A stretch of DNA of 64,000 bases. Source: Mobula hypostoma. Taxonomy: Eukaryota. Of the stretch, positions 1 to 64,000 are shown in pieces. The notes under the pieces are model-generated. The model did no database searches. It was not told the origin of the DNA and saw nothing but the letters and a program-made list of their open reading frames with translations. How positions within the stretch are numbered: the first letter of the stretch is position 1; every line of letters begins with the position of its first letter. The translations under genes and the position numbers were made by a program. The stretch is taken from positions 190,898,001 to 190,962,000 of the forward strand of contig NC_086101.1 of NCBI RefSeq assembly GCF_963921235.1, given 5' to 3'.

Positions 1-322
1 CTGGGAGAGTCCAGTACCAGAGGGCATGGTTTAAGAATAAGGGGTAGGTCATTTAGGACAGAGTTGAGGAGGAACTTCTTCTCCCAGAGAGTTGTGGAGG
101 TGTGGAACGCGCTGCCTCAGAAGGCAGTGGAGGCCAATTCTCTGTATGCTTTCAAGAAGGAGCTAGATAGATATCTTATGGATAGGGGAATAAAGGGTTA
201 TGGGGATAAGGCAGGAACCGGGTATTGATAGTAGATGATCAGCTATGATCTCAGAATGGCGGTGCAGGCTCGAAGGGCCGAATGGTCTACTTCTGCACCT
301 ATTGAATATTGTCTATTGTCTA
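1..322 (+). mobile_element. CR1 LINE 3' end (end of ORF2, 3' UTR, (CTATTGT)n-like tail)
   Basis: Encodes LGESSTRGHGLRIRG...RRNFFSQRVVEVWNALP, the CR1 ORF2 C-terminus; the same 3' end recurs at ~26740-26925. Confidence 0.85.
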
Positions 323-2165
323 TTTCTGCCCCTCAATCAACCAATCACCTCAGACTCCTGACTCACCCCTCCTCAGTCTGCCAATGACTTCAAATCCTGT
401 CTCACCCCTACTCAATTCATGAATCACATGAGTCTCCTGTCTCACCCCTCCACAATCCATCAATCAACTGAGACTCCAGTCATACTCCTCCTCGATCCAT
501 CAATCACCCCATACTCATCTCACTCCTGCTCAATCCCGCAAGCAACTCAGACTCATGTCGCATCCTCAATTCAACAAACACTTAATACTGCTGCCTAAGC
601 CCTCCTCAAACTATCAATCGCTTCAGATTCTTGTCTCACCTCTCCTCAATCCATCCATCAACTGAGACAACAGTAAGACCCCTCCTCAATCCATCAACAA
701 AATCAGACTCCTTTCTCACCCCTCCTCAATACATCAAACACCTCACACTCTGTCTGACCACTCCTCAGTACAGGAATCACATCAGACTCATCTCACAAGT
801 CCACAATCCATAAAAAAAAACTTTAGAAATATGTCTCATCCCCTCCTCAATCTATCAGTCACCTCAGACTCTTCTCACTCTCCTCCTCAATCGATCAATT
901 ACTTCAGACTCCTGTCTCACTCCTCCACAATCGCTCAATTACGTCAGACTCCTGTCTCACCTCTCCTCAATCCTTTAGTCATCACAGATGCTTCTCGCAG
1001 CTTCTCATTCCGTCAATCACCCAAGTCTCACTCATCGTCAATCCACCAATCATCCCAGACTCCTGTCTCAACCTTTCTCAATCCATCAATCAACCGAGAC
1101 TAATGTCTTAGCACTCCTCTATCCATCAATCACCTCAGACACATCTCACCCCTCCTCAAACCATCAATCTCCTCAGACTCCTCTCTCACCCCTCTTCAAA
1201 CCATCAATCACCTCATACTCCTGTGTCAACGTTCTCAATGCATCAATAACTTCAGACTCCTGTCTTCCTGCTTCTCAGTACACCAATCACCTCAGACTCC
1301 TAGCTCACCCCTCCTCAGTCTACCAATGACTTCAAATCCTGTCTCACCCCTCCATAATCCATCAATCAGCTGAGACTCCAGTCAGACCCCTCCTCAATCC
1401 ATCAATCACCTCATACTCGTCTCACTCCTCCTCAATCCTTCAATCATCTCAGACTCATGTCGCATCCTCAATTCATCAATCACTTAATACTCTGGCCTCA
1501 GCCCTCCTCAACTATCAATCACTTCAGATTCTTGACTCACCCCTCCTCAATCCATCAATCACCTCAGACTAGTCTCACTGCTCATCAATCCATCAATCAC
1601 CTCAGAGTCCGGTCGCGTATCTCCTCAATTCTTCAGCCACCTGAGATCACTGCCTCTCCTCTCCGCTATCGATCAATCGCCTCAGACTCCTGTCTTTCCC
1701 CTCCTCAATCCAAGAGTCACTTCAGACTTCTCTCTCACTCCTCAGCAATCCATCAATAAACTCAGACTCCTTTATCATCCCTCCCCAATCCTTCAGTCAC
1801 CTCAGTCCCCTGTCTCCCCTCTCTTCAATCCATCTATCACCTCAGAATCCAGTCTCACTCCTCCTCAATCCATGAATCAGCTCAGACTCCTGACTCTACC
1901 CTCCTCAATCCATCTATCTATTCACACTACTGTCTCAACCCTCCTCAATCCATCAATCACTGACTCATTTTTCACCCCTCCTTAATTTTTCAATCATATC
2001 ACTCCTGTCTTATCCCTCCTCAATCTACCATCACCTCAGACTCCTGCGTCTCCCCTGCTCAATCCATCAATCACATCAGACTCCAGTCTCACGGCTGCTC
2101 AATCCGCCAATCCCCTCAGACTGCTCTTTCCTTTTCCTCTGGCTATTCAGCAGTCCTCTATCAGT
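323..2165. repeat. 40-bp minisatellite array (consensus CAGACTCCTGTCTCACCCCTCCTCAATCCATCAATCACCT) in intron 1 of Siglec-15-like gene 1
   Basis: Exact 40-nt periodicity is visible (e.g. 1801-1920); G-poor + strand; it generates the spurious S/P/H/Q-rich ORFs. Confidence 0.95.
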
Positions 2166-2235
2166 CCCGATGCAAACCAAAACTTCAGTGTTCTTTTACC
2201 CCCACAGATGCAGATTGTTTGTTGTTCAATTATCG

Positions 2236-2486
2236 ACCACTGTTTATTCTCTCTTTCTCTCTCTCTCTCCCTTGCTCTCCCTCTTGCCTTCTCCCCCTCC
2301 CCCTCCCCTGTCCCTCTCTCCCTCCCTCTCCCCTCTCCCTCCCTCCCTCTCTACCCCTCCTTCTCTCTCCTCTCTCCGCTCTCTTCCCCTCTCTCTCGCT
2401 CCCTCTCACTCTCCCTCTCTCCCCCTCTCTCGCACTCACTCACTCAATCTCTGTCTCACTCACCCCCAGTATCTTTCTCTCTCTGC
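2236..2486 (+). repeat. Compound (CT)n/C-rich microsatellite forming an extended polypyrimidine tract before the V1 acceptor
   Basis: About 250 nt of almost pure C/T ending in CTGCAG (AG at 2487-2488). Confidence 0.9.
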
Positions 2487-2488
2487 AG

Positions 2489-2872
2489 ACTGGTCAATCT
2501 ATGGTTTGTCAATGTCCGGCGCTGATGTGGTCTCTGCGGTGGAAGGGAACTCCGCTGTGCTACCGTGTACTTTCACCTACCTACCCAGAAACCTCGTCCC
2601 TTCCGGCACCGTGATCTGGTACTGGGAGAAACCAGGTGCGAGAAACCCGGTATTTCACTGCACATATCCCGTTTCCGGCCGCTCCGGGTGCGGTACAACA
2701 ACACTGAAGACTGGAGGAGGGCGGTTCGGATTCGTGGGGAACCTCAGTCAGAGAGATGCCTCGATAATGGTGCAGCGTCTGAACCGGAGTGACGGTGGTC
2801 GGTATCAGTGCCGGGTGGAGCTCAATGTTGGTAACATTCAAACGGCGGTTCTAACAGCGCTGTCTGTGAGAG
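2489..2872 (+). CDS. siglec15l: Exon: Siglec-15-like N-terminal V-set Ig domain (V1), gene 1
   Basis: Acceptor AG 2487-88, donor GTGAGG 2873, 384 nt, phase 1-1, open. Translation DWSIYGLSMSGADVVSAVEGNSAVLPCTF..VIWY..PVFHC..GC..GRFGFVGNLSQRDASIMVQRLNRSDGGRYQCRVE matches the Siglec-15 pattern as I recall it (AVLPCTF, VFRC/LC extra Cys pair, RFRLLGN, YFCRVE). F-strand Arg is CGG 2812-2814. Confidence 0.9.
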
Positions 2873-3180
2873 GTGAGGACGATGTTCAAACATTATTTAC
2901 AACTACGTTTTGCAGGATAATCATGTCAAATTGCACGTGATTGTCATGTGCACATCACATAGAACACTTCAGCCCACAATGTTGTGCTGGCCCTTAAATC
3001 TGGTCCAAAATCAATCTAACCCTTGCCTCCCACACACCCCTCCATTTCTATAACATCCGTCTCAGAGTCTCTCTCTCTCTTGCTCTTTCACTCTCTCGCG
3101 CGCGCGTGCGCGCGTTCTCTCTGTTTCTCCTTCTGATTCTCAGTCTGTCTCTCTCTCTGTCTCTCTCTGTCTCTGTCTTC

Positions 3181-3855
3181 AAATTTGACCTACCGAAATG
3201 AACCACTTAACACTTATCTGGGTTAAAGTCCATCTGCCACTTCTCAGCCCAGTTCTGCATCCTATCGATGCTCCGCTGTAACCTCTGACAGACCTCCAGA
3301 CTATCCACAACACCTCCCAATGTTGTGACTTCAGCACAAACCGACGCTTCTACTTCCTCCTCCGGGTCATTTGTAAAAATCACAAAGAGGAGGGGTTCCA
3401 GTACAGATCCCGACGGACCACCACTGGTCACCGACCTGCTTGCAGAACACTCTTAGTCTGACCTCTACCCTTTGACCTGTTAGACATGGGCGATTGTCAC
3501 AAATGTACTTAAATGTGCCTGCCTCTACCACATACTCGGCGAGGTGTTCTACACACCCACCATTCTCTGTGTAATGAACCTGCCTCTGACATCCTCCCTA
3601 TACTTTCCTCCAATCACCTGAAAATTATGCCCCTTTATACTAGTCATTTCTACACCAGGAAAATTCTCTGGCTGTATGCTCGATTATGCCTCTTATCAAC
3701 TTGTTCACCTCTATCAGGTCACCTCTCATCTTTCTTCACTCCCAAGAGGAAGTTTCCAGCTCGCTCAACCTTTCCTCATTAAACCTGCTCTCTGGTCCAG
3801 GCAGCGTCCTGGTAGATCTCCTCTGCATCCTCTCTAAAGCTTCCTCATCCTTCCT
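3181..3855 (-). mobile_element. Decayed CR1 LINE RT/3' fragment, shared with the copy-2 intron (49340-50010)
   Basis: ORF 3207-3431: GSVLEPLLFVIF..KWQMDFNPDKC. Confidence 0.8.
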
Positions 3856-5094
3856 ATAAAGACCTGAGCGGCACTGAACTTATTGCTGCTGCAGGTACGA
3901 TTTTCACTGCACGTCTGCCGACGTGTCTGCACAGGTGCAGTGAAACTCTAGTTGCCGCAGCAACACAGGTACAGAGCGTCGCATCAGAAAAGCTGCAATC
4001 AAGTTCAAGTTTATTGTCATCTGACTGTACACATATATAGAGCCAAACGAAACCACCTTCTTCCGGATCAATTTGTTGGACACTTTCAATACAGCGAATA
4101 TTATGCCGCAAAGTGTTCACTGTAGAATTCCCTGTCAAACACACCAGCTCAGGCTGTTGAACACTTTCAGTACGGTCAGTATTACACTGGAGAGGGTGCA
4201 GAGTAGATTCAAATCAAGTTCAAGTTTAATGTCATCTGACTGCATATATCCACAACCAAATGAAGCAATGTTCCTCTGGACCACGGTGAACCAACACAAC
4301 ATACGTGTCACACAGCTCATAAAACAAAATATTTTCACAAGTATGTTGATAACATGTCGTTTAAAGTGTATGGAGTGTGCAGCAGAGCTACAGAGTAAAC
4401 AGGGAGCAGAATGCTATCTTAGTGAGGAGAACAAAGAGGTGCAAATGCATTTATTAGTCTCATTCATGAATTAAAATTAAAAATGAATTATTACATGAAT
4501 CTTTACATTTTTACAAGTGAAAAACACAATTATACCAAATGAAAAATAAAATCCACTTTAATGCAGTTGAAACAATTTAATACAGTGTCGATACACTGTA
4601 GTGCTACACCGTACTGACGAGTACTGTTACACTGTAGTGACTAGTGTTGTTTTACTGCACAGATCAGTGTTGTTGCACTGAATTGATTAGTGTTGTTACA
4701 GTGTACTTGCTTATGCTGCTACACTGTAATGGCTGGTGTTACACTGTACTGATTGGTGTTGTTATACTGTGCTGATGAGTGTTGTTACACTGTCCTGATC
4801 AATGTTGGTGTCAATTGGTTGAACAACTGAATGGTTGAAGGGAATTAGCTGTTCCTGAACGTGGTGGTATGAGATTTAGGCTTCTCTACCTCCTGCCCGA
4901 TGGGACTGTTTTATGTTCGAAAGAGTTTCTCTTGTTGGAATGGTTTGCAATTAGTCAGACACATGTGGGGGTGTTTTCATTTGGGAGGGTGCTGTGGGAA
5001 GTTTTTATTATTTTATAGGCTGGAAATTTTGTCATTGTTTAAACATGTTTGGTGGTGGTTAACTGATTTATTCTGGCACCTGTCCTTCCCTCAG

Positions 5095-5484
5095 CTCCCG
5101 GCGAGAGTGTCTCTGTGATGACTGGAACCGAGGGAGCTTCGGCCACGTTACCCTGTGAGTTCACACGGCCTCCGCAGAGCCTTACCGCACACAGGGTGAC
5201 GTGGATGAGGAAGGATCCCTACCGACACATCGTCACATTCAGGCGTTATGAAAATGGATTGTGGGCAGCGGAAAACAGAGCGACTTGGTACGAGCTCGTC
5301 GGGGACCCAGAGCGGGGAAACGTCTTGATCAGGATAAAGCAGCTGAGTGTGGAGGACAGTCACAGCTACCTGTGTCTGGCTGAGTTCAGGAAAATGAACC
5401 ATGATTATTCATTCGACAGAGACCACGTCAAACCCCCACTTATCCATGTGTTCCAGAGTGAGATCCAGCTGCAGGTCAGACCAG
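5095..5484 (+). CDS. Exon: second V-set Ig domain, copy V2a (intact)
   Basis: TGTCCTTCCCTCAG acceptor, GTAAGA donor, 390 nt, phase 1-1. SATLPCEF..VTWMRK..YELVGDP..GNVLIRIKQLSVEDSHSYLC has the canonical Cys-Trp-Cys and D-x-x-x-Y-x-C motif. Confidence 0.9.
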
Positions 5485-7044
5485 GTAAGAAACAATTGAC
5501 CCATTCTGGAGGGTACGCGGAGGATGTAAGAGGGAGCAGGAATGGGAAGACGCATCTCACGATGTTCCGGTGGCTGTAGCCTCGCCGCAGTGGGATCAGC
5601 TTTAGCTCCATCTGCCTGGGGGCCGTGGGGTGTAGGAATCTCGGCTGTCACACCACACGGAGGGTGGGGTGTGTGGAGAAGCGGGCAGGTGAATGGGGTA
5701 GACGGTGTAGAGAAAGATTGAATAGAATACAGAGAAGATGAGAGAATCGGCTGGAAAATGGTAGAACAGAAATAAATTACCATTTGTTTTATTTAATAAT
5801 AGAGTAAAGATCCCTCACTAGAGTTATGAAAGCGATTGTCAAATATTCATCTGGGATAATATGGAAAAGCAGAGAATATCGGTGGGTACACGGTAAACAT
5901 AAAGGACAATGATATGTAATTTTCTTCTAAAAATAAGAGAGTGTTTGAATACTTGAGTAAAGATATTACACGACAATCATTTATGTATTATATACGTTAT
6001 ACACACCCAGAGACGGTTGTCGAGTACGTCTCATGGAATGAAGGGGTTAACGTATGAACATCGTTTGATGGCTCCGGGATAGTACTCGCGGAGTTCAGAA
6101 GAATGGGCGGGGGGTGATCTGGTTGAAACTGATCGAACATTGAAAGGCCGAGAAAGAGTGGATGTAGAGAGGATTTATATGGTGGTGGAGTCTAGTACCG
6201 GAGAGCACAGCCTCAGGATAGAGCAAGGTTCATTTAGAACGGAGATGGGGAGGAATTTCTTTAGCCAGAGAGTGGTGAATATATGGAATTCGTTGCCACA
6301 GACGACTGTGAAGGTCAAGTCTTTGTCTTTACAGTGGACTCGATGCTATCTTAGTGAGGAGAACTCAGAGGTGGAAATGCATTTACTAGTCTCACTCATT
6401 AATTAAATTTAAAAATGAATTATTAATGTATCTTTACATGTTTTTTTTTGCAAGAAAAACACAATTATACCAAAGGAAAAACAAAATCCACTATAATGCA
6501 GTTGATACACTTTAATACAGTGTTGATACACTGTAATGCTACACTGTACCGACAGTGCTGTTACAGTGTAGTGACTAGTGTTGTTATACTGTAATGAATA
6601 GTGTTGTTATGCTACAGTGATTAGTGTTGCTTCACTGTACAGTGTTGTTACAGTGCACTTATTTGTGCTGTTACACTGTAATGGCTGGTGTTACACTGTA
6701 CCGTTGGTGTTGTTATACGGTACTGATGAGTGTTGTTACACTCTCTTGATTAGTGTTGGTGGTAATTGGTTCAACAACTGAATGGTTGAAGGGAATCAGC
6801 TGTTCCTGAACGTGATGGTGTGAGATTTAGGCTTCTCTACCTCCTGCCCGATGGGACTGTTTTGTGTTCGAAAGAGTTTGTCTTGTTGGAATGGTTTGCA
6901 ATTAGTCAGACATATGTGGGGGTGTTTTCATTTGGGAGGGTGCTGCGGGGAGTTTTTATTATTTTTCAGGCTGGGAATTTTGTCAGTGTTAAACATGTTT
7001 GGTGGTGGTTAACTGATTTATTCTGGCACCTGTCCTTCCCTCAG

Positions 7045-7434
7045 CTCCCGTCGAGAGTGTCTCTGTGATGACTGGAACCGAGGGAGCTTCGGCCACATTA
7101 CCCTATGAGTTCACACGGCCTCCGCAGAACCTCACCGCACACACGGTGACGTGGAGGAGGAAGGATCCCTACCGACACATCGTCACATTCATGCGTTATG
7201 AAAATGGATCGTGGGCAGCGGAAAACGGAGTGACTCGGTACGAGCTCGTCAGGGACCCAGAGCGGGGAAACGCCTCGATCAGGATAAAGCAGCTGAGTGT
7301 GGAGGACAGTCACAGCTACCTGTGTCTGGCTGAGTTCAGGAAAAGGAAACATGATTATTCATCCGACAGAGGCCATGTCACACCCCCATTTATCCATGTG
7401 TTCCAGAGTGAGATCCAGCTGCAGGTCAGACCAG
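7045..7434 (+). CDS. Exon: second V-set Ig domain, copy V2b (open frame, B-strand Cys->Tyr)
   Basis: Same splice sites, 390 nt, phase 1-1; TAT replaces TGT (LPYEF). Confidence 0.8.
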
Positions 7435-9005
7435 GTAAGAAACCATTGACATATTCTGGAGGGTACGGGGAGCATGTAAGAGGGAGGAAGGGAGCAGGAA
7501 TGTGAAGACGCATCTCACGACGTTCCGGTGGCTGTAGCCTCGCCGCTGCGGGGTCAGCTTTAGCTCCAGTTGCGTGGGGGCGGTGGGGGTGTAGGAACCT
7601 CGGCTGTCTCACCACACAGAGGGTGAGGTGTGTGGGGAAGCGGGCAGGTGAATGGGGTAGACGGTGTAGAGAAAGATTCAGTGGAATACAGAGAAGATGA
7701 GAGAATCGGCTGGAAAATGGCAGAACAGAAATACATTATTCTTTGTTTTATTTACTAATAGAGTAAAGATCCCTCACTAGAGTTATGAAAGGGATTATCA
7801 AATATTCATCTGGGATAATATGGAAAAGCAGAGAATATCGGTGGGTACACGGTAAACATAAAGGACAGTGATATGTAATTTTGTTTTAAAAATAAGAGAG
7901 TTTTTGAACGCTTGAGTAAAGATATTACACAACAATCATTTATGTATTATATACGTTATACACATCCAGAGACGGTTGTCGAGTACGTCTCATGGAATGA
8001 AAGGGTTAACGTATGAACATCGTTTGATGGCTCCGGGATAGTACTCACGGAGTTCAGAAGAATGGGAGGGGCATGATCTGGTTGAAACCTATCGAACATT
8101 GAAAGGCCGAGAAAGAGTGGATGCAGAGAGGATTTATATGGTGGTGGAGTCTAGTACCGGAGAGCCCAGGCTCAGGATAGATCAACGTCCCTTTGGAACA
8201 GAGATGGGGAGGAATTTCTTTAGCCAAAGGGTGGTGAATATGTGGAATTCGTTGCCACAGACGACTGTGAAGGTCAAGTCTTGGTCTTTACAGTGGACTC
8301 GATGCTATCTTATTGAGAAGAATTCAGAGGTGGAAATGCATTTATTAGTCTCACTCATTAATTAAATTTAAAAATGAATTATTAATGTATCTTTCCATGT
8401 TTTTTTTTTTGCAAGAAAAACACAATTATACCAAAGGAAAAAGAAAATCCACTATAATGCAGTTGATACATTTTAATGTAGTGTTGATACACTGTAGTGC
8501 TACAGTGTACCGACAGTGCTGTTACAGTGTAGTGACTAGTGTTGTTATACTGTAATGAATAGTGTTGTTATGCCGTAGTGATTAGTGATGTTTCACTGTA
8601 CAGTGTTGTCACACTGCAGTGATTAGTGTTGTTACAGTGCACTTATTTGTGCTGTTACACTGTAATGGTTGGTGTTACACTGTACCGTTGGTGTTGTTAT
8701 ACGGTACTGATTAGTGTTGGTGTCAATTGACTCAACAACTGAATGGTTGAAGGGAATTAACTGTTCCTGAACGTGGTGGTGTGAGATTTAGGCTTCTCTA
8801 CCTCCTGCCCGATCGGACTGTTTTATGTTCGAAAGAGTTTCTCTTGTTGGAATGGTTTCCAATTAGTCAGATACCTGTGGGGGTGTTTTCATTTGGAAGG
8901 GTGCTGTGGGAAGTTTTTATTATTTTGTCGGCTGGAAATTTTGTCAGTGTTAAACATGTTTGGTGGTGGTTAACTGATGTATTCTGTCACCTGTCCTTCC
9001 CTCAG

Positions 9006-9361
9006 CTCCCGGCGAGAGTGTCTCTGTGATGACTGGAACCGAGGGAGCTTCGGCCACGTTACCCTGTGAGTTCACACGGCCTCCGCAGAACCTCACCGCA
9101 CACACGGTGACGTGGATGAGGAAGGATCCCTACCGACACATCGTCACATTCAGGCGTTATGAAAATGGATCGTGGGCAGCGGAAATCGGAGTGACTCGAT
9201 ACGAGCTCGTCGGGGACCCAAAGCGGGGAAACACCTTGATCAGGATAAAGCAGCTGAGTGTGGAGGACAGTCACAGCTACCTGTGCCTGGCTGAGTTCAG
9301 GAAAAGGAAACATGATTATTTATCCAACAGAGGCCATGTCACGACGTTCCGGTGGCTGTAG
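9006..9361 (+). pseudogene. V2c exon copy with the 3' end and splice donor deleted; reads into TFRWL* (stop 9359-9361)
   Basis: Acceptor intact. At ~9342 the sequence jumps from the V2b equivalent of 7381 to 7519 (TCAC microhomology); a second deletion lies at ~9379. Confidence 0.85.
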
Positions 9362-9780
9362 CCTCGCCGCTGCGGGGTCGGTTGTCGAGTACGTCTCATG
9401 GAATGAAAGGGTTAACGTATGAACATCGTTTGATGGCTCGGGGATAGTACTCGCGGAGTTCAGAAGAATGGGAGGAGCGTGATCTGGTTGAAACCGATCT
9501 AACATTGAAAAGCCGAGAAGCTCCTAATCCTTATGATCTGTGGGCTTACCACAGGTTAAAACTTTTTGTTCAGAAGTTTAATTCTTGTCACTCTGATCTC
9601 TACATTCTTATTAATATCCTTTTTTAAATTCCTTCACACACGCTATCATCTGTAGCTTTTTCATTATAAATCTGATGAATTATAAATTCGTCTACGCACC
9701 TACAGATTTTAATCAGTCTACATTATTGGTCTCTGCCCCTCTGCCTGAGTCTGGATTGACCTCTCTCCCTTTCACTTCAG

Positions 9781-9880
9781 GGACAGACGCTTTTGCCGAG
9801 CTGATGTTGTGTATCCCACTCGGATTGAAAACTCTCGCCCTTTTAGTGATGGGCGCCGTTCTCTGTTGTGACAAACTCAG
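9781..9880 (+). CDS. siglec15l: Transmembrane exon with intramembrane lysine (Siglec-15/DAP12-coupling type)
   Basis: CTCTCTCCCTTTCACTTCAG acceptor, phase 1. (G)TDAFAELMLCIPLGLKTLALLVMGAVLCCDKL, Lys AAA at 9828-9830; LGLKTLALL resembles Siglec-15 LGFKALLLL (recalled). Donor AG|GTACTG at 9881, or read-through RYCT* to 9893. Confidence 0.8.
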
Positions 9881-10179
9881 GTACTGTACGTAATAATGCT
9901 GAAGGCTCTTGCCGTGACGTGACAGAAATCCGATTCACTGAGACAGTCGGTGGGTGTTGGGAATTGTCTCAAATAGTTGAGGCGTACTGCCAGTACTTGT
10001 CGGTTGCTGTTTGTGGGGGCACCGCAGAAAATACTCGTTGCACTCCTGCATCATAAGATGACTCCTGCAGAAGTGTTTGTAGGCTGTTTAGCGTTTTCAG
10101 ATTCCTTTCAGATTAAATGTACCCACCAGATACCTGCTGAATGATAGACAAATGTAAGGATGTGTAGAAGCAAATGAGA

Positions 10180-10305
10180 GAAAACCTGCAGATGCTGTAA
10201 ATTAAAGTAACACACACAAAATGCTGGAGGAACTCAGCAGGCCGGGCAGCATCTATGGAAAAAAGTACAGTCGCCGTTTCTTGCAGAGACCCTTCGGCAG
10301 GATGA
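10180..10305 (-). mobile_element. Short Penelope pLTR-derived element
   Basis: AATGCTGGAGGAACTCAGCAGGCCGGGCAGCATCT...GAGACCCTTC is similar to the ends of the Penelope arms at 51240-51330 and 53510-53600. Confidence 0.6.
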
Positions 10306-10339
10306 GAGGAAAGGGTTAGAGCATCTGGTGCCTTTTGTT

Positions 10340-10520
10340 AGAAAGTATGTACGCGCTTCCTATATGCGCGTCGGTTTCCTCCGGGTGCTCTGGCTTCCTC
10401 GCACGGTCCAAAAAATTCCGGTTATCAGATTAATTGATCATTGTAAACCGTGTTGTGATTAGGCTAGCATTACATCCATGAGTTGCTGGGTGTCACGACT
10501 CGGTGGACCGTTGTTTCTGT
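10340..10520 (+). mobile_element. V-SINE/HE1-like SINE remnant; related copies at ~16060-16260 and ~25560-25740
   Basis: GGTTTCCTCCGGGTGCTCTGGCTTCCTC..TCCAAA..TTAATTGATCATTGTAAA resembles the V-SINE core. Confidence 0.55.
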
Positions 10521-11089
10521 AAATAACAAAATGATAAGTAATAGATTGTGCTTAGAGAAGACTGATAGGCTGGCATAACATCGACGGCCGAAGGGTCTGC
10601 AGTGTGCTCTAATGGTCTATGTTCGAAATACGAATCTAATTTTGATGTGCACAAAAGGACACGCTGCAACAATGCGGGAAAGTCTTGACTCTCCCCATCC
10701 CACGTGCACTGGGATCAGGTACTGCAATCAACCCAGGATGAATATGGCCCCTTGGTCTACACAAAACTAGTCCATGAGGCGAATTCCCTCAGAGATTTAG
10801 CTCTTGACTGAATCCCTGCAGCCATCTTTCTTAAGAATAATTCAATTTAAATTGCTATTGTATCAACTTCAAACGTATTAACACTGAAAAATAATTCAAA
10901 TGATTTCCATGCCTCTTATATCATTGATAATCCGGTTCCTCCTTAAATTACAGCCCCGATCTGTTACTGACCCCAATATGTTGCACTTACTTAGCTCCTA
11001 TGATTTTTGTATCCACTTCCCTCTCTTCCGGATTCATCCTAAGAAATCTGATAATCAAATGCCTGTGTCCTAGAAATTGAGTCACAGCT

Positions 11090-11400
11090 AGGATTAACTT
11101 CACTCTGCCATACATAGAAGGATTTTCCTCTAGAACGCATATTCCGAGGAATTTCCTGAGCCAGAAGGTGGTGAGTCTGTGGAATTTATTGCCACAAACG
11201 GCTGTGGGAATACTGAAAACAGAGATTGATGGGTACTTGATTAGTAAGGGCGTCAAAGTTGACGGCGTAAGTACAGGAGAATAGGGTTTGGTAGGGATAA
11301 TAAATCAACCACGGTGGAATGCAGAACAGAATAGAAGGGCTGAATTCCGAAAGTCTGATGATATTTTATATGCTCTTATGGTCTTAATCTAAGTACCATA
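11090..11400 (+). mobile_element. Decayed CR1 3' fragment
   Basis: FLSQKVVSLWNLLP-like reading at ~11150-11200. Confidence 0.6.
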
Positions 11401-11693
11401 CTATTTTATCAATGTTATCCGGTAGCCTAAGACCATCTTCCTATCAACAACACGACCTATATTGTTATGTCACTGTAAAGTTTCCAATGGAATAACTGAA
11501 CAATTTTTGGGCTCATCTCCAGTTTTGTTGTCAAATACTGGTACGGACGATAAAATTTATCCTATGGGTAGTCCCATTCATGTCTCGATCCAAATCCCTT
11601 CAAAGGTTATAAGTGAATTGGGGAGAGGGAGTCGGATGTGCTGTCATTGTACAACGATCAATGCTCATGTTAACCGTTTTGTTCTGTCCACAG

Positions 11694-11709
11694 AAAGCGA
11701 CGAGACTGA
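11694..11709 (+). CDS. Candidate terminal coding exon giving a short basic cytoplasmic tail (R)KRRD*
   Basis: TTTTGTTCTGTCCACAG acceptor; phase 2 matches the TM exon end (AG+A=Arg) and gives stop-transfer-like RKRRD then TGA 11707-11709. Confidence 0.45.
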
Positions 11710-13019
11710 TCCACTGCAGGAGACTGGGAGGACCGGTTTTCCAAACACAAGGTGCAGCCGCCCCTCCGTGTGTGCTTCATCAGCTACCGCACTCTGGGTG
11801 CGGGCATTTCTGATCTGATTTCCAAATGGCTTTCCGATTTTCCCTTCTCTGCGTTTTATGGTTTCAGACCCGCTGACATTCAGAGTCTGCCTTGTCCTGT
11901 TGGAATTTTATACGCTTTTATGAGCTCCTGTTATTCCTCTCGATTCCAGTGACTATGGGGCCAACTGATTTAATCTCTCATCAGATAACAGTTCTGCTCC
12001 CTTTGGATCCTAGTAAACCTTGACTGATAAATCATCCCAACTCAGACAAATTCGAAACTGCACAAACTTCAGATAGGTTCTCTCTAAGGCCCTGTACAGC
12101 TACAGCGGCATCCTTTCTTCTGTTCTCAAATCAGCTTGCATTACGCCACCCTCAAAGATGGAGGTGTTGAAATTATTTCGCCCATCCAGTTCATTGTTGT
12201 TGACTTTGAGCAACTGGGCATAAATACAATTCCGTCCTTTAGTTACATCTTGCCACCTGGGAAAAGACCCGATTCCTCGTCCACTTTGTTAATAGAATCT
12301 GACATTTTAAATCCAAAGTTCTTTCAGTGGCGCGAATTGAACCCAACGGTTCATCACTGACTGGTTCTCTAAAGCGATGCCACAACCGCGACTCGACTAT
12401 GTCACCCGAAATTTAGGTTGAGCCTGGAGCAGGTTAGAAAGTTGGGTTAACATCGTGGGCCCACGGATCTCGAGCGAGCTGTGCTGTTTTATGTTCTGGA
12501 TCTTTTTGTGTGAAGGAAATTGGGTCATTCGGCAGCTGGTACCTGCTCTCCTCTCAAATACAAACATGCCTGATCATTTCCTGCAAATCCTGCATATTCC
12601 CGTTCTTTCCAAGATAATCAAAAATATATCGACCTTTGTCCTGAATAGTCTCAGCTGCTGGGCAAACATCCAACCGGATCGATTCGTTTGCAAGAATATG
12701 GCGAGTCCGTAGGCGCCCGATCGATCTCACGAGGATCACTTGGGCCTCATCGGCGCGGCTGGTACTTTCTTTTGGGAGTGGCTTTCGATTGTGCATGCGT
12801 TTCGTCACGCCAAACCGGGTTCGTCTCACCCGCACTATAAGTTACGCAGAGTGTATCCCAATTAACATCACTTAGTAAAAATGTTTAATCACACCACTGT
12901 CGTTCTTACTCTGCACATACTAGGGAACAACCACCGTCCAATTAATTGAAGAAATCCAACGGGAACACCATGTTCCACGTGAAGAAATGTTATCTGTCTT
13001 TCATTGTGTGTGTGTGTGT

Positions 13020-13560
13020 GTGTGTGTGTGGTGGGAGGGGGTGTACTCTTTAAAAATCGGGACAAGTTTGTTTTACACAGAATGTGATGCGTGGATTGAC
13101 GCAAGCTTCGTTGTTGATCAAATTCTAAGAATACTTTGCTCTCTGCTCGGCTTCCTGATATTTTCAGTTGAAAGTGTCTGTGTTTTGGCTTAACAGTTCC
13201 TCGACCTTCTACAGCATGTGAAAAAAGTCAGTATTTCTGGCCCAGTAAGGAAAGTGCAGCACTCAGGAGGCCCAAATACTGAGGTGTGAGTGACGAACAC
13301 AAGTGTTGTCTTTGCAGGGTTCGCAGTCAGTCTCAGGCTGGGGTACCAATAGCTGATTCATTCTTCACATTAATTTCATCCCAGTAACTGTAAAGCCCAG
13401 AGCCTGTGGCCACAGACTCGGGAATCATTGAACCAGTCCGAGATCAGCAGAAATTACTCGACCTCCTAGTGCGATGAACTGAGAGATTTGAGCAGAAAAT
13501 TCTTTACACGCCAATGGATTACATACATTGTTGTCTCCAGCACAGAAATGGATGGTCAAC
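13020..13560. repeat. Unclassified low-copy module; paralogs at ~21300-21520 and ~28140-28700
   Basis: Shared TTTTACACAGAATGTG, CTTTGCTCTCTGCTC, TTAACAGTTC and TGTCTTTGCAGG..GGGTAC..ATAGC.GATTCA blocks. Confidence 0.7.
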
Positions 13561-14266
13561 CAGGATCGTGCTGACTGGTGGAGCAGGGCTGGTCGACCGA
13601 ATGGTCTGCACACGTTAACTGGGGTCAGGCTGGTGGGTGGAGGGAAGAGGGAGGGACTGTTCCTTGAGGGAAACCGTCGCTGGAGCTGGGGGGACTTGGA
13701 TGAGCTGTGTTGTGGGGGCGGGGGGAATGGGGGGTGTCTGCTGGATTGAATCTGGTTTCAAGTGAAGCACTCGGAAAGGCTCCAATTTTCAACTGTAGCC
13801 ACGTTTGCGGGCTGTTCCCAGCATATCTTTAAGTGCTGCTTTTATACGCAAATGGTGAATTTCACGTGTGCTAAATCGATAAATGTACCTGAACGCATGT
13901 GATCTCGGACAACTTGTTAATGTGCTTCCATATTCCTTCAAAGTTCAAGGTAAATACATTAATAAAGTTCATATGTATCACCACGGACTAACCAAAGATT
14001 CATTTTCATACAGGTATTCACAGCAGAACAAAGAAATACAATAGAATCAATGACTGACTCATAAACAATGTGCAAAGTAGGCAAACCTTTGCACAAGGGA
14101 GAAACAAACATAAAACAACAGACAGATTGCATAGTTAGATAAATGGAGATATATAGATAGGTAGGTAGGTAGCTAAGTTGGTAGCTAGACAGATACATGG
14201 ATGGATAGATAGATGGATGGATGAAGAACATGATTTATAGGGTCCTTGAAACTGAGTCCATAATTT

Positions 14267-14600
14267 CTATTCAGTGATCAGTTTTGTGTTAATTTGAGTG
14301 ATTTTATCCACGGCGGTCGTGGTAGTTGAAGGGTAATAACTGTTCCTCAACCTGGTGGTGTGGGACCCGAGAGTCATGCATCTGCTTCCCGATGTCAACA
14401 GAGAGAAGAAAGCATGTTCTGCATGATGGGGGATCCTTGATGTCGAGCTCTGTTTTCTTGTGGCAGCGCTGCTTGTAAATCGGCTCAGTGTAGGGGGTGG
14501 TGCTGTGGGGGGTGGGTGGGGCTTTTCCTGTGACAGACTCCCTGTATCTACCACTTGTTGTTGGCTTTTCCTTTCTTGGGCATTGGTGCTTCGTCTCAAA
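14267..14600 (-). mobile_element. Rex1/Babar-type LINE 3' fragment
   Basis: HAFFSLLTSGSRC..HTTRLRNSYYP motif in ORF 14267-14599. Confidence 0.7.
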
Positions 14601-15149
14601 TATTAGTAGAGAATCATCTCTGGCCCTCAATTATTGATAAAGTTAGATTTGCATCTTGTTGGTATCTTTCCCTTTTTCCAACAAACTTTACATAAAATAG
14701 GATCCAAAATAATATTATACAGATGGAGAACAAAGGGTTATAAAGGAGTTTTGTGGAACGAGAGTTTTCACCTGGAAAGTTCATGATGCAATCAGAAAAC
14801 ACCTAAATAGGCAAGGCGTCGATGCCTACGCACCTCATGCGGTCAATTGGGATGTGTAGATGGGCGACGTTTTCAGTCCGCAGGACAAACTTTGCTCTGT
14901 ACAGAATTTTGACAATACTTAAGAGAAGTTTAAATAAGTACATGGATGGGGGAGTGAGGGACTTTTGGAGGACTATCTTGCATGTTTGAATCAATGATAC
15001 AAGGCAGAATAGCAGTTTGGTGCTGACTAGACAACTTCTTTCTAAATCCATCTGAAGCAGTCAACATGTTTGGCATTAATCTCTGTAACCTCACTGTATT
15101 AACTAAAACTTTTAATATTTTAAATTTGGAAGGTGATAATGCACATTGT

Positions 15150-15720
15150 GTAAATGACTATTAAACTTGCACATCTGACACCCGACGTACATTGGAGTAC
15201 CGCTTTGTCGATCACCTTCTGTCCACCTGCCAAAGGTTGGATTTACCTGTTGGAGGAGTAGCATCTTATATTCCGTTTGGCTGGCCTTGCACTTGATGGA
15301 ACGCATACCGATTTCTCCAGCTTCCGGTAAATCCCCCTCCCGTTCCCTCTTCTTCAATTCTCCACTCTGCCACTCCCCTACCTCTCTCATCTCCTCAGCG
15401 GCTAATCCCCGTGGTGGCCCTCCCACTGTAGTTTCCTTTTGCCAATGGTCCACTATCCTCTCTTATGAGATTTTCTTTTCTTCAGCAGCCATTTATCTTT
15501 TTAATCTATCTCCTCCCTGCTTCTTACTTCATCTCCCATCGCCCACCCACCTGGCTTCACCTAGCTTCCATTCCTCCACTGTTTTATTCTAGCTTCTTCC
15601 CCTTTCCTTTCCAAAATGATGAGTGATCTATGCCATAAACATTAAATGCTTATTCATTTCCATCGACGCTGCCCGACCTGTTGAATTTCCTCCGACATTT
15701 TGTGTGTGTTGTAGTAAATT
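15150..15720 (+). mobile_element. Decayed Penelope (GIY-YIG end + pLTR) remnant; similar remnant at ~24650-25330
   Basis: YIGVPLCRSPS / QHLIFRLAGL..DGT..DF-like readings, followed by a pyrimidine-rich pLTR. Confidence 0.6.
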
Positions 15721-17788
15721 ATTTAGCTGTATCTATAGATGCCATTTGAATTCAATAACTGTCCCGTGTTACTTATTACACAAAAGGAGGATATCCCGCC
15801 CATTGGACAATGCTGGCTCTCAGCGGAGCGGTCCCAGCTATCCCATTCCCTCTGTGTTTACTTGTAACCTGTCCTGTTTCAACATTACCCATTAACTGCC
15901 CCAGAATCTCCTGCCAATCACACGGGATAATTTATGTTATGAAATTAAATAATTATCCCACTCATCCTCGGACGAGGGAAAAGAACCAGAATACCTATGG
16001 GATACCCACCCACATTCACAGTGGAAACATGCAAATTCCACACAGAAATCGTCAGCAGCAGTAGTGTCAGTGACGCCAGGTCAATTCACGCCGGGGATTC
16101 TAAGGAGCTTGTTCATTTTTTCCCGGTACCGGGTGGGTTTTCTCCGGATGTTCCGGTGACTTCCCACAGTTCAAAGACGCATGGTTCTGAGGATAATTAG
16201 ACACTTGAGTTTATTTGGGCAGCGCAAGCTTGCTCCGTGCTCTATCTCTGAATAACAAATTAAACGTGTCCTCCATTACTAAGATATAGTTTTCTGTGTA
16301 AATTCGAGAGCAGGGTTTCTCAACTGGAGGTCCACGGTCCCTTTGCTTCAGGGTATTGCTCCATGACAAAAGTAAAAGTTTGGCAATCCTTGTACGAGAG
16401 GCATCTGTCCTTGTTAGACATGATCATGGATCTTGGATTAACAAAAGATAAGTGTAGGGGTTTGAAGCAGCAGAGTTCTTGTGATTGCGGCCTCCTCATC
16501 CGGCCTAAGGGATCGAGAGATATGTGGTTGCGGTGTAGAATGTCACTGAATTAGTTGCAGTTCAAGACCTTATGGTCTTAAAACATAATATTGACCAAGT
16601 CCTTGGGTGACACCGCCGGTGGACTGATGGTACACGGGACGTAATCCTGGTCCCGGTAGGTGATTCTATTGGATGACTGTGTGCATGAACTTCCCTTTTC
16701 CGATTTATTTCCCTTACATGCTTCCAGAGCCTAAGGCAGTGACGTTTGCTGAATGCTCTTCTGCACATCACTGTTGTAACGGGTGGTTATTTGACTTACC
16801 ACAGGACCATAATACATACGATCCGAATTAAGCCATTTGGCCCAATAGGTGTGCTCCGCTATTTCATCATGGACGATCTATTTTCGTAATCCTGCTTTGA
16901 AAACCCTTCAGTTTCAGCACATCCTTTCTGAGTTAAGGGGCCCAAATTGTTCGCAATACTCTAAGTGAAGCCCTTCCAGTGCTATATAAACTCCCAACAT
17001 TTCAACCTTCCGTTTATATTCAACTTCTTGAAATGAACGCTATCATCGCATTTGCTTTCTTCACCAGTCTCAACCTTGAAATTACCCATGAGGGAAACTT
17101 AAGCAAGGTTTCCCTAGTCATTTTACTCCGCTGTTTTTGATTTTGTAATTTCTCTGTATTTTCTTTGCATTAAAAAGTCAAACTTCATTTTCTTCTACCA
17201 ATGTGCATGAGCATACACTTACCGACAATGTATTCTCTCTCCACTTCTTTCCCCATTCTCCTGATCTGTCTCGGTCCTGCTGTAGTCGCTCCACTTCCTC
17301 AAAACTACCTTGCTTTCCACCTTTCTTCGTATAGTCTGCAATGTGTGCATCAAAGCCAACAATTCTGTCATCGAAATCATTAACCTAAGAATCGGTCCCA
17401 ACACAGGCCCCTGTGCAACATCACGAGTTACCGGCAGCCAACCAGAAAAAACTCCCTTTCTGCAACACACACAAGATGTGACAGGATCTCAGCTGGCTAG
17501 GTAGCATCTATGGAAAAGAGTAAACAGTCGTCGTTTCGGGCCAAGATCCTTCATAGCCCTGATTACTTTTATCCATGTTCGGATCTTCAGGGTAATACCA
17601 CGGGCTAGTAGCTTATTAAGCAACCTCATGTGTAGCACCTTGTCAAAGGACGTCTGAAAATCCAAATACACAACATGAACCGATTTTCCTTTATCTATCC
17701 TGCATTACACTCTCTTCAAAAAAATTCAAACACACTTGTCAGCAAGATTTTCCCTTGAGGAATCTATGCTGACTACGTCCTATGTTAT

Positions 17789-18959
17789 TGTCACGTACCC
17801 CGTGACGGGAATAAAGAGCCAGCTGAAATAGAAAACACTTTGGAGTCCAGTATTGATATAAACTAATTATATTTATAAGTAACTACGCAGTACAGTAATA
17901 TAAATGTAGATAAATCAAACAGGTTAGCAATGATGACATAGTCATAGTTATAGTCATACTTTATTGATCCCGCGGGAAATTGGTTTTCGTTACAGTTGCA
18001 CCATAAATAATTAAATAGTAAAAAACCATAAATGATTAAATAGTAATATGTAAATTATGCCAGGAAATAAGTCCAGGACCAGCCTATTGGCTCAAGGTGA
18101 CGGACCCTCCAAGGGAGGAGTTGTAAAGTTTGATGGCCACAGGCAGGAATGACTTCCTATGACGCTCAGTGTTGCATGTCGGTGGAATGAGTCTCTGGCT
18201 GAATGTACTCCTACGCCCACCCAGTACGTTATGTAGTGGATGGGAGACATTGTCCAAGACGGCATGCACATTGGACAGCATAAAAGTAAGTGTGGAATAT
18301 AAAGGTATGAAAAACCAAGCTTCTTTAAGTCTAGGGGTATGAACATACAGTCTTATGATGATGAGTAAAGTTCAGTTCAGTTCAGTTCAGTTCGTGGTAT
18401 TGAGTTGAGTAGTGATGGAGAGAAAGAGAGGGAAAGATTTGAGTCTTCAGGTGAGCTGACGCCGTCGATCTTCTCGCTGTCCTTCGAACTCCTTAAAAAA
18501 TCACCGACTGTGACTTTAACAAAGGGAACCGGTTTTCTGTGGTGGAGCTATACCCCAGGCGAGGGTGGCACATGGACAATTCCCCACCAGTCAACCCCTT
18601 TTTCCTTCTTTCCACTGCAAGAGCGACGGATCGATCCGCCTGATCAATCCTCCAAAACCCACTTTTCCAGCGGGCACACCAATGCTTATTCAGTGTCCAG
18701 ATGATGTGTCTGAGGTCTGTATCATCTGAGCCCCTATTTTATCTTCCCGTCCTTTGCATCAACTGTCATTCAAATAACTCCTCCTTCCTTTGTCTGTGAA
18801 AAACATACAAGCAGGCAAAAAGTCCTTGAAAAACTATCAACAGCCTTCCTTTGGTCACCATAGCAACTTTCGAGCTGCTCGGTGCCATCTCTCTCCAATT
18901 CAGCAGTCATCCAAAAGTTAACCAGTGCCTTAAAGTGACACTCCAATCAGTTAATCTTC

Positions 18960-19004
<45 letters not shown>

Positions 19005-19062
19005 AAACAAGCTGGTGTTAAATAACTCTCTCTCTTTCTTTTCAAAACTACAGTGTAGAGGG
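17789..19062. mobile_element. Probable solo LTR (begins TGTCACGTACCCC) containing a nested Rex/Babar 3' end at ~17940-18282
   Basis: TG start like the adjacent LTR; nested ORF 18084-18281 HPLHNVL..STFSQRLI..ERHRKSFLPVAIKLYN with an (ATAGTC)n tail. Confidence 0.6.
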
Positions 19063-19374
19063 TGTTACGTACCCTGTAACTGGGTTGCCAAACCAGCGGA
19101 AATGGATCACTCAGTTGGAGTCTGGATTACTAGAACTAAGAAAGTTTTATTAAAGAAACAGGCAACACAGTAATCGAAAGGATAATAAATGCAACAGTTC
19201 AGCAATGATAAACACACATGTGCACAGAATTAAGATAACAGCATCAATCAAGCTCTATCGTTGTCTAGGGGTAAATGACCAATTTCAAAGTGACACAAAA
19301 GTCCAGTTCGCTTTAATAGTTCAGTTCGCAGTAATCGCTGCCATGGCGATGGACAACGTGGGGGGGGGGGGGGG

Positions 19375-19413
<39 letters not shown>

Positions 19414-19942
19414 GGAACGACTCATCATTCAAAAACGGCTTCCACTCACAGACCGGCGATATTGCTCGCAAGCAGCTTTCCGGGCGGGTCCTTTGTGATG
19501 TCACCTGAGGTCACCGACTGTGACCCCTCCTCCAGATGCGGTCGATCCTCTGCAGTGAACCCGGCACCCAAGCGAAGGTGGACACACACCGGGTTCCCGC
19601 TGATCGTACCTTTCCACCCTGTGCGTTTAAGGTCCGGTACGTCCCACCGACTCGTGAGAGGCGCACCGCTTCCAGGGTCTCGTTACCTCGGGTGTCGTGT
19701 GTGTCTGCCTTAGCGAACCTGTCCCTTTTTATCCCCCTGCTGGGGTATCGCCTGTCCATCACTTCAAACAGTTCAGGGTTCAAAGGGGGAGCCGCTCCAG
19801 ACAGCTCTCTTTCTCCCGTCCCTTCATTACACATCTCCAGATGCTGCTTCATTGTTCCTTATCTCTCCTTCCCCTGAGGACAGGTGGCAGACCAACTGCT
19901 GATCTCACAGGACAGCTAACATCTATGTGTATTCTCGTCACA
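19063..19942. mobile_element. Solo LTR (Gypsy-like) with 4-bp target-site duplication
   Basis: TGTTACG...CGTCACA termini; AGGG at 19059-62 and 19943-46. Confidence 0.8.
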
Positions 19943-22829
19943 AGGGGTACTTCAGGATCCCGTCACATTATCATGTGGCCTATAAATTATTTTCTTCTGT
20001 CTCTTTCCCTTTTTGAAGAGTGGAGTGACATTTGCAATTTTCCAGTTTTCTGGAACCATTCCAGAAACTAGTGTTTCTTGAAAGATGATTATTACTGCCT
20101 CAACGATCTCTTCAGCCACCCCATTCAGAACCCTGGTGTGTACACCATCTGGTCCAGGTGACTCTTCTACCTTCAGACCTTTCTGTTCCCAAGAACCTTC
20201 TCACTAGCAATGGTGACTTCACACTTCATGTCCTCTGACACATGGAACTTCCACCATATGCCAGTGTCTTCCTCAGTGAAGACTGATTCAAAAGACTTAT
20301 TCCATTGGTACGCTATTTCATTTCCCCCATTACTACCTCTCCAGGATCGTTTTCCATCAATCCAATATCCACTTTCGCCTCACTTTTACAGTTTATGTAT
20401 CTGAAGAAACGTTTGGTATCCTTAAAAGCTTCCACAGACTAAGGCAGAGATTTTTGCTGGAAATCCTAACACTACAGATGCAGGAAATGAGAAATATGTT
20501 TCATTTTTTATATTGTTAAGCATCCAGTCAAATTTAATATCAGTGACGTATGCCAGTGGCCGTTTTACTAGGTACATTTGCTCGTTTAATCCAAGGACCT
20601 AATCAACTAATCATATGGCGGTAACTAAACACAAAAAAGCATGCAGATGTGGACAAGAATTTCAGCTATTTTCAGATCACATATCAGAATGGGGAAGGCA
20701 TGAAATTTGAGTGACGTTCGCCATGGATTGTTTGATAGTTTGTAAAGAACGAGTGAACCCAAACGCAGGACACTGGCACGGAGATAGAGTTGGGATGCAG
20801 ACGAGGACGAGAATGTGGCTGGAGCTGAACGGCAAACAGGAGGATGAACGGAAAGGCAGACGGCAGTCAATACTCCTCTTGACGCGGAGCGCCAGAGTTA
20901 CACAGGCAAAGCTCAGTACTGAAACAAAACTTAGAATACACAGTCCTAAGCAGCCGGGAACGTGGATTACCACACTGGCTGAAAGCAACGATCTGGCCAT
21001 GAGTGGATGCAAAGCCGGGATATTTACGCTGCAGGTCTAGATGAGAATCAGGTGTCCCGCAATCAAAGGGAATTAATAGAATATGAGGAATCAACGGTTT
21101 TCTGGTTTTCCCTTTTTCTGTTCGGTCCTCTGATTCAGGCAGCTGATTCATATTTTGGGCTGGCTACATAAATAACTCCTTGGTTCAGCTTCAGTTGTTG
21201 GACTGTTCCAGTCCCTTCACCTTCTGCCTGAAGCCTTTGCCTGAAGACTTGCCTTCAACAGACTTGCCTGCGTGTGTGTGTGGGGGGGGGGCGGGGGGAG
21301 TGCGGAGAATCGGGGGAGGATGGATGCAGTTTAAAAGAGCAGGGCATGTTTATTTTACAGGAAATGTGGGGAGTGCATTGAGACACACTTTGCTGTAGTT
21401 CCTTTAAGTTCTACGAATAACTCTGCTCTTTGCTCTGCTTCCTGATTCCTTTAAGTCATAAGTGTCAGTGTTGTGGTTTAACAGTTCGCAGGCATGCTAC
21501 TGCATGCGAAATATGTGAAAAAAAATGAGCATCTCAGGCTCAGCATTCAGGAGATGTCCAAAATATCGAGAGTGAAGAACTCTAGGGTGCCGCTGGCAGC
21601 CTCAGGGTGGGGAGACAATAGTTGATTGATTCATAAATTTGATTACAAACCTTTGTCAGATCTTCCCTCAGCATCTGCCACTCAAAAAAACACAAGTTTG
21701 TCCAGATTCACACATGCACTCTAAACCAAGCAGCATCATGGCAAATCTCTTCTGCACTCTCTCCAAAGATCAATATCGAAATTCTGAGATTTATGGAATG
21801 GACTGTTGCTCATATTGGCCTCTTACAGCCCTATATTTTTCTCTTGGTCTCGCCCATTACTTCTTGCTGCGGATCGGCGGGCTGGGGTTTGTGTGATCTG
21901 TTGGTTTTTGTGTCAGGGAGGGGTTGGGGGTGCTTGGGGTTTGTAGGTTTTTGTTTATTTCTTTTCATGCAGCAGCGCATTGATGTCTGTCAACATAGGA
22001 TTTTCTGTGCTCTATAGCGATCTGGAGAAGACAAATTTCAGAGTTCTATTATGCATATATAACTTTGATGCCAAAATGAACCTTCGAATATATTGCAGAT
22101 AATGGAAACCCAGAGTAACACACAAAAACACGCAGGAGGAATTCAGCAAATCAGGAAACGTCAAATGGAAAGGGACAAACAGCGGATATTTTGGAATGAA
22201 GCCCTTTATCAATCTAATCCTGATGAAGAATCTTGGCCAGAACTGTCAACTGTTTATTTGGATTCTAGTTGCTGCCTGACCTTCTGAGGTCCTGCATAAT
22301 CTTGCAATGGCAAAGAGATTAAAGGTGAAGGATCCTAAGGTGAATGGTCCATCATGATTGCGTTGACTGGGGGAGCAGGGTCAGACAGCCAAATGGCCTA
22401 CATCTGTTAACGGCTCTCACAGTGGTAGGTGGGTGTAAAGGGCGGAATTGTCCCTCAGAGGGAAAAAGCGGGTAAAGTTGGGCGCATGCGTGGTGAAGGG
22501 ACTATGGAATAAGTAAAGGAAGGACTTTTCCTGAGCGAGAACATGGAGCTGGAACTCGAGGATGTGTGGGGTAAGGAAGCTGTGGAATGGAATCTGGTTC
22601 CAGGTGAAGTACATGGGACGTAAGATCTAGAATCCCTGAAACTGTGTTCAGAAGCTGTGTTCAGTGATCAGTTTTGTGTTGAGGTAGGTGAAGTTATCCA
22701 CACTATTTCAGAAACCTGATGGCTGAAGGGTAATAACTCTTCCTTAAACTAAGGGTCATTTATTTCCTCCCTGATAGCAGCAAGAGAGAAGGGAGCGTGG
22801 GTTGGGGCTCTGCTGCTTTTAAGTGTGTT

Positions 22830-23960
22830 CATAGAAACATAGAAAATAGGTGCAGGAGTAGGCTATTCGGCCCTTCGAGCCTGCACCGCCACTTATTATG
22901 ATCATGGCTGATCATTCAACTCAGAACCCTGCACCAGCCTTCCCTCCATACCCCCTAATCCCCTTAGCCACAAGGGCCATATCTAACTCCCTCTTAAATA
23001 TAGCCAATGAACTGGCCTCAACTGTTTCCTGTGGCAGAGAATTCCACAGATTCACCACTCTCTGTGTGAAGGAGTTTTTCCAAATCTCGGTCCTAAAAGG
23101 CATCCCCTTTATCCTCAAACTGTGACCCCTCGTTCTGGACTTCCCCAACATCGGGAACAATCTTCCTGCATCTAGCCTGTCCAATCCCTTTAGGATTTTA
23201 TACGTTTCAATCAGATCCCCCGTCAATCTTCTAAATTCCAACGAGTACAAGCCCAGTTCATCCAGTCTTTCTTCATATAAAAGTCCTGCCATCCCAGGAA
23301 TCAATCTGGTGAACCTTCTTTCTACTCCCTCTACGGCAAGGATGTCTTTCCTCAGATTAGGGGACCAAAACTGCACACAATACTCCAGGTGTGGTCGCAC
23401 CAACGCCTTGTACAACTGCAGTAGTACCTCCCTGCTCCTATACTCGAATCCTCTCGCTATAAATGCCAGCATAGCATTCGCCTTTTTCACCGCCTGCTGT
23501 ACCTGCATGCCCACTTTCAATGACTGGTGTATAATGACACCCAGGTCTCGTTGCACCTCCCCTTTTCCTAATCGGCCACCATTCAGATAATAATCTGTTT
23601 TCTTATTTTTGCCACCAAAGTGGATAACTTCACATTTATCCACATTAAATTGCATCTGTCATGAATTTGCCCACTCACCTAACCTATCCAAGTCACCCTG
23701 CATACTCTTAGCATGCTCCTCAAAGCTAACACTGCCGCCCAGTTTCGTGTCATCCGCAAACTTGGAGATGCTGCATTTAATTCCTTCATCCAAGTCATTA
23801 ATATATATTGTAAACAACTGGGGTCCCAGCACTGAGCCTTGCGGTGCCCCACTCGTCATTGCCTGCCATTCTGAAAAGATCCCATTTATTCCCACTCTTT
23901 GCTTCCTGTCTGCCAACCAATTCTCTATCCACATCAATACCTTACCCCCAGTACCGTGTG
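22830..23960 (-). mobile_element. 5'-truncated CR1 LINE (RT C-terminal part, 3' UTR, tail)
   Basis: ORFs 23659-23988 ([22 protein letters not shown]) and 22921-23655; (CATAGAAA)n tail. Confidence 0.95.
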
Positions 23961-26900
23961 GAGAAAACTGATCATCTCTGGCTGCCAATTAATGATGAAG
24001 TTTCAATCTGTTGTTTGTTTGGAGCCTTGCGAATTTCCAACAAATGTTACACGTAAGAGAATACATTATGAGATAATACAGTGAGTGAGAAAGAGTTTTT
24101 GCATGAACCAAAGTGTTCACATGCACTGTTTAATCTCTGGAATGTGTTTGATGCATTGACACAGGTATTTAGATAGATGAGGCGTAGAGGATATGCACCT
24201 ATTGGCGTCTAATAGGAGACATAGATGGGCAACAGGGTGTCATTCATTGTGGGCCCAACGAACAATTTCTGCACTGAACAGAACAGTTACAATGCTTAAG
24301 AGAAGTTTGGATACATACACAGATGAAAGGCGTATAAGGAGAATGGACCATGTGAGGATCGATGGGACGAACCCGAATAGTTTGTGTACGAGATGGGTCA
24401 AAGAATCAGGTTTTGTGCTGGCAGCTTGGGAGTCTACAGCTGTAGTGATATGTTGATATCGTTCTATTGCTTCACCTGGCAGCACCTGCTTGAACATTGG
24501 ATACATCTTACTAAAACCTTCGATAGCAGTCATTATGTTTGACTTACTCATTCTTACAATGTTTTTAATTTTAAAAAAACATTCACCTATTTAACTGTGG
24601 GATCATAAGAAGCCGCAATATGTAAAAAACAGCTAATTAATTCACAAAATTAACACCAGGCATAGATTGGGGGTCGGCTTTATCGACCACCTTCGTTCCA
24701 TCCACATCTACAGCTCCCGATGTAGCCATCTCCTCATTGGTGACACCTGATGGAGATTGGGGGACCACCTTGTTGATCACCTTCACTCCACCTGTAAAAA
24801 GTTACATTTGCCAGTGGCTAACCATATTAACTAAAATCCCCATTCCTATTCCGACATGTTGGTGCATGGTCCCATCTACTGCCATAATGAGGGGGAGTTG
24901 CTCACCGTATTCGGTTTGGATGGCATCCAAGCTGAAAGCAACAACATCGATTTTTCAACTTCTGCTGATCCCCCTCTCCTTCCCTCTTCATTTCCCCACA
25001 CTGCTCCCTTAACTCTTTTCATTCCATTACCTGCCTATCAACTCCCCCGGTGCCCTCCTAATGTCCTTCCCCGTTTCCCAAGTTCCATTATAATTTCCTA
25101 TAAGATCACTTCTCCAGCCCCTTCCCTTTTCCACTTATCACCTCGCTGTTTCTTACATCAACCCCCCTTCCCAACCCACTGGCTTCAATTATCTCCTTCT
25201 AGCTTGTCCTCTTTTCCCTCCCAACATTGTTTATTCAGGCTTCTCCCCTTCCTTTGCCGTCCTGATGAATGGATTCGGCCTGAAACTTCGAAAGTTTATT
25301 CCTCTATATACTGGCTGACCCACTGAGATCCTCTAGAATTTTGTGCGTTGTATTGAATTACTTATCTATATCTATAGACTCTTTGGTCCCACTTACTACT
25401 CCAAGGAAGACCATGCGGCCATTGGACAATTTTGGCTCGCAGTAGGGTGGTCCCCGTTGTCCCATTCCCTCTCTGTTTCCTTAATAGACGCCCATTAACT
25501 GCCTCCAAAACGCACTCTGTGTAATTTATTAACCAATCATCCCATGCATCCTTGTTGCATCGGAAAAAAAACAGAACACGCATACCCGCCACTGTCTGTA
25601 ACAGGTTTGTACGTTCATCCTGAGACTGCATGGGTTCTTTCTGGGTGAATCAGTTACCTCCCACATTCCAAAGATTTAGAGGCTGGGAGACCAATTAGTC
25701 ACTTTGGTGTATGTAAGTGCCGCAGGTTTGTTACTGTGCTGTATCTCTAAATAATAAATGAATAAAGTTTCCTCTATTAGTAAGACAGTTGTCTTCTATG
25801 TAAATTATAGAGCATGGTGCCTCAACCTGGGGTCCATGGACCCTTTGCTTAATGTTATTGGTCCATGGCTATAGTTATTTGTTCATTTCAGGCATGTTCA
25901 TGAGCCGTGGATTAACAAAAGTTTTCTGAAGCAGCAGAGTTCTTGTGATTGAAGGCCCTTCGTCTGATCTAGGGGATTGAGAGACATGTGGCTGTAGTGT
26001 GAAATGTTAATGAGTTCGTTCAGGTTCAAGTTCAATTGTCATTCAACAGAAGACTTGAAAATAATCAAATGAAACAGTGTTCCTCTGGGCCCAAGGTGCA
26101 AATGAATGCCAACAGTCAAACACAGCCGAGGGCACAATATTAATAGAACATAGAACAGTACAACACAGGAACAGGCCCTTTGGAAAACAATCTTGTGATA
26201 AACCTAGTAAAGAAGCAAATTAAAAAGTATCCAGCAGTAATCTTGCCTACCTACATATCCCTACTTTTTCCTCATATTCATGTGCTATCTAAATGCCTGG
26301 AATGTATTTGCCTCCACCCCCATACCAGACAGCGCATTCCAGGCATCCACCATCTCTGAGTAAAAAAACTTACCTCTCACATCCCCTCTCACATTCAATA
26401 GATGCCATCTGGTATTAGACATTTCTACCCTGGGAATAAAGATACTCCCTGTCTACTCTGTCTATGCCCCACATGATCTTATAAACCTTTGTCAGATTTT
26501 CCCTCAGCATCCGCCACTCAAAAAAAAACTAAGTTTGTCCAGCTTCACACATGCACTCTAAACCAGGCAGCATCATGGTAAATCTCTTCTGCACTCTGTC
26601 CAAAGCCTCAATATCCTGACGATAGTAGACACCAGGGTTCCTAAAGTTGCAACATAACCTCTTGGCTTTTGGATTCAATATCCCAACTAATAAAAGCAAG
26701 TATTCCATAAATCATCTATACCATCCTATTGATCTGTGTAGTGGAGGCTAATTCTCTGGATGCTTTCAAGAAGGAGCTAGATAGGTATCTTATGGATAGG
26801 GGAATCAAGGGTTATCGGGACAAGGCAGGAACCGGGTATTGATAGTAGGTGATCAGCCATGATCTCAGAATGGCGGTGCAGGCTAGTAGGCCGAATGGTC

Positions 26901-27559
26901 TACTTCTGCACCTATTGTCTATTGTCTGTGTAGCCACTTTCACTGAGCTATGAACTTGGATGCCAAGAACTGTCTGCTCAGCAACACTGTTGACTGTCTT
27001 ACCCTAACAGTGTATTTTCTCCTTGCATTTTCCGTACCAAGGTGCAAAACCTCACATTTATCTGAGTTCAACTCCACCTGCCATTTCTTTGTCCATATCT
27101 ACAAGTGATATATATTGTATTGTATTCTTCGCCAGTCTGCTACACAATCCACAATCCACTAATCGTGGTGTCATCTACAAATTTAATTACCCACCAATGC
27201 AGATTATTGTCCAGGTCTTTTACGAACATCACAAACAGCAAAGGTCCCAGCACAAATCACTATGAAACATCCCTAATTACAGATCTCCAACTCATTTAAG
27301 ACCCTTCAATCACTCATGTGGCATCACCCAATGCAGAGATGTTCAAAAGTTTCAGTTGTTGCTCGGAACAAACATCAGAATGGGGAATACATGCGATCTA
27401 AGTGCCTTTGACTGTGGAATGTTTGAATCGCTGTCATATTTTATGTCTGTTGTGCTTCTTCTTCTATCTGGAATTGTGTGTGATAGGGTATTGTCATGTT
27501 CTTGCCTTTGTGTTTACATTACTTAGTTCACAGTGAGTTTATAAAGGCTGTCGTTGTTA

Positions 27560-28110
27560 AGACCATAACACATAACAGAATAATTAGTCCATTCGACCCG
27601 TCTACTATGCTCTGCTATTCCATCATGACTAATTTATTATCCCGCTGAATCCCTCTCTTCTGCCTTCTTCCCGAAACCTTTGACGCCCTGACATCAATAA
27701 CCAATCCTCCAAAACTTCAAATATACTCAGTGATTTGGTATACACAGCCGTTTGTGCCACGGAATTCAACAATTCAACAATTCATTACCACATGCCAAAC
27801 CATATTCTTCCTTTGCTCGGTTCCAAACGTACTCGGATCCATGCACTCTGGTCCTAGACTCATCCACATGAGGAAACACCATTCCCACCTCCATTCTATC
27901 TCAAGCTTTCAATATTCGACAGGATTCAGTGAGATGCCCGCTCATTCTTCGAAACTGCAGCGAGTACTGGCCCAGAGCTATCAAACGCTCCTCATGTGTT
28001 AACCGTTTCATTCCTGGAATCTCTCGTGTCACCCTCCTCGAGACCCACTCCAATGCCAGCACATCTTTCATCAGATAAGGAGAACAAGCTGTTCTCAAAC
28101 TGCTCCATTG
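27560..28110 (-). mobile_element. Decayed CR1 3' fragment
   Basis: ORF 27901-28098 SPYL.KDVLALE.V.RR.TR.IPGMK.L..EERL..LG.YSL. Confidence 0.7.
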
Positions 28111-29234
28111 CTACAAAACGTACAGGTACTGTCTTCAGCTTTGTGAATGTGCGTTGGTTGGGGAGGGTGTGCAGTTTAAAGAGCAGGACAGGTTTGTTTT
28201 ACACAGAATGTGGTGAGTGCATTGAGGCACACTTTGCTGTTGTTTCCTTAAGTTCTATGAATAACTTTGCTCTCTGCTCGACCTCTTCCTTCTTTGAATC
28301 AACAGTGTGTTTTTTTTTGTGTCGTAAGTGCAGTTTAACAGTTCCTCAATATTCTAGAGCAATTGAAAAATGTCAGTAGTTCAGGGTCAGGAAGTAAAGA
28401 CCAGTGAGTGAGGAGTCCAAAGCAGTGAGGAGTGGGTGAAGGACTCCAGGGTGTCTTTGCAGGTTCCTGCAGTTAGTGTCAGGGTAGGGTACAAATAGCA
28501 GATTCATCCTTCACTTTAGTTGTTCATACTAAATGTTATGTCCAAAACCTCTGGCCACATCCATGGGACACACATGTTATCACACCAAAATTACTTGCAA
28601 TTACTCTATCTCCAAGTGAAAGGAACTTACAGAATTGTCTCCAGCATAGAATACAGAGACAGCTGAGTCTCAAAATATTCAGGAATGAACAATTTCTTAA
28701 TGCCAAATCATAAATAGAAGGGATTCTGCAGTTACTAGAAATCTAGAGTAACACATGCAACTTTTGGTGGCTCTCACCAGGTCTTGCAACATCAATGGAA
28801 AGGAATAAACAGTTGCGTCATGATGAAATTTCTTGGCCTAAAACGTCAACTTCCTTTCATAAACGCTGCCTGCCCTGCTGAGTTCCTGCAGAATGTCTTA
28901 CTGCCAAAGGTACTCTGGGTTAAGTTACCTGAAGTCGACGGTCAGCCATGATCGTATTGACAGGTGGAGCAGGGCAGGACAACCAAATGCCCTCTATCTG
29001 TTAACTGGGATCACGATGGTGGGTGGACGAAGAGGGTGGAATGTTACTGAGCGGGAATCAGGGTCGTGAAGCTGGGAGGCCTGCAGGGTTTCTGAGGTTG
29101 TGGAATGGTTAAAGGAGCGTCTATTCCTAAGACAGAATCAGGGACGTAGAACTGCGAGACATGTGGGGTGCGAGGGAGGCTGTGAAGTGGACTCTGGGAG
29201 CTCATGGGAAGAATCGCTGTCTGTCTACCCATTC

Positions 29235-31761
29235 CATAGAAACATAGAAACATAGAAAATAGGTGCAGGAGTAGGCCATTCGGCCCTTCGAGCCTGCACC
29301 ACCGTTCAGTATGATCATGGCTGATCATCCAACTCAGAACCCTGCACCAGACTTCGCACCATACCCCCTGATGCCTTTAGCCACAAGGGCCATATCTAAC
29401 TCCCTCTCAAATATAGCCAATGAACTGGCCTCAACTGTTTCCTGCGGCAGAGAATTCCACAGATTCACCACGCTATGTGTGAAGAAGTTTTTCCTAATCT
29501 CGGTCCTAAAAGGCTTCCCCTTTATCCTCAAACTGTGACCCCTCCTTTTGGACTTCCCCAACATCGGGAACAATCTTCCTGCATCTAGCCTGTCCAGTCC
29601 CTTTAGAATTTTAAACGTTTCAATCAGATCCGCCCTCAATCTTCTAAATTCCGACGAGCATAAGCATAGTTCATCCAGTCTTTCATCATATGAAAGTCCT
29701 GCCGTCCCAGGAATCAATCTGGTGAACCTTCTTTGTACTTCCTCTATGGCAAGGATGTCTTTCCTCAGATTAGGGGACCAAAACTGCACACAGTACTCCA
29801 GGTGTGGTCTCACCAAGACCTTGTACAACTGCAGTAGTACCTCCCTGCTCCTGTACTCGAATCCTCTCGCTATAAATGCCAGCATACCATTTGCCTTTTT
29901 CAACGCCTGCTGTACCTGCATGCCCACTTTCAATGACTGGTGTATAATGACAACCAGCTCTCGTTGCACCTCCCCTTTTCCTAATCGGTCACCATTAAGA
30001 TAATAATCTGTTTTCCTGTTTTTGCCACCAAAGTGGATAACTTCACATTTATCCACATTAAATTGCATCTGCCATGAATTTGCCCACTCACCTAACCTAT
30101 CCAAGTCACCTGCATCCTCTTAGCATCCTCCTCACAGCTAACACTGCCGCCCAGCTTCGTGTCATCCGCAAACTTGGAGATGCTGCATTTAACTCCCTCA
30201 TCCAAGTCATTAATATATATTGTAAACAACTGGGGTCCCAGCACTGAGCCTTGCGGTACCCCACTAGTCACTGCCTGCCATTCTGAAAAGGTCCCGTTTA
30301 TTCCCACTCTTTGCTTCCTGTCTGCCAACCAATTCTCTATCCACATCAATACCTTACCCCCAATACCGTGTGCTTTAAGTTTGCACACTAATCTCCTGTG
30401 TGGGACCTTGTCAGAAGCCTTTTGAAAATCCAAATATACCACATCCACTGGTTCTCCCCTATCCACTCTACTAGTTACATCCTCAAAAAATTCTATGAGA
30501 TTCGTCAGACATGATTTTAATTTCACAAATCCATGCTGACTTTGTCCGATGATTTCACCGCTTTCCAAGTGTGCTGTTATCACATCTTTGATAACTGAAT
30601 CTAGCAGTTTCCCCACTACCGATGTTAGGCTAACCGGTCTATAGTTCCCTGGTTTCTCTCTCCCTCCTTTTTAAAAAGTGGGGTTACATTAGCCACCCTC
30701 CAATCCTCAGGAACTAGTCCAGAATCTACAGAGTTTTGAAAAATTATCACTAATGCATCCACTATTTCTTGGTCTACTTTCTTAAGCACTCTGGGATGCA
30801 GACCATCTGGCCCTGGGGATTTATCTGCCTTTAATCCCTTCAATTTACCTAACACCACTTCCCTACTAACATGTATTTCCCTCAGTTCCTCCATCTCACT
30901 GCACCCTCTATTCCCTACTATTTCCAGACGATTATTTATGTCCTCCTTAGTGAAGACAGAACCAAAGTAATTATTCAATTGGTCTGCCATGTCCTTGTTA
31001 CTAATAATCAATTCACCTATTTCTGTCTGTAGGGGACCTACATTTGTCTTAACCAATCTTTTTCTTTTCACATATCTATAAAAGCTTTTACAGTCAGTTT
31101 TTATGTTCCCTGCCAGTTTTCTCTCATAATCTTTTTGCCCCTTCCTAATTAAGCCCTTTGTCCTCCTCTGCTGAACTCTGAATTTCTCCCAGTCCTCAGG
31201 TGAGCCACTTTTTCTGACTAATTTGTAAGCTTCCTCTTTGGATTCGATAGTATCCCTAATTTCCCTTGTCAGCCACGGGTGCACTACCTTCCCTGATTTA
31301 TTCTTTTGCCAAACTGGGATGAACAATTGTTGTAGTTCATCCATGTGATCTTTAAATGCTTGCCATTGCATATCCACCTTCAACCCTTTAAGTGTCATTT
31401 GCCAGTCTATCTTAGCTAATTCACGTCTCATACCTTCAAAGTTACCCTTCTTTAAGTTCAGAACCTTCGTTTCTGAATTAACTATGTTACTCTCCATTTT
31501 AATGAAGAATTCCACCATATTATGGTCACTCTTACCCAAGGGGCCTCTCATGACAAGATTGCTAATTAACCCTTCCTCATTGCTCAAAACCCAGTCCAGA
31601 ATAGCCTGCTCTCTAGTTGGTTCCTCGACATGTTGGTTCAAAAAACCATCCTGCATACATTCCAAGAAATCCTCTTCCTCAGCACCTTTACCAATTTGGT
31701 TCACCCAGTCTACATGTAGATTGGAGTCACCCATTATAACTGCTGTTCCTTTATTGCACAC
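29235..31761 (-). mobile_element. CR1 LINE ORF2 (end of endonuclease, RT, C-terminus), frameshifted into three ORFs, with 3' tail
   Basis: ORFs 30625-31761, 30092-30616 (QHGF, YLDFQKA, QGSVLGP, FADD) and 29334-30104. Confidence 0.95.
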
Positions 31762-32039
31762 ATAGGATGATGATGTTTCCTTTCAAGGAGAAGCGTGTGC
31801 GTGAGCCAGTTTAGTCGCCGACCACCCGGCCATGTGACAGGCAGTGCTGGGTTACATGGTACCAGTAGCACTCAGACGAGTGGCCTGATAGATCCTTCAA
31901 TTGTAAGGACACTTGTGCACTGCCCGCCTCCCAGCACATAGATAGTTTACACTGTTGATGCATTCCACGTGTAATTAATGCATAATTGTATCCGAATCTG
32001 AACTGATGTGATTGCAGACGACTTGAGTCTGTGCTTCCA

Positions 32040-34640
32040 GATACCCTGCAAAGTTCAAAATAATTATCAAAGAACGTATATCTCATCACATACTACCCAA
32101 AGATTCACTTTCATGCAGCGATTCAATGGTTTAATGGTACAATGGTTGAATTTGATATCAGAGAATGTATTTCGTATACAACCTGAAATTTTTACTCTTT
32201 GCAGACATCCACGAAGTAGAAAGAAAACCTCCAAAGAATGAATGATAGAAAATGTCAGTATCCCAAAGACTTCCACTGCCCACTCACAGGCAACAACAAA
32301 AGCAGCAATCAACCAGTGGGCAAAGCTCACACCCCTGAGGTGCACGAGTATTGAATGTGAGCGAGGAGGATGTGTTATCACCAATCCGCACTGATTGTGG
32401 TCTTCTGGTTGGGAAGTCGAGGATCCAATTGCAGAGGGAGGTACAGAGGCCCAGGTTCGGCAACCTCTCAATCAGGATTGTGGGAATGATGGTATTAAAT
32501 GCTCAGCTATAGTCGATGAACAGCATCCTGACACAGGTGCTTGTATTGTCCAAATGGTCTAACGCCGTGTGAAGAGCCATTGAAATTGCGTCTGCCGTTG
32601 ACCTATTGGCGATAGGCAAACTGCATTGGATCCAGGTCCTTGCTGAGGCAGGAATTCATAACAACCTCTCAAAGCATTTCATCACTGTAAATATGAATGC
32701 TACTAAGCGATAGTCATTAAGACAGATCACATTATTATTCTTAGGCACTGGTATAATCGTTGCCTTTCTGAAGCAAGTGGGAACTTCCACCTGTAGCGGT
32801 GAGAGGTTGAAAATGTCCTTGAATACTCCCAAACTTCCGCCCTGCGAGGGTTCACCCTCTTTAAAGACAGCGTAACATTGGCCTCCGAGGCAGAGATGAC
32901 AGGTTCACTAGGTGCAGCAGGGATCTTCACAGCTGTAGTTGTATTCTCCATTTCAAAGGGGGCATAGAAGGCATTGAGTTCATGGTAGTGAAGCATCGCT
33001 GGCATTCGGGCTATTGGGTTTCGCTTTCTAGGAAGTAATGTCTTGCAGAACCTGCTGGAGTTGCCGTGCATCTGAGGTCGCCTCCAACCTCGTTCAAAAT
33101 TGTCTCCTTGCGCCTTGAAGTAGCACTCTGCAAGTCAGACCTGTTTTTCTGGTGCAGACCTCGGTCGCCGGCCCAGAATGCCACAGATGTAGCCTTCAGC
33201 AAATGACGTACCTCCTGGTTCATCCACAGCTTTTGGTTTAAGAATATATAGCAAGTCTTTGCAGTCACCCCGCCTACACTCATCCACATAGGTTTTAATG
33301 AAGTCAGTAACAACTGCAGCATCCTATCCAGTTTCCAAGATGAATGCCTGAATACAGTCCAGTTGACCAATTCAATGCAGTCCTGTAGGCGCTCTTGTGC
33401 TTCCATTGTTGATGAATTCTTGGTCCTCAAGACTGGTACTGGAATCTTCAGTCTCTGCCTATACTCAGGGAGTAGAATTACAGCCAACTGATCAAATTTC
33501 ACGAAGTGAGGGAGTGGAATAACACAGTAATCATTCTTGATGGTGGTGTAACAAAGTTCCAGAATGTTGTTTCCTCTGGTATTGCAAGTGATCTGTTGTG
33601 TGTGTTTTCTTTTTAAGAATAGCCTGGTTAAAATCCCCCAAAACGACGGTGAAGGCGTTAGGGTGTGCTGTTTCGTGCACGTTAAACCCAATGCTCAGAT
33701 CACCTAAAGCCTCATAGACATTGGCCTGTGGTGGAATGTTCACTGCTAACTAAATGACCCAGGAGAACCCCTGTGGTAGGTTACTTAACTGCCAGATATT
33801 CCAGGTCTGGTGAGCAGAATTTGGACAGCACTTATGTATTTGTGCACCAAGAGGAGTTGATCATGAGGCAAGAGACATCTCTCATGATCATGATACTGAG
33901 AGACTCTGTAGATCTATCTTGGCAGTGTATAGTAAACCCTTCGATCTGGATCACTGCGTCCAGTTATCTAAAGGCATCCGTTAGTCTTATGAGACCATGG
34001 ATTTGCGCCTTGGAAGGTTTCCAGGACGCAGGCCTGTGCAAGGTTGTATGGAAGTCTAGCAGTTCCCATGCCGCAAGTCTCCCCCCTCCACGCCACCAAT
34101 GTTGTCCAAGGGAAGGGCATTAGGACCCATACAGCTTGGTACCGATGTCGTGGCAGATCGATGTGTGGTTCGGTGCCTTACTCAAGGACACACACACTGC
34201 TTCATCCAAGGCTCGAATTAGCGACCTTCAAATCACTAGACGAACGCCATAACCACTTGGCCAGGCGCCAACACAGCATCCGGTATGGAAGGGGTTAACC
34301 AGGATTCCGTGAAACAAAGAACACACACTGTCCTAATATCCCTCTGATTCAGCACCCTAGCTCTGAGATAATTGATTTTATTCACCAGAGACGGTACATT
34401 TTCCAGCAAGATAGTCGATATTGGGAGTTTAAAACTCCGTTTACTTAAACGCCCTTGTGCCCTGATCTGCAGCCACATTTCCTACATGGCATCCGGCGAA
34501 GAATACGTCCACAATCGGTATTGTTTCTGTCCTTTTTAAGAAGTGATAGTTCATTTAATCGCATGAAGATGTCTTTGCTAACTGTACTGACCTTGGAGCA
34601 GTTGTGTTTTTAGCTGTATCAGGCTGAAGCGAGAATAATT
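32040..34640 (-). mobile_element. Rex1/Babar-type LINE, decayed and internally deleted
   Basis: ORF fragments LENVPSLVNK..LCFTESWL (endonuclease), TRGNNILELCY, QKLWMNQEV, RVNPRRA, and a 3' end at ~32070-32470. Confidence 0.75.
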
Positions 34641-36190
34641 AATCGTATCGATTAAGAGTTCTGCTGCCACACAAATCGCCTCGAAGCACCCTCGATTGAA
34701 ACAAAATGATATACAGCATAAAAGGAAGCGGCCTGAACACCGAATCCTGTGGAATACCACCAGTTACTGGCAGCCAACCAGAAAAAGATCCTTTTATTCC
34801 CACTCGCTCCCTTAAGGAAACCATGCTGACTTCATCCTAACTTGTCCTGTGTCATCCTTAACAATTCATTCCATCATCTTCCCAGCCATTGTGGTCAGGC
34901 CAACTGGTTTATAATTTCTTTCTGCTGCCTTCCTCCTTTCTTAAAGAGTGGAGTGACACTTGCAATTTCCAGTCCTCTGGCATCATTCCAGTCCAATGAT
35001 CAATTTGAAAGATCATTATAAATGCCTCCACAATCTCTACTGCTATCTCTTTCAGAACACTAGGGCGCGGTTCATCTGGTACAGGTGACTAATATACCCT
35101 TAAGGCTTTCAGCTTTTTGAGTATATTCCCCCTTGTAATAGTAACTGCAATCACTTCTCTTCCCTCACATCCTTCAACATCTGGAACACTGTGAGTGTCT
35201 TCCACAGTGAAGCCTGATGCAAAGTACTCATTTCGTTCATCATTCATCTCCTTGTCCCTCGTTATTATTTCTCCAGCTTCATTTTCTAGCGGTCCTATAT
35301 CCACTCTCATCTCTCTTTTATTTATAACATACTTCAAAACTCTTTCACTATCCACTTTGATATTGTTTGCAAACTTCCTTTCATATTTCATCTTTTCCCT
35401 CCTAAAGATTATTTCAGTTTCCCTTGGTAGGGTTTTTAAAGCTTCCCCATCTACTGTCTTCCCATTAATTTTTCCTTTGTTGTGTGCTCTCTCTTTTGCT
35501 TTTACATTACCTTTGACTTCCCTTGTCAGCCACGGTTGTACTATTTTCCCACTTGAGTATTTCTTCTCTTTTGGAATACATCTATCCTGTTGCATCCTCT
35601 GTTTTTTACAGTAATTCACACCTTTGCTGCTCTGCTGTCATCCTTGCCAGCAGCTTCTTACACTTTACTTTGGCCCACTCCTCTCTCATACAAATTTAAT
35701 TTCCTTTACTCCACTGAAAGACTGCTACCTCAGACTTTCAAGTTGAACTCAATTATATTGTAATCACTGTCTCCTAAGGGTTCTTTTACCTTAAGCTCCC
35801 TTATCACCTCCAGTTCATTACATAACATTAAAACCAGTATAACTGATCCCCTGCTAATCTCAATGACAAACTGCTCTGAAAAGCTATCTCTTAGGCATTC
35901 AACAAACTCACTTTCTTGAGATCCATGACAAACCTGATTTTCCCAATCAACCTGCATGTTGAAATCTTCCATGACAAACATATCATTGCCCTTTTGACAC
36001 TGCTTTTCTATTTCCCATTGTAATCTGTTGTCCACATCCCAGGACTGTTGGGAGGCTTGTATATAAGTACCATTCTTCAGCCATGAATCAGTGATGACCA
36101 CAACATCATACCTGACAATCTCTAATAGTGCAACATGATCATCCACCTTATTTCTTATACTCTGTGCATTGAGATATAACACTCTGAGTA
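34640..36190 (-). mobile_element. CR1 ORF2 fragment (endonuclease + linker)
   Basis: MLYLNAQSIRNK..ITDSWL; GKIVQPWLTREVK..ERKFANNIK. Confidence 0.85.
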
Positions 36191-36194
36191 CCGC

Positions 36195-37285
36195 ATTTAC
36201 TACTCATGGCTGAAGGATGGTTGTAGTTGGGATCTGAATGTCCAAAGTTACACATTGTATCAAAGGGATAGGAGGTAGGCAGAGGAGGTAGTGTGGTTCT
36301 ACTCGTAAAGAATGGCATCAAATCAGTAGAAAGATGTGACATAGGATCAGAAGGTGTTGAATCCTTGTGGGTTGAGTTAAGAAACTGCACGGCTAATAGG
36401 ACCCTTATGGCAGTTAAACAGAGCCCTCCAAACAGTGCTTGGAGGTGGACCCCACGTTACAACGGGAAATAGAAAAGGCGAGTCAAAAGGGCAATATTAT
36501 GGTCGTCATGGAAGATGTTAACATGCAGGTCGATTGGGAAAATAAGGTTGGTAATGGATCTCAAAAGAGTGAGTTTGTTAAAAGCCTAAGAGATATCTTT
36601 TCAGGGCAGTTTGTCTTTGAGCCTACTAGGTGATCAACTATACTGGATTAGGTGTTATGTAATGAACCAGAGGGGATTGGGGAATTTAAGGTAAAAGAAT
36701 CCTTAGGAAACAGTGATCACAATATAATTGTGTTCAACTTGAAAATTGATAGGGAGAAAGTAAAAGCTGTCATAGCAGTATTTCAGTAAATTAAGGGATA
36801 TTACAGTGGTATGAGAGAGGCGTTAGCCAAAGTAAACTGGAAAGAGCTACTGGCAGGGATGTCAGCAGAGCAGCCATGGCATGCGTTTCTGGGGGAAAAA
36901 TGAGGAAGGTGCAGGACAAGTGTATTCCACAACTGAAGAAATACTCAAATGGCAAAATAGTACAGCCGTGGCTGACAAAGGAAGCCAATGCAAAAATTAG
37001 TGAGAAGATAGAGGATTGGAAATATTTCAAAAACCTACAGAGAGCAACTGAAAAAACCATTAGAAGTGGAAAGATAAAGTATGAAAGCAGGCTCGCAAAT
37101 AATATCAAAGTGGATAGTAAAAGTTTCTTCAGGTATATTGAAAATAAAAGAGAAATGAGAGTCGGCATAGAACCGAGAGAAAGTGAGGCGGTAGAAATAA
37201 TAATGGAGGACAAGGAAATGGCTGATGAACTAAATGAGTATTTTGCATCAGCCTTCACTGTGGAAGACACTAGCAGTGTGCCTTA
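36195..37285 (+). mobile_element. CR1 ORF2 fragment of the same subfamily, head-to-head with the previous one
   Basis: ORF 36876-37316 GKIVQPWLTKE..YESRLANNIK..MADELNEYFASAFT. Confidence 0.85.
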
Positions 37286-38612
37286 TGTAGGAACCCTCCT
37301 TGGGTACAGGACATAGGGCCGGGACTCATGAACCCCGCGGGGCAACGGTAAGTCGGCCTGACTTACCCCACGGAGGCGAGGACAAGACAACACAAGACAA
37401 GACCCCATCGCGGAGAAACGGCAAGATGGCCTGACTTACCCCACGGAGGCGAGGACAAGACAAGACAAACACCAAAGAACAACACAGTTCTTATCTAGCT
37501 CCAGTGATAGAACTAGATCGAGGTGAGGGCGAGGGCAACAGACGAGAGCTGGAGGCGAGAGGGGCAGAGAAGGGATTCAGACAGCGGGGTAGGACAGGAA
37601 TCACAGACCGCCAGGGATAGGACTTAACTAGGTACTCGGATGCCGTCAGGGAGAGGACTTGACTTGGTACTCGTATGCCGTCAGGGACAGGACTTGGTCT
37701 TGGGCGTGGTACTTGGATGCCCCCGGAGCCAGGACTTGGACTTGGACGTTGTAGTTGGATGCCGCCGGAGCCAGGACTTGGAGGTTGTACTTGGATGCCA
37801 CCGGAGCCAGGACTTGGACGTGGTACTTGGATGTTGCCAGGGACAGGACTTGACTTGGTACTCGGATGCCGCCAGTGCCAGGACTTGGACTTGGACGTGG
37901 TACTTGGATGCCGCCAGGGAAAGGACTTGGACTTGGACGTGGTACTTGGATGCCCCCGGAGCCAGGACTTGGACTTGGACGTGGTACTTGGATGCTGCCG
38001 GAGCCAGGACTTGGACGTGGTACTTGGATGCCGCCAGGGAAAGGACTTGGCTTGGTACTCGGATGCTGCCAGGGTCAGGACTTCACTTGGTACTCGGATG
38101 CTGCCAGGGCCAGGCCTTCACTTGGTACTCGGATGCTGCCAGGGCCAGGCCTTCACTTGGTACTCGGATGCCGCCAGGGCCAGGACTTGGACTTGGACGT
38201 GGTACTTGGATGCCGCCGGAGCCAGGACGTGGTACTTGGAACCTCCGCGTAGTGGCGAGCACTAGACTCGGCGCAGGAACAGTAGACAGCGGCTCCTGAT
38301 TGTCTCCGGTGGGTTTACTGACGGACCCACTTTGATGAGGAAACTTTGCAGGCTCGCTTCGGCGAGGTAACTGGACGGGGTTGCTCCGGTGAGGAAGGGC
38401 GAATTACCCGCACTCGCTTCGGCAGAGACTAGGCTTGCTCCGGTCAGATGACATCGGCACACCGTACCTTAGATGACTTTGCAGACGCTCCCGCGCCGAA
38501 CGGCTGAAAGCCGGAGACTATAAACTACCGGTTCAGCGAAGCGTTAATTGCTTCTAATCACCAAAGCCGAGGGACACGGGAAAACAGGAAATCAACGGTC
38601 CGGATCGTAACA
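37286..38612. mobile_element. LTR-like element with an internal degenerate tandem repeat (GGACTTGGACGTGGTACTTGGATGCCGCCAGGGA, ~37620-38240)
   Basis: TGTAGG...GTAACA ends; shares motifs with the 42169-43365 LTR (GGCAAGATGGCCTG.CTTACC..GGAGGCGAGG); no TSD found. Confidence 0.55.
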
Positions 38613-39898
38613 TAAACAAGGTAAATTTAAAGGGACGCCCATCCGGACCATGACAAGCTCAGAGTCTTTCAATTCTTCTTTGGAGGTCAATCCACAGATT
38701 TCCAATGATGTTTACGTCAGGGAACTGTGAGGGCCATGGCAACACATTCAGCTTGCGCCTCTTGAGGTAGTCCATTCCGGATTTTAGGTGTGTTTAGGAT
38801 CATTTTCCTGCTGTAGAAGCCATCCTCTTTTCATCTTCAGCTTTTTTACAGACGGTATGATGTTTGCTTCCAGAATTTGCTGGTATTTAATTGAATTCAT
38901 TCTTTCTTCCACCCGTGAAATGTTCCCCATGTCACTGGCTGCAACACAAGCCCAAAGCATGATCGATCCACCCCCGTGCTTAACAGTTGGAGAGGGGTTC
39001 TTTTCATGAAATTCTGCACCCTTTTTTCTCTAAATATACCTTTGCTCATTGCGGCCATAAAGTTCTATTTTAACTTCATCAGTCCACAGGACTTGTTTCA
39101 AAACTGTTCCTTTGCAAACTTCTGTCGCTGAATCTTGTGGTGAGGACGCAGGAAAGGTTTTCTTCTGATGACTCTTCCATGAAGGTCATTTATGTGCAGT
39201 TATCGCTGCACAGTAGAAGAGTGCACCACTATCCCAGAGTCTGCTAAATCTTCCTGAAGGTCTTTTGCAGTCAAACAGGGGTTTTGATTTGCCTTTCTAG
39301 CAATCCTACGAGCAGTTATCTCGGAAAATTTTCTTGGTCTTCCAGACCTCAACTTGACCTTCACCATTCTTGTTAACTACCATTTCTTAATTACATTACG
39401 AACTGAGGAAACGGCTACCTGAAAACGCTTTACTATTTTCTTATAGCCTTCTCCTGCTTTACAGGCATCACTTATTTTAATTTTCAGAGTGCTAGGCAGC
39501 TGCTTAAAGGAGCCCATGGCTGCTGATTTTTGGGACAAGGTTTGAGGAGTCTCGGTATTTATAAAGCTCTGAAATTTGCATCACCTGACCTTTCTTAACG
39601 ATGATTGTGATAAAGCCATAGCCCTAACAAGCTAGTTAAGGTCTGAGGCCTTGGTAAAAGTTATATAAGAGGTCAAATCTCTTGGGGTGCCCAAACTTTT
39701 GCATGGTGTTCCTTTCCTTTTTCCACTCTAAAATTGTACAAAACAAAAATAATACACTAATCTTGCTTAAAATCTTGAAAATAATGTTTCATCTTTCACT
39801 TTATGAGTTTTGGAGATCAGCTCATCTTCTACTCACCTAACTATTCACAGTAACAGAAATTTTGACCAAGGGGCCCCAAACTTTTGCATGCTAATGTA
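38613..39898 (-). mobile_element. Tc1/mariner DNA transposon remnant (IR/DR type), one terminus preserved
   Basis: Minus-strand MKMKRGWLLQQENDPKHT and NIIGNLWIDL motifs; CCCAAACTTTTGCATG repeats at ~39690 and ~39875, followed by TA. Confidence 0.85.
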
Positions 39899-40379
39899 TA
39901 TTTGTCTGGCTGTTTATTCACCAATACTCCACTTGTGCTCGTATATGCGAGGACTGCGCCTCAAAGCCCACGTGTCACCTAGACGGTGTTGGGGACCAGT
40001 CGACAGATGATATTGGTGGGCTGGTGGGTATGGACTATATATACGCATATTCTGCGACATTGCAATTTTACTGACATTCTGCATGTGTTTGTTGCCTTGT
40101 TTACATCAAGCTGTGGCATCAGAGGGAGGGGGTGTGTGTGCTGGGACTCTTATTATATGATTGTGATTGTGTGCGACTGTTGCTAATGTGTCTTTGCGCC
40201 TTAACCCATGGTAACACTGTCTCATTTGGCTGTATTCATGAGTATTCATGTAAGGCTAAAGGACAATTATACGCTGGAAACAGAAGAAACAGCAATACGG
40301 GAAATTCTCGATTCTCCCCGTCTCATGTGCACTGGGTTCAAGTACTGCAATCAACCCAGGATGAGTCTGCTCTCTTGGT

Positions 40380-43300
40380 CTACACCGGTGGTGCAGAAGC
40401 GTGGGATGGAGAAGAGGAGAGCTGCTGGCATTGGAGACTCTATAGTCAGGGGAGCAGACAGGAGATTTTGTGGACGTGAGAAGGACACCCGCATGGTTTG
40501 TTTCCTCCCGGGTGCCAGTGTCCGGGTTGTCTCTGACCGGGTGCACGACAGCCTGGTACAAGAGGGAAAGCAACCAGAAGTCGTGATACATGTTGGCACC
40601 AACGACACAGGCAGGACGAAGGATGAGGTCCTGAAGTGTGAGTTTCGGGAACTCGGCAGAAGGCTGAAGAACAGGACCTCAAGGGTGGCATTCTCAGGAT
40701 TGCTGCCAGTGCTACGTGACAGTGATAGTAAGAATTGGAGGAGATGGCATTTGAATGCGTAGCTAATGAGTAGGTACAGGGAGCAGGGTTTTAGATTTTT
40801 GGATAATTGGGATCTCTTCTGGGGAAGGTGGGACTTGTACAGATTGGATGAGTTGCACCTGAACTCGAGGGGGAGCAATATCCTTGCAGGTAGGTTCGCT
40901 AGAATGTTCGGGAGGGTTCAAACTAATTTGCAAGGGGGATGGGACCCAGAGCGATAGAACAGTGAAAGAGGTGCATGGAGTAAAGCCAGATCTAATATAT
41001 AGAGATGCTTTGAGGAAAAAAAAGCAGAATAAGCAGCGTAAAGACAGTTAGGTAGAAGGGCTGAAATGTGTGTACCTCAATGCAAGAAGCATCAGGAACA
41101 AAGGTGATGAATTCAGAGCTTGGATACATACATGGAATTATGATGTAGTGGCCATTAGAGAGACTTGGCTGGCACCAGGGCAGGAATTCTCAATATTCCT
41201 GGATTTCAGTGCTTTAAAAGGGATAGAGAGGGCGGGAAAAGGGGAGGAGGGGTGGCATTACTGGTCAGAGATACTATTACAGCTACAGAAAGGGTGGGTA
41301 ATGTAGTAGGACACTCTTTTGAGTCAGAATGGGTGGAAATCAGGAACAGGAAGGGAGCAGTTACTCTATTGGGGGTATTCTATAGGCCGCCTGGTAGCAG
41401 CAGAGATACAGAGGAGCAGATTGGGAGGCATATTTTGGATAGATGCAGATAAACAGGGTTGTTATCATGGGTGACTTTAACTTCCCTAATATTGGTTGGA
41501 ACCTGGTTAGTTCCAAGGGTGTCGATGGGGCAGAGTTTGTTAAGTGTGTCCAGGACGGATTCCTGTCACAGTATGTGGACAGGCCGACCAGGGGAAATGC
41601 CATACTAGATCTAGTACTAGGTAATGAACTGTGTCAGGGCACAGATCTCTCAGTGGGTGAACATCTGGGGGACAGTGACCACCGTCCCTGGCCTTTAGCA
41701 TTATCATGGAAAAGGATAGAATGCGATTGTAGGGACTACTTACTGAGGACTGAAAAACTTGAGCTATAATCATTAAGAAAGAGGATGTGCTGGAGAGTTT
41801 GGAAAGCATCAAGTTGGATAGGTCACCGGGACCGGACGAGATATACCCTCGGGTACTCCTGGAGGCGAGGGAGGAGATAGCTGAGTCTTAAGCAATGATC
41901 TTTGTATCATCAACAGGGATGGAAGAGGTTCAGTGGATTAGAGGCTTGCGGATGTTGTTCTCTTATTCAAGAAAAGGAGTAGAGGTAGCCCAGGAAATTA
42001 TAGACCAGTGAGTTTTACAACAGTGGTTGGTAAGTTGATGGAAAAGATCCTGAGATGCAGGATTTATGAACATTTGGAAAGGCATAAAATGAGTAGGAAT
42101 AGTCAGCATGGCTTTGTCAAACGCAAGTCGTGCCTTACGAGCCTGATTGATTTTTTTGAGGATGTGACTGTCATAAGGGCAGTGGCTGGGACCGGACCCA
42201 AGTGCAAGACACAGACACTGAAGTACTAGGATACAGGGCGATGGCACGGACATGGACAGAAAAACCAGGAACCTGGAACAGGACTGAACAAGAGAGCTAG
42301 GAGCCCGGGCTTGGATTCCGAGCCAGAGACTGGACAAGGACCCAGTACCTGGGTCTTGCCTCTGGCTCGGACCCCAGAACTAGGCAAGGACGAGGCTTGG
42401 CAGGCAGGCAGGACGAGGCTGGAGTCTTCAGACTAGAAGCTGGAGGCCAGAGACTTGGCTTGGCTTGGCAAAAGGCTCGAGGCTGGAGACTTGGCTTGGC
42501 TTGGCAAGAGGCTAGAGGCTAGAGACTTGGTTTGGCTTGGCAAGAGGCTAGAGGCTGGAGTCTACAGGCTCGAGGCTAGGCAAGAGACGAGGCGAGGCTT
42601 GGAACGAGGCTAGAGACTTGAGACTAGATGCGCGGCTGGAGTCTGGAGGCTAGAGCCGAGGCGAAGTGAGGATGAAGGCTGGAGTCTTGAGGCGCGGCTG
42701 GAGGCTGTAGACTTGAAGCGAGGCTGGAGACTTGAGGCGAGGCTGGAGGTTGAAGACGAAGCGAGGCTGGAGGATGGAGACTTGAGGCGAGGCTGGAGGC
42801 TGGAGACTTGAGGCGAGGTGAGGCTGGAGACTTCAGGCGAGGCGAGGCTGGATACTTGAGGCGAAGCCTGGCAGGCTCCTCCTGGGCAGGGCGCGGATCT
42901 CCTGGGCAGGGCACGGATCACCACCCGACAGGGGCAAGGTACAGGAAGGGACAGAACCAACCCCAGGTAACGGCAAGATGGCCTGGCTTACCTGGGCGGA
43001 GGCGAGGGACAGGAATGGAGCTAGGAACAGGGTGGCTCCAGGACCAGACAGCAAGACAAGGCAAGGCTACTGCCAAAGCAAGGCGAGACAGAACTTCAGG
43101 CGAGGCGAGAGATGCCGGCAAGACAAAGCAAGGCTTCAGGCGAGGAAACAGAAGGCAGGGGAAGGGATACAAGGAGTAAGGACAAGAACAATCCAGCAAT
43201 CAGGCCCTGGTCTCTGGAGGTATTTATGCAGCCAGCCCCAACTAGCATCAGGTGCCTCAATTAGCTCAACAAGGACAGAAACAGGGTAGATAGGAAAACC

Positions 43301-43560
43301 TGGAGCAAGGGTCGATGGACCGGACCGTGAACCGGAATATGGACTTCACGGACCGGACTATGACAGTGACTAAACACGTTGATGAAGGTAGGGATGTATA
43401 TATGGATTTTAGCAAGACATTTGATAAGGTATCCCATGCAAAGCTTATTGATAAAGTAAGGAGGCATCGAATCAACGGGGACATTGCTTTGGGGATCCAG
43501 AATTTGCTTCCCATAGGAGGCAAAGAATCGTTGTAGACGGGTCATATTCTGCATGGAGGT
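40380..43560 (+). mobile_element. CR1 LINE with ORF1 SGNH-esterase remnant and ORF2 endonuclease/RT fragments, interrupted by a solo LTR
   Basis: GDSIVRG..LPGA..VIHVGTND (ORF 40208-40762); YLNARSIRNK (41070); QHGFVK.KSCLT.L; resumes DVTKHVDEG after the LTR. Confidence 0.9.
42169..43365. mobile_element. Solo LTR with 5-bp target-site duplication
   Basis: Termini TGTCATA...TATGACA (7-bp inverted); GTGAC at 42164-68 and 43366-70; internal GAGGCTGGAGACTT-type repeats. Confidence 0.9.
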
Positions 43561-44341
43561 CAGAATGGAAGCCTGGATAACCTAGAGGGTGGGTGGCTAT
43601 CGGCGGTGGCGGAGGATCAGGCGTTAAGTTTAAAGCAGATTGTCCGCCAATTTATTCAACGGCGCTGAGATCTATCAGGTGTCGAGAAATCTCCTGCTTC
43701 TAATTTATTCCCGGATGATCTCCTTACAGCGGCAGGGGTCGGAGAGATACCTGGTTCGGGAGCAATGGGGATGATTTAAAATGATGAACGATGTGGACTG
43801 AGGGAGGCTGTTCCCATTGGTGGACGGAGTTAGAGATTACTTTATAGAATGAACATGAATCCGCAAATAACTAAACTATTGTCTGGAGAGATTGTTTCCT
43901 CCCCGGTAGAATTCAGAGTGAAAAGCGGGGCTGGGGTAGGAACTGGGCGTTGCAACGGGGAGCGGGTTAACTGTCTGCAAAGGAATTCATGGTGCTGTGG
44001 AGAGAGGATGAGGGCAGAATGTCCTTCAATTCTGCTGTAACCATTCCGGCACTCCGAGGTAATTCCAACAACCCTCCCGGAACCCTGCTACATTAGAATC
44101 TTATCCACCACCCTAACAATCGAGACCCTATGACTATTGCTCAGCCCGACGTTACACTACCCTTCTGAGGCTCAGAGCTGACCACAGTGCTATTGGTCTG
44201 GCCGCTGCTGCAGTTGCCCAGATAGGTCATGCCCCATAGCATTATTCAAAGAGGGATGCCTCCTGTTGTTGAGGGGAATCACCACGGAGGGACCCTGTAC
44301 TGACTTCTTTCTCCTTTTACCTCTTAGCTGAACTACACCCT

Positions 44342-44960
44342 ATGGTTTGGCAAGAGTTAGCGGCAGAGATTGTGGAGACATTACTGATGATATTTCAAAA
44401 ATCACTGGACTCTGGCATCGTCCAAGAGGGCTGGAAAATTGCAATTATTACTCCGCTGTTTAAGAGAAGAGGAAGGCAGCAGAACGGAAACTGTAGAACA
44501 TTTAGCCTGGGCTCAGTGGTTGATGATGTTGGAGTCAGTTGTCAAGGGTAGGTTTCTGGGGTACTTGGTGACAGGAGACAAGATAGGACAAAGACAGCTT
44601 GTTTTTAAGGGAAAATCTCTCCTGACGAACCTGTTGGAATTCCATGTGGAGATTACACGTAGGATATATAACGGATATGCACTGGAAGTTGCATATTTGG
44701 ACTTTCAGAAGGCCATTAATAAGGTGCCAGACATGAGGCTGCTTGCCAAGAACAAATGATATTACAGGAAAGTTCCTGGAATGGTTAGAACTTTGGCTGA
44801 TTGGTGGGAAGCAGCGAATTTGAATAAAAGTGTCTTTTTTCTGGTTATCTCCCAGAGACCAGTGGTGTTCTGCTGGTGTCTGTGTTGGGAGCGCTTCTAT
44901 CTGCATTCCATACAGCATTGATATGCTGTATATCAAAGATTTAGATGATGGATTAGAAGG
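44342..44960 (+). mobile_element. Decayed CR1 RT fragment
   Basis: EIVETL..IFQKSLDSG.V.E.WK.A; YLDFQKA..KVP. Confidence 0.75.
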
Positions 44961-47900
44961 AGTTGTTGCCTCACCCCTCCTTATTCTTCCAATTACTTCA
45001 GACTTCTGTCTTTCCCCATCTCAATCCATCAATCAGCTCAGACCACTGCCTCTCCCCTCCTCAAACCAGTAATCATTGAGAATCCTGGCTCAACACTTCT
45101 CAATCCATCAATTACCTCAGACTCCTGTCTCACCCATCCTCAACACATTAGTTACCGCAGACACCTCTCTCATTCATCCTCAATCCCTCAGCACCTCAGA
45201 CTGCTGACTCCCTGACTCAATATTCCTATCACGTCAGACTCTGTCACTCCCCTCTTCAATCCATCAATCATTTCAGACTATTGTCTCACCCTTCTTCAAT
45301 TCATCAATCACCTTAGAATACTGTCTCACCGCTCTTCAAACCATCAATCACCTCCGGCTCGTGTCTCCCCCCCCCCTTCTCAATCCATCAAACGCCTCAT
45401 ATTCTTTTCTCACCCATCCTTAATCCTTCAATCACCTTAGACTCCTGTCTCACCCCTCTGCAATAAATCAATCACAGACTCCTGTCTCACCACACCCCTC
45501 AATACATCAATCGGCTCATTCAAGTTGGACCTCACTTCATTCCATTAATCACCTCAGACAGGTTCCATGCCTCCTCTCTCCATCAATAACCACAGACAGC
45601 TTTCTCACACCTCTTCAATCCATCAAAAACGTCATCGTCCTGCCTCACCTGAACTCAATCCATCAATAACCTCACACTCCTGTCTCACCCCTCTTAAGTC
45701 CAACAATCAACTCAAACGCCTCTCCCACCCCTCCTCAATCCACCAATACGCTCAGAATCCTTTCTCATTGCTCCTCAATCCATCAATCACCACAGAATCC
45801 TTTCTCACCACTCGTCAGTCCGTCAATCACTTCAATCTCTAGTCTCAACTCTGAAATATCCATCAATCACCTCAGACATCCGTCTCACCCTCCTCAATCT
45901 ATCAATCAATCGAGACTCCTTTCTCATCCCTCCGTAATCCATCAATTAGCCAAGTCTGATGTCTCACCTCTCCTGAATTCATCAATCACCTTAGACTCCT
46001 GTTTCTCTCCTACTCAATCCTTCAATCACCTCAAATTCATGTCTTACTCCTCCTCAAACCATCAGTCACCTCAGACTCCTGTCTCACCCCTCCTCAGCCT
46101 ATCAATCACCTCAGACACATTTCTCATTCCACCTCAATCCATCAATCACGTGACAATCCTGTCTCACCCCTCCTTAATCGATCAGTTCCCTCAGACACAA
46201 ATCTCACCCTCCTAAAGCCATCAATCATCTCAGACTCCTCTATCGATTATGGATTAATTGAGGTAATCCATCAATTACCTTAGACACCTGTCTCACCCAT
46301 CTACAACCTATCAATCATCTCAGACACCGGTCTCACCCCTCCTTAATCCATCAATCTCCTGAGATCCCTGTTTCAACCCTCCTCAATCCATCAATCACAT
46401 CAGACTCCTGTCTCACACTTCCTCAAACTATCAATCTCCTCAGACCCTTGTCTCAACCCTCCTCAATCCATCAATTACCTCATACTTCTGTCTGACGACT
46501 TATCAATGGAGGAATCACATCGGACCCGTCTCACAAATCTTCATTCTTCAAAAGCTTCTGAATCCTGTTTCACACCTCCTGAACTCATCAATTGCTTCAG
46601 ACTCATTTCTCATACCTCCTCAAACCATCAATCAACTCAGACTTGGTCTCAGTTCTTTTCAATCCGTCAATCACCTCACAGACTCCTCTCTCACACCTCC
46701 TCAATGCATCAAACACGTCATAATTCTGTCTGACCACTCCTCAATACATGAATCACATCAAACTCGTCTCATAAATCTTCAAACCAACAAAAACTTCAGA
46801 AAACTGACTCACACCTCCTCAATCCATCAATCACCTCAGATTCCTCTCTCACCCCTCCTCAATCTTCCAATCACCACTGATGCCTCTCATAACTTCATAA
46901 CATCATAACAGATGCACCGTCAATCACCCGAGTCTCACTCATCATCAATCCATCAATCATCTCAGACTCCTGTCTCAACCTTTCTCAATCCATCAATCAA
47001 CCGAGACTAATGTCTTAGCACTCCTCTATCCATCAATCACCTCAGACATCTCTCACCCCTCCTCAAACCATCAATCTCCTCAGACTCCTCTCTCACCCCT
47101 CTTCAAACCATCAATCACCTCATACTCCTGTGTCATCGTTCTCATTGCATCAAAACCTTTAGACTCCTGTCTTCCTGTTCCTCAGTACACTAATCACCTC
47201 AGACTCCTGGCTCACCCTTCCTCAGTCTACCAGTGACATCAAAATTCTGTCTCACCCCTCCTCAATTCATGAATCACAGGGGTCTCCTGTCTCACCTCTC
47301 CATAATCCATCAATCAACTGAGACTCCAGTCAGACCCCCCCCAATCCATCAATCACCTCATACTCGTCTCATTCCTCCTCAATCCTTCAATCATCTCAGA
47401 CTCATGTCGCATCCTCAATTCATCATTCACTTGATACTCTTGCCTCAGTCCTCCTCAACTATCAATCACTTCAGATTCTTGACTCACCCCTGCTCAATCC
47501 ATCAATCACTCCAGTCTCGTCGCGTATCTCCTCAATCCTTCAGTCACCTGAGATCACTGCCTCTCCTCTCCGCTATCGATCAATCGCCTCAGAGTCCTGT
47601 CTTACCTCTCCTCAATCAAAAAATCACTTCAGACTGCTCTCTCACTCCTCAGCAATCCATCAATAAACTCAAACTCCTTTATCATACCTCCCCAATCCTT
47701 CAGTCACCTCAGTCCCCTGTCTCCCCTCTCCTCAATCCATCTATCACCTCAGAATCCAGTCTCACTCCTCCTCAATCCACGAATCATCTCAGACTCCTGA
47801 CTCTACCCTCCTCAATCCATCTATCTCTTCACACTACTGTCTCAACCCTCCACAATCCATCAATCGCTGACTCATTTTTCACCCCCCTCAGTTCATGAAT

Positions 47901-48070
47901 AATATCACTCCTGTCTTATCCCTCCTCAATCTACCATCACCTCAGACTCCTGACCCTCCCCTGCTCAATCCATCCATCACATCAGACTCCAATCTAACGG
48001 CTGCTCAATCCGCCAATCCCCTCAGACTGCTCTTTCCTTTTCCTCTGGCTATTCAACAGTCCTCTATCAG
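44960..48070. repeat. Second, longer array of the 40-bp minisatellite upstream of V1 copy 2
   Basis: Same consensus; ~46870-48070 is colinear with ~970-2170. Confidence 0.95.
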
Positions 48071-48458
48071 TCCCGATGCAAACCAAAACTTCAGTGTTCT
48101 TTTACCCCCACAGATGCAGATTGTTTGTTGTTCAAATATCGACCACTGTTTATTCTCTCTCTCTCTTTCGCTCTCCCCACCCTCTCTCCCTCCCTCGCCC
48201 TCTCCCCCCCCTCTCCCCCTCCCCCCTCCCTCCACCTCCCCCTCTCCCTCTCTGTCTTCCTCCCTCTCCCCCTCTCAACCCCTCTCTCTCCCTCTCTCTC
48301 TCTTCCCCCCTCCTTCTCTCTCTCCTCTCCGCTCTCTCTCTCCCCTCTCTCTCCCCCCCTCTCCGTCTCTCTCTCCCTCTCTCTCTCCCTCTCTCGCACT
48401 CACTCACTCAATCTCTGTCTCACTCACTCCCAGTATCTCTCTCTCTCTCTCTCTGCAG

Positions 48459-48841
48459 ACTGGTCAATCAATGGTTGGTCAATGTCCGGCGCTGATGTGG
48501 TCTCTGTGGTGGAAGGAGTCTCCGCTGTGTTACCGTGTACTTTCACCCACCCATCCCCTGACCTCGTCCCTTCCGGCACCTTAATCTGGTACAGGGAGAT
48601 ACCAGGTGATTAAAAAAACCGGTATTTCTCTGCACCTATCCCGGTTCCGGCCGCTCCGGGTGCGATACAACACTGAAGACTGGAGGAGGGCGGTTCGGAT
48701 TCGTGGGGAACCTCAGTCGGAGAGATGCCTCGATAATGGTGCAGCGTCTGAACCGGAGTGACGGTGGTCGGTATCGGTGCCGGGTGGAGCTCAATATTGG
48801 CAAATTTCAAACGGCGGTTCCAACAAATCTGTCTGTGAGAG
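48459..48841 (+). pseudogene. siglec15l: Siglec-15-like V1 exon, copy 2: in-frame stop and frameshift
   Basis: Splice sites intact (AG 48457-58, GTGAGG 48842); 383 nt = 384 +2 -3; TAA at 48611-13 with an 8-nt TAAAAAAA where copy 1 has 6 nt; WSMS Trp and YRCRVE Arg (48781-83) retained. Confidence 0.85.
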
Positions 48842-51288
48842 GTGAGGACTAATGTTCAAACATTGAGATGTAAAACTACACTAATCATTTCACATTTTAT
48901 CGCCGAGAAAACATATTTTATTCATAATTTACATTTTGCAGAATAATCATGTCAAATTGCACATGATTGTCACGTGCACATCACAAAGAACACTACAGCA
49001 CCGTACAGGCCCTTCAGCCCAAAATGTTGTGCTGACCCTTAAACCAGGTCCAAAATCAATCTAACCCTTGCCTCCCGCACACCCCTCCATTTCTACAACA
49101 TCCTTGTACCTGTCTGAGACTCTCCCCCTCCCCCTCTCCCCTCCCCATCTCCCCTCCCCCTTCTCCCCCTACTCCCTTCTTCCCCCTCCCACATACCCCT
49201 GCATTTCTACAACATCCGTGTACCTGTCTGAGTCTCTCTCTCTTGCTCTTTCTCTCACTCTCTCTCTCGCTCGCGCGCGCGCTCTGTCTGTCTCTCTGTC
49301 TCTGATTCTCTCTCTGTCTCTCTCTGTCTCTGTCTTCAAATTTGACCTACCGAAATGAACCACTTCACACTTATCTGGGTTAAAGTCCATCTGCTACTTC
49401 TCAGCCCAGTTCTGCATCCTATCGATGTTCTGCTGTAACCTCTGACAGACCTCCAGACTATCCACAACATCTCCCAATGTTGTCTCTTAAGCACAAACCG
49501 ACCCTTCTACTTCCTGCTCCGTGTCATTTATAAAAATCACAAAGAGGAGGGGTCCCGGTACAGATCCCTACGGACTACCACTGGTCACCGACGTCCATGT
49601 AGAACACTCTTAGTCTGGCCTCTACCTTTTGACCTGTTCGACATGGGCGACTGTCTAAAATGTGCTTAAATGTGCCTACCTCTGCCACATACCTGGCGAG
49701 ATGTTCTACACACCCACCACTCTCTGTGTAATGAACCTGCCTCTGACATGCCCTCTATATTTTCCTCCAATCACCTGAAAATGATGCCCCTTTATATTAG
49801 CCATTTCTACCCCTGGAAAAGTCTCTAGCTGTCTGCTCGATTATGCCTCTTATCATCTTGTTCACCTCTATCAGGTCACCTCTCACCTTTCTTCACTCCC
49901 AAGAGAAAGTCTCCAGTTCGCTCAACCTTTCCTCATTAAACGTGCTCTCCGGTCCAAGCAGCATCCTGGTAGATCTCCTCGACATCCTCTCTAAAGCTTC
50001 CTCATCCTTCCTATAATGACCTGAGCGGCACTGAACTTATTGCTGCTGCAGGTACGATTTTCACCGCACGTCTGCCGACGTGTCTGCACAGGTGCAGTGA
50101 AACTCTAGTTGCCGCAGCAACACAGGTACAGAGCGTCGCATCAGAAAAGCTGCAATCAAGTTCAAGTTTATTGTCATCTGACTGTACACATATACAAAAC
50201 CAAACAAAACCACCTTCTTCCGAATCAAGCTGTTGGACACTTTCAATACAGTGACTATCAGGCCACAGAGTGTTCACTGCAGAATTCCCTGTCAAACACA
50301 CCAGCTCAGGCTGTTGAACACTTTCAGTACAGTCAGTATTACACTGGAGAGGGTTCACTGTAGAATTCCCTGTCAAACACACCAGCTCAGGCTGTTGAAC
50401 ACTTTCAGTACGGTAACTGTAATACCGGAAAGGGTGCAGAGTAGATTCAAGTCAAGTTCAAGTTTACTGTCATAGAAACATAGAAAATAGGTGCAGGAGT
50501 AGGCCATCCGGCCCTTCGAAACTGCACCGTCATTCAGTATGATCATGGCTGATTATCCAGCTCAGAACCCTGTACCTGCCTTCCCCCCATACCCCCGATC
50601 TCTTTAGCCACAAGGGCCATATCTAACTCCCTCTTAAATATAGCCAATGAACTGGCCTCAACTGTTCCCCGTGGCAGAGAATTCCACAGATTCACAACTC
50701 TCTGTGTGAAGAAGTTTTTCCTAATCTCCGTCCTAAAAGGCTTCCCCTTTATCCTCAAACTGTGACCCCTCGTTCTGGACTTCCCCAACATCGGGAACAA
50801 TCTTCCTGCATCCAGCCTGTCCAATCCCTTTAGGATTTTATATGTTTCAATAAGATCCAAACTCAATCTTCTAAATTCCAACGCGTATAAGCCTAGTCGA
50901 TCCAGTCTTTCTTCATATGAAAGTCCTGCCATCCCAGGAATCAATCTGGTGAACCTTCTTTGTACTCCCTCTATGGCAAAGATGTCTTTCCTCAGATTAG
51001 GGGACCAAAACTGCACACAATACTCCAGGTGTGGTCTCACCAAGGCCTTGTACAACGGCAGTAGTACCTCCCTGCTCCTGTACTCGAATCCTCTTGCTAT
51101 GACTGCCAGCATACCATTCGCCTTTTTCACTGCCTGCTGTACCTGCATGCCCACTTTCAATGACTGGTGTATAATGACACCCAGGTCTCGTTGCACCTCC
51201 CCTTTTCCTAATCGGCCACCATTCAGATAATATACATCAAAGTTGCTGGTGAACGCAGTAGGCCAAGCAGCATCTGTAGGAAGAGGTG

Positions 51289-51328
51289 CAGTCGACGTTT
51301 CAGGCCGAGACCATTCGTCAGGACTAAC
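51289..51328 (-). ncRNA. Minimal type I hammerhead ribozyme motif in the opposite Penelope arm
   Basis: Reverse complement reads TAGTC-CTGACGA-ATG(GTCTCGG)CCT-GAAA-CGTC|GACTG; stem I intact, one mismatch in stem II. Confidence 0.7.
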
Positions 51329-53507
51329 TGAAGGAAGAGTGAGTAAGGGATTTGAAAGTTGGAGGGGGAGGGAAAGATCCAAAATGATAGGAGAAGATAG
51401 GAGGGGGAGGGATAGAGCCGAGAGCTGGACAGGTGATAGGCAAAAGGATATACGAGAGGATCATGGGACAGGAGGTCCGGGAAGAAAGACAAGGGGGGAG
51501 GGGTGACCCAGAGGATGGGCAAGAGGCATATTCAGAGGGACAGAGGGAGAAAAAGGAGAGTGAGAGAAAGAATGCGTGCATAAAAATGAGTAACAGATGG
51601 GGTACGAGGGGGAGGTAGGACCTTAGCGGAAGTTAGAGAAGTCGATGTTCATGCCATCAGGTTGAAGGCTACCCAGATGGAATATAAGGTGTTGTTCCTC
51701 CAACCTGAGTGTGGCTTCATCTTTACAGTAGAGGAGGCCGTGGATAGACATGGCAGAATGGGAATGGGATGTGGAATTAAAATGTGTGGCCACTGGGAGA
51801 TCCTGCTTTCTCTGGCGGACAGAGCGTAGATGTTCAGCAAAGCGGTTTCCCAGTCTGCGTCGGGTCTCGCCAATATATAATAGGCCAGATCGGGAGCACC
51901 GGACGCAGTATATCACCCCAGTCGATTCACAGGTGAAGTGATGCCTCACCTGGAAGGACTGTTTGGGGCCCTGAATGGTGGTAAGGGAGGAAGTGTAAGG
52001 GCATGTGTATCACTTGTTCCGCTTACACGGATAAGTGCCAGGAGGGAGATCAGTGGGGAGGGATGGGGGGGGGGGGGACGAATGGACAAGGGAGTTGTGT
52101 AGGGAGCGATCCCTGCGGAATGCAGAGAGAGGGGGGGGGAGGGAAAGATGTGCTTAGTGGTGGGATCCCGTTGGAGGTGGCGGAAGTTACGGAGAATAAT
52201 ATGTTGGACCCGGAGGCTGGTGGGATGGTAGGTGAGGACCAGGAGAACCCTATTCCTAGTCGGGTGGTGGGAGGATGGAGTGAGAGCAGATGTACGTGAA
52301 ATGGGGGAGATGCGTTTAAGAGCAGAGTTGATAGTGGAGGAAGGGAAGCCCCTTTCTTTAAAAAAGGAAGACATCTCGATAGTGGAGGAAGGGAAGCCCC
52401 TTTCTTTAAAAAAGGAAGACATCTCGATAATGGAGGAAGGGAAGCCCCGTTCTTTAAAAAAGGAAGACATCTCAATCCTTTTTTAAAGTAAGGGGCTTCC
52501 CTTCCTCCACTATCAACTCTGCTCTTAAACACATCTCCCCCATTTCACGTACATCTGCTCTCACTCCATCCTCCCACCACCCCACTAGGAATAGGGTTCC
52601 CCTGGTCCTCACCTACCACTCCACCAGCCTCCGGGTACAACATATTATTCTCCGTAACTTCCGCCACCTCCAACGGGATCCCACCACTAAGCACATCTTT
52701 CCCTCCCCCCACCCCTGCATTCCGCAGAGATCGCTCCCTACACTTCTCCCTTGTCCATTCGTCGCCCCCATCCCTCCCCACTGATCTCCCTCCTAGCACT
52801 TATCCGTGTAAGCGGAACAAGTGCTACACATGCCCTTACACTTCCTCCCTTAACACCATTCAGGGCCCCAAACAGTCCTTCCAGGTGAGGCAACACTTCA
52901 CTTGTGAGTCGGCTGGGGTGATATACTGCGTCCGGTGCTCCCGATGTGGCCTTTTATATATTGGCGAGACCCGACGCAGACTGGGAGACCGCTTTGCTGA
53001 ACATCTACGCTCTGTCCGCCAGAGAAAGCAGGATCTCCCAGTGGCCACACATTTTAATTCCACATCCCATTCCCATTCTGCCATGTCTATCCACGGCCTC
53101 CTCTATTGTAAAGATGAAGCCACACTCAGGTTGGAGGAACAACACCTTATATTCCGTCTGGGTAGCCTCCAACCTGATGGCATGAACATCGACTTCTCTA
53201 ACTTCCGCTAAGGTCCCACCTCCCCCTCGTACCCCATCTGTTACTCATTTTTATGCACACATTCTTTCTCTCACTCTCCTTTTTCTCCTTCTGTCCCTCT
53301 GAATATACCTCTTGCCCATCCTCTGGGTCACTCCCTCCCTCCTTGTCTTTCTTCCCGGACCTCCTGTCCCATGATCCTCTCGTATCCCCTTTTGCCTATC
53401 AGCTGTCCAGCTCTCGGCTCTATCCTTCCCACTCCTGTCTTCTCCTATCATTTTGGATCTCCCCCTCCCCCTCCAGCTTTCAAATCCCTTACTCACTCTT
53501 CCTTCAG

Positions 53508-53547
53508 TTAGTCCTGACGAAGGGTCTCGGCCTGAAACGTCAACTGC
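53508..53547 (+). ncRNA. Minimal type I hammerhead ribozyme motif in the Penelope pLTR
   Basis: GTC-CTGACGA-AGG(GTCTCGG)CCT-GAAA-CGTC|AACTG: catalytic boxes, 3-bp stem II, palindromic ACGT stem III; one mismatch in stem I. Confidence 0.7.
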
Positions 53548-54874
53548 ACCTCTTCCTGCAGATGCTGCTTGGCCTGCTGCGTTCACCAGCAACTCTGATG
53601 TCTGTTGCTTGAATTTCCAGCATCTGCAGAATTCCTGTTGTTTTTGTTACCATTCAGATAATAATCTGTTTTCCTGTTTTTGCCACCAAAGTGGATAACC
53701 TCACATTTATCCACATTAAATTGCATCTGCCATGAATTTGCCCACTCACCCAACCTATCCAAGTCACTTTGCCTCCTCTTAGCATCCTCCTCACAGCTAA
53801 CACTGCCGTCCAGCTTCGTGTCATCCGCAAACTTGGAGATGCTGCATTTAATTCCCTCGTCTAAGTCATTAATATATATTGTAAACAACTGGGGTCCCAG
53901 CACTGAGCCTTGCGGTACCCCACTAGTCTCTGCCTGCCATTCTGAAAAGGTCCCGTCTATTCCCACTCTTTGCTTCCTGTCTGCCAACCAATTCGCTATC
54001 CACATCAATACCTTACCCCCAATACCGTGTGCTTTAAGTTTGCACACTAATCTCCTGTGTGGGATCTTGTCAAAAGCCTTTTGAAAATCCAAATATACCA
54101 CATCCACTGGTTCTCCCCTATCCACTCTACTAGTTACATCCTCAAAAAATTCTAAGAGATTCGTCAGACATGATTTTCCTTTCACAAATCCATGCTGACT
54201 TTCTCGGATGATTTCACCACTTTCCAAATGTGCTGTTATCACATCTTTGATAACTGACTCTGGCATTTTTCCCACCACCGACGTTAGGCTAACCGGTCTA
54301 TAATTCGCTGGTTTCTCTTTCCCTCCTTTTTTAAAAAGTGGGGTTACGTTAGCCACCCTCCAATCCTCAGGAACTAGTCCAACATCTTGGGCTTCTTCCT
54401 TAAGCACTCTGGGATGCAGACCATCTGGCCTTTGGGGATTTATCTGCCTTTAATCCCTTCAATTTACCTAGCACCACTTCCCTACTAACATGTATTTCCC
54501 TCAGTTCCTCTATCTCACTAGACCCTCTGTCCCCTACTATTTCCGGTAGATTATTTATGTCCTCCTTAGTGAAGACAGAACCAAAGTCGTTATGCAATTG
54601 GTCTGCCATGTCCTTGTTCCCCATAATCAATTCACCTGTTTCTGTCTGTAAGGGACCTACATTTGTCTTAACCAATCTTTTTCTTTTCACATATCTATAA
54701 AAGCTTTTACAGTCAGTTTTTATGTTCCCTGCCAGTTTTCTCTCAATCTTTTTTCCCCTTTCTAATTAAGCCCTTTGCCCTCCACTGCTGGACTCTGAAT
54801 TTCTCCCAGTCCTCAGGTGAGCCACTTGTTCTGGCTAATTTGTATGTTTCTTCTTTGGAATTGATACTATCCCT

Positions 54875-56430
54875 GATGAGAGACTGCAACATTGTCACCA
54901 TATATAAGAACAAAGGGGACAGAAGCGACTGTAACAACTACAGAAGAATATCCTTGCTGAGTATCAGTGGGAAGGTCTTCACCCGCGTGGTCCTGAATAG
55001 ACTGCAGAAAATAGCCGAAGTGTATATCCCGAGTCCCAGTGAGGTTTCAGGTCAGAATGCTCCACAGTCGTCATGATCTTCTCCCTTCGACAGCTGCAAG
55101 AGAAATGCAGAGAGCAAAGACAACCACTCTATGTCGCTTTCATTGACCTTACGAAGGCCTTCGACCTTGTGAGCAGAGACGCCCTGTTCAAAATCCTCTC
55201 CAGGATTGGTTGTCCCCCGAGGCTCCTCAGGATAGTTCAGTCATTCCACACAGACATGAAGGGCGTCGTTCAGTTCGACGGCTCTTCTTTGGAGGCCTTC
55301 AACATCCGCAGCGGTGCGAGGCAGGGCCGCGTGCTTGCTCCCACCCTGTTTGGCATCTTCTTCACAGTCATGCTGAAGCACGCCTTTGGAACATCAACTG
55401 ATGGTGTCTACCTCCACACCAGATCGGACGGGAGGCTGTTCAGTCTGTCCCGGCTGAGGGCAAAAACCAAAGTTCGTGAAGTCCTCATCAGGGACATGTC
55501 GTTTGCAGACAATGCGGCACTGGGAACACACTCTGAACAGCAACTGCAACGCCTCATGGACAGCTTCTCAAGAGCCTGCCAGGACTTCAGCTTGACCATC
55601 AACCTGAAGAAAACCAACGTGTTGGGCCAAGGTGTTCAGCACCCCCCTGCCATTACCATCAACAACTACGAGTTAGAGGTAGTTCACGAGTTTACCTACC
55701 TTGGCTCCACCTTCACGGAGAGCCTCTCCCTGGACCCCGAGATTAACAGATTGATCGGACGAGCAGCCTCAACATTCGCCAGGTTGACTAAGAGAGCCTG
55801 GGAGAAGAGAAAGCTGACGACGCACACCAAAGTTGCTGTCTACAGGGCCTGCGTCCTCAGCACACTGCTTTACCTGGAGCCTTTACTACAGACAAGAGCG
55901 GCGTCTCAACGCCCACCTTCGCAGGCTGAGACGCATCCTGGACATCACGTGGACTGACCGAGTCACCAACAATGAGGTCCTGGCCCGCGCCCAGATACCC
56001 AGCCTCTTCACCCTGCTCCAACAACGCCACCTCCGCTGGCTGGGTCACGTACACCGCATGTCAGACGGGAGCATCCCGAAAGACCTGCTGTATGGGGAAC
56101 TGGCTTCCGAGAAGAGAGCACAAGGGCGGCCCCATCTTCGTTTCAAAGACGTTTGCAAGAGAGACAGGAAGTCACTGAAAATGAACGTCGAGAGTCGGGA
56201 GGACATCGCAAGCGATCACTCTCACTGGAGGCTGGAGCTTCGCAGAGGTCGGAAAAACAGCACCAAGACAACACTGGAGGACAGCGCCTTCAAGTGCAGT
56301 CGCTGCAGCCGAGACTGTCACTCCCGTGTGGACCTCTACAGCCACAACAGACGCTGCTCTAACACAGACTGAACCAAGACTTTCCAGGCGTAGATCCATG
56401 GTCTCGCGAGACTAACGGATTCCACCACCG
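54875..56430 (+). mobile_element. RTE-clade (BovB/RTE-1-like) LINE, 5'-truncated, RT and C-terminus
   Basis: MRDCNIVTIYKNKGDRSDCNNYR; IFSLRQLQEKCREQ..LYVAFIDLTKAFD; GARQG..LAPTLF; FADN; C-terminal CSRCSRDCHSRVDLYSH. Confidence 0.9.
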
Positions 56431-56449
56431 TATATATAGAGAGAGAGAG

Positions 56450-57350
56450 TCATTGTTTTGAGTCTAAAAAGTCTTGCGCCTGCCCCTTCGTACAAAACCA
56501 TTTAAATGATCCATCTTCCATTGCGATTCTCAGACGAGCCGGAAAACGACGAGAAGGCTTAAAATTTTGGCTGTGCAGCTCCGCCATAACTTTTTTAAAC
56601 TTAACACGTTCTGCCGTAACTTCTGATGAAAAAATCTTCAACAATACAAATCTTCTGACCTTGGTAGTGAACCACAGCTTTTCCACGGGCATCACGAATC
56701 AGACGATCCTTTATTTGAAATTCATGGAAACATATAATGACTGATCTTGGTTTTGATTTTGAAGTCGATCAGTAGATAAGTGATCTGTGAGCACGATCAA
56801 AGGCAGGATCTTTATAATATCAGGGAGTAATTCAATCAAAAGGTTTGCAAAGAATTCTTTAGGATTATCTCATTCCGTTTGCCCTTTAAGTCCAAAGAAT
56901 CGTAAGTTGTTTCTCTCCTGCTCCTGTTTTCCAAATCAACAATCTTCTGTCTCAGTATTTCGTTGGACGTGGATTGTTTTTCATACAACTTTTGCAAATC
57001 ATCCATTCTCTCGTCCAGTATAGTAATAACATCTTCATGTTCCTTGATCTTCTTACTATGCTCGGTTAGAATTGCTTGAAAATCGTCTAATTTCTTACAT
57101 ATTTGTTTAATTTCCGCTCTGATTTATTGCGAATCAGCCGACGCTTCTTTCCTGAACTGTTGAAACTCCTCAGTAAGCTTTTGAATAGCTTCCAAAGCTG
57201 CTTTGGTAGCCATAGTAATATAATAACCCGTCTAACAGTAGTACTTCAAAAAGTTGGAGTCAAAAGTAAGCAAGTTAGGAACACCAGCAGAGAGCTGTTA
57301 CTCCATCAGCGGCCACCAGGCAAATCCTGGTGTACATCAGTCGCAGAGAA
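56450..57350 (-). mobile_element. L1/Tx1-type LINE ORF1 remnant
   Basis: Minus-strand RNNLRFFGL..FFANLLIELL..FDRAHRSL..PRSVIICFH..KDRLIR and FSSEVTAER..F..V..EL..PARLRI. Confidence 0.75.
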
Positions 57351-57429
57351 GTGATTACAGACTTTGAATTCATTTTCTAGAAGAAGGTCATTAACCCCTT
57401 AACGTTCGTCACAGTATCTTACTATTTTT

Positions 57430-58257
57430 CTTCCACACATGGTGAGTAAAAATCTTTACATTACGTCTCAATCTAAATGTGCAACGTGCAATCAGAGTAA
57501 TTTATGATAATATATAATAAATAGAACAGTCAATGTAATATAGAGTACATTCAAATCAGCGTGAGTTCATCAGTTTGATGGCCTGGTGGAAAAAGCTGTC
57601 CCGGAGCCTATTGATCCTGGCTTTTATGCTGCGATACCGTTTCCCGGATGATGGCAGCTGGGATAGATTGTCGTTGGGGTGACCCGGGTCCCCAATGGTC
57701 CTTCGGGCCCTGTTTACACACCTGTCCTTGCAATAGCCCTGAATCATGGGAAGTTCATAACTACAGATGCGCTGGCTGTCCGCACCACTCTCTGCAGAGT
57801 CCTGCGATTAAGGGAGTGTCACAATGCCTGCGTTGATGGCAGACCCAAATGCAAGACACAGACACTGAAGTACTAAGAACAGGACAAGGATGCAAGACCT
57901 GGGCTAGGACATGGTCAAGAAACAGGGAAACCGGAAAAGGAACTATGACGGGTCTCGGCCTGAAACGTCGACTGCACCTCTTCCTAGAGATGCTGCCTGG
58001 CCTGCTGCGTTCACCAGCAACTTTTAGGTGTGTCTCCTCTACAGACTTTGGTTTCAGTAAAGAACCAGCATAATCAAACAGCCCACACACCCCGGAGATT
58101 CTCTCTTCTCTCTCTCCCATGAGGCAGAAGTCACAAAAGCCCGAAAGCCCGTATCACCAGCCTCAAAGACAAATAGGACAAATTCTATCAAACTGCTCTC
58201 AGACTCTTCAGCGGACCCATTGTAAAACGTGGTGGTGGTGGTGGTGGTGGTGGTGGT

Positions 58258-58296
<39 letters not shown>

Positions 58297-58680
58297 TGAA
58301 TTGAATTCATTATTTACATCCTTCATATACACGAGGAGTAAAAATCTTTATGTTACGTCTCCCTTTAAAATATGCAATGTGCAATTTATAGCAATTTATA
58401 ATAAATAGTATGTATAACACAACAGTCAATATAACATAGAAATACAATTGTATTAGCGTGAGTTAAGCAGTCTGAAAGCCTGGTGGACGAAGCTGTCCCG
58501 GAGCCTTTTGGTCCTGGCTTTTATGCTTCAGTACCGTTTCCCGGATGGTAGCAGCTGGAACAGTTTGTGGTTGGGGTGACTTGGGTCCCCAATGATCCTT
58601 TACGACCTTCTTACATACCTGTCTTTGTAAATGTCCTGAATAGTGGGAAGCTCGCATTTACAGATGCGCTGGAGACCAAA
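57430..58680 (-). mobile_element. Two Rex1/Babar 3' fragments (~57430-57826, ~58300-58680) with LTR and Penelope scraps and (GGT)n(GT)n between
   Basis: SGKRYRSIKARINRLRDSFFHQAIKLMNS motif; 57827-57945 matches the 42169 LTR. Confidence 0.7.
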
Positions 58681-58695
58681 CATTTTTGGGTAGGG

Positions 58696-59301
58696 TGTGA
58701 TGAGAACGGATTCCAGTTGCGAAAGGTGGTTACTGACCGTTCGGGACGGGTCGCTGGCGGAGTGAGTGTGTATACTCGTTCAGAGCGTTAGTGCAGTATG
58801 ATACTTAATTGATAATGTGCTTGTGTGTTGGTAAGAATGAGTTTAATTTTTTGAGGCAACAAACTTTCCTATGAAAGGGCATCGTGGGTTCAGCGGCATC
58901 GAGTGCAATATTACAGAGTGCATGCACTGTTGCGTTAACTATGTTGTTCCATGTTACCGCTGCTTTGATTAAACGTTAGCGTCATTTACGTGCGTGGGGG
59001 ATGACGTCATATAACAAACGGGGGAAGGGTTCTTCGACTCAAATCGGGAGTTTTCTGGAAATTTCAGTAGTTACGCCAGCGGGACAGTGAGCTGGATGGA
59101 GTTAGTAAAGAGTCCACTACAGCATTAGGCGATCCCAATATTTCTCCATGTCCGGAGGATTATCAAAATTAACGGCACACAGAGCATATTGGATACCTGA
59201 CTGTCACTTTGTATGATCCACACATGGATTTCTGAGTGTATCTACGACGAACACTTTTTGTTAATCCAAGAATGGATTCGGGTGTGTAACGTGGCGACCA
59301 C
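58696..59301 (+). mobile_element. Possible LTR followed by a primer-binding-site-like TGGCGACCAC
   Basis: TGTGATG start, ...TGTAAC end at ~59290, TGG-initiated PBS-like sequence at 59292; no recognisable gag ORF follows. Confidence 0.4.
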
Positions 59302-60451
59302 TCGTGTTAGAGAATATTCCGTGACTGTCACCTTGGGATATCCTCACGTGGAGTTTGGAACTTAGACTTTGTTACTCCCGCATGGTCTCCAGTTTTAAAG
59401 TGCCGTCTACTCGATGTCTGGAACCTTCTGTGACTGTTGCCTTGTTTTCCCTGTGTAGTCCCAGTATGAACGCGACGATCACTTGTCCCCTGGAATTGCC
59501 CCGCGATCGACCTCTTTGTCAACTTAAGGTGGATTTTAGAACCCTTCTTTACAGACACCTGTACCTGCTCCTGTAGTTTTGGGAACCTTCTGGGTTGCCA
59601 TCCTAAGACGTGGGAAGAACTGTTTCTAAACATCCACAATTTGTGCGCTAAGAGGTAGTAAACTCTGTTTAGGGAAGTAATCTGTTTAAATCTGTTCAAA
59701 TGTCTATATTTTTGGGGTGGTATTGAAAATACATTCGTTTAATATTAAAAGATGAGTCTGTGGTCTATTGCTGCTGGTTCGTAATAACATACTGTTCACT
59801 TTTTACCCATCCTTTATATTTTGCTCAATATGGGAATTCATTTGGAGATATTTGAGGCGACAATAGGTTGGGATGACAGCCATTGATATCACACAACGGT
59901 AAATCGACCACCGTGACTGCTTCAGCCACTGATTACCTCCATCCATAAACCCTTCAAACCCGGGGAGAAACAGAACATTTTCTCAGAGCTGCCCTCACTT
60001 AAAGTGGCTCGTGGGAATTCAGAATTTTTGAGCAAGGGTTTGAATAAATAATTGGAATTCACCCCGGGCATCCCAAAGGTACACACGTTTTGGTTAAGGA
60101 GAGTAAATGAATTTTGAAATGCTTTAGGAACCTACTTAATCATGTCTGCTGTTGAAACTTTATTGCTACCCTTTGCCCTCTCAAGTTCAGTTTTGGGAAC
60201 GCATCCGAACTCTCCGCACTGCTCAGGGGCTTCTTCCGTTTTCAGATGGTCACGACTGAAAGCGCATGCGTGATGCCCACAAGGTTCTGCTCTCGCAACA
60301 TACCAACCCTGTTCAGTTAGAAATCAGTGATTTGTCGAATTATAACCCGTTTATAAGGGTGGTGGATCTTTGACGAAATGACCAATACTTGATACGACTT
60401 CTGCATTTCAGTTTTAGGATGCACAAAGGATATCAGACTAACGCGTTGGCG

Positions 60452-60512
60452 ATGCGTTCGCTCCGGGTTTGCCTCTGCACGATCCTGCTATCCATCTCAG
60501 TCCAGGGATACA
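60452..60512 (+). CDS. Signal-peptide (leader) exon of Siglec-15-like gene 3: MRSLRVCLCTILLSISVQGY
   Basis: ATG at 60452 in context GCGATGC, basic-hydrophobic-small residue pattern, consensus donor GTAAGT at 60513; phase 1 matches the V1 exon at 61928. Confidence 0.8.
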
Positions 60513-61369
60513 GTAAGTGTTTTTCATTATCCTTATTATCTCCTTGCCTCATCCGAATATTCGGGTTTCCGCTGTGGCAGCTCTACAGCTGTCTGGGACT
60601 TGGATTACACTCAGGGAGTGAGGGGATATTGGGAGACTTTCCAACCCCAAACGCTCCTGACTGATCCTCCTCCTTCGCACACTACACTCCCTCTGGTAGA
60701 GGTGATCTGGTGACCGAACAGCTGGAGGAACACACAACTGGATCCAAGGACTTTGTAACCCAGAGTGGAACCCTCGACACATGGGAGGGTGGATGGATTT
60801 AGGCGGTGGGGGAGGATCGGGAGTTGAGTTTAACGCAGTCATCTTCAATGGCGGTGAGATCTAGGGGTGCCGAGGCCTCCTGCTTCTAACCCACATACCC
60901 GATGGAGACCTGCTTTTGGGGGGACGGGGTTGGAGAGTTAAAATTATGAAGAGTGTGGACTGAGGGAGGCTGTTCCCATTGGTGGACGGGGAAAAAAATG
61001 TCCTTACAGAATGAAAGTGATTCGACGAAGAGCTGTAGAGTTGCCTGGCCACATTATTTCCACCCCAGTAGTGTTCGAAATGAAACGTGGGGCCAGGTAG
61101 GAAGGCGGCGTTGAAAAGGAGAGAGCTACAAGTGTCTGAAATGAATTCGCGGGGCGGTGGAGAGAGGATTGGCGAGTCGGACTGCGTGGGTTGTTCTTAC
61201 ACCGGGCCAGTATGAGTTAAATAGGTTGAATGTTATCGTACCCTGCTGTAACCTTTCTTTCACTCTGAGGTAATTCCAAGAACTCTCCTGTTTGCAACCA
61301 ATACCCAGAATCTCCAACTACTTTCACTCTGATGCAGGAGGATTGTAAAGCCAACAGATCCGGGGAACA

Positions 61370-61740
61370 GACAATGACAGAGCCCCGAAACCATGACTGG
61401 ATCCCAGCCTGTAACCGATTCCCTGATATCCGTTATCATACACACAACCCTCACCCCACACCTTTGCCACTTCGGAACCCCGCCGGTGACCCACTCCCGG
61501 GTATCCATTATACTACATAAGCCCTTCACCGCGGATCCCTCCCACGTCAGACCCTAGCCTGTAACCCGTATCTGTTATTACATATATAAACCCCATCCCA
61601 GACCCCAGAAGGGTGAGACCACAAGCTGTAACACCCACCCGGGTATCCATTATAGTACATGTACCCATTCCCCGGATCCACCGCACGTCAGTAACCCACT
61701 TGGCTGTGTCGATATAAAATCCAGGCTCGCCCATACGTTA
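61370..61740. repeat. Degenerate minisatellite in intron 1 of gene 3
   Basis: Recurring CCCGGGTATCCATTATA, GCCTGTAACCCG and ACCCCA motifs. Confidence 0.5.
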
Positions 61741-61840
61741 CCATATCCCGTGCCGCTACAGACCAGGATCCGGTTCAGTTTTTTTTCTGAAACTCTGTTC
61801 ACCAGCTGCTCCGCTGTTGATCTTTCCTTCTCCCTCCCCC

Positions 61841-61890
<50 letters not shown>

Positions 61891-61927
61891 TCACTCGATC
61901 TCTCCGCCGGTCTCTCTCTCTCAGCAG

Positions 61928-62311
61928 ACAATTCGATCCGTGGTTGGTCAATGTCCGGCGCTGATGTGGTCTCTGCGGTGGAAGGGGCCTCAGCTGTGTT
62001 TCCGTGGACTTTCACCCACCCACCCACTGACGTCGCCCTGTTCGGTTCCGTGATCTGGTACAGGGTGGAATCAGGTGCTAAAAAGCTGGTGCTTAATTGC
62101 ACATTTCCCAGTTCCGGCCGCTCCGCGTGCGAAATAGCGACACAGGAGACTGGAGGAGGGCGGTTCGGATTCGTGGGGAACTTCATTCAGAGGGACATTT
62201 CGATAATGGTGCAGCGTCTGAACCGGAGTGACGGTGGTCGGTATTGGTGCCAGGTGGAGCTCAATACTAATAAATTTCGAACAGTGGTTCTAACGGAGCT
62301 CTCTGTGAGAG
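61928..62311 (+). CDS. siglec15l: Exon: Siglec-15-like V1 domain, gene 3 (open; B-strand Cys->Trp, F-strand Arg->Gln)
   Basis: AG 61926-27, GTGAGG 62312, 384 nt, phase 1-1; GWSMSGADVV..AVFPWTF (TGG 62005-07)..LNC..AC..YWCQVE (CAG 62251-53). Confidence 0.82.
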
Positions 62312-62963
62312 GTGAGGACCAAATTCAGGTACTGTAGCTGCCTCGGAGCGCAAGGACCACCGAATCCCTATGGTCCAAACCTGATCAATAAATGTGGGAG
62401 TGAAGTGTCGGGGACCCTGATCCGGATCCCTCTCCGGTAAATCCTGTTGGGCAGTGTGCTTGGGGACCTGCATGAAACGCTGGCTCTGGTATATTTGGTC
62501 GGGCTGTTTGATATAAAAGTGTTGCAGCTTTATAAAACTTTGGAGAACCGACATTAGGAGATTTCTGTGCTGATCTAGGAGCTACATTAGAGGAAGGGTA
62601 TGGAAGCGTTGGAGAGTATTCAGAAGGGGTTTAATAGATTGGAAAGTGGTTGCGAACAGAAGTTGGACAATATTGCTTTCTTTTATTAAGAGCAGCAAAA
62701 GCCGGAGGGATGGGATTTGGTGAATAATCTGATAGTATTTAAACTCTGAAAATAGAGACAGAATGAAGAGTCAGGGAGTTTGTCAAGTGACCGAATGTCC
62801 TCCTTCCCAGTTGTAAACTCTCTGTCACTCCGAGGGAACTCCAGGGACTCTCCTGTATGTACCCGGTGCCCAGAAAATCTTCAATCTCTTCCCCGCCTCC
62901 AGAAAACGAAGCCGCGGAATTATGAAAATCAACAGTCCAGGGGAACAGAGAAGGCAAATACTT

Positions 62964-63735
62964 AGACCATAAGACCATAAGACAAAGGAGCAGAAGTCGG
63001 CCATTCGGCCCATCGAGTCTGCTCCGCCATTTTATCATGAGCTGATCCATTCTCCCATTTAGTCCCACTACCCCGCCTTCTCACCATAACCTTTGATACC
63101 CTGGCTACTCAGATACCTATCAATCTCTGCCTTAAATACACCCAATGACTTGGCCTCCATTGCTGCCTGTGGCAACAAATTCCATAGATTCACCACCCTC
63201 TGACTAAAAAAATTTCTTCGCATCTCTGTTCTGAATGGGTGCCCTTCAATCCTTGAGTTATGCCCTCTTGTACTAGACTCCCCCATCATGGGAAACAACT
63301 TTGCACATCCACTCTGTCCATGCCTTTCAACATTCGAAATGTTTCTATAAGGTCTCCCCTCATTCTTCTAAACTCCAAGGAATACAGTCCAAGAGCGGAC
63401 AAACGTTTCTCATATGTTAACCCTCTCATTCCCGGAATCATTCTGGTGAATCTTCTCTGTACCCTCTCCAACGTCAGCACATCCTTTCTTAAATAAGGAG
63501 ACCAAAACTGCCCACAGTACTCCAAATCAGGTCTCACCAGTGCCTTATAGAGCCTCAACATCACATCCCTGCTCCTATACTCTATTCTCTCTAGAAATGA
63601 ATGCCAACATTGCATTCTCCTTCTTCATCACCGACTCAGCCTGGAGGTTAAACTTAAGGGTATCCTGTACGAGGACTCACAAGTCCCGTTGCATCTCAGA
63701 ACTTTGATTTCTTTCCCCATTTAAATAACAGTCTG
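62964..63735 (-). mobile_element. CR1 LINE 3' fragment with (AGACCATA)n tail; another CR1 fragment (+) at ~63800-64000
   Basis: ORFs 63286-63615 and 63068-63298. Confidence 0.9.
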
Positions 63736-64000
63736 CCCGTTTATTAGAAGTAATAAAAGTGTCGGAGAACTTCTAAATAGAGGGAATTTTTTTTTTAAAA
63801 ATCCGAGGTGAATAGGGCTTGGAAGCTGTCGTGCAGAATTCCCTAAAAGTTAATTTACAGGTTGAGTCCGTGGTGAGGAAGGCAAATGCAATGTTCGCAT
63901 ACATTTCGAGAGAACGGGAATATAAAAGCAAGAATGTAATGTTGAGACTTTATAAAGCACTGTTAATGTCTCACCTGGAGTATTATGAGCAGTTTTGGGC

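What the first reader, a model, noticed from the sequence alone, without database searches (positions are those of the whole stretch)
2489..11709. Siglec-15-like receptor with a non-canonical V-V(xN)-TM(Lys) architecture
Seen: phase-compatible exons V1 (1-1), V2a/V2b (1-1), TM (1-2) and a candidate tail exon splice into one open frame. Known: mammalian and teleost Siglec-15 is V-set + C2-set + TM Lys, signalling through DAP12. Here V1 and the TM segment have Siglec-15 signatures (four-Cys V domain, CRVE Arg, LGxK TM), but the membrane-proximal domain is a second V-set domain and I see no C2 exon between 2873 and 9780. Inference: a lineage-specific, multi-V activating receptor family derived from Siglec-15 in a cartilaginous fish, possibly undescribed.
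Basis: partly seen in the sequence, partly recalled or inferred. Interest (0 to 1): 0.85.

Follow-up and report, generated by a model that had tools for sequence, protein, structure and literature searches.

The report
Ray Siglec-15-like V-V activating receptor
This ray gene encodes a surface receptor related to Siglec-15, with a second V-type domain where the usual C2-type domain sits; it belongs to a large shark-and-ray family that sequence databases predict but that I found described in no paper.

Summary
On the + strand, V1 (2489-2872), V2a (5095-5484), V2b (7045-7434), a Lys-bearing TM exon (9781-9880) and a tail exon (11694-11709, RKRRD-stop) have AG/GT sites and compatible phases. V1+V2a+TM+tail aligns end to end with a Mobula birostris RefSeq model (86% identity) and gives the same residues at the three split codons.

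V1 is clearly Siglec-15-like: 78 bits to human Siglec-15 against 44 for the next single domain, with all four Cys and the key Arg kept. V2 is a true V-set domain by Pfam, by its AlphaFold model and by Foldseek. I found no C2 exon in the window.

Refinements:
- The family occurs across sharks and rays, with Lys-TM (activating-type) and ITIM-tailed (inhibitory-type) members.
- V2 is not unique to it. A conserved elasmobranch "Siglec-15" is V-V-C2-TM(Lys), and its second V groups with V2 (100/98).
- This family therefore looks like a tandem offshoot that lost the C2 domain.
- Of the three V2 exons, V2a is intact, V2b lacks the first Cys, and V2c is truncated.
- The leader exon lies outside the window.

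Adaptor pairing and sialic-acid binding are inferred. The scan's only other notes here cover this same stretch.

The parts
2489..2872 (+). V1 exon, phase 1-1: Siglec-15-type V-set domain with four Cys and CRVE Arg
   Evidence: AG/GT sites. Pfam V-set E 9e-12. Best PDB match is human Siglec-15 7zoz, E 3.5e-14; family profile 78 bits. 79-82% identical to Mobula models.
4411..9519 (+). About 1.96-kb tandem unit repeated three times, each copy carrying one V2 exon; the third unit is shortened by deletions
   Evidence: Direct repeats with 1950-1961 nt spacing. Three-way alignment gives exon identity 94-96% and intron identity 90-95%.
5095..5484 (+). V2a exon, phase 1-1: intact second V-set domain, with Leu in place of the sialic-acid Arg (CLAEF)
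   Evidence: Pfam V-set E 1.7e-12. AlphaFold pLDDT 85 with C' and C'' strands. Foldseek top hits are all IgV domains. 93% identical to the V2 of Mobula birostris P0001.
7045..7434 (+). V2b exon, phase 1-1: open frame and good splice sites, but first canonical Cys is Tyr, and Met37 is Arg
   Evidence: RefSeq models with tandem V2-V2 and the same RP|AP junction exist in Hemitrygon (P0154, P0156).
9006..9341 (+). V2c: truncated V2 exon remnant, missing its last 54 nt and its donor
   Evidence: Two deletions relative to units 1 and 2. The frame runs into a stop at 9359-9361, and no GT in a compatible phase follows (read directly).
9781..9880 (+). Stalk/transmembrane exon, phase 1-2, with intramembrane Lys (CIPLGLKTLALLVMGAVL)
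   Evidence: AG/GT sites. 91-97% identical to the Mobula TM segments. P, K and L of the motif are invariant in the activating members. The motif resembles mammalian Siglec-15 ALGLKVLLLLGVL and lungfish ALGIKLLL.
11694..11709 (+). Start of the terminal exon: completes Arg, then KRRD and a TGA stop (5-residue tail)
   Evidence: The same RKRRD end occurs in Mobula, Hypanus and Hemitrygon models. The first AATAAA downstream is at 13961.
48459..48841 (+). V1 pseudo-exon with an in-frame TAA and a 2-bp insertion, inside a partial segmental copy (48006-50473) of 2100-4235
   Evidence: No V2 or TM exon follows it.
60452..60512 (+). Leader (signal peptide) exon of a third family gene, MRSLRVCLCTILLSISVQGY plus one base
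   Evidence: 91% identical to residues 1-33 of Mobula birostris P0017. GTAAGT donor.
61925..62311 (+). V1 exon of the third gene, with first Cys as Trp and Arg as Gln (WCQVEL); the rest of the gene lies beyond the window
   Evidence: 87% identical to P0017. Sequence; departures from conserved columns.

Best explanation
Window 2489-11709 holds all but the first exon of a type I membrane receptor gene. The gene belongs to an elasmobranch multigene family that branched from the Siglec-15 lineage.

The mature protein is V1, then V2 (one or two copies), then a short stalk, a TM helix with a central Lys, and a five-residue tail. V1 keeps the Siglec-15 fold signature: two disulfides and the strand-F Arg that salt-bridges sialic acid. 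It is therefore the likely ligand-binding head. V2 is a V-type spacer domain that never carries that Arg.

With no signalling tail of its own, the receptor most likely signals by pairing its intramembrane Lys with the Asp of an ITAM adaptor of the DAP12, DAP10 or FcR-gamma type, as Siglec-15 does. Family members with ITIM tails would give the opposing signal, making this a paired activating/inhibitory system.

The family most likely arose by tandem duplication of a V1-V2-C2-TM(Lys) Siglec-15-type gene followed by loss of the C2 exon. In this gene a 1.96-kb unit then triplicated the V2 exon. V2a is intact, V2b is spliceable but lacks its first Cys, and V2c is dead.

Shown: exon structure, open frame, homology, domain folds, and family distribution and architecture. 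Inferred: transcription, which V2 exons are included, ligand, adaptor, and the order of evolutionary events.
For: - Splice model: canonical sites and phases. The 296-aa product aligns end to end with Mobula birostris P0001 at 86% and gives Ala, Gly and Arg at the three split codons, as the relatives do.
- Family: V1-V2-TM(K) and V1-V2-TM-ITIM models occur in eight ray and skate genera and at least nine shark genera.
- V1: human Siglec-15 is the best PDB match for the single sequence (E 3.5e-14, against 4e-7 for sialoadhesin) and for the family profile (78 bits, against 44 for the next single domain).
- V1 residues: the equivalents of C64, C95, C104, C142 and R143 are present (their roles are given in PMC10264397). 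Gene 1's V1 departs from none of the columns that are at least 90% conserved.
- V2: Pfam V-set. The AlphaFold model has pLDDT 85 and nine strands including C' and C''. The Foldseek top 50 are all IgV domains.
- No C2 exon was found in the window.
- TM: P, K and L are invariant in the activating members. The motif is similar to Siglec-15 of beaver and lungfish and to the conserved elasmobranch V-V-C2 protein.
- Origin: in the domain tree, V2 plus V2' separate from V1, V1' and bony-vertebrate Siglec-15 V at 100/98. The V-V-C2-TM(K) gene is conserved across sharks and rays with a nearly invariant TM.
- V2-V2 precedent: RefSeq models in Hemitrygon and Heptranchias carry tandem V2 domains.
Against: - No transcript data were available for this genome. 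The relatives' models are automatic predictions whose RNA support I could not see.
- The leader exon is not in the window, so I cannot show the gene is complete.
- Gene 1 has Leu where its relatives and human Siglec-15 have the Trp (W44) that contacts the sialic-acid N-acetyl group.
- Sixteen of 40 sampled V1 domains lack the Arg, so sialic-acid binding is not a constant property of the family.
- The V2 copies differ at dN/dS 1.1-1.9, and their exons are barely better conserved than their introns. This shows no purifying selection between the copies.
- V2's link to the Siglec-15 V domain is weak (46 bits, against 42 for TIM-1).
- The tree has no outgroup, so the order of gain and loss is an inference.
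- I did not look for a DAP12-type adaptor in this ray.
Confidence: 0.8

Rival explanations
1. The locus is a decaying or incomplete copy, a pseudogene in the making, inside a fast birth-and-death cluster. The frames are still open only because the duplication is recent.
For: The leader exon is absent from the window. A dead partial copy (V1-psi) lies 46 kb downstream. V2c is truncated and V2b has lost a structural Cys. The V2 copies evolve at dN/dS of 1 or above. V1 has the W44-equivalent Trp changed to Leu.
Against: Five exons are open, with all ten splice signals canonical. V1 departs from no column that is at least 90% conserved, and V2a is 93% identical to a Mobula V2. The tail stop falls exactly where it does in relatives. 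The intron between leader and V1 may simply be longer than the 2.5 kb the window offers; the Mobula genes span 28-56 kb. Loss of the first Cys recurs in several RefSeq-modelled members.
Confidence: 0.12
2. V1 and the V2-TM exons belong to different genes, or V2 was captured from an unrelated IgV receptor family of the pIgR, CD300 or MDIR type. On this reading 'Siglec-15-like V-V' is a chimaera of annotation.
For: The V2 profile's best whole-chain PDB hits are pIgR (E 5e-17) and CD276. NCBI names some members 'polymeric immunoglobulin receptor-like'.
Against: Those pIgR scores are sums over several domains of about 22 bits each. The best single domain is Siglec-15 V at 46 bits. V2 has only the two canonical Cys and lacks the extra C-C' Cys pair that I recall for pIgR/CD300-type domains (own knowledge, set against the sequence). 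About 100 models from many species join V1 to V2 in the same order. Phases and split codons fit. No leader exon lies between V1 and V2a.
Confidence: 0.04
3. This is the true one-to-one orthologue of vertebrate SIGLEC15, and its second domain is only a diverged C2 domain.
For: [quoted passage not shown] V1 and the TM segment are Siglec-15-like.
Against: V2 is V-set by Pfam, by model topology and by Foldseek. On the Siglec-15 chain it aligns to the V domain, not to d2. The family has many copies per genome and includes ITIM forms. A separate V-V-C2-TM(K) gene is far better conserved across elasmobranchs and is the better orthologue candidate.
Confidence: 0.04

Closest known systems
Siglec-15 of bony vertebrates (human Q6ZMC9, PDB 7zoz; also beaver, lungfish and gar predictions)
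   Same: V1 is its nearest solved relative by a wide margin. It keeps both disulfides and the Arg after the strand-F Cys. Both have a TM helix with a central Lys in an LG(L/I)K motif and a short tail without signalling motifs.
   Different: There is no C2-set domain; a V-set domain that lacks the Arg takes its place. The family is multi-copy and has inhibitory twins. Gene 1 has Leu at the W44 position. Ligand and adaptor are untested.
[quoted passage not shown] Mobula hypostoma XP_062903800, P0217)
   Same: It has the same V1-type then V2-type domain order, and its V2' groups with this family's V2 at 100/98. Its TM is related (MLCLIPLIK against MLCIPLGLK) and its tail is short. Its gene number in Mobula hypostoma is close to those of the family members.
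   Different: It keeps a C2/I-set domain before the membrane. It appears conserved roughly one per species, with a near-invariant TM. Its V1' has Leu, not Arg, after the Cys in Mobula. It shares only about 30% identity with the window's domains.
Paired CD33-related Siglecs (Siglec-5/14, Siglec-11/16) and other paired receptor families
   Same: Near-identical ectodomains sit either on a charged TM with a short tail or on an ITIM tail. The genes form tandem clusters with pseudogenes. The key Arg is lost repeatedly (the concept is from PMC4042635 and PMC5701461).
   Different: Those receptors are V plus C2 domains, arose independently in mammals, and their V domains are much more distant from V1 (CD33 37 bits against Siglec-15 78 bits).
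Skate modular domain immune-type receptors (MDIR)
   Same: Both are multigene activating/inhibitory IgV receptor families of cartilaginous fish (PMC3031540).
   Different: MDIR domains are described as CD300/TREM/pIgR-like (PMC3031540). V1 is Siglec-15-like, and V2 lacks the extra Cys pair I recall for that type. I had no MDIR sequences, so no direct comparison was made.

Membership tests
Siglec-15 (canonical vertebrate SIGLEC15) | N-terminal V-set domain closest to the Siglec-15 V domain | tested here: met
   PDB phmmer E 3.5e-14, against 4e-7 for the next hit. Profile 78 bits over the whole domain, against 44 bits for the next single domain.
Siglec-15 (canonical vertebrate SIGLEC15) | Two V-domain disulfides (C64-C142 and C95-C104 in human) | tested here: met
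   All four Cys align in gene 1. They are present in 36-40 of 40 family V1 domains. The bonds are defined in PMC10264397.
Siglec-15 (canonical vertebrate SIGLEC15) | Essential strand-F Arg (R143) directly after the Cys | tested here: met
   Gene 1 reads YQCRVEL. Only 24 of 40 family V1 domains keep it; the window's third gene has Gln.
Siglec-15 (canonical vertebrate SIGLEC15) | Membrane-proximal C2-set Ig domain | tested here: not met
   The second domain is V-set. There is no C2-like exon in the window.
Siglec-15 (canonical vertebrate SIGLEC15) | Lys in the transmembrane helix and a short tail without ITIM | tested here: met
   The TM reads CIPLGLKTLALLVMGAVL and the tail RKRRD. The Lys is invariant in the activating members. 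The orthologue model has a helix at 282-312.
Siglec-15 (canonical vertebrate SIGLEC15) | Association with DAP12/DAP10 through the TM Lys | not testable with these tools
   This needs co-expression and co-precipitation. I did not search for ray adaptor genes.
Siglec-15 (canonical vertebrate SIGLEC15) | Sialic-acid binding that depends on the Arg | not testable with these tools
   This needs a glycan-binding assay. The W44-equivalent is Leu in gene 1.
Siglec-15 (canonical vertebrate SIGLEC15) | One-to-one orthology or synteny with SIGLEC15 | tested here: inconclusive
   No flanking marker genes lie in the window, only repeats and family exons. DNA of the Mobula loci was not obtainable. A better-conserved V-V-C2-TM(K) candidate exists.
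Elasmobranch V1-V2-TM receptor family (RefSeq predictions, unnamed) | Colinear leader-V1-V2-TM, with either Lys-TM and an RK..D tail or an ITIM tail | tested here: met
   End-to-end alignment at 86% to P0001 with identical junction residues. V1 and V2a sit inside the family clades next to the Mobula sequences. The leader exon was not seen.
pIgR / CD300 / MDIR-type IgV receptors | IgV domain with an extra C-C' Cys pair and closest similarity to pIgR/CD300 domains | tested here: not met
   V2 has only two Cys. pIgR domains score about 22 bits each, against 46 bits for the Siglec-15 V domain. MDIR sequences themselves were not compared.

The most novel reading that the evidence does not exclude
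Sharks and rays have their own large, fast-evolving system of paired activating and inhibitory receptors, built from the Siglec-15 lineage. It would be a counterpart to the CD33-related Siglecs that arose independently in mammals. In this system a V-V ectodomain replaced V-C2, and V-domain number varies through exon duplication. Together with the conserved V-V-C2-TM(Lys) gene and the multi-V Siglec-15 predictions of lungfish and gar, this would mean that ancestral jawed-vertebrate Siglec-15 was a multi-V receptor, and that the V-C2 form known from teleosts and mammals is a reduced one.
Probability: 0.4. Interest if true: 0.65.

Novelty: new variant of a known kind. Interest (0 to 1): 0.5.

Why it matters
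Siglec-15 is treated as a conserved, single-copy V-C2 receptor from fish to mammals, and it is a drug target in bone disease and cancer. Here its lineage has instead expanded in elasmobranchs into a clustered family with a different ectodomain plan (V-V, no C2), activating and inhibitory twins, frequent loss of the sialic-acid Arg, and exon-level changes in domain number. This gives a concrete, testable case of how paired innate receptors arose in the oldest living jawed vertebrates. It also bears on what the ancestral Siglec-15 looked like. The sequences already exist in RefSeq as automatic predictions, so the new part is recognising and describing the family, not discovering the sequences.

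Tried and rejected
- A scan of genome contigs with V1 found nothing. That collection holds only bacteria and archaea.
- DNA of the Mobula loci could not be fetched because the sample files were too large. I could therefore not check V2 exon number, neighbouring genes or synteny in relatives.
- The leader exon of gene 1 was sought in 1-2488 by tblastn with relatives' leaders and by blastn with the third gene's leader exon. Neither found it. That stretch is a 40-nt minisatellite and CT-rich repeat.
- The C2 domain of the V-V-C2 family matched Siglec-15 d2 only weakly (22% identity, pairwise E 3e-6), and its best PDB hits are generic I-set domains. It says nothing firm about orthology.
- A cryptic donor for V2c was looked for by eye. 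The three GT dinucleotides between the deletion point and the stop are all out of phase.
- Six literature searches found no description of this family: Siglec or Siglec-15 with cartilaginous, elasmobranch, shark, Chondrichthyes and 'Siglec-15-like', plus one for MDIR. A search for DAP12 in cartilaginous fish gave nothing usable. Angata et al. 2007 is not held.
- I considered and rejected the idea that V2 is a mis-called C2 domain, on the fold evidence.
Full report
**Observation.** The window is eukaryotic DNA (46% GC, no N), and earlier scan notes place it in a ray genome.

| Exon | Coordinates | Phase |
|---|---|---|
| V1 | 2489-2872 | 1-1 |
| V2a | 5095-5484 | 1-1 |
| V2b | 7045-7434 | 1-1 |
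| Stalk/TM | 9781-9880 | 1-2 |
| Terminal exon (coding part) | 11694-11709 | stop at 11707-11709 |

- All acceptors are AG and all donors are GT.
- Joined as V1+V2a+TM+tail, the exons give one open frame of 296 residues ending LRKRRD*. Adding V2b also stays in frame.
- The V2 exons lie in a 1.96-kb unit repeated three times in tandem over 4411-9519.
- The third unit has lost the last 54 nt of its exon, its donor and about 0.5 kb of intron through two deletions. V2c then runs into a stop with no in-phase GT, so it is a dead remnant.
- V2b has Tyr for the first canonical Cys (LPYEF) and Arg for a nearly invariant Met.
- The signal-peptide exon is not in the window. Positions 1-2488 are a retroposon tail, a 40-nt minisatellite and CT-rich repeat, and searches with relatives' leader sequences found nothing there.

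**Is it one gene?** A word-indexed search with V1 found 26 proteins, all from rays and skates: Mobula birostris, M. hypostoma, Hypanus sabinus, Hemitrygon akajei, Narcine bancroftii and Amblyraja radiata.
- These RefSeq models read leader-V1-V2-TM-tail in exactly the proposed order.
- The spliced window product aligns end to end with M. birostris P0001 at 86% and M. hypostoma P0003 at 86%.
- The residues made by the three split codons match the relatives: Ala in SVR-A-PGES, Gly in VRP-G-TDAF and Arg in KL-R-KRRD.
- The TGA after RKRRD falls where Mobula, Hypanus and Hemitrygon models also end.
- This is strong comparative support for the splice model. It is not transcript evidence for this genome.

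**What the domains are.**
- *V1* is V-set by Pfam. Its best solved relative is human Siglec-15, both as a single sequence (E 3.5e-14; next is sialoadhesin at 4e-7) and as a 40-sequence profile (78 bits across the whole domain; next single domains are Nav beta-2 at 44, CAR at 41 and CD33 at 37).
- The four Cys that form C64-C142 and C95-C104 in human Siglec-15, and the Arg (R143) that binds the sialic-acid carboxylate, are all present in gene 1.
- One contact residue differs. Where relatives read GWSMSG and human reads RW44SMQ, gene 1 reads GLSMSG.
- *V2* is also V-set by Pfam (E 1.7e-12). An AlphaFold model of V2a built on 45 family sequences has pLDDT 85 and nine strands including C' and C''. 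Its top 50 Foldseek matches in the PDB are all IgV domains, among them nectin-1 D1, CRIg, PD-1 and CAR D1.
- On the Siglec-15 chain, V2 aligns to the V domain and not to d2. Leu replaces the Arg (CLAEF). That Leu is nearly invariant across the family's V2 domains.
- The V2 profile's best single-domain hit is again the Siglec-15 V domain, but only narrowly (46 bits against 42 for TIM-1). The higher pIgR scores are sums over several weak domains.
- tblastn with mammalian Siglec-15 and with elasmobranch V-V-C2 proteins hits only the V exons. No C2 exon was overlooked in the window.
- The TM segment (CIPLGLKTLALLVMGAVL) carries a Lys that is invariant in all 26 aligned activating members. It resembles beaver Siglec-15 (ALGLKVLLLLGVL) and lungfish Siglec-15 (ALGIKLLL).

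**The family.**
- An exhaustive HMMER search with V2a and a profile search with 13 full-length members recovered about 100 predicted proteins.
- They come from batoids (adding Leucoraja, Rhinoraja and Pristis) and from sharks: Heptranchias, Heterodontus, Chiloscyllium, Hemiscyllium, Stegostoma, Rhincodon, Scyliorhinus, Mustelus and Pristiophorus.
- The only hits from outside elasmobranchs that carried a source name were mammalian Siglec-15 (E 9e-21).
- Scanning all of them with V1 and V2 HMMs shows V1-V2 as the dominant plan. It is followed either by the Lys-TM with a short tail or by a hydrophobic TM with a long tail carrying ITIM-like motifs such as TYASI and VIYAAV. The family therefore has the make-up of paired activating and inhibitory receptors.
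- Variants in the models include V1 alone, V1-V2-V2, V1-V2-V2-V2 and V1-V2-V1-V2. Hemitrygon P0154 joins two V2 domains through RP|AP, the junction that V2a to V2b would make here.
- Only 24 of 40 sampled V1 domains keep the Arg, and four of the 40 lack the first Cys.

**Origin of the second V domain.**
- Among the weaker V2a hits are proteins that NCBI names Siglec-15 but that read V1'-V2'-C2-TM(Lys)-short tail, such as M. hypostoma P0217.
- A search with P0217 found a counterpart of about 400 residues in most sampled sharks and rays. Their TM is almost invariant (NFIIGMLCLIPLIKFLLLLITGIILFIKIK). ITIM-tailed relatives were also found.
- In a maximum-likelihood tree of 55 V domains, this family's V2 and the V2' of the V-V-C2 proteins fall on one side of a 100/98 branch. 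On the other side are V1, V1' and the Siglec-15 V domains of beaver, an unnamed Siglec-15-like sequence (P0209), lungfish, gar and a newt. Each group holds together.
- The tree is unrooted. It does show that the V1/V2 distinction is older than the split between the two elasmobranch families.
- The simplest reading is that a V1-V2-C2-TM(Lys) gene of the Siglec-15 lineage was duplicated, and one daughter lost the C2 exon and then expanded.
- Close gene numbers in M. hypostoma (LOC134346377 for the V-V-C2 gene; 134346381, -82, -83 and -88 for family members) hint that the two are neighbours. I could not fetch the DNA to confirm this.

**State of the three V2 exons.**
- Between units, exon identity is 94-96% and intron identity 90-95%.
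- dN/dS between copies is 1.1-1.9, on small counts (3-4 synonymous against 11-19 non-synonymous changes).
- There is therefore no sign of purifying selection between the copies. That fits either decay of the spare copies or diversifying selection.
- V2a and V2b each depart from three well-conserved columns, but only V2b's changes include a structural Cys.
- V2a and V2b have the same acceptor and donor contexts, so both could be spliced in. Which are used cannot be decided without RNA data.

**Rest of the window.**
- A V1 pseudo-exon at 48459-48841 carries an in-frame TAA and a 2-bp insertion. It lies in a partial segmental copy (48006-50473) of 2100-4235 and has no V2 or TM exon after it.
- A third gene starts with a leader exon at 60452-60512 and a V1 exon at 61925-62311, then runs off the window. 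It is 87-91% identical to M. birostris P0017. Like P0017, it has Trp for the first Cys and Gln for the Arg.
- The interval 12-48 kb holds LINE reverse-transcriptase fragments and repeats, and no other recognisable host gene.

**Mechanism.**
- Shown: a type I membrane protein plan with a Siglec-15-type V head, a V-type second domain, a Lys-bearing TM and a five-residue tail.
- Inferred from what is established for Siglec-15 (PMC7226832, PMC10264397): V1 binds a sialylated ligand through its Arg, and the TM Lys recruits an ITAM adaptor that gives an activating signal. ITIM-tailed family members with similar ectodomains would oppose this signal.
- The Trp-to-Leu change in gene 1, and the frequent loss of the Arg across the family, caution that ligands may have drifted away from sialic acid.

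**Novelty.**
- Six full-text searches found no paper on this family. The one related elasmobranch family I know of, skate MDIR, is described as CD300/pIgR-like.
- The sequences are already public as automatic RefSeq predictions, mostly labelled 'uncharacterized protein'.
- I rate the finding a new variant of a known kind: a real family, recognisable from databases, apparently undescribed, and of moderate interest to comparative immunologists.
- The scan's only other notes here (s1-142625 and s1-144379) concern this same stretch.

Noticed in passing
window 48006-50473 (V1 pseudo-exon 48459-48841): A partial segmental copy of gene 1's V1 exon and the intron after it (80-90% identity). The V1 copy has an in-frame TAA and a 2-bp insertion, and no V2 or TM exon follows.
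   Followed up: yes
window 60452-60512 and 61925-62311: This is the start of a third family gene (leader and V1 exons), closest to Mobula birostris P0017. Its V1 has Trp for the first canonical Cys and Gln for the sialic-acid Arg. A tandem NAGNAG acceptor at 61923-61927 could give two N-termini.
   Followed up: partly
window 330-2150 and about 47233-48100: A long 40-nt-period minisatellite (units like CTCCTCAATCCATCAATCACCTCAGACTCCTGTCTCACCC) followed by CT-rich low complexity sits directly upstream of the V1 exons of gene 1 and of the pseudo-copy. It was evidently duplicated along with them.
   Followed up: partly
related proteins P0217, P0219, P0221, P0223-P0228, P0230 (no window coordinates): Sharks and rays share a well-conserved V-V-C2-TM(Lys) protein of about 400 aa with a nearly invariant TM (NFIIGMLCLIPLIKFLLLLITGIILFIKIK). 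NCBI calls it Siglec-15. In Mobula its V1' has Leu, not Arg, after the strand-F Cys. It seems the better candidate for the elasmobranch SIGLEC15 orthologue.
   Followed up: partly
related proteins P0059 (lungfish), P0062 (gar), P0038 (lungfish), P0076 (newt): Siglec-15-type V domains also occur in tandem in predicted proteins of non-teleost bony vertebrates: two copies in lungfish, gar and newt, and seven in one lungfish protein. All of these are of the V1 type. The two gar copies are nearly identical and may be an assembly artefact.
   Followed up: no
window 11694-11820: Mobula hypostoma P0014 reads through the position of the window's TGA (11707-11709) into a 39-residue tail that matches the window DNA downstream. 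The stop position in this terminal exon therefore varies among family members.
   Followed up: partly
window 22921-23655, 29334-31761, 50543-51382, 53583-54407, 55073-56372: These are LINE reverse-transcriptase ORF fragments on both strands. The shared C-terminal motif (FTQRVVNLWNSLPQETVEA) also occurs at 1-300, at about 11100-11300 and inside each 1.96-kb V2 repeat unit (6140-6406, 8099-8365).
   Followed up: no
window 37640-38299: A tandem repeat that stays open in several frames (units like GLGLGRGTWMPPEPG). It is most likely a minisatellite, not a gene.
   Followed up: no

Follow-up and report, generated by a model that had tools for sequence, protein, structure and literature searches.

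A tandemly triplicated V2 exon in a Siglec-15-like receptor gene of the devil ray Mobula hypostoma

Introduction

Adjacent homologous exons of equal length, each encoding an Ig domain or part of one, occur in Dscam1 (exons 4, 6 and 9) and in FGFR2 (IIIb/IIIc), where a mechanism or a regulator enforces the use of one exon per transcript. The V2 exon array described here shares this layout, but a search for sequence-level exclusion mechanisms revealed none in it.

In mammalian B7-H3 (CD276; 2Ig/4Ig), Ig exons are duplicated in tandem and the longer isoform was shown by cDNA and protein work (PMC3172298). Our locus resembles B7-H3 in carrying a tandem Ig-exon duplication inside one gene, with an in-frame co-inclusion that would lengthen the ectodomain, and CD276 is the best match of V2a among solved structures by sequence. 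The two differ in that B7-H3 duplicated a V-C exon pair, whereas here a single V exon was triplicated, one copy is broken and the array is known from DNA. In lineage III KIR2D genes, an Ig-domain exon (pseudoexon 3) is present yet left out of the mRNA, and this skipping was demonstrated experimentally (PMC3504360). As in KIR, domain number could be changed by exon silencing, which provides a model for V2c, and for V2b if that exon is skipped; KIR exon 3, unlike the copies studied here, encodes an old, distinct domain (D0) and not a recent tandem copy.

Siglec-15 consists of a V-set domain, a C2-set domain and a transmembrane (TM) segment with a Lys that binds DAP12 (PMC6941304). The V1 domain of our gene has its closest similarity to the V domain of Siglec-15 and retains, within the CRVE motif, the Arg that is conserved for sialic-acid binding; a TM Lys is present as well and might pair with an adaptor. 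The second domain of Siglec-15 is a C2-set, whereas V2 is a V-set, which aligns to the V domain of Siglec-15 (residues 36–140) and not to its second domain. The gene is not a one-to-one orthologue of Siglec-15, since it forms part of a large expansion in sharks and rays that comprises activating receptors as well as inhibitory ones bearing an ITIM. This receptor family appears to be undescribed in papers.

Results

Three V2 units within an activating receptor gene

The gene that holds the V2 array is an activating receptor of the devil ray. The array lies in the intron between a Siglec-15-like V1 exon and a Lys-bearing TM exon of the window, the whole 64,000-nucleotide stretch of DNA that we analyzed (Table 1). 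V1 is a Pfam V-set domain (E 8.9e-12) and matches the human Siglec-15 structure 7zoz (E 3.5e-14), the CRVE of the query being aligned to the CRVE of Siglec-15 (...RYQCRVEL... with ...RYFCRVEF...). The V2 domain has a Leu where V1 has this conserved Arg. The receptor ends in a short tail of five residues (RKRRD).

Table 1. Coordinates of the receptor exons and of the repeats in the V2 array (window positions)
Feature	Position	Strand	Description
V1 exon	2489..2872	+	384 nt, phase 1-1; AG/.../GT bounds, open frame; Siglec-15-like V-set
Repeat unit 1	4411..6345	+	Repeat search, MAFFT alignment
23-nt minisatellite	4605..4807	+	Precedes the V2 exon of unit 1; repeated at 6540-6758 and 8501-8719
V2a exon	5095..5484	+	390 nt, open, phase 1-1; retains the canonical Cys
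Very high-copy interspersed repeat, fragment	6011..6345	+	Lies at the 3' end of unit 1; recurs at about 7970-8305 and at 9376-9519
Repeat unit 2	6346..8305	+	Repeat search, MAFFT alignment
V2b exon	7045..7434	+	390 nt, open, phase 1-1; Tyr in place of the canonical Cys; same splice signals as V2a
Repeat unit 3	8306..9519	+	MAFFT alignment; shortened by deletions of 137, 418 and 192 nt relative to units 1 and 2
V2c exon remnant	9006..9361	+	Acceptor and Cys intact; homology ends at about 9343; no donor; TAG at 9359-9361
TM exon	9781..9880	+	100 nt, starts in phase 1; intramembrane Lys (...PLGLKTLALLV...)
Last coding exon	11694..11709	+	Completes Arg, then Lys-Arg-Arg-Asp and stop; from the sequence and the tail ...DKLRKRRD of Mobula homologs

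A repeat search identified three head-to-tail, in-register units (4411–9519), with start-to-start distances of 1950 and 1961 nt and 85–95% identity; unit bounds were set by MAFFT alignment. The 23-nt minisatellite is the most diverged portion of the units, and the unit junctions fall at the end of the high-copy repeat fragment. V2a and V2b both score as V-set domains (E-values of 1.7e-12 and 6.7e-12, respectively), and V2a is 93% identical to the V2 domain of the Mobula birostris gene model P0132. All three copies have the same acceptor: V2a and V2b share an identical 45-nt context (–45 to –1), from which V2c departs at 2 positions. The donor is CAG/GTAAGA in both V2a and V2b (score 10.99).

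These comparisons bear out the initial annotation, which had described three tandem units of ~1.95 kb with the same V2 acceptor, two of them keeping the donor and an open 390-nt exon of phase 1-1. It had also stated that any exon combination stays in frame. V2a and V2b indeed have symmetric phases, lengths divisible by three and retained splice sites, and every combination of V1, V2a, V2b and TM is in frame because the first three are phase 1-1 and TM starts in phase 1.

V2c is a dead exon remnant that lacks a donor and whose frame stops prematurely. The first deletion of its unit (137 nt) takes the last ~50 nt of the exon together with the donor, and the frame then runs into the TAG. Splice-site scoring found no in-frame donor of any strength before this stop; weak cryptic donors lie nearby (~3.7), close in score to the TM exon's own weak donor (4.06).

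An Rfam search of positions 1–14000 matched no RNA family, and the list of open reading frames on both strands held nothing besides the exons.

V2a and V2b would be joined in series by default

Mutually exclusive use of the V2 exons, another proposal of the initial annotation, is not supported by our results. Exclusion by frame shift fails, as V2a and V2b are each 390 nt and their co-inclusion is in frame. Steric exclusion fails since the V2a–V2b intron (5485–7044) is too long, at 1560 nt. Incompatibility of U2 and U12 sites also fails, as both exons have an AG acceptor with a pyrimidine tract and a GTAAGA donor, all of the U2-type GT-AG class. For docking/selector pairing, an inverted-repeat search, which weak or gapped pairings could escape, gave only imperfect matches within quasi-palindromic minisatellites and no single docking site shared by the units.

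We give about an even chance to an ordinary intragenic tandem triplication of a ~1.95-kb V2 segment, in which V2a and V2b are used in series by default and do not form a regulated cassette. According to this model, the segment holding the V2 exon would have been triplicated in tandem inside a V1-V2-TM gene and V2c would then have decayed, so that the array could add at most one extra domain. The splicing machinery would presumably be unable to separate V2a from V2b by their sites. Because these sites are indistinguishable and co-inclusion is not forbidden, the predicted default mRNA is V1-V2a-V2b-TM, in which V2b may be included. Its product would be a three-domain receptor with a longer stalk, resembling the double-V2 models of related rays. 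The array would thus be an ordinary outcome of exons being duplicated and decaying in a receptor family that evolves fast and undergoes gene conversion.

Such double-V2 members of the same family, with the same V2 type, are found among NCBI gene models of Hemitrygon akajei (red stingray; XP_072904066 and relatives, the models P0144, P0154 and P0001/P0197) and of M. hypostoma (LOC134347359, P0182). P0144 has the architecture V1-V2-V2-TM with Lys. In these models, the two V2 domains are joined exactly at the exon junction (...RP/AP...). Unlike our gene, these were modelled automatically, with starts at internal Met residues, and lie in other species and in part in inhibitory paralogs; the Cys, which V2b lacks, is present in each of their two V2 domains. 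In a V2-domain tree, the stingray pairs stand apart from the copies of the window; the stingray duplication is therefore independent of the one described here, and V2 exon duplication has recurred in the family. The initial annotation had suggested alternative domain number or second-domain specificity: the double-V2 models argue for the gain of an extra second domain by duplication, but its alternative use was not seen in RNA.

If V2b is included, the locus would be a clean, datable case of an immune receptor of the Ig superfamily gaining domains. A single intron displays duplication, retention and decay together, in an intact, an altered and a broken copy. That V2 duplication recurred in both stingray and devil ray suggests repeated variation of stalk length or of the second domain. 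On the present DNA evidence, the array is an ordinary exon duplication and opens no long-standing question.

Diagnostic RNA contigs trace to paralogs

We searched three sequencing runs of the same species that are probably RNA (none is on record as such); their contigs are exon-only. One spliced contig joins a V2 donor to the TM acceptor exactly as predicted here, with a GT..AG joint; its TM part aligns exactly to 9778–9880. It differs from the window at 8 of 114 and at 4 of 103 positions. All six listed V2 differences are residues of M. hypostoma P0134, and the listed TM difference is the P0134 Val for Ala; the contig thus comes from a single-V2 paralog. By homology, its exact alignment confirms both predicted exon bounds.

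A second contig, of 115 nt, aligns from 5092 (CAG) and not from 5093. This start fits an upstream exon ending in ...CAG, because V2 exons end so while all three V1 exons of the window end in ...GAG, and it gives a hint that V2 is joined to V2 in some member of the family. For run X16, no difference is listed between 5180 and 5322 among the matches listed, and the share of its depth on V2a that is left unexplained by the listed contigs may represent exact V2a-type RNA. A protein-fragment search with V2a matched only NCBI models and nothing from the run assemblies. No locus-specific RNA was found in the three runs, every diagnostic contig being traced to paralogs.

V2b may be an intact-looking skipped exon

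It is possible, though unlikely, that only V2a is used, that V2b is an intact-looking pseudoexon, skipped and heading to decay, and that the protein is the family-standard V1-V2-TM. In favor of this, V2b has lost the canonical B-strand Cys (TGT to TAT, codon 7104–7106), which is kept in 100 of 102 V2 domains of the family, and in the ...TWMRKDPY... motif it has another residue at the Met that is elsewhere conserved. Two M. birostris gene models, P0128 and P0191, show the same Cys-to-Tyr replacement in their sole V2 domain. The change alone does not therefore mark a dead exon, and we rejected a pseudoexon assignment that rested on nothing else. The initial annotation did not mention the replacement. 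Departures from family-conserved positions are just as many in V2a (4) as in V2b (3), against a background of 0–5 for most members.

Divergence also speaks for a skipped V2b. Between units 1 and 2 it reaches 5.6% in exons and 5.3–7.1% in introns, so that exons are no better conserved, and V2a and V2b differ by 19 nonsynonymous versus 3 synonymous changes. Ratios of dN/dS among the V2 copies (0.8–1.9) would fit relaxed constraint on at least one copy. Against this, the 390-nt frame of V2b stays open despite about 5–6% divergence, and its splice signals are the same as those of V2a. In favor of skipping, again, a single V2 is usual in the family (26 V1-V2-TM architectures versus 1 V1-V2-V2-TM), and KIR pseudoexon 3 sets a precedent for an Ig-domain exon left out of the mRNA (PMC3504360). 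No RNA contig of the three runs covers the V2b-diagnostic 5' part (7045–7139), but the missing reads weigh little for a gene that is itself only putatively expressed.

Other readings of the array

A regulated cassette, giving isoforms with V2a, V2b or both and thereby varying the stalk or the second domain, with V2c possibly serving as a decoy acceptor or poison exon, seems improbable. All combinations are in frame, isoforms would differ in protein since 19 of 129 residues distinguish V2a from V2b, V2c keeps a full acceptor with weak cryptic donors nearby, and the tandem Ig-exon duplication of human B7-H3 does give isoforms that differ in domain number and function (PMC3172298). Nevertheless, the tests described above revealed no mechanism of exclusive choice, the RNA runs gave no isoform evidence, and the identical splice signals leave a regulator no obvious handle except exonic differences. 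We assign a decidedly low probability to the extended proposal that the array yields isoforms with one or two V2 domains, differing in reach or in the surface of the second domain, that the broken V2c acceptor works as a decoy or poison exon to adjust the output of productive mRNA, and that copy number varies between individuals by unequal crossover.

We give very little credence to the reading that this copy of the gene is not expressed at all, or is a pseudogene within a degenerating region of the receptor cluster, with a V2 array under neutral evolution. It would account for the leader, which we did not find upstream of V1 within the window, a 1.8-kb minisatellite of a 40-nt repeat occupying its expected place, although it could just be located further upstream, outside the window. 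The lack of an RNA contig assignable to this locus alone, dN/dS of about 1, exon divergence equal to intron divergence and a frameshifted V1 pseudo-exon at about 48.46–48.84 kb of the same window point in the same direction. On the other hand, none of the V1, V2a, V2b, TM and tail exons is interrupted and their splice sites are good, the Siglec Arg, the V1 Cys pattern and the TM Lys are all kept, and the X16 depth on V2a may come from the gene itself if it is exact V2a-type RNA.

That the triplication is an assembly artefact is extremely improbable, as the initial annotation had anticipated: the two inner unit junctions do sit inside a very high-copy repeat, beyond the reach of the contig check, but the units differ by 5–14% plus several indels, and DNA contigs of run X5 agree exactly with the window at both outer edges and in stretches specific to single units. 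These contigs show 0 differences to the window at 4360–4619 (left edge), 5464–5707, 7526–7666 and 9443–9605 (right edge), with the inner junctions outside this exact coverage, and X5 may itself be the sample behind the window assembly. Read depth peaks above 1e5 at 6200–6399 and 8200–8399, in the high-copy repeat.

As to how the units arose, unequal crossover between two flanking copies of this repeat is not supported, because the left flank of unit 1 (4100–4410) has no significant similarity to the unit-end repeat (score 16 versus a shuffle mean of 17.8). The repeat of the unit ends also aligns to a copy at positions 1–330 of the window.

Structure of the V2 exon array

A repeat search over positions 3000-12000 returned three in-register copies of each repeat family, spaced by 1950 and 1961 nt and 85-95% identical, and a three-way alignment delimited the units (see table). 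This bears out the three tandem units of ~1.95 kb described in the initial annotation. Each unit opens with a unique stretch, followed by a 23-nt minisatellite and ~290 nt of intron; next come the V2 exon and further intron, and a fragment of a high-copy repeat closes the unit. According to the same alignment, unit 3 is shorter by deletions of 137, 418 and 192 nt, the first of which is flanked on both sides by the same four bases, TCAC. At the left flank of unit 1, no copy of the high-copy repeat was found, though the unit junctions abut that repeat. Divergence within the units peaks in the 23-nt minisatellite, where unit 1 differs by 14-15% from units 2 and 3; the copy number of the minisatellite also varies among the units.

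The annotation had also stated that the three units share the same V2 acceptor, that two of them keep a donor and an open 390-nt phase 1-1 exon, and that every exon combination remains in frame. All three statements held. V2a and V2b do not differ at any acceptor position from -45 to -1, and their donors are also the same (CAG/GTAAGA, score 10.99 with a simple consensus matrix). V2c has kept the acceptor with two tract changes, and splice-site scoring found no in-frame donor ahead of its stop. A point absent from the annotation is that the canonical B-strand Cys of V2b is changed from TGT (5154-5156 in V2a) to TAT (7104-7106). Further bases that distinguish the copies lie at 5194, 5286 and 7156. 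No leader exon of this gene was found within the window; the neighbouring family gene has its leader exon ~1.4 kb ahead of V1.

Features of the receptor gene, its repeat units and related exons in the window
Feature	Position	Size and phase	Remarks
Very abundant interspersed repeat copies	1-330, ~6011-6345, ~7970-8305, ~9376-9519
40-nt minisatellite	331-2122	~46 copies	C-rich on + strand; directly upstream of V1 exon
V1 exon	2489-2872	384 nt, phase 1-1	open
Repeat unit 1	4411-6345		three-way alignment
Repeat unit 2	6346-8305		three-way alignment
Repeat unit 3	8306-9519		three-way alignment
23-nt minisatellite	4605-4807, 6540-6758, 8501-8719		quasi-palindromic; upstream of each V2 exon
V2a exon	5095-5484	390 nt, phase 1-1	open
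V2b exon	7045-7434	390 nt, phase 1-1	open; Cys to Tyr
V2c exon remnant	9006 to ~9343	truncated	without donor; stop 9359-9361
TM exon	9781-9880	100 nt, starts in phase 1	open
Last coding exon	11694-11709		finishes ...DKLRKRRD, then stop
V1-type pseudo-exon	48461-48843		stop and frame shift near 48610
Third family gene, leader	60452-60514
Third family gene, V1	61932-62313		Trp replaces B-strand Cys

Gene identity and family

V1 and all three V2 copies score as V-set domains (Pfam). The best likeness of V1 is the V domain of human Siglec-15 (7zoz, E 3.5e-14), with the Arg-containing CRVE motif aligned, and the TM exon carries a Lys. V2 aligned with V-type domains, in CD276 and at residues 36-140 of Siglec-15, and has a Leu at the position of the V1 Arg. 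Siglec-15 proper combines a V-set domain with a second, non-V Ig domain and a DAP12-binding Lys in the TM (PMC6941304). The ray gene resembles it at the tip (V1, CRVE) and the membrane segment (Lys), but its second domain is of the V type, so the likeness fails there. Judging from its sequence, the gene would work like Siglec-15 at tip and membrane segment but is a member of a lineage-specific expansion.

A large family restricted to sharks and rays emerged when V2a was used in an exhaustive, profile-free search and a family member in a word-indexed one; its members are variously labelled by NCBI as uncharacterized, Siglec-15, sialoadhesin-like or JAM-like. Most of them, at ~315 aa, are built as V1-V2-TM(Lys) and end in a short tail; in a second set, of ~400 aa, the TM is plain and ITIM-like motifs sit in a long tail. 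The closest proteins are the gene models P0132 of Mobula birostris (93% for V2a) and P0131 and P0134 of M. hypostoma. The V1-type sequence at 48461-48843 matches V1 at 83% identity in its second half. Unless its frame shift is an assembly indel, it is an isolated pseudo-exon belonging to this receptor family. The leader and V1 exons of the third family gene are 87-91% identical to the M. birostris model P0128, and P0128, P0132 and P0134 all share the Trp of its V1. The V2 and TM exons of this gene must be located past the window end.

Expected use of the V2 copies

Because the splice sites of V2a and V2b are identical and strong, serial inclusion (V1-V2a-V2b-TM) would be expected by default, and V2c would be passed over for want of a donor. 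We give an even chance to V2a and V2b being serially included. Four high-identity gene models have two V2 domains: P0144 (V1-V2-V2-TM with Lys), P0154 (V2-V2-TM with Lys) and P0001/P0197 (V2-V2-TM with ITIM tail) from H. akajei, and P0182 from M. hypostoma. These are automatic models, starting at internal Met residues, in which the domains meet exactly at ...RP/AP..., as expected from V2-to-V2 splicing. In a V2 tree of modest support, the first and second stingray V2 domains form separate groups, both outside the devil-ray clade with the window's three copies, where V2a adjoins P0132 and V2b pairs with V2c. The separation of the stingray groups from the window copies indicates that V2 exon duplication recurred in the family.

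A possible but doubtful alternative is that V2b is left out of the mRNA as a pseudoexon, for which KIR pseudoexon 3 is a precedent (PMC3504360). V2b lacks the canonical Cys retained in 100 of 102 family V2 domains, and the conserved Met of ...TWMRKDPY... is changed. Exon divergence between units 1 and 2 (5.6%) is at intron level (5.3-7.1%), with a dN/dS of 0.8-1.9 among V2 copies (3-4.5 synonymous and 11-19 nonsynonymous differences). However, V2b still has an open 390-nt frame and intact splice sites at either end despite ~5-6% divergence, and it departs from family-conserved positions at 3 sites, compared with 4 in V2a and mostly 0-5 in the family background. The M. birostris models P0128 and P0191 likewise have a Tyr for this Cys in their sole V2. 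Moreover, many V2a/V2b differences are states found in various Mobula paralogs, a pattern that suggests exchange between paralogs and not plain decay. Loss of the B-strand Cys recurs in devil-ray members, as Tyr in these two V2 domains and as Trp in V1, and may be either tolerated in the family or spread by gene conversion.

Regulated alternative use of the V2 copies is unlikely. The initial annotation had proposed mutually exclusive splicing, but none of the sequence-level devices that enforce it was seen for V2a and V2b. Their co-inclusion is in frame, the intron between them is 1560 nt, both have U2-type sites, and an inverted-repeat search, which could have missed weak or gapped pairings, detected no docking site common to the units, only imperfect matches within the quasi-palindromic minisatellites. 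Mutually exclusive splicing is therefore not supported. The companion proposal, a variable domain number, stands in part: the kept frame and the relatives' models with two serial V2 domains favour it, whereas no device for a regulated choice was seen. Tandem Ig-exon duplication followed by decay of copies is well known, and the V2 array is another case of Ig-exon duplication, in a receptor family that has received little study. B7-H3 offers the nearest worked-out parallel: there, such a duplication led to an isoform that is longer and differs in function (PMC3172298). Only transcripts with regulated use of the copies would make the array more interesting.

Transcript evidence

No sequencing run recorded as RNA contained the stretch; one DNA run and three probable RNA runs, all from the same species, were mapped to 4000-9990. 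In the RNA runs, exons and repeats were covered and unique intron was not, bins 4400-4799 and 5600-5999 being empty. A 1723-nt spliced contig from RNA run X16 aligned to 5368-5481 and then to 9778-9880. When cut 3 bases rightward, its joint is GT..AG and links the V2 donor (5484/5485) to the TM acceptor (9780/9781), exactly at the predicted sites, which confirms these exon bounds. The contig has mismatches at 8/114 positions in its V2 part and 4/103 in its TM part. Six listed V2 differences give Tyr, Thr, Gly, Leu, Thr and Phe in codons 107-115, as in P0134 (...SFYTGHLTPPF...), and 9838 C>T replaces Ala by Val, again as in P0134. The contig thus comes from a single-V2 paralog (or the orthologue of one), not from this locus.

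Three exact RNA contigs were non-diagnostic: V2a and V2c share 5119-5178, the residues encoded by 9060-9120 also occur in P0132 and P0134, and the sequence at 7382-7434 is found in V2b as well as in the P0134-type contig. All the depth in bin 7000-7199 is explained by one contig starting at 7140, and the diagnostic 5' part of V2b had no coverage in any of the three probable RNA runs. The gene could be silent, to which we assign little probability. A 115-nt contig from RNA run X20 matches V2a exactly from 5092 (5092-5180), with 26 loose letters upstream. The window's three V1 exons end in ...GAGAG and its V2 exons in ...ACCAG; since the alignment starts at the C of CAG, the contig fits a V2-to-V2 junction, and is only a hint of such a splice junction in some family member or paralog.

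Integrity of the array

Contigs of the DNA run X5, possibly the sample behind the assembly itself, had 0 differences on unit-specific segments and on both outer edges of the array, the inner unit junctions falling within the high-copy repeat. Given these exact matches and the 5-14% divergence between units, it is very unlikely, to the point of being negligible, that the triplication is an assembly artefact. Depth over the interspersed repeat exceeded 1e5 in bins 6200-6399 and 8200-8399, in DNA and RNA runs alike. The same repeat is present in runs of several other organisms and in a skin metagenome, which accounts for the small word shares of many sequencing runs.
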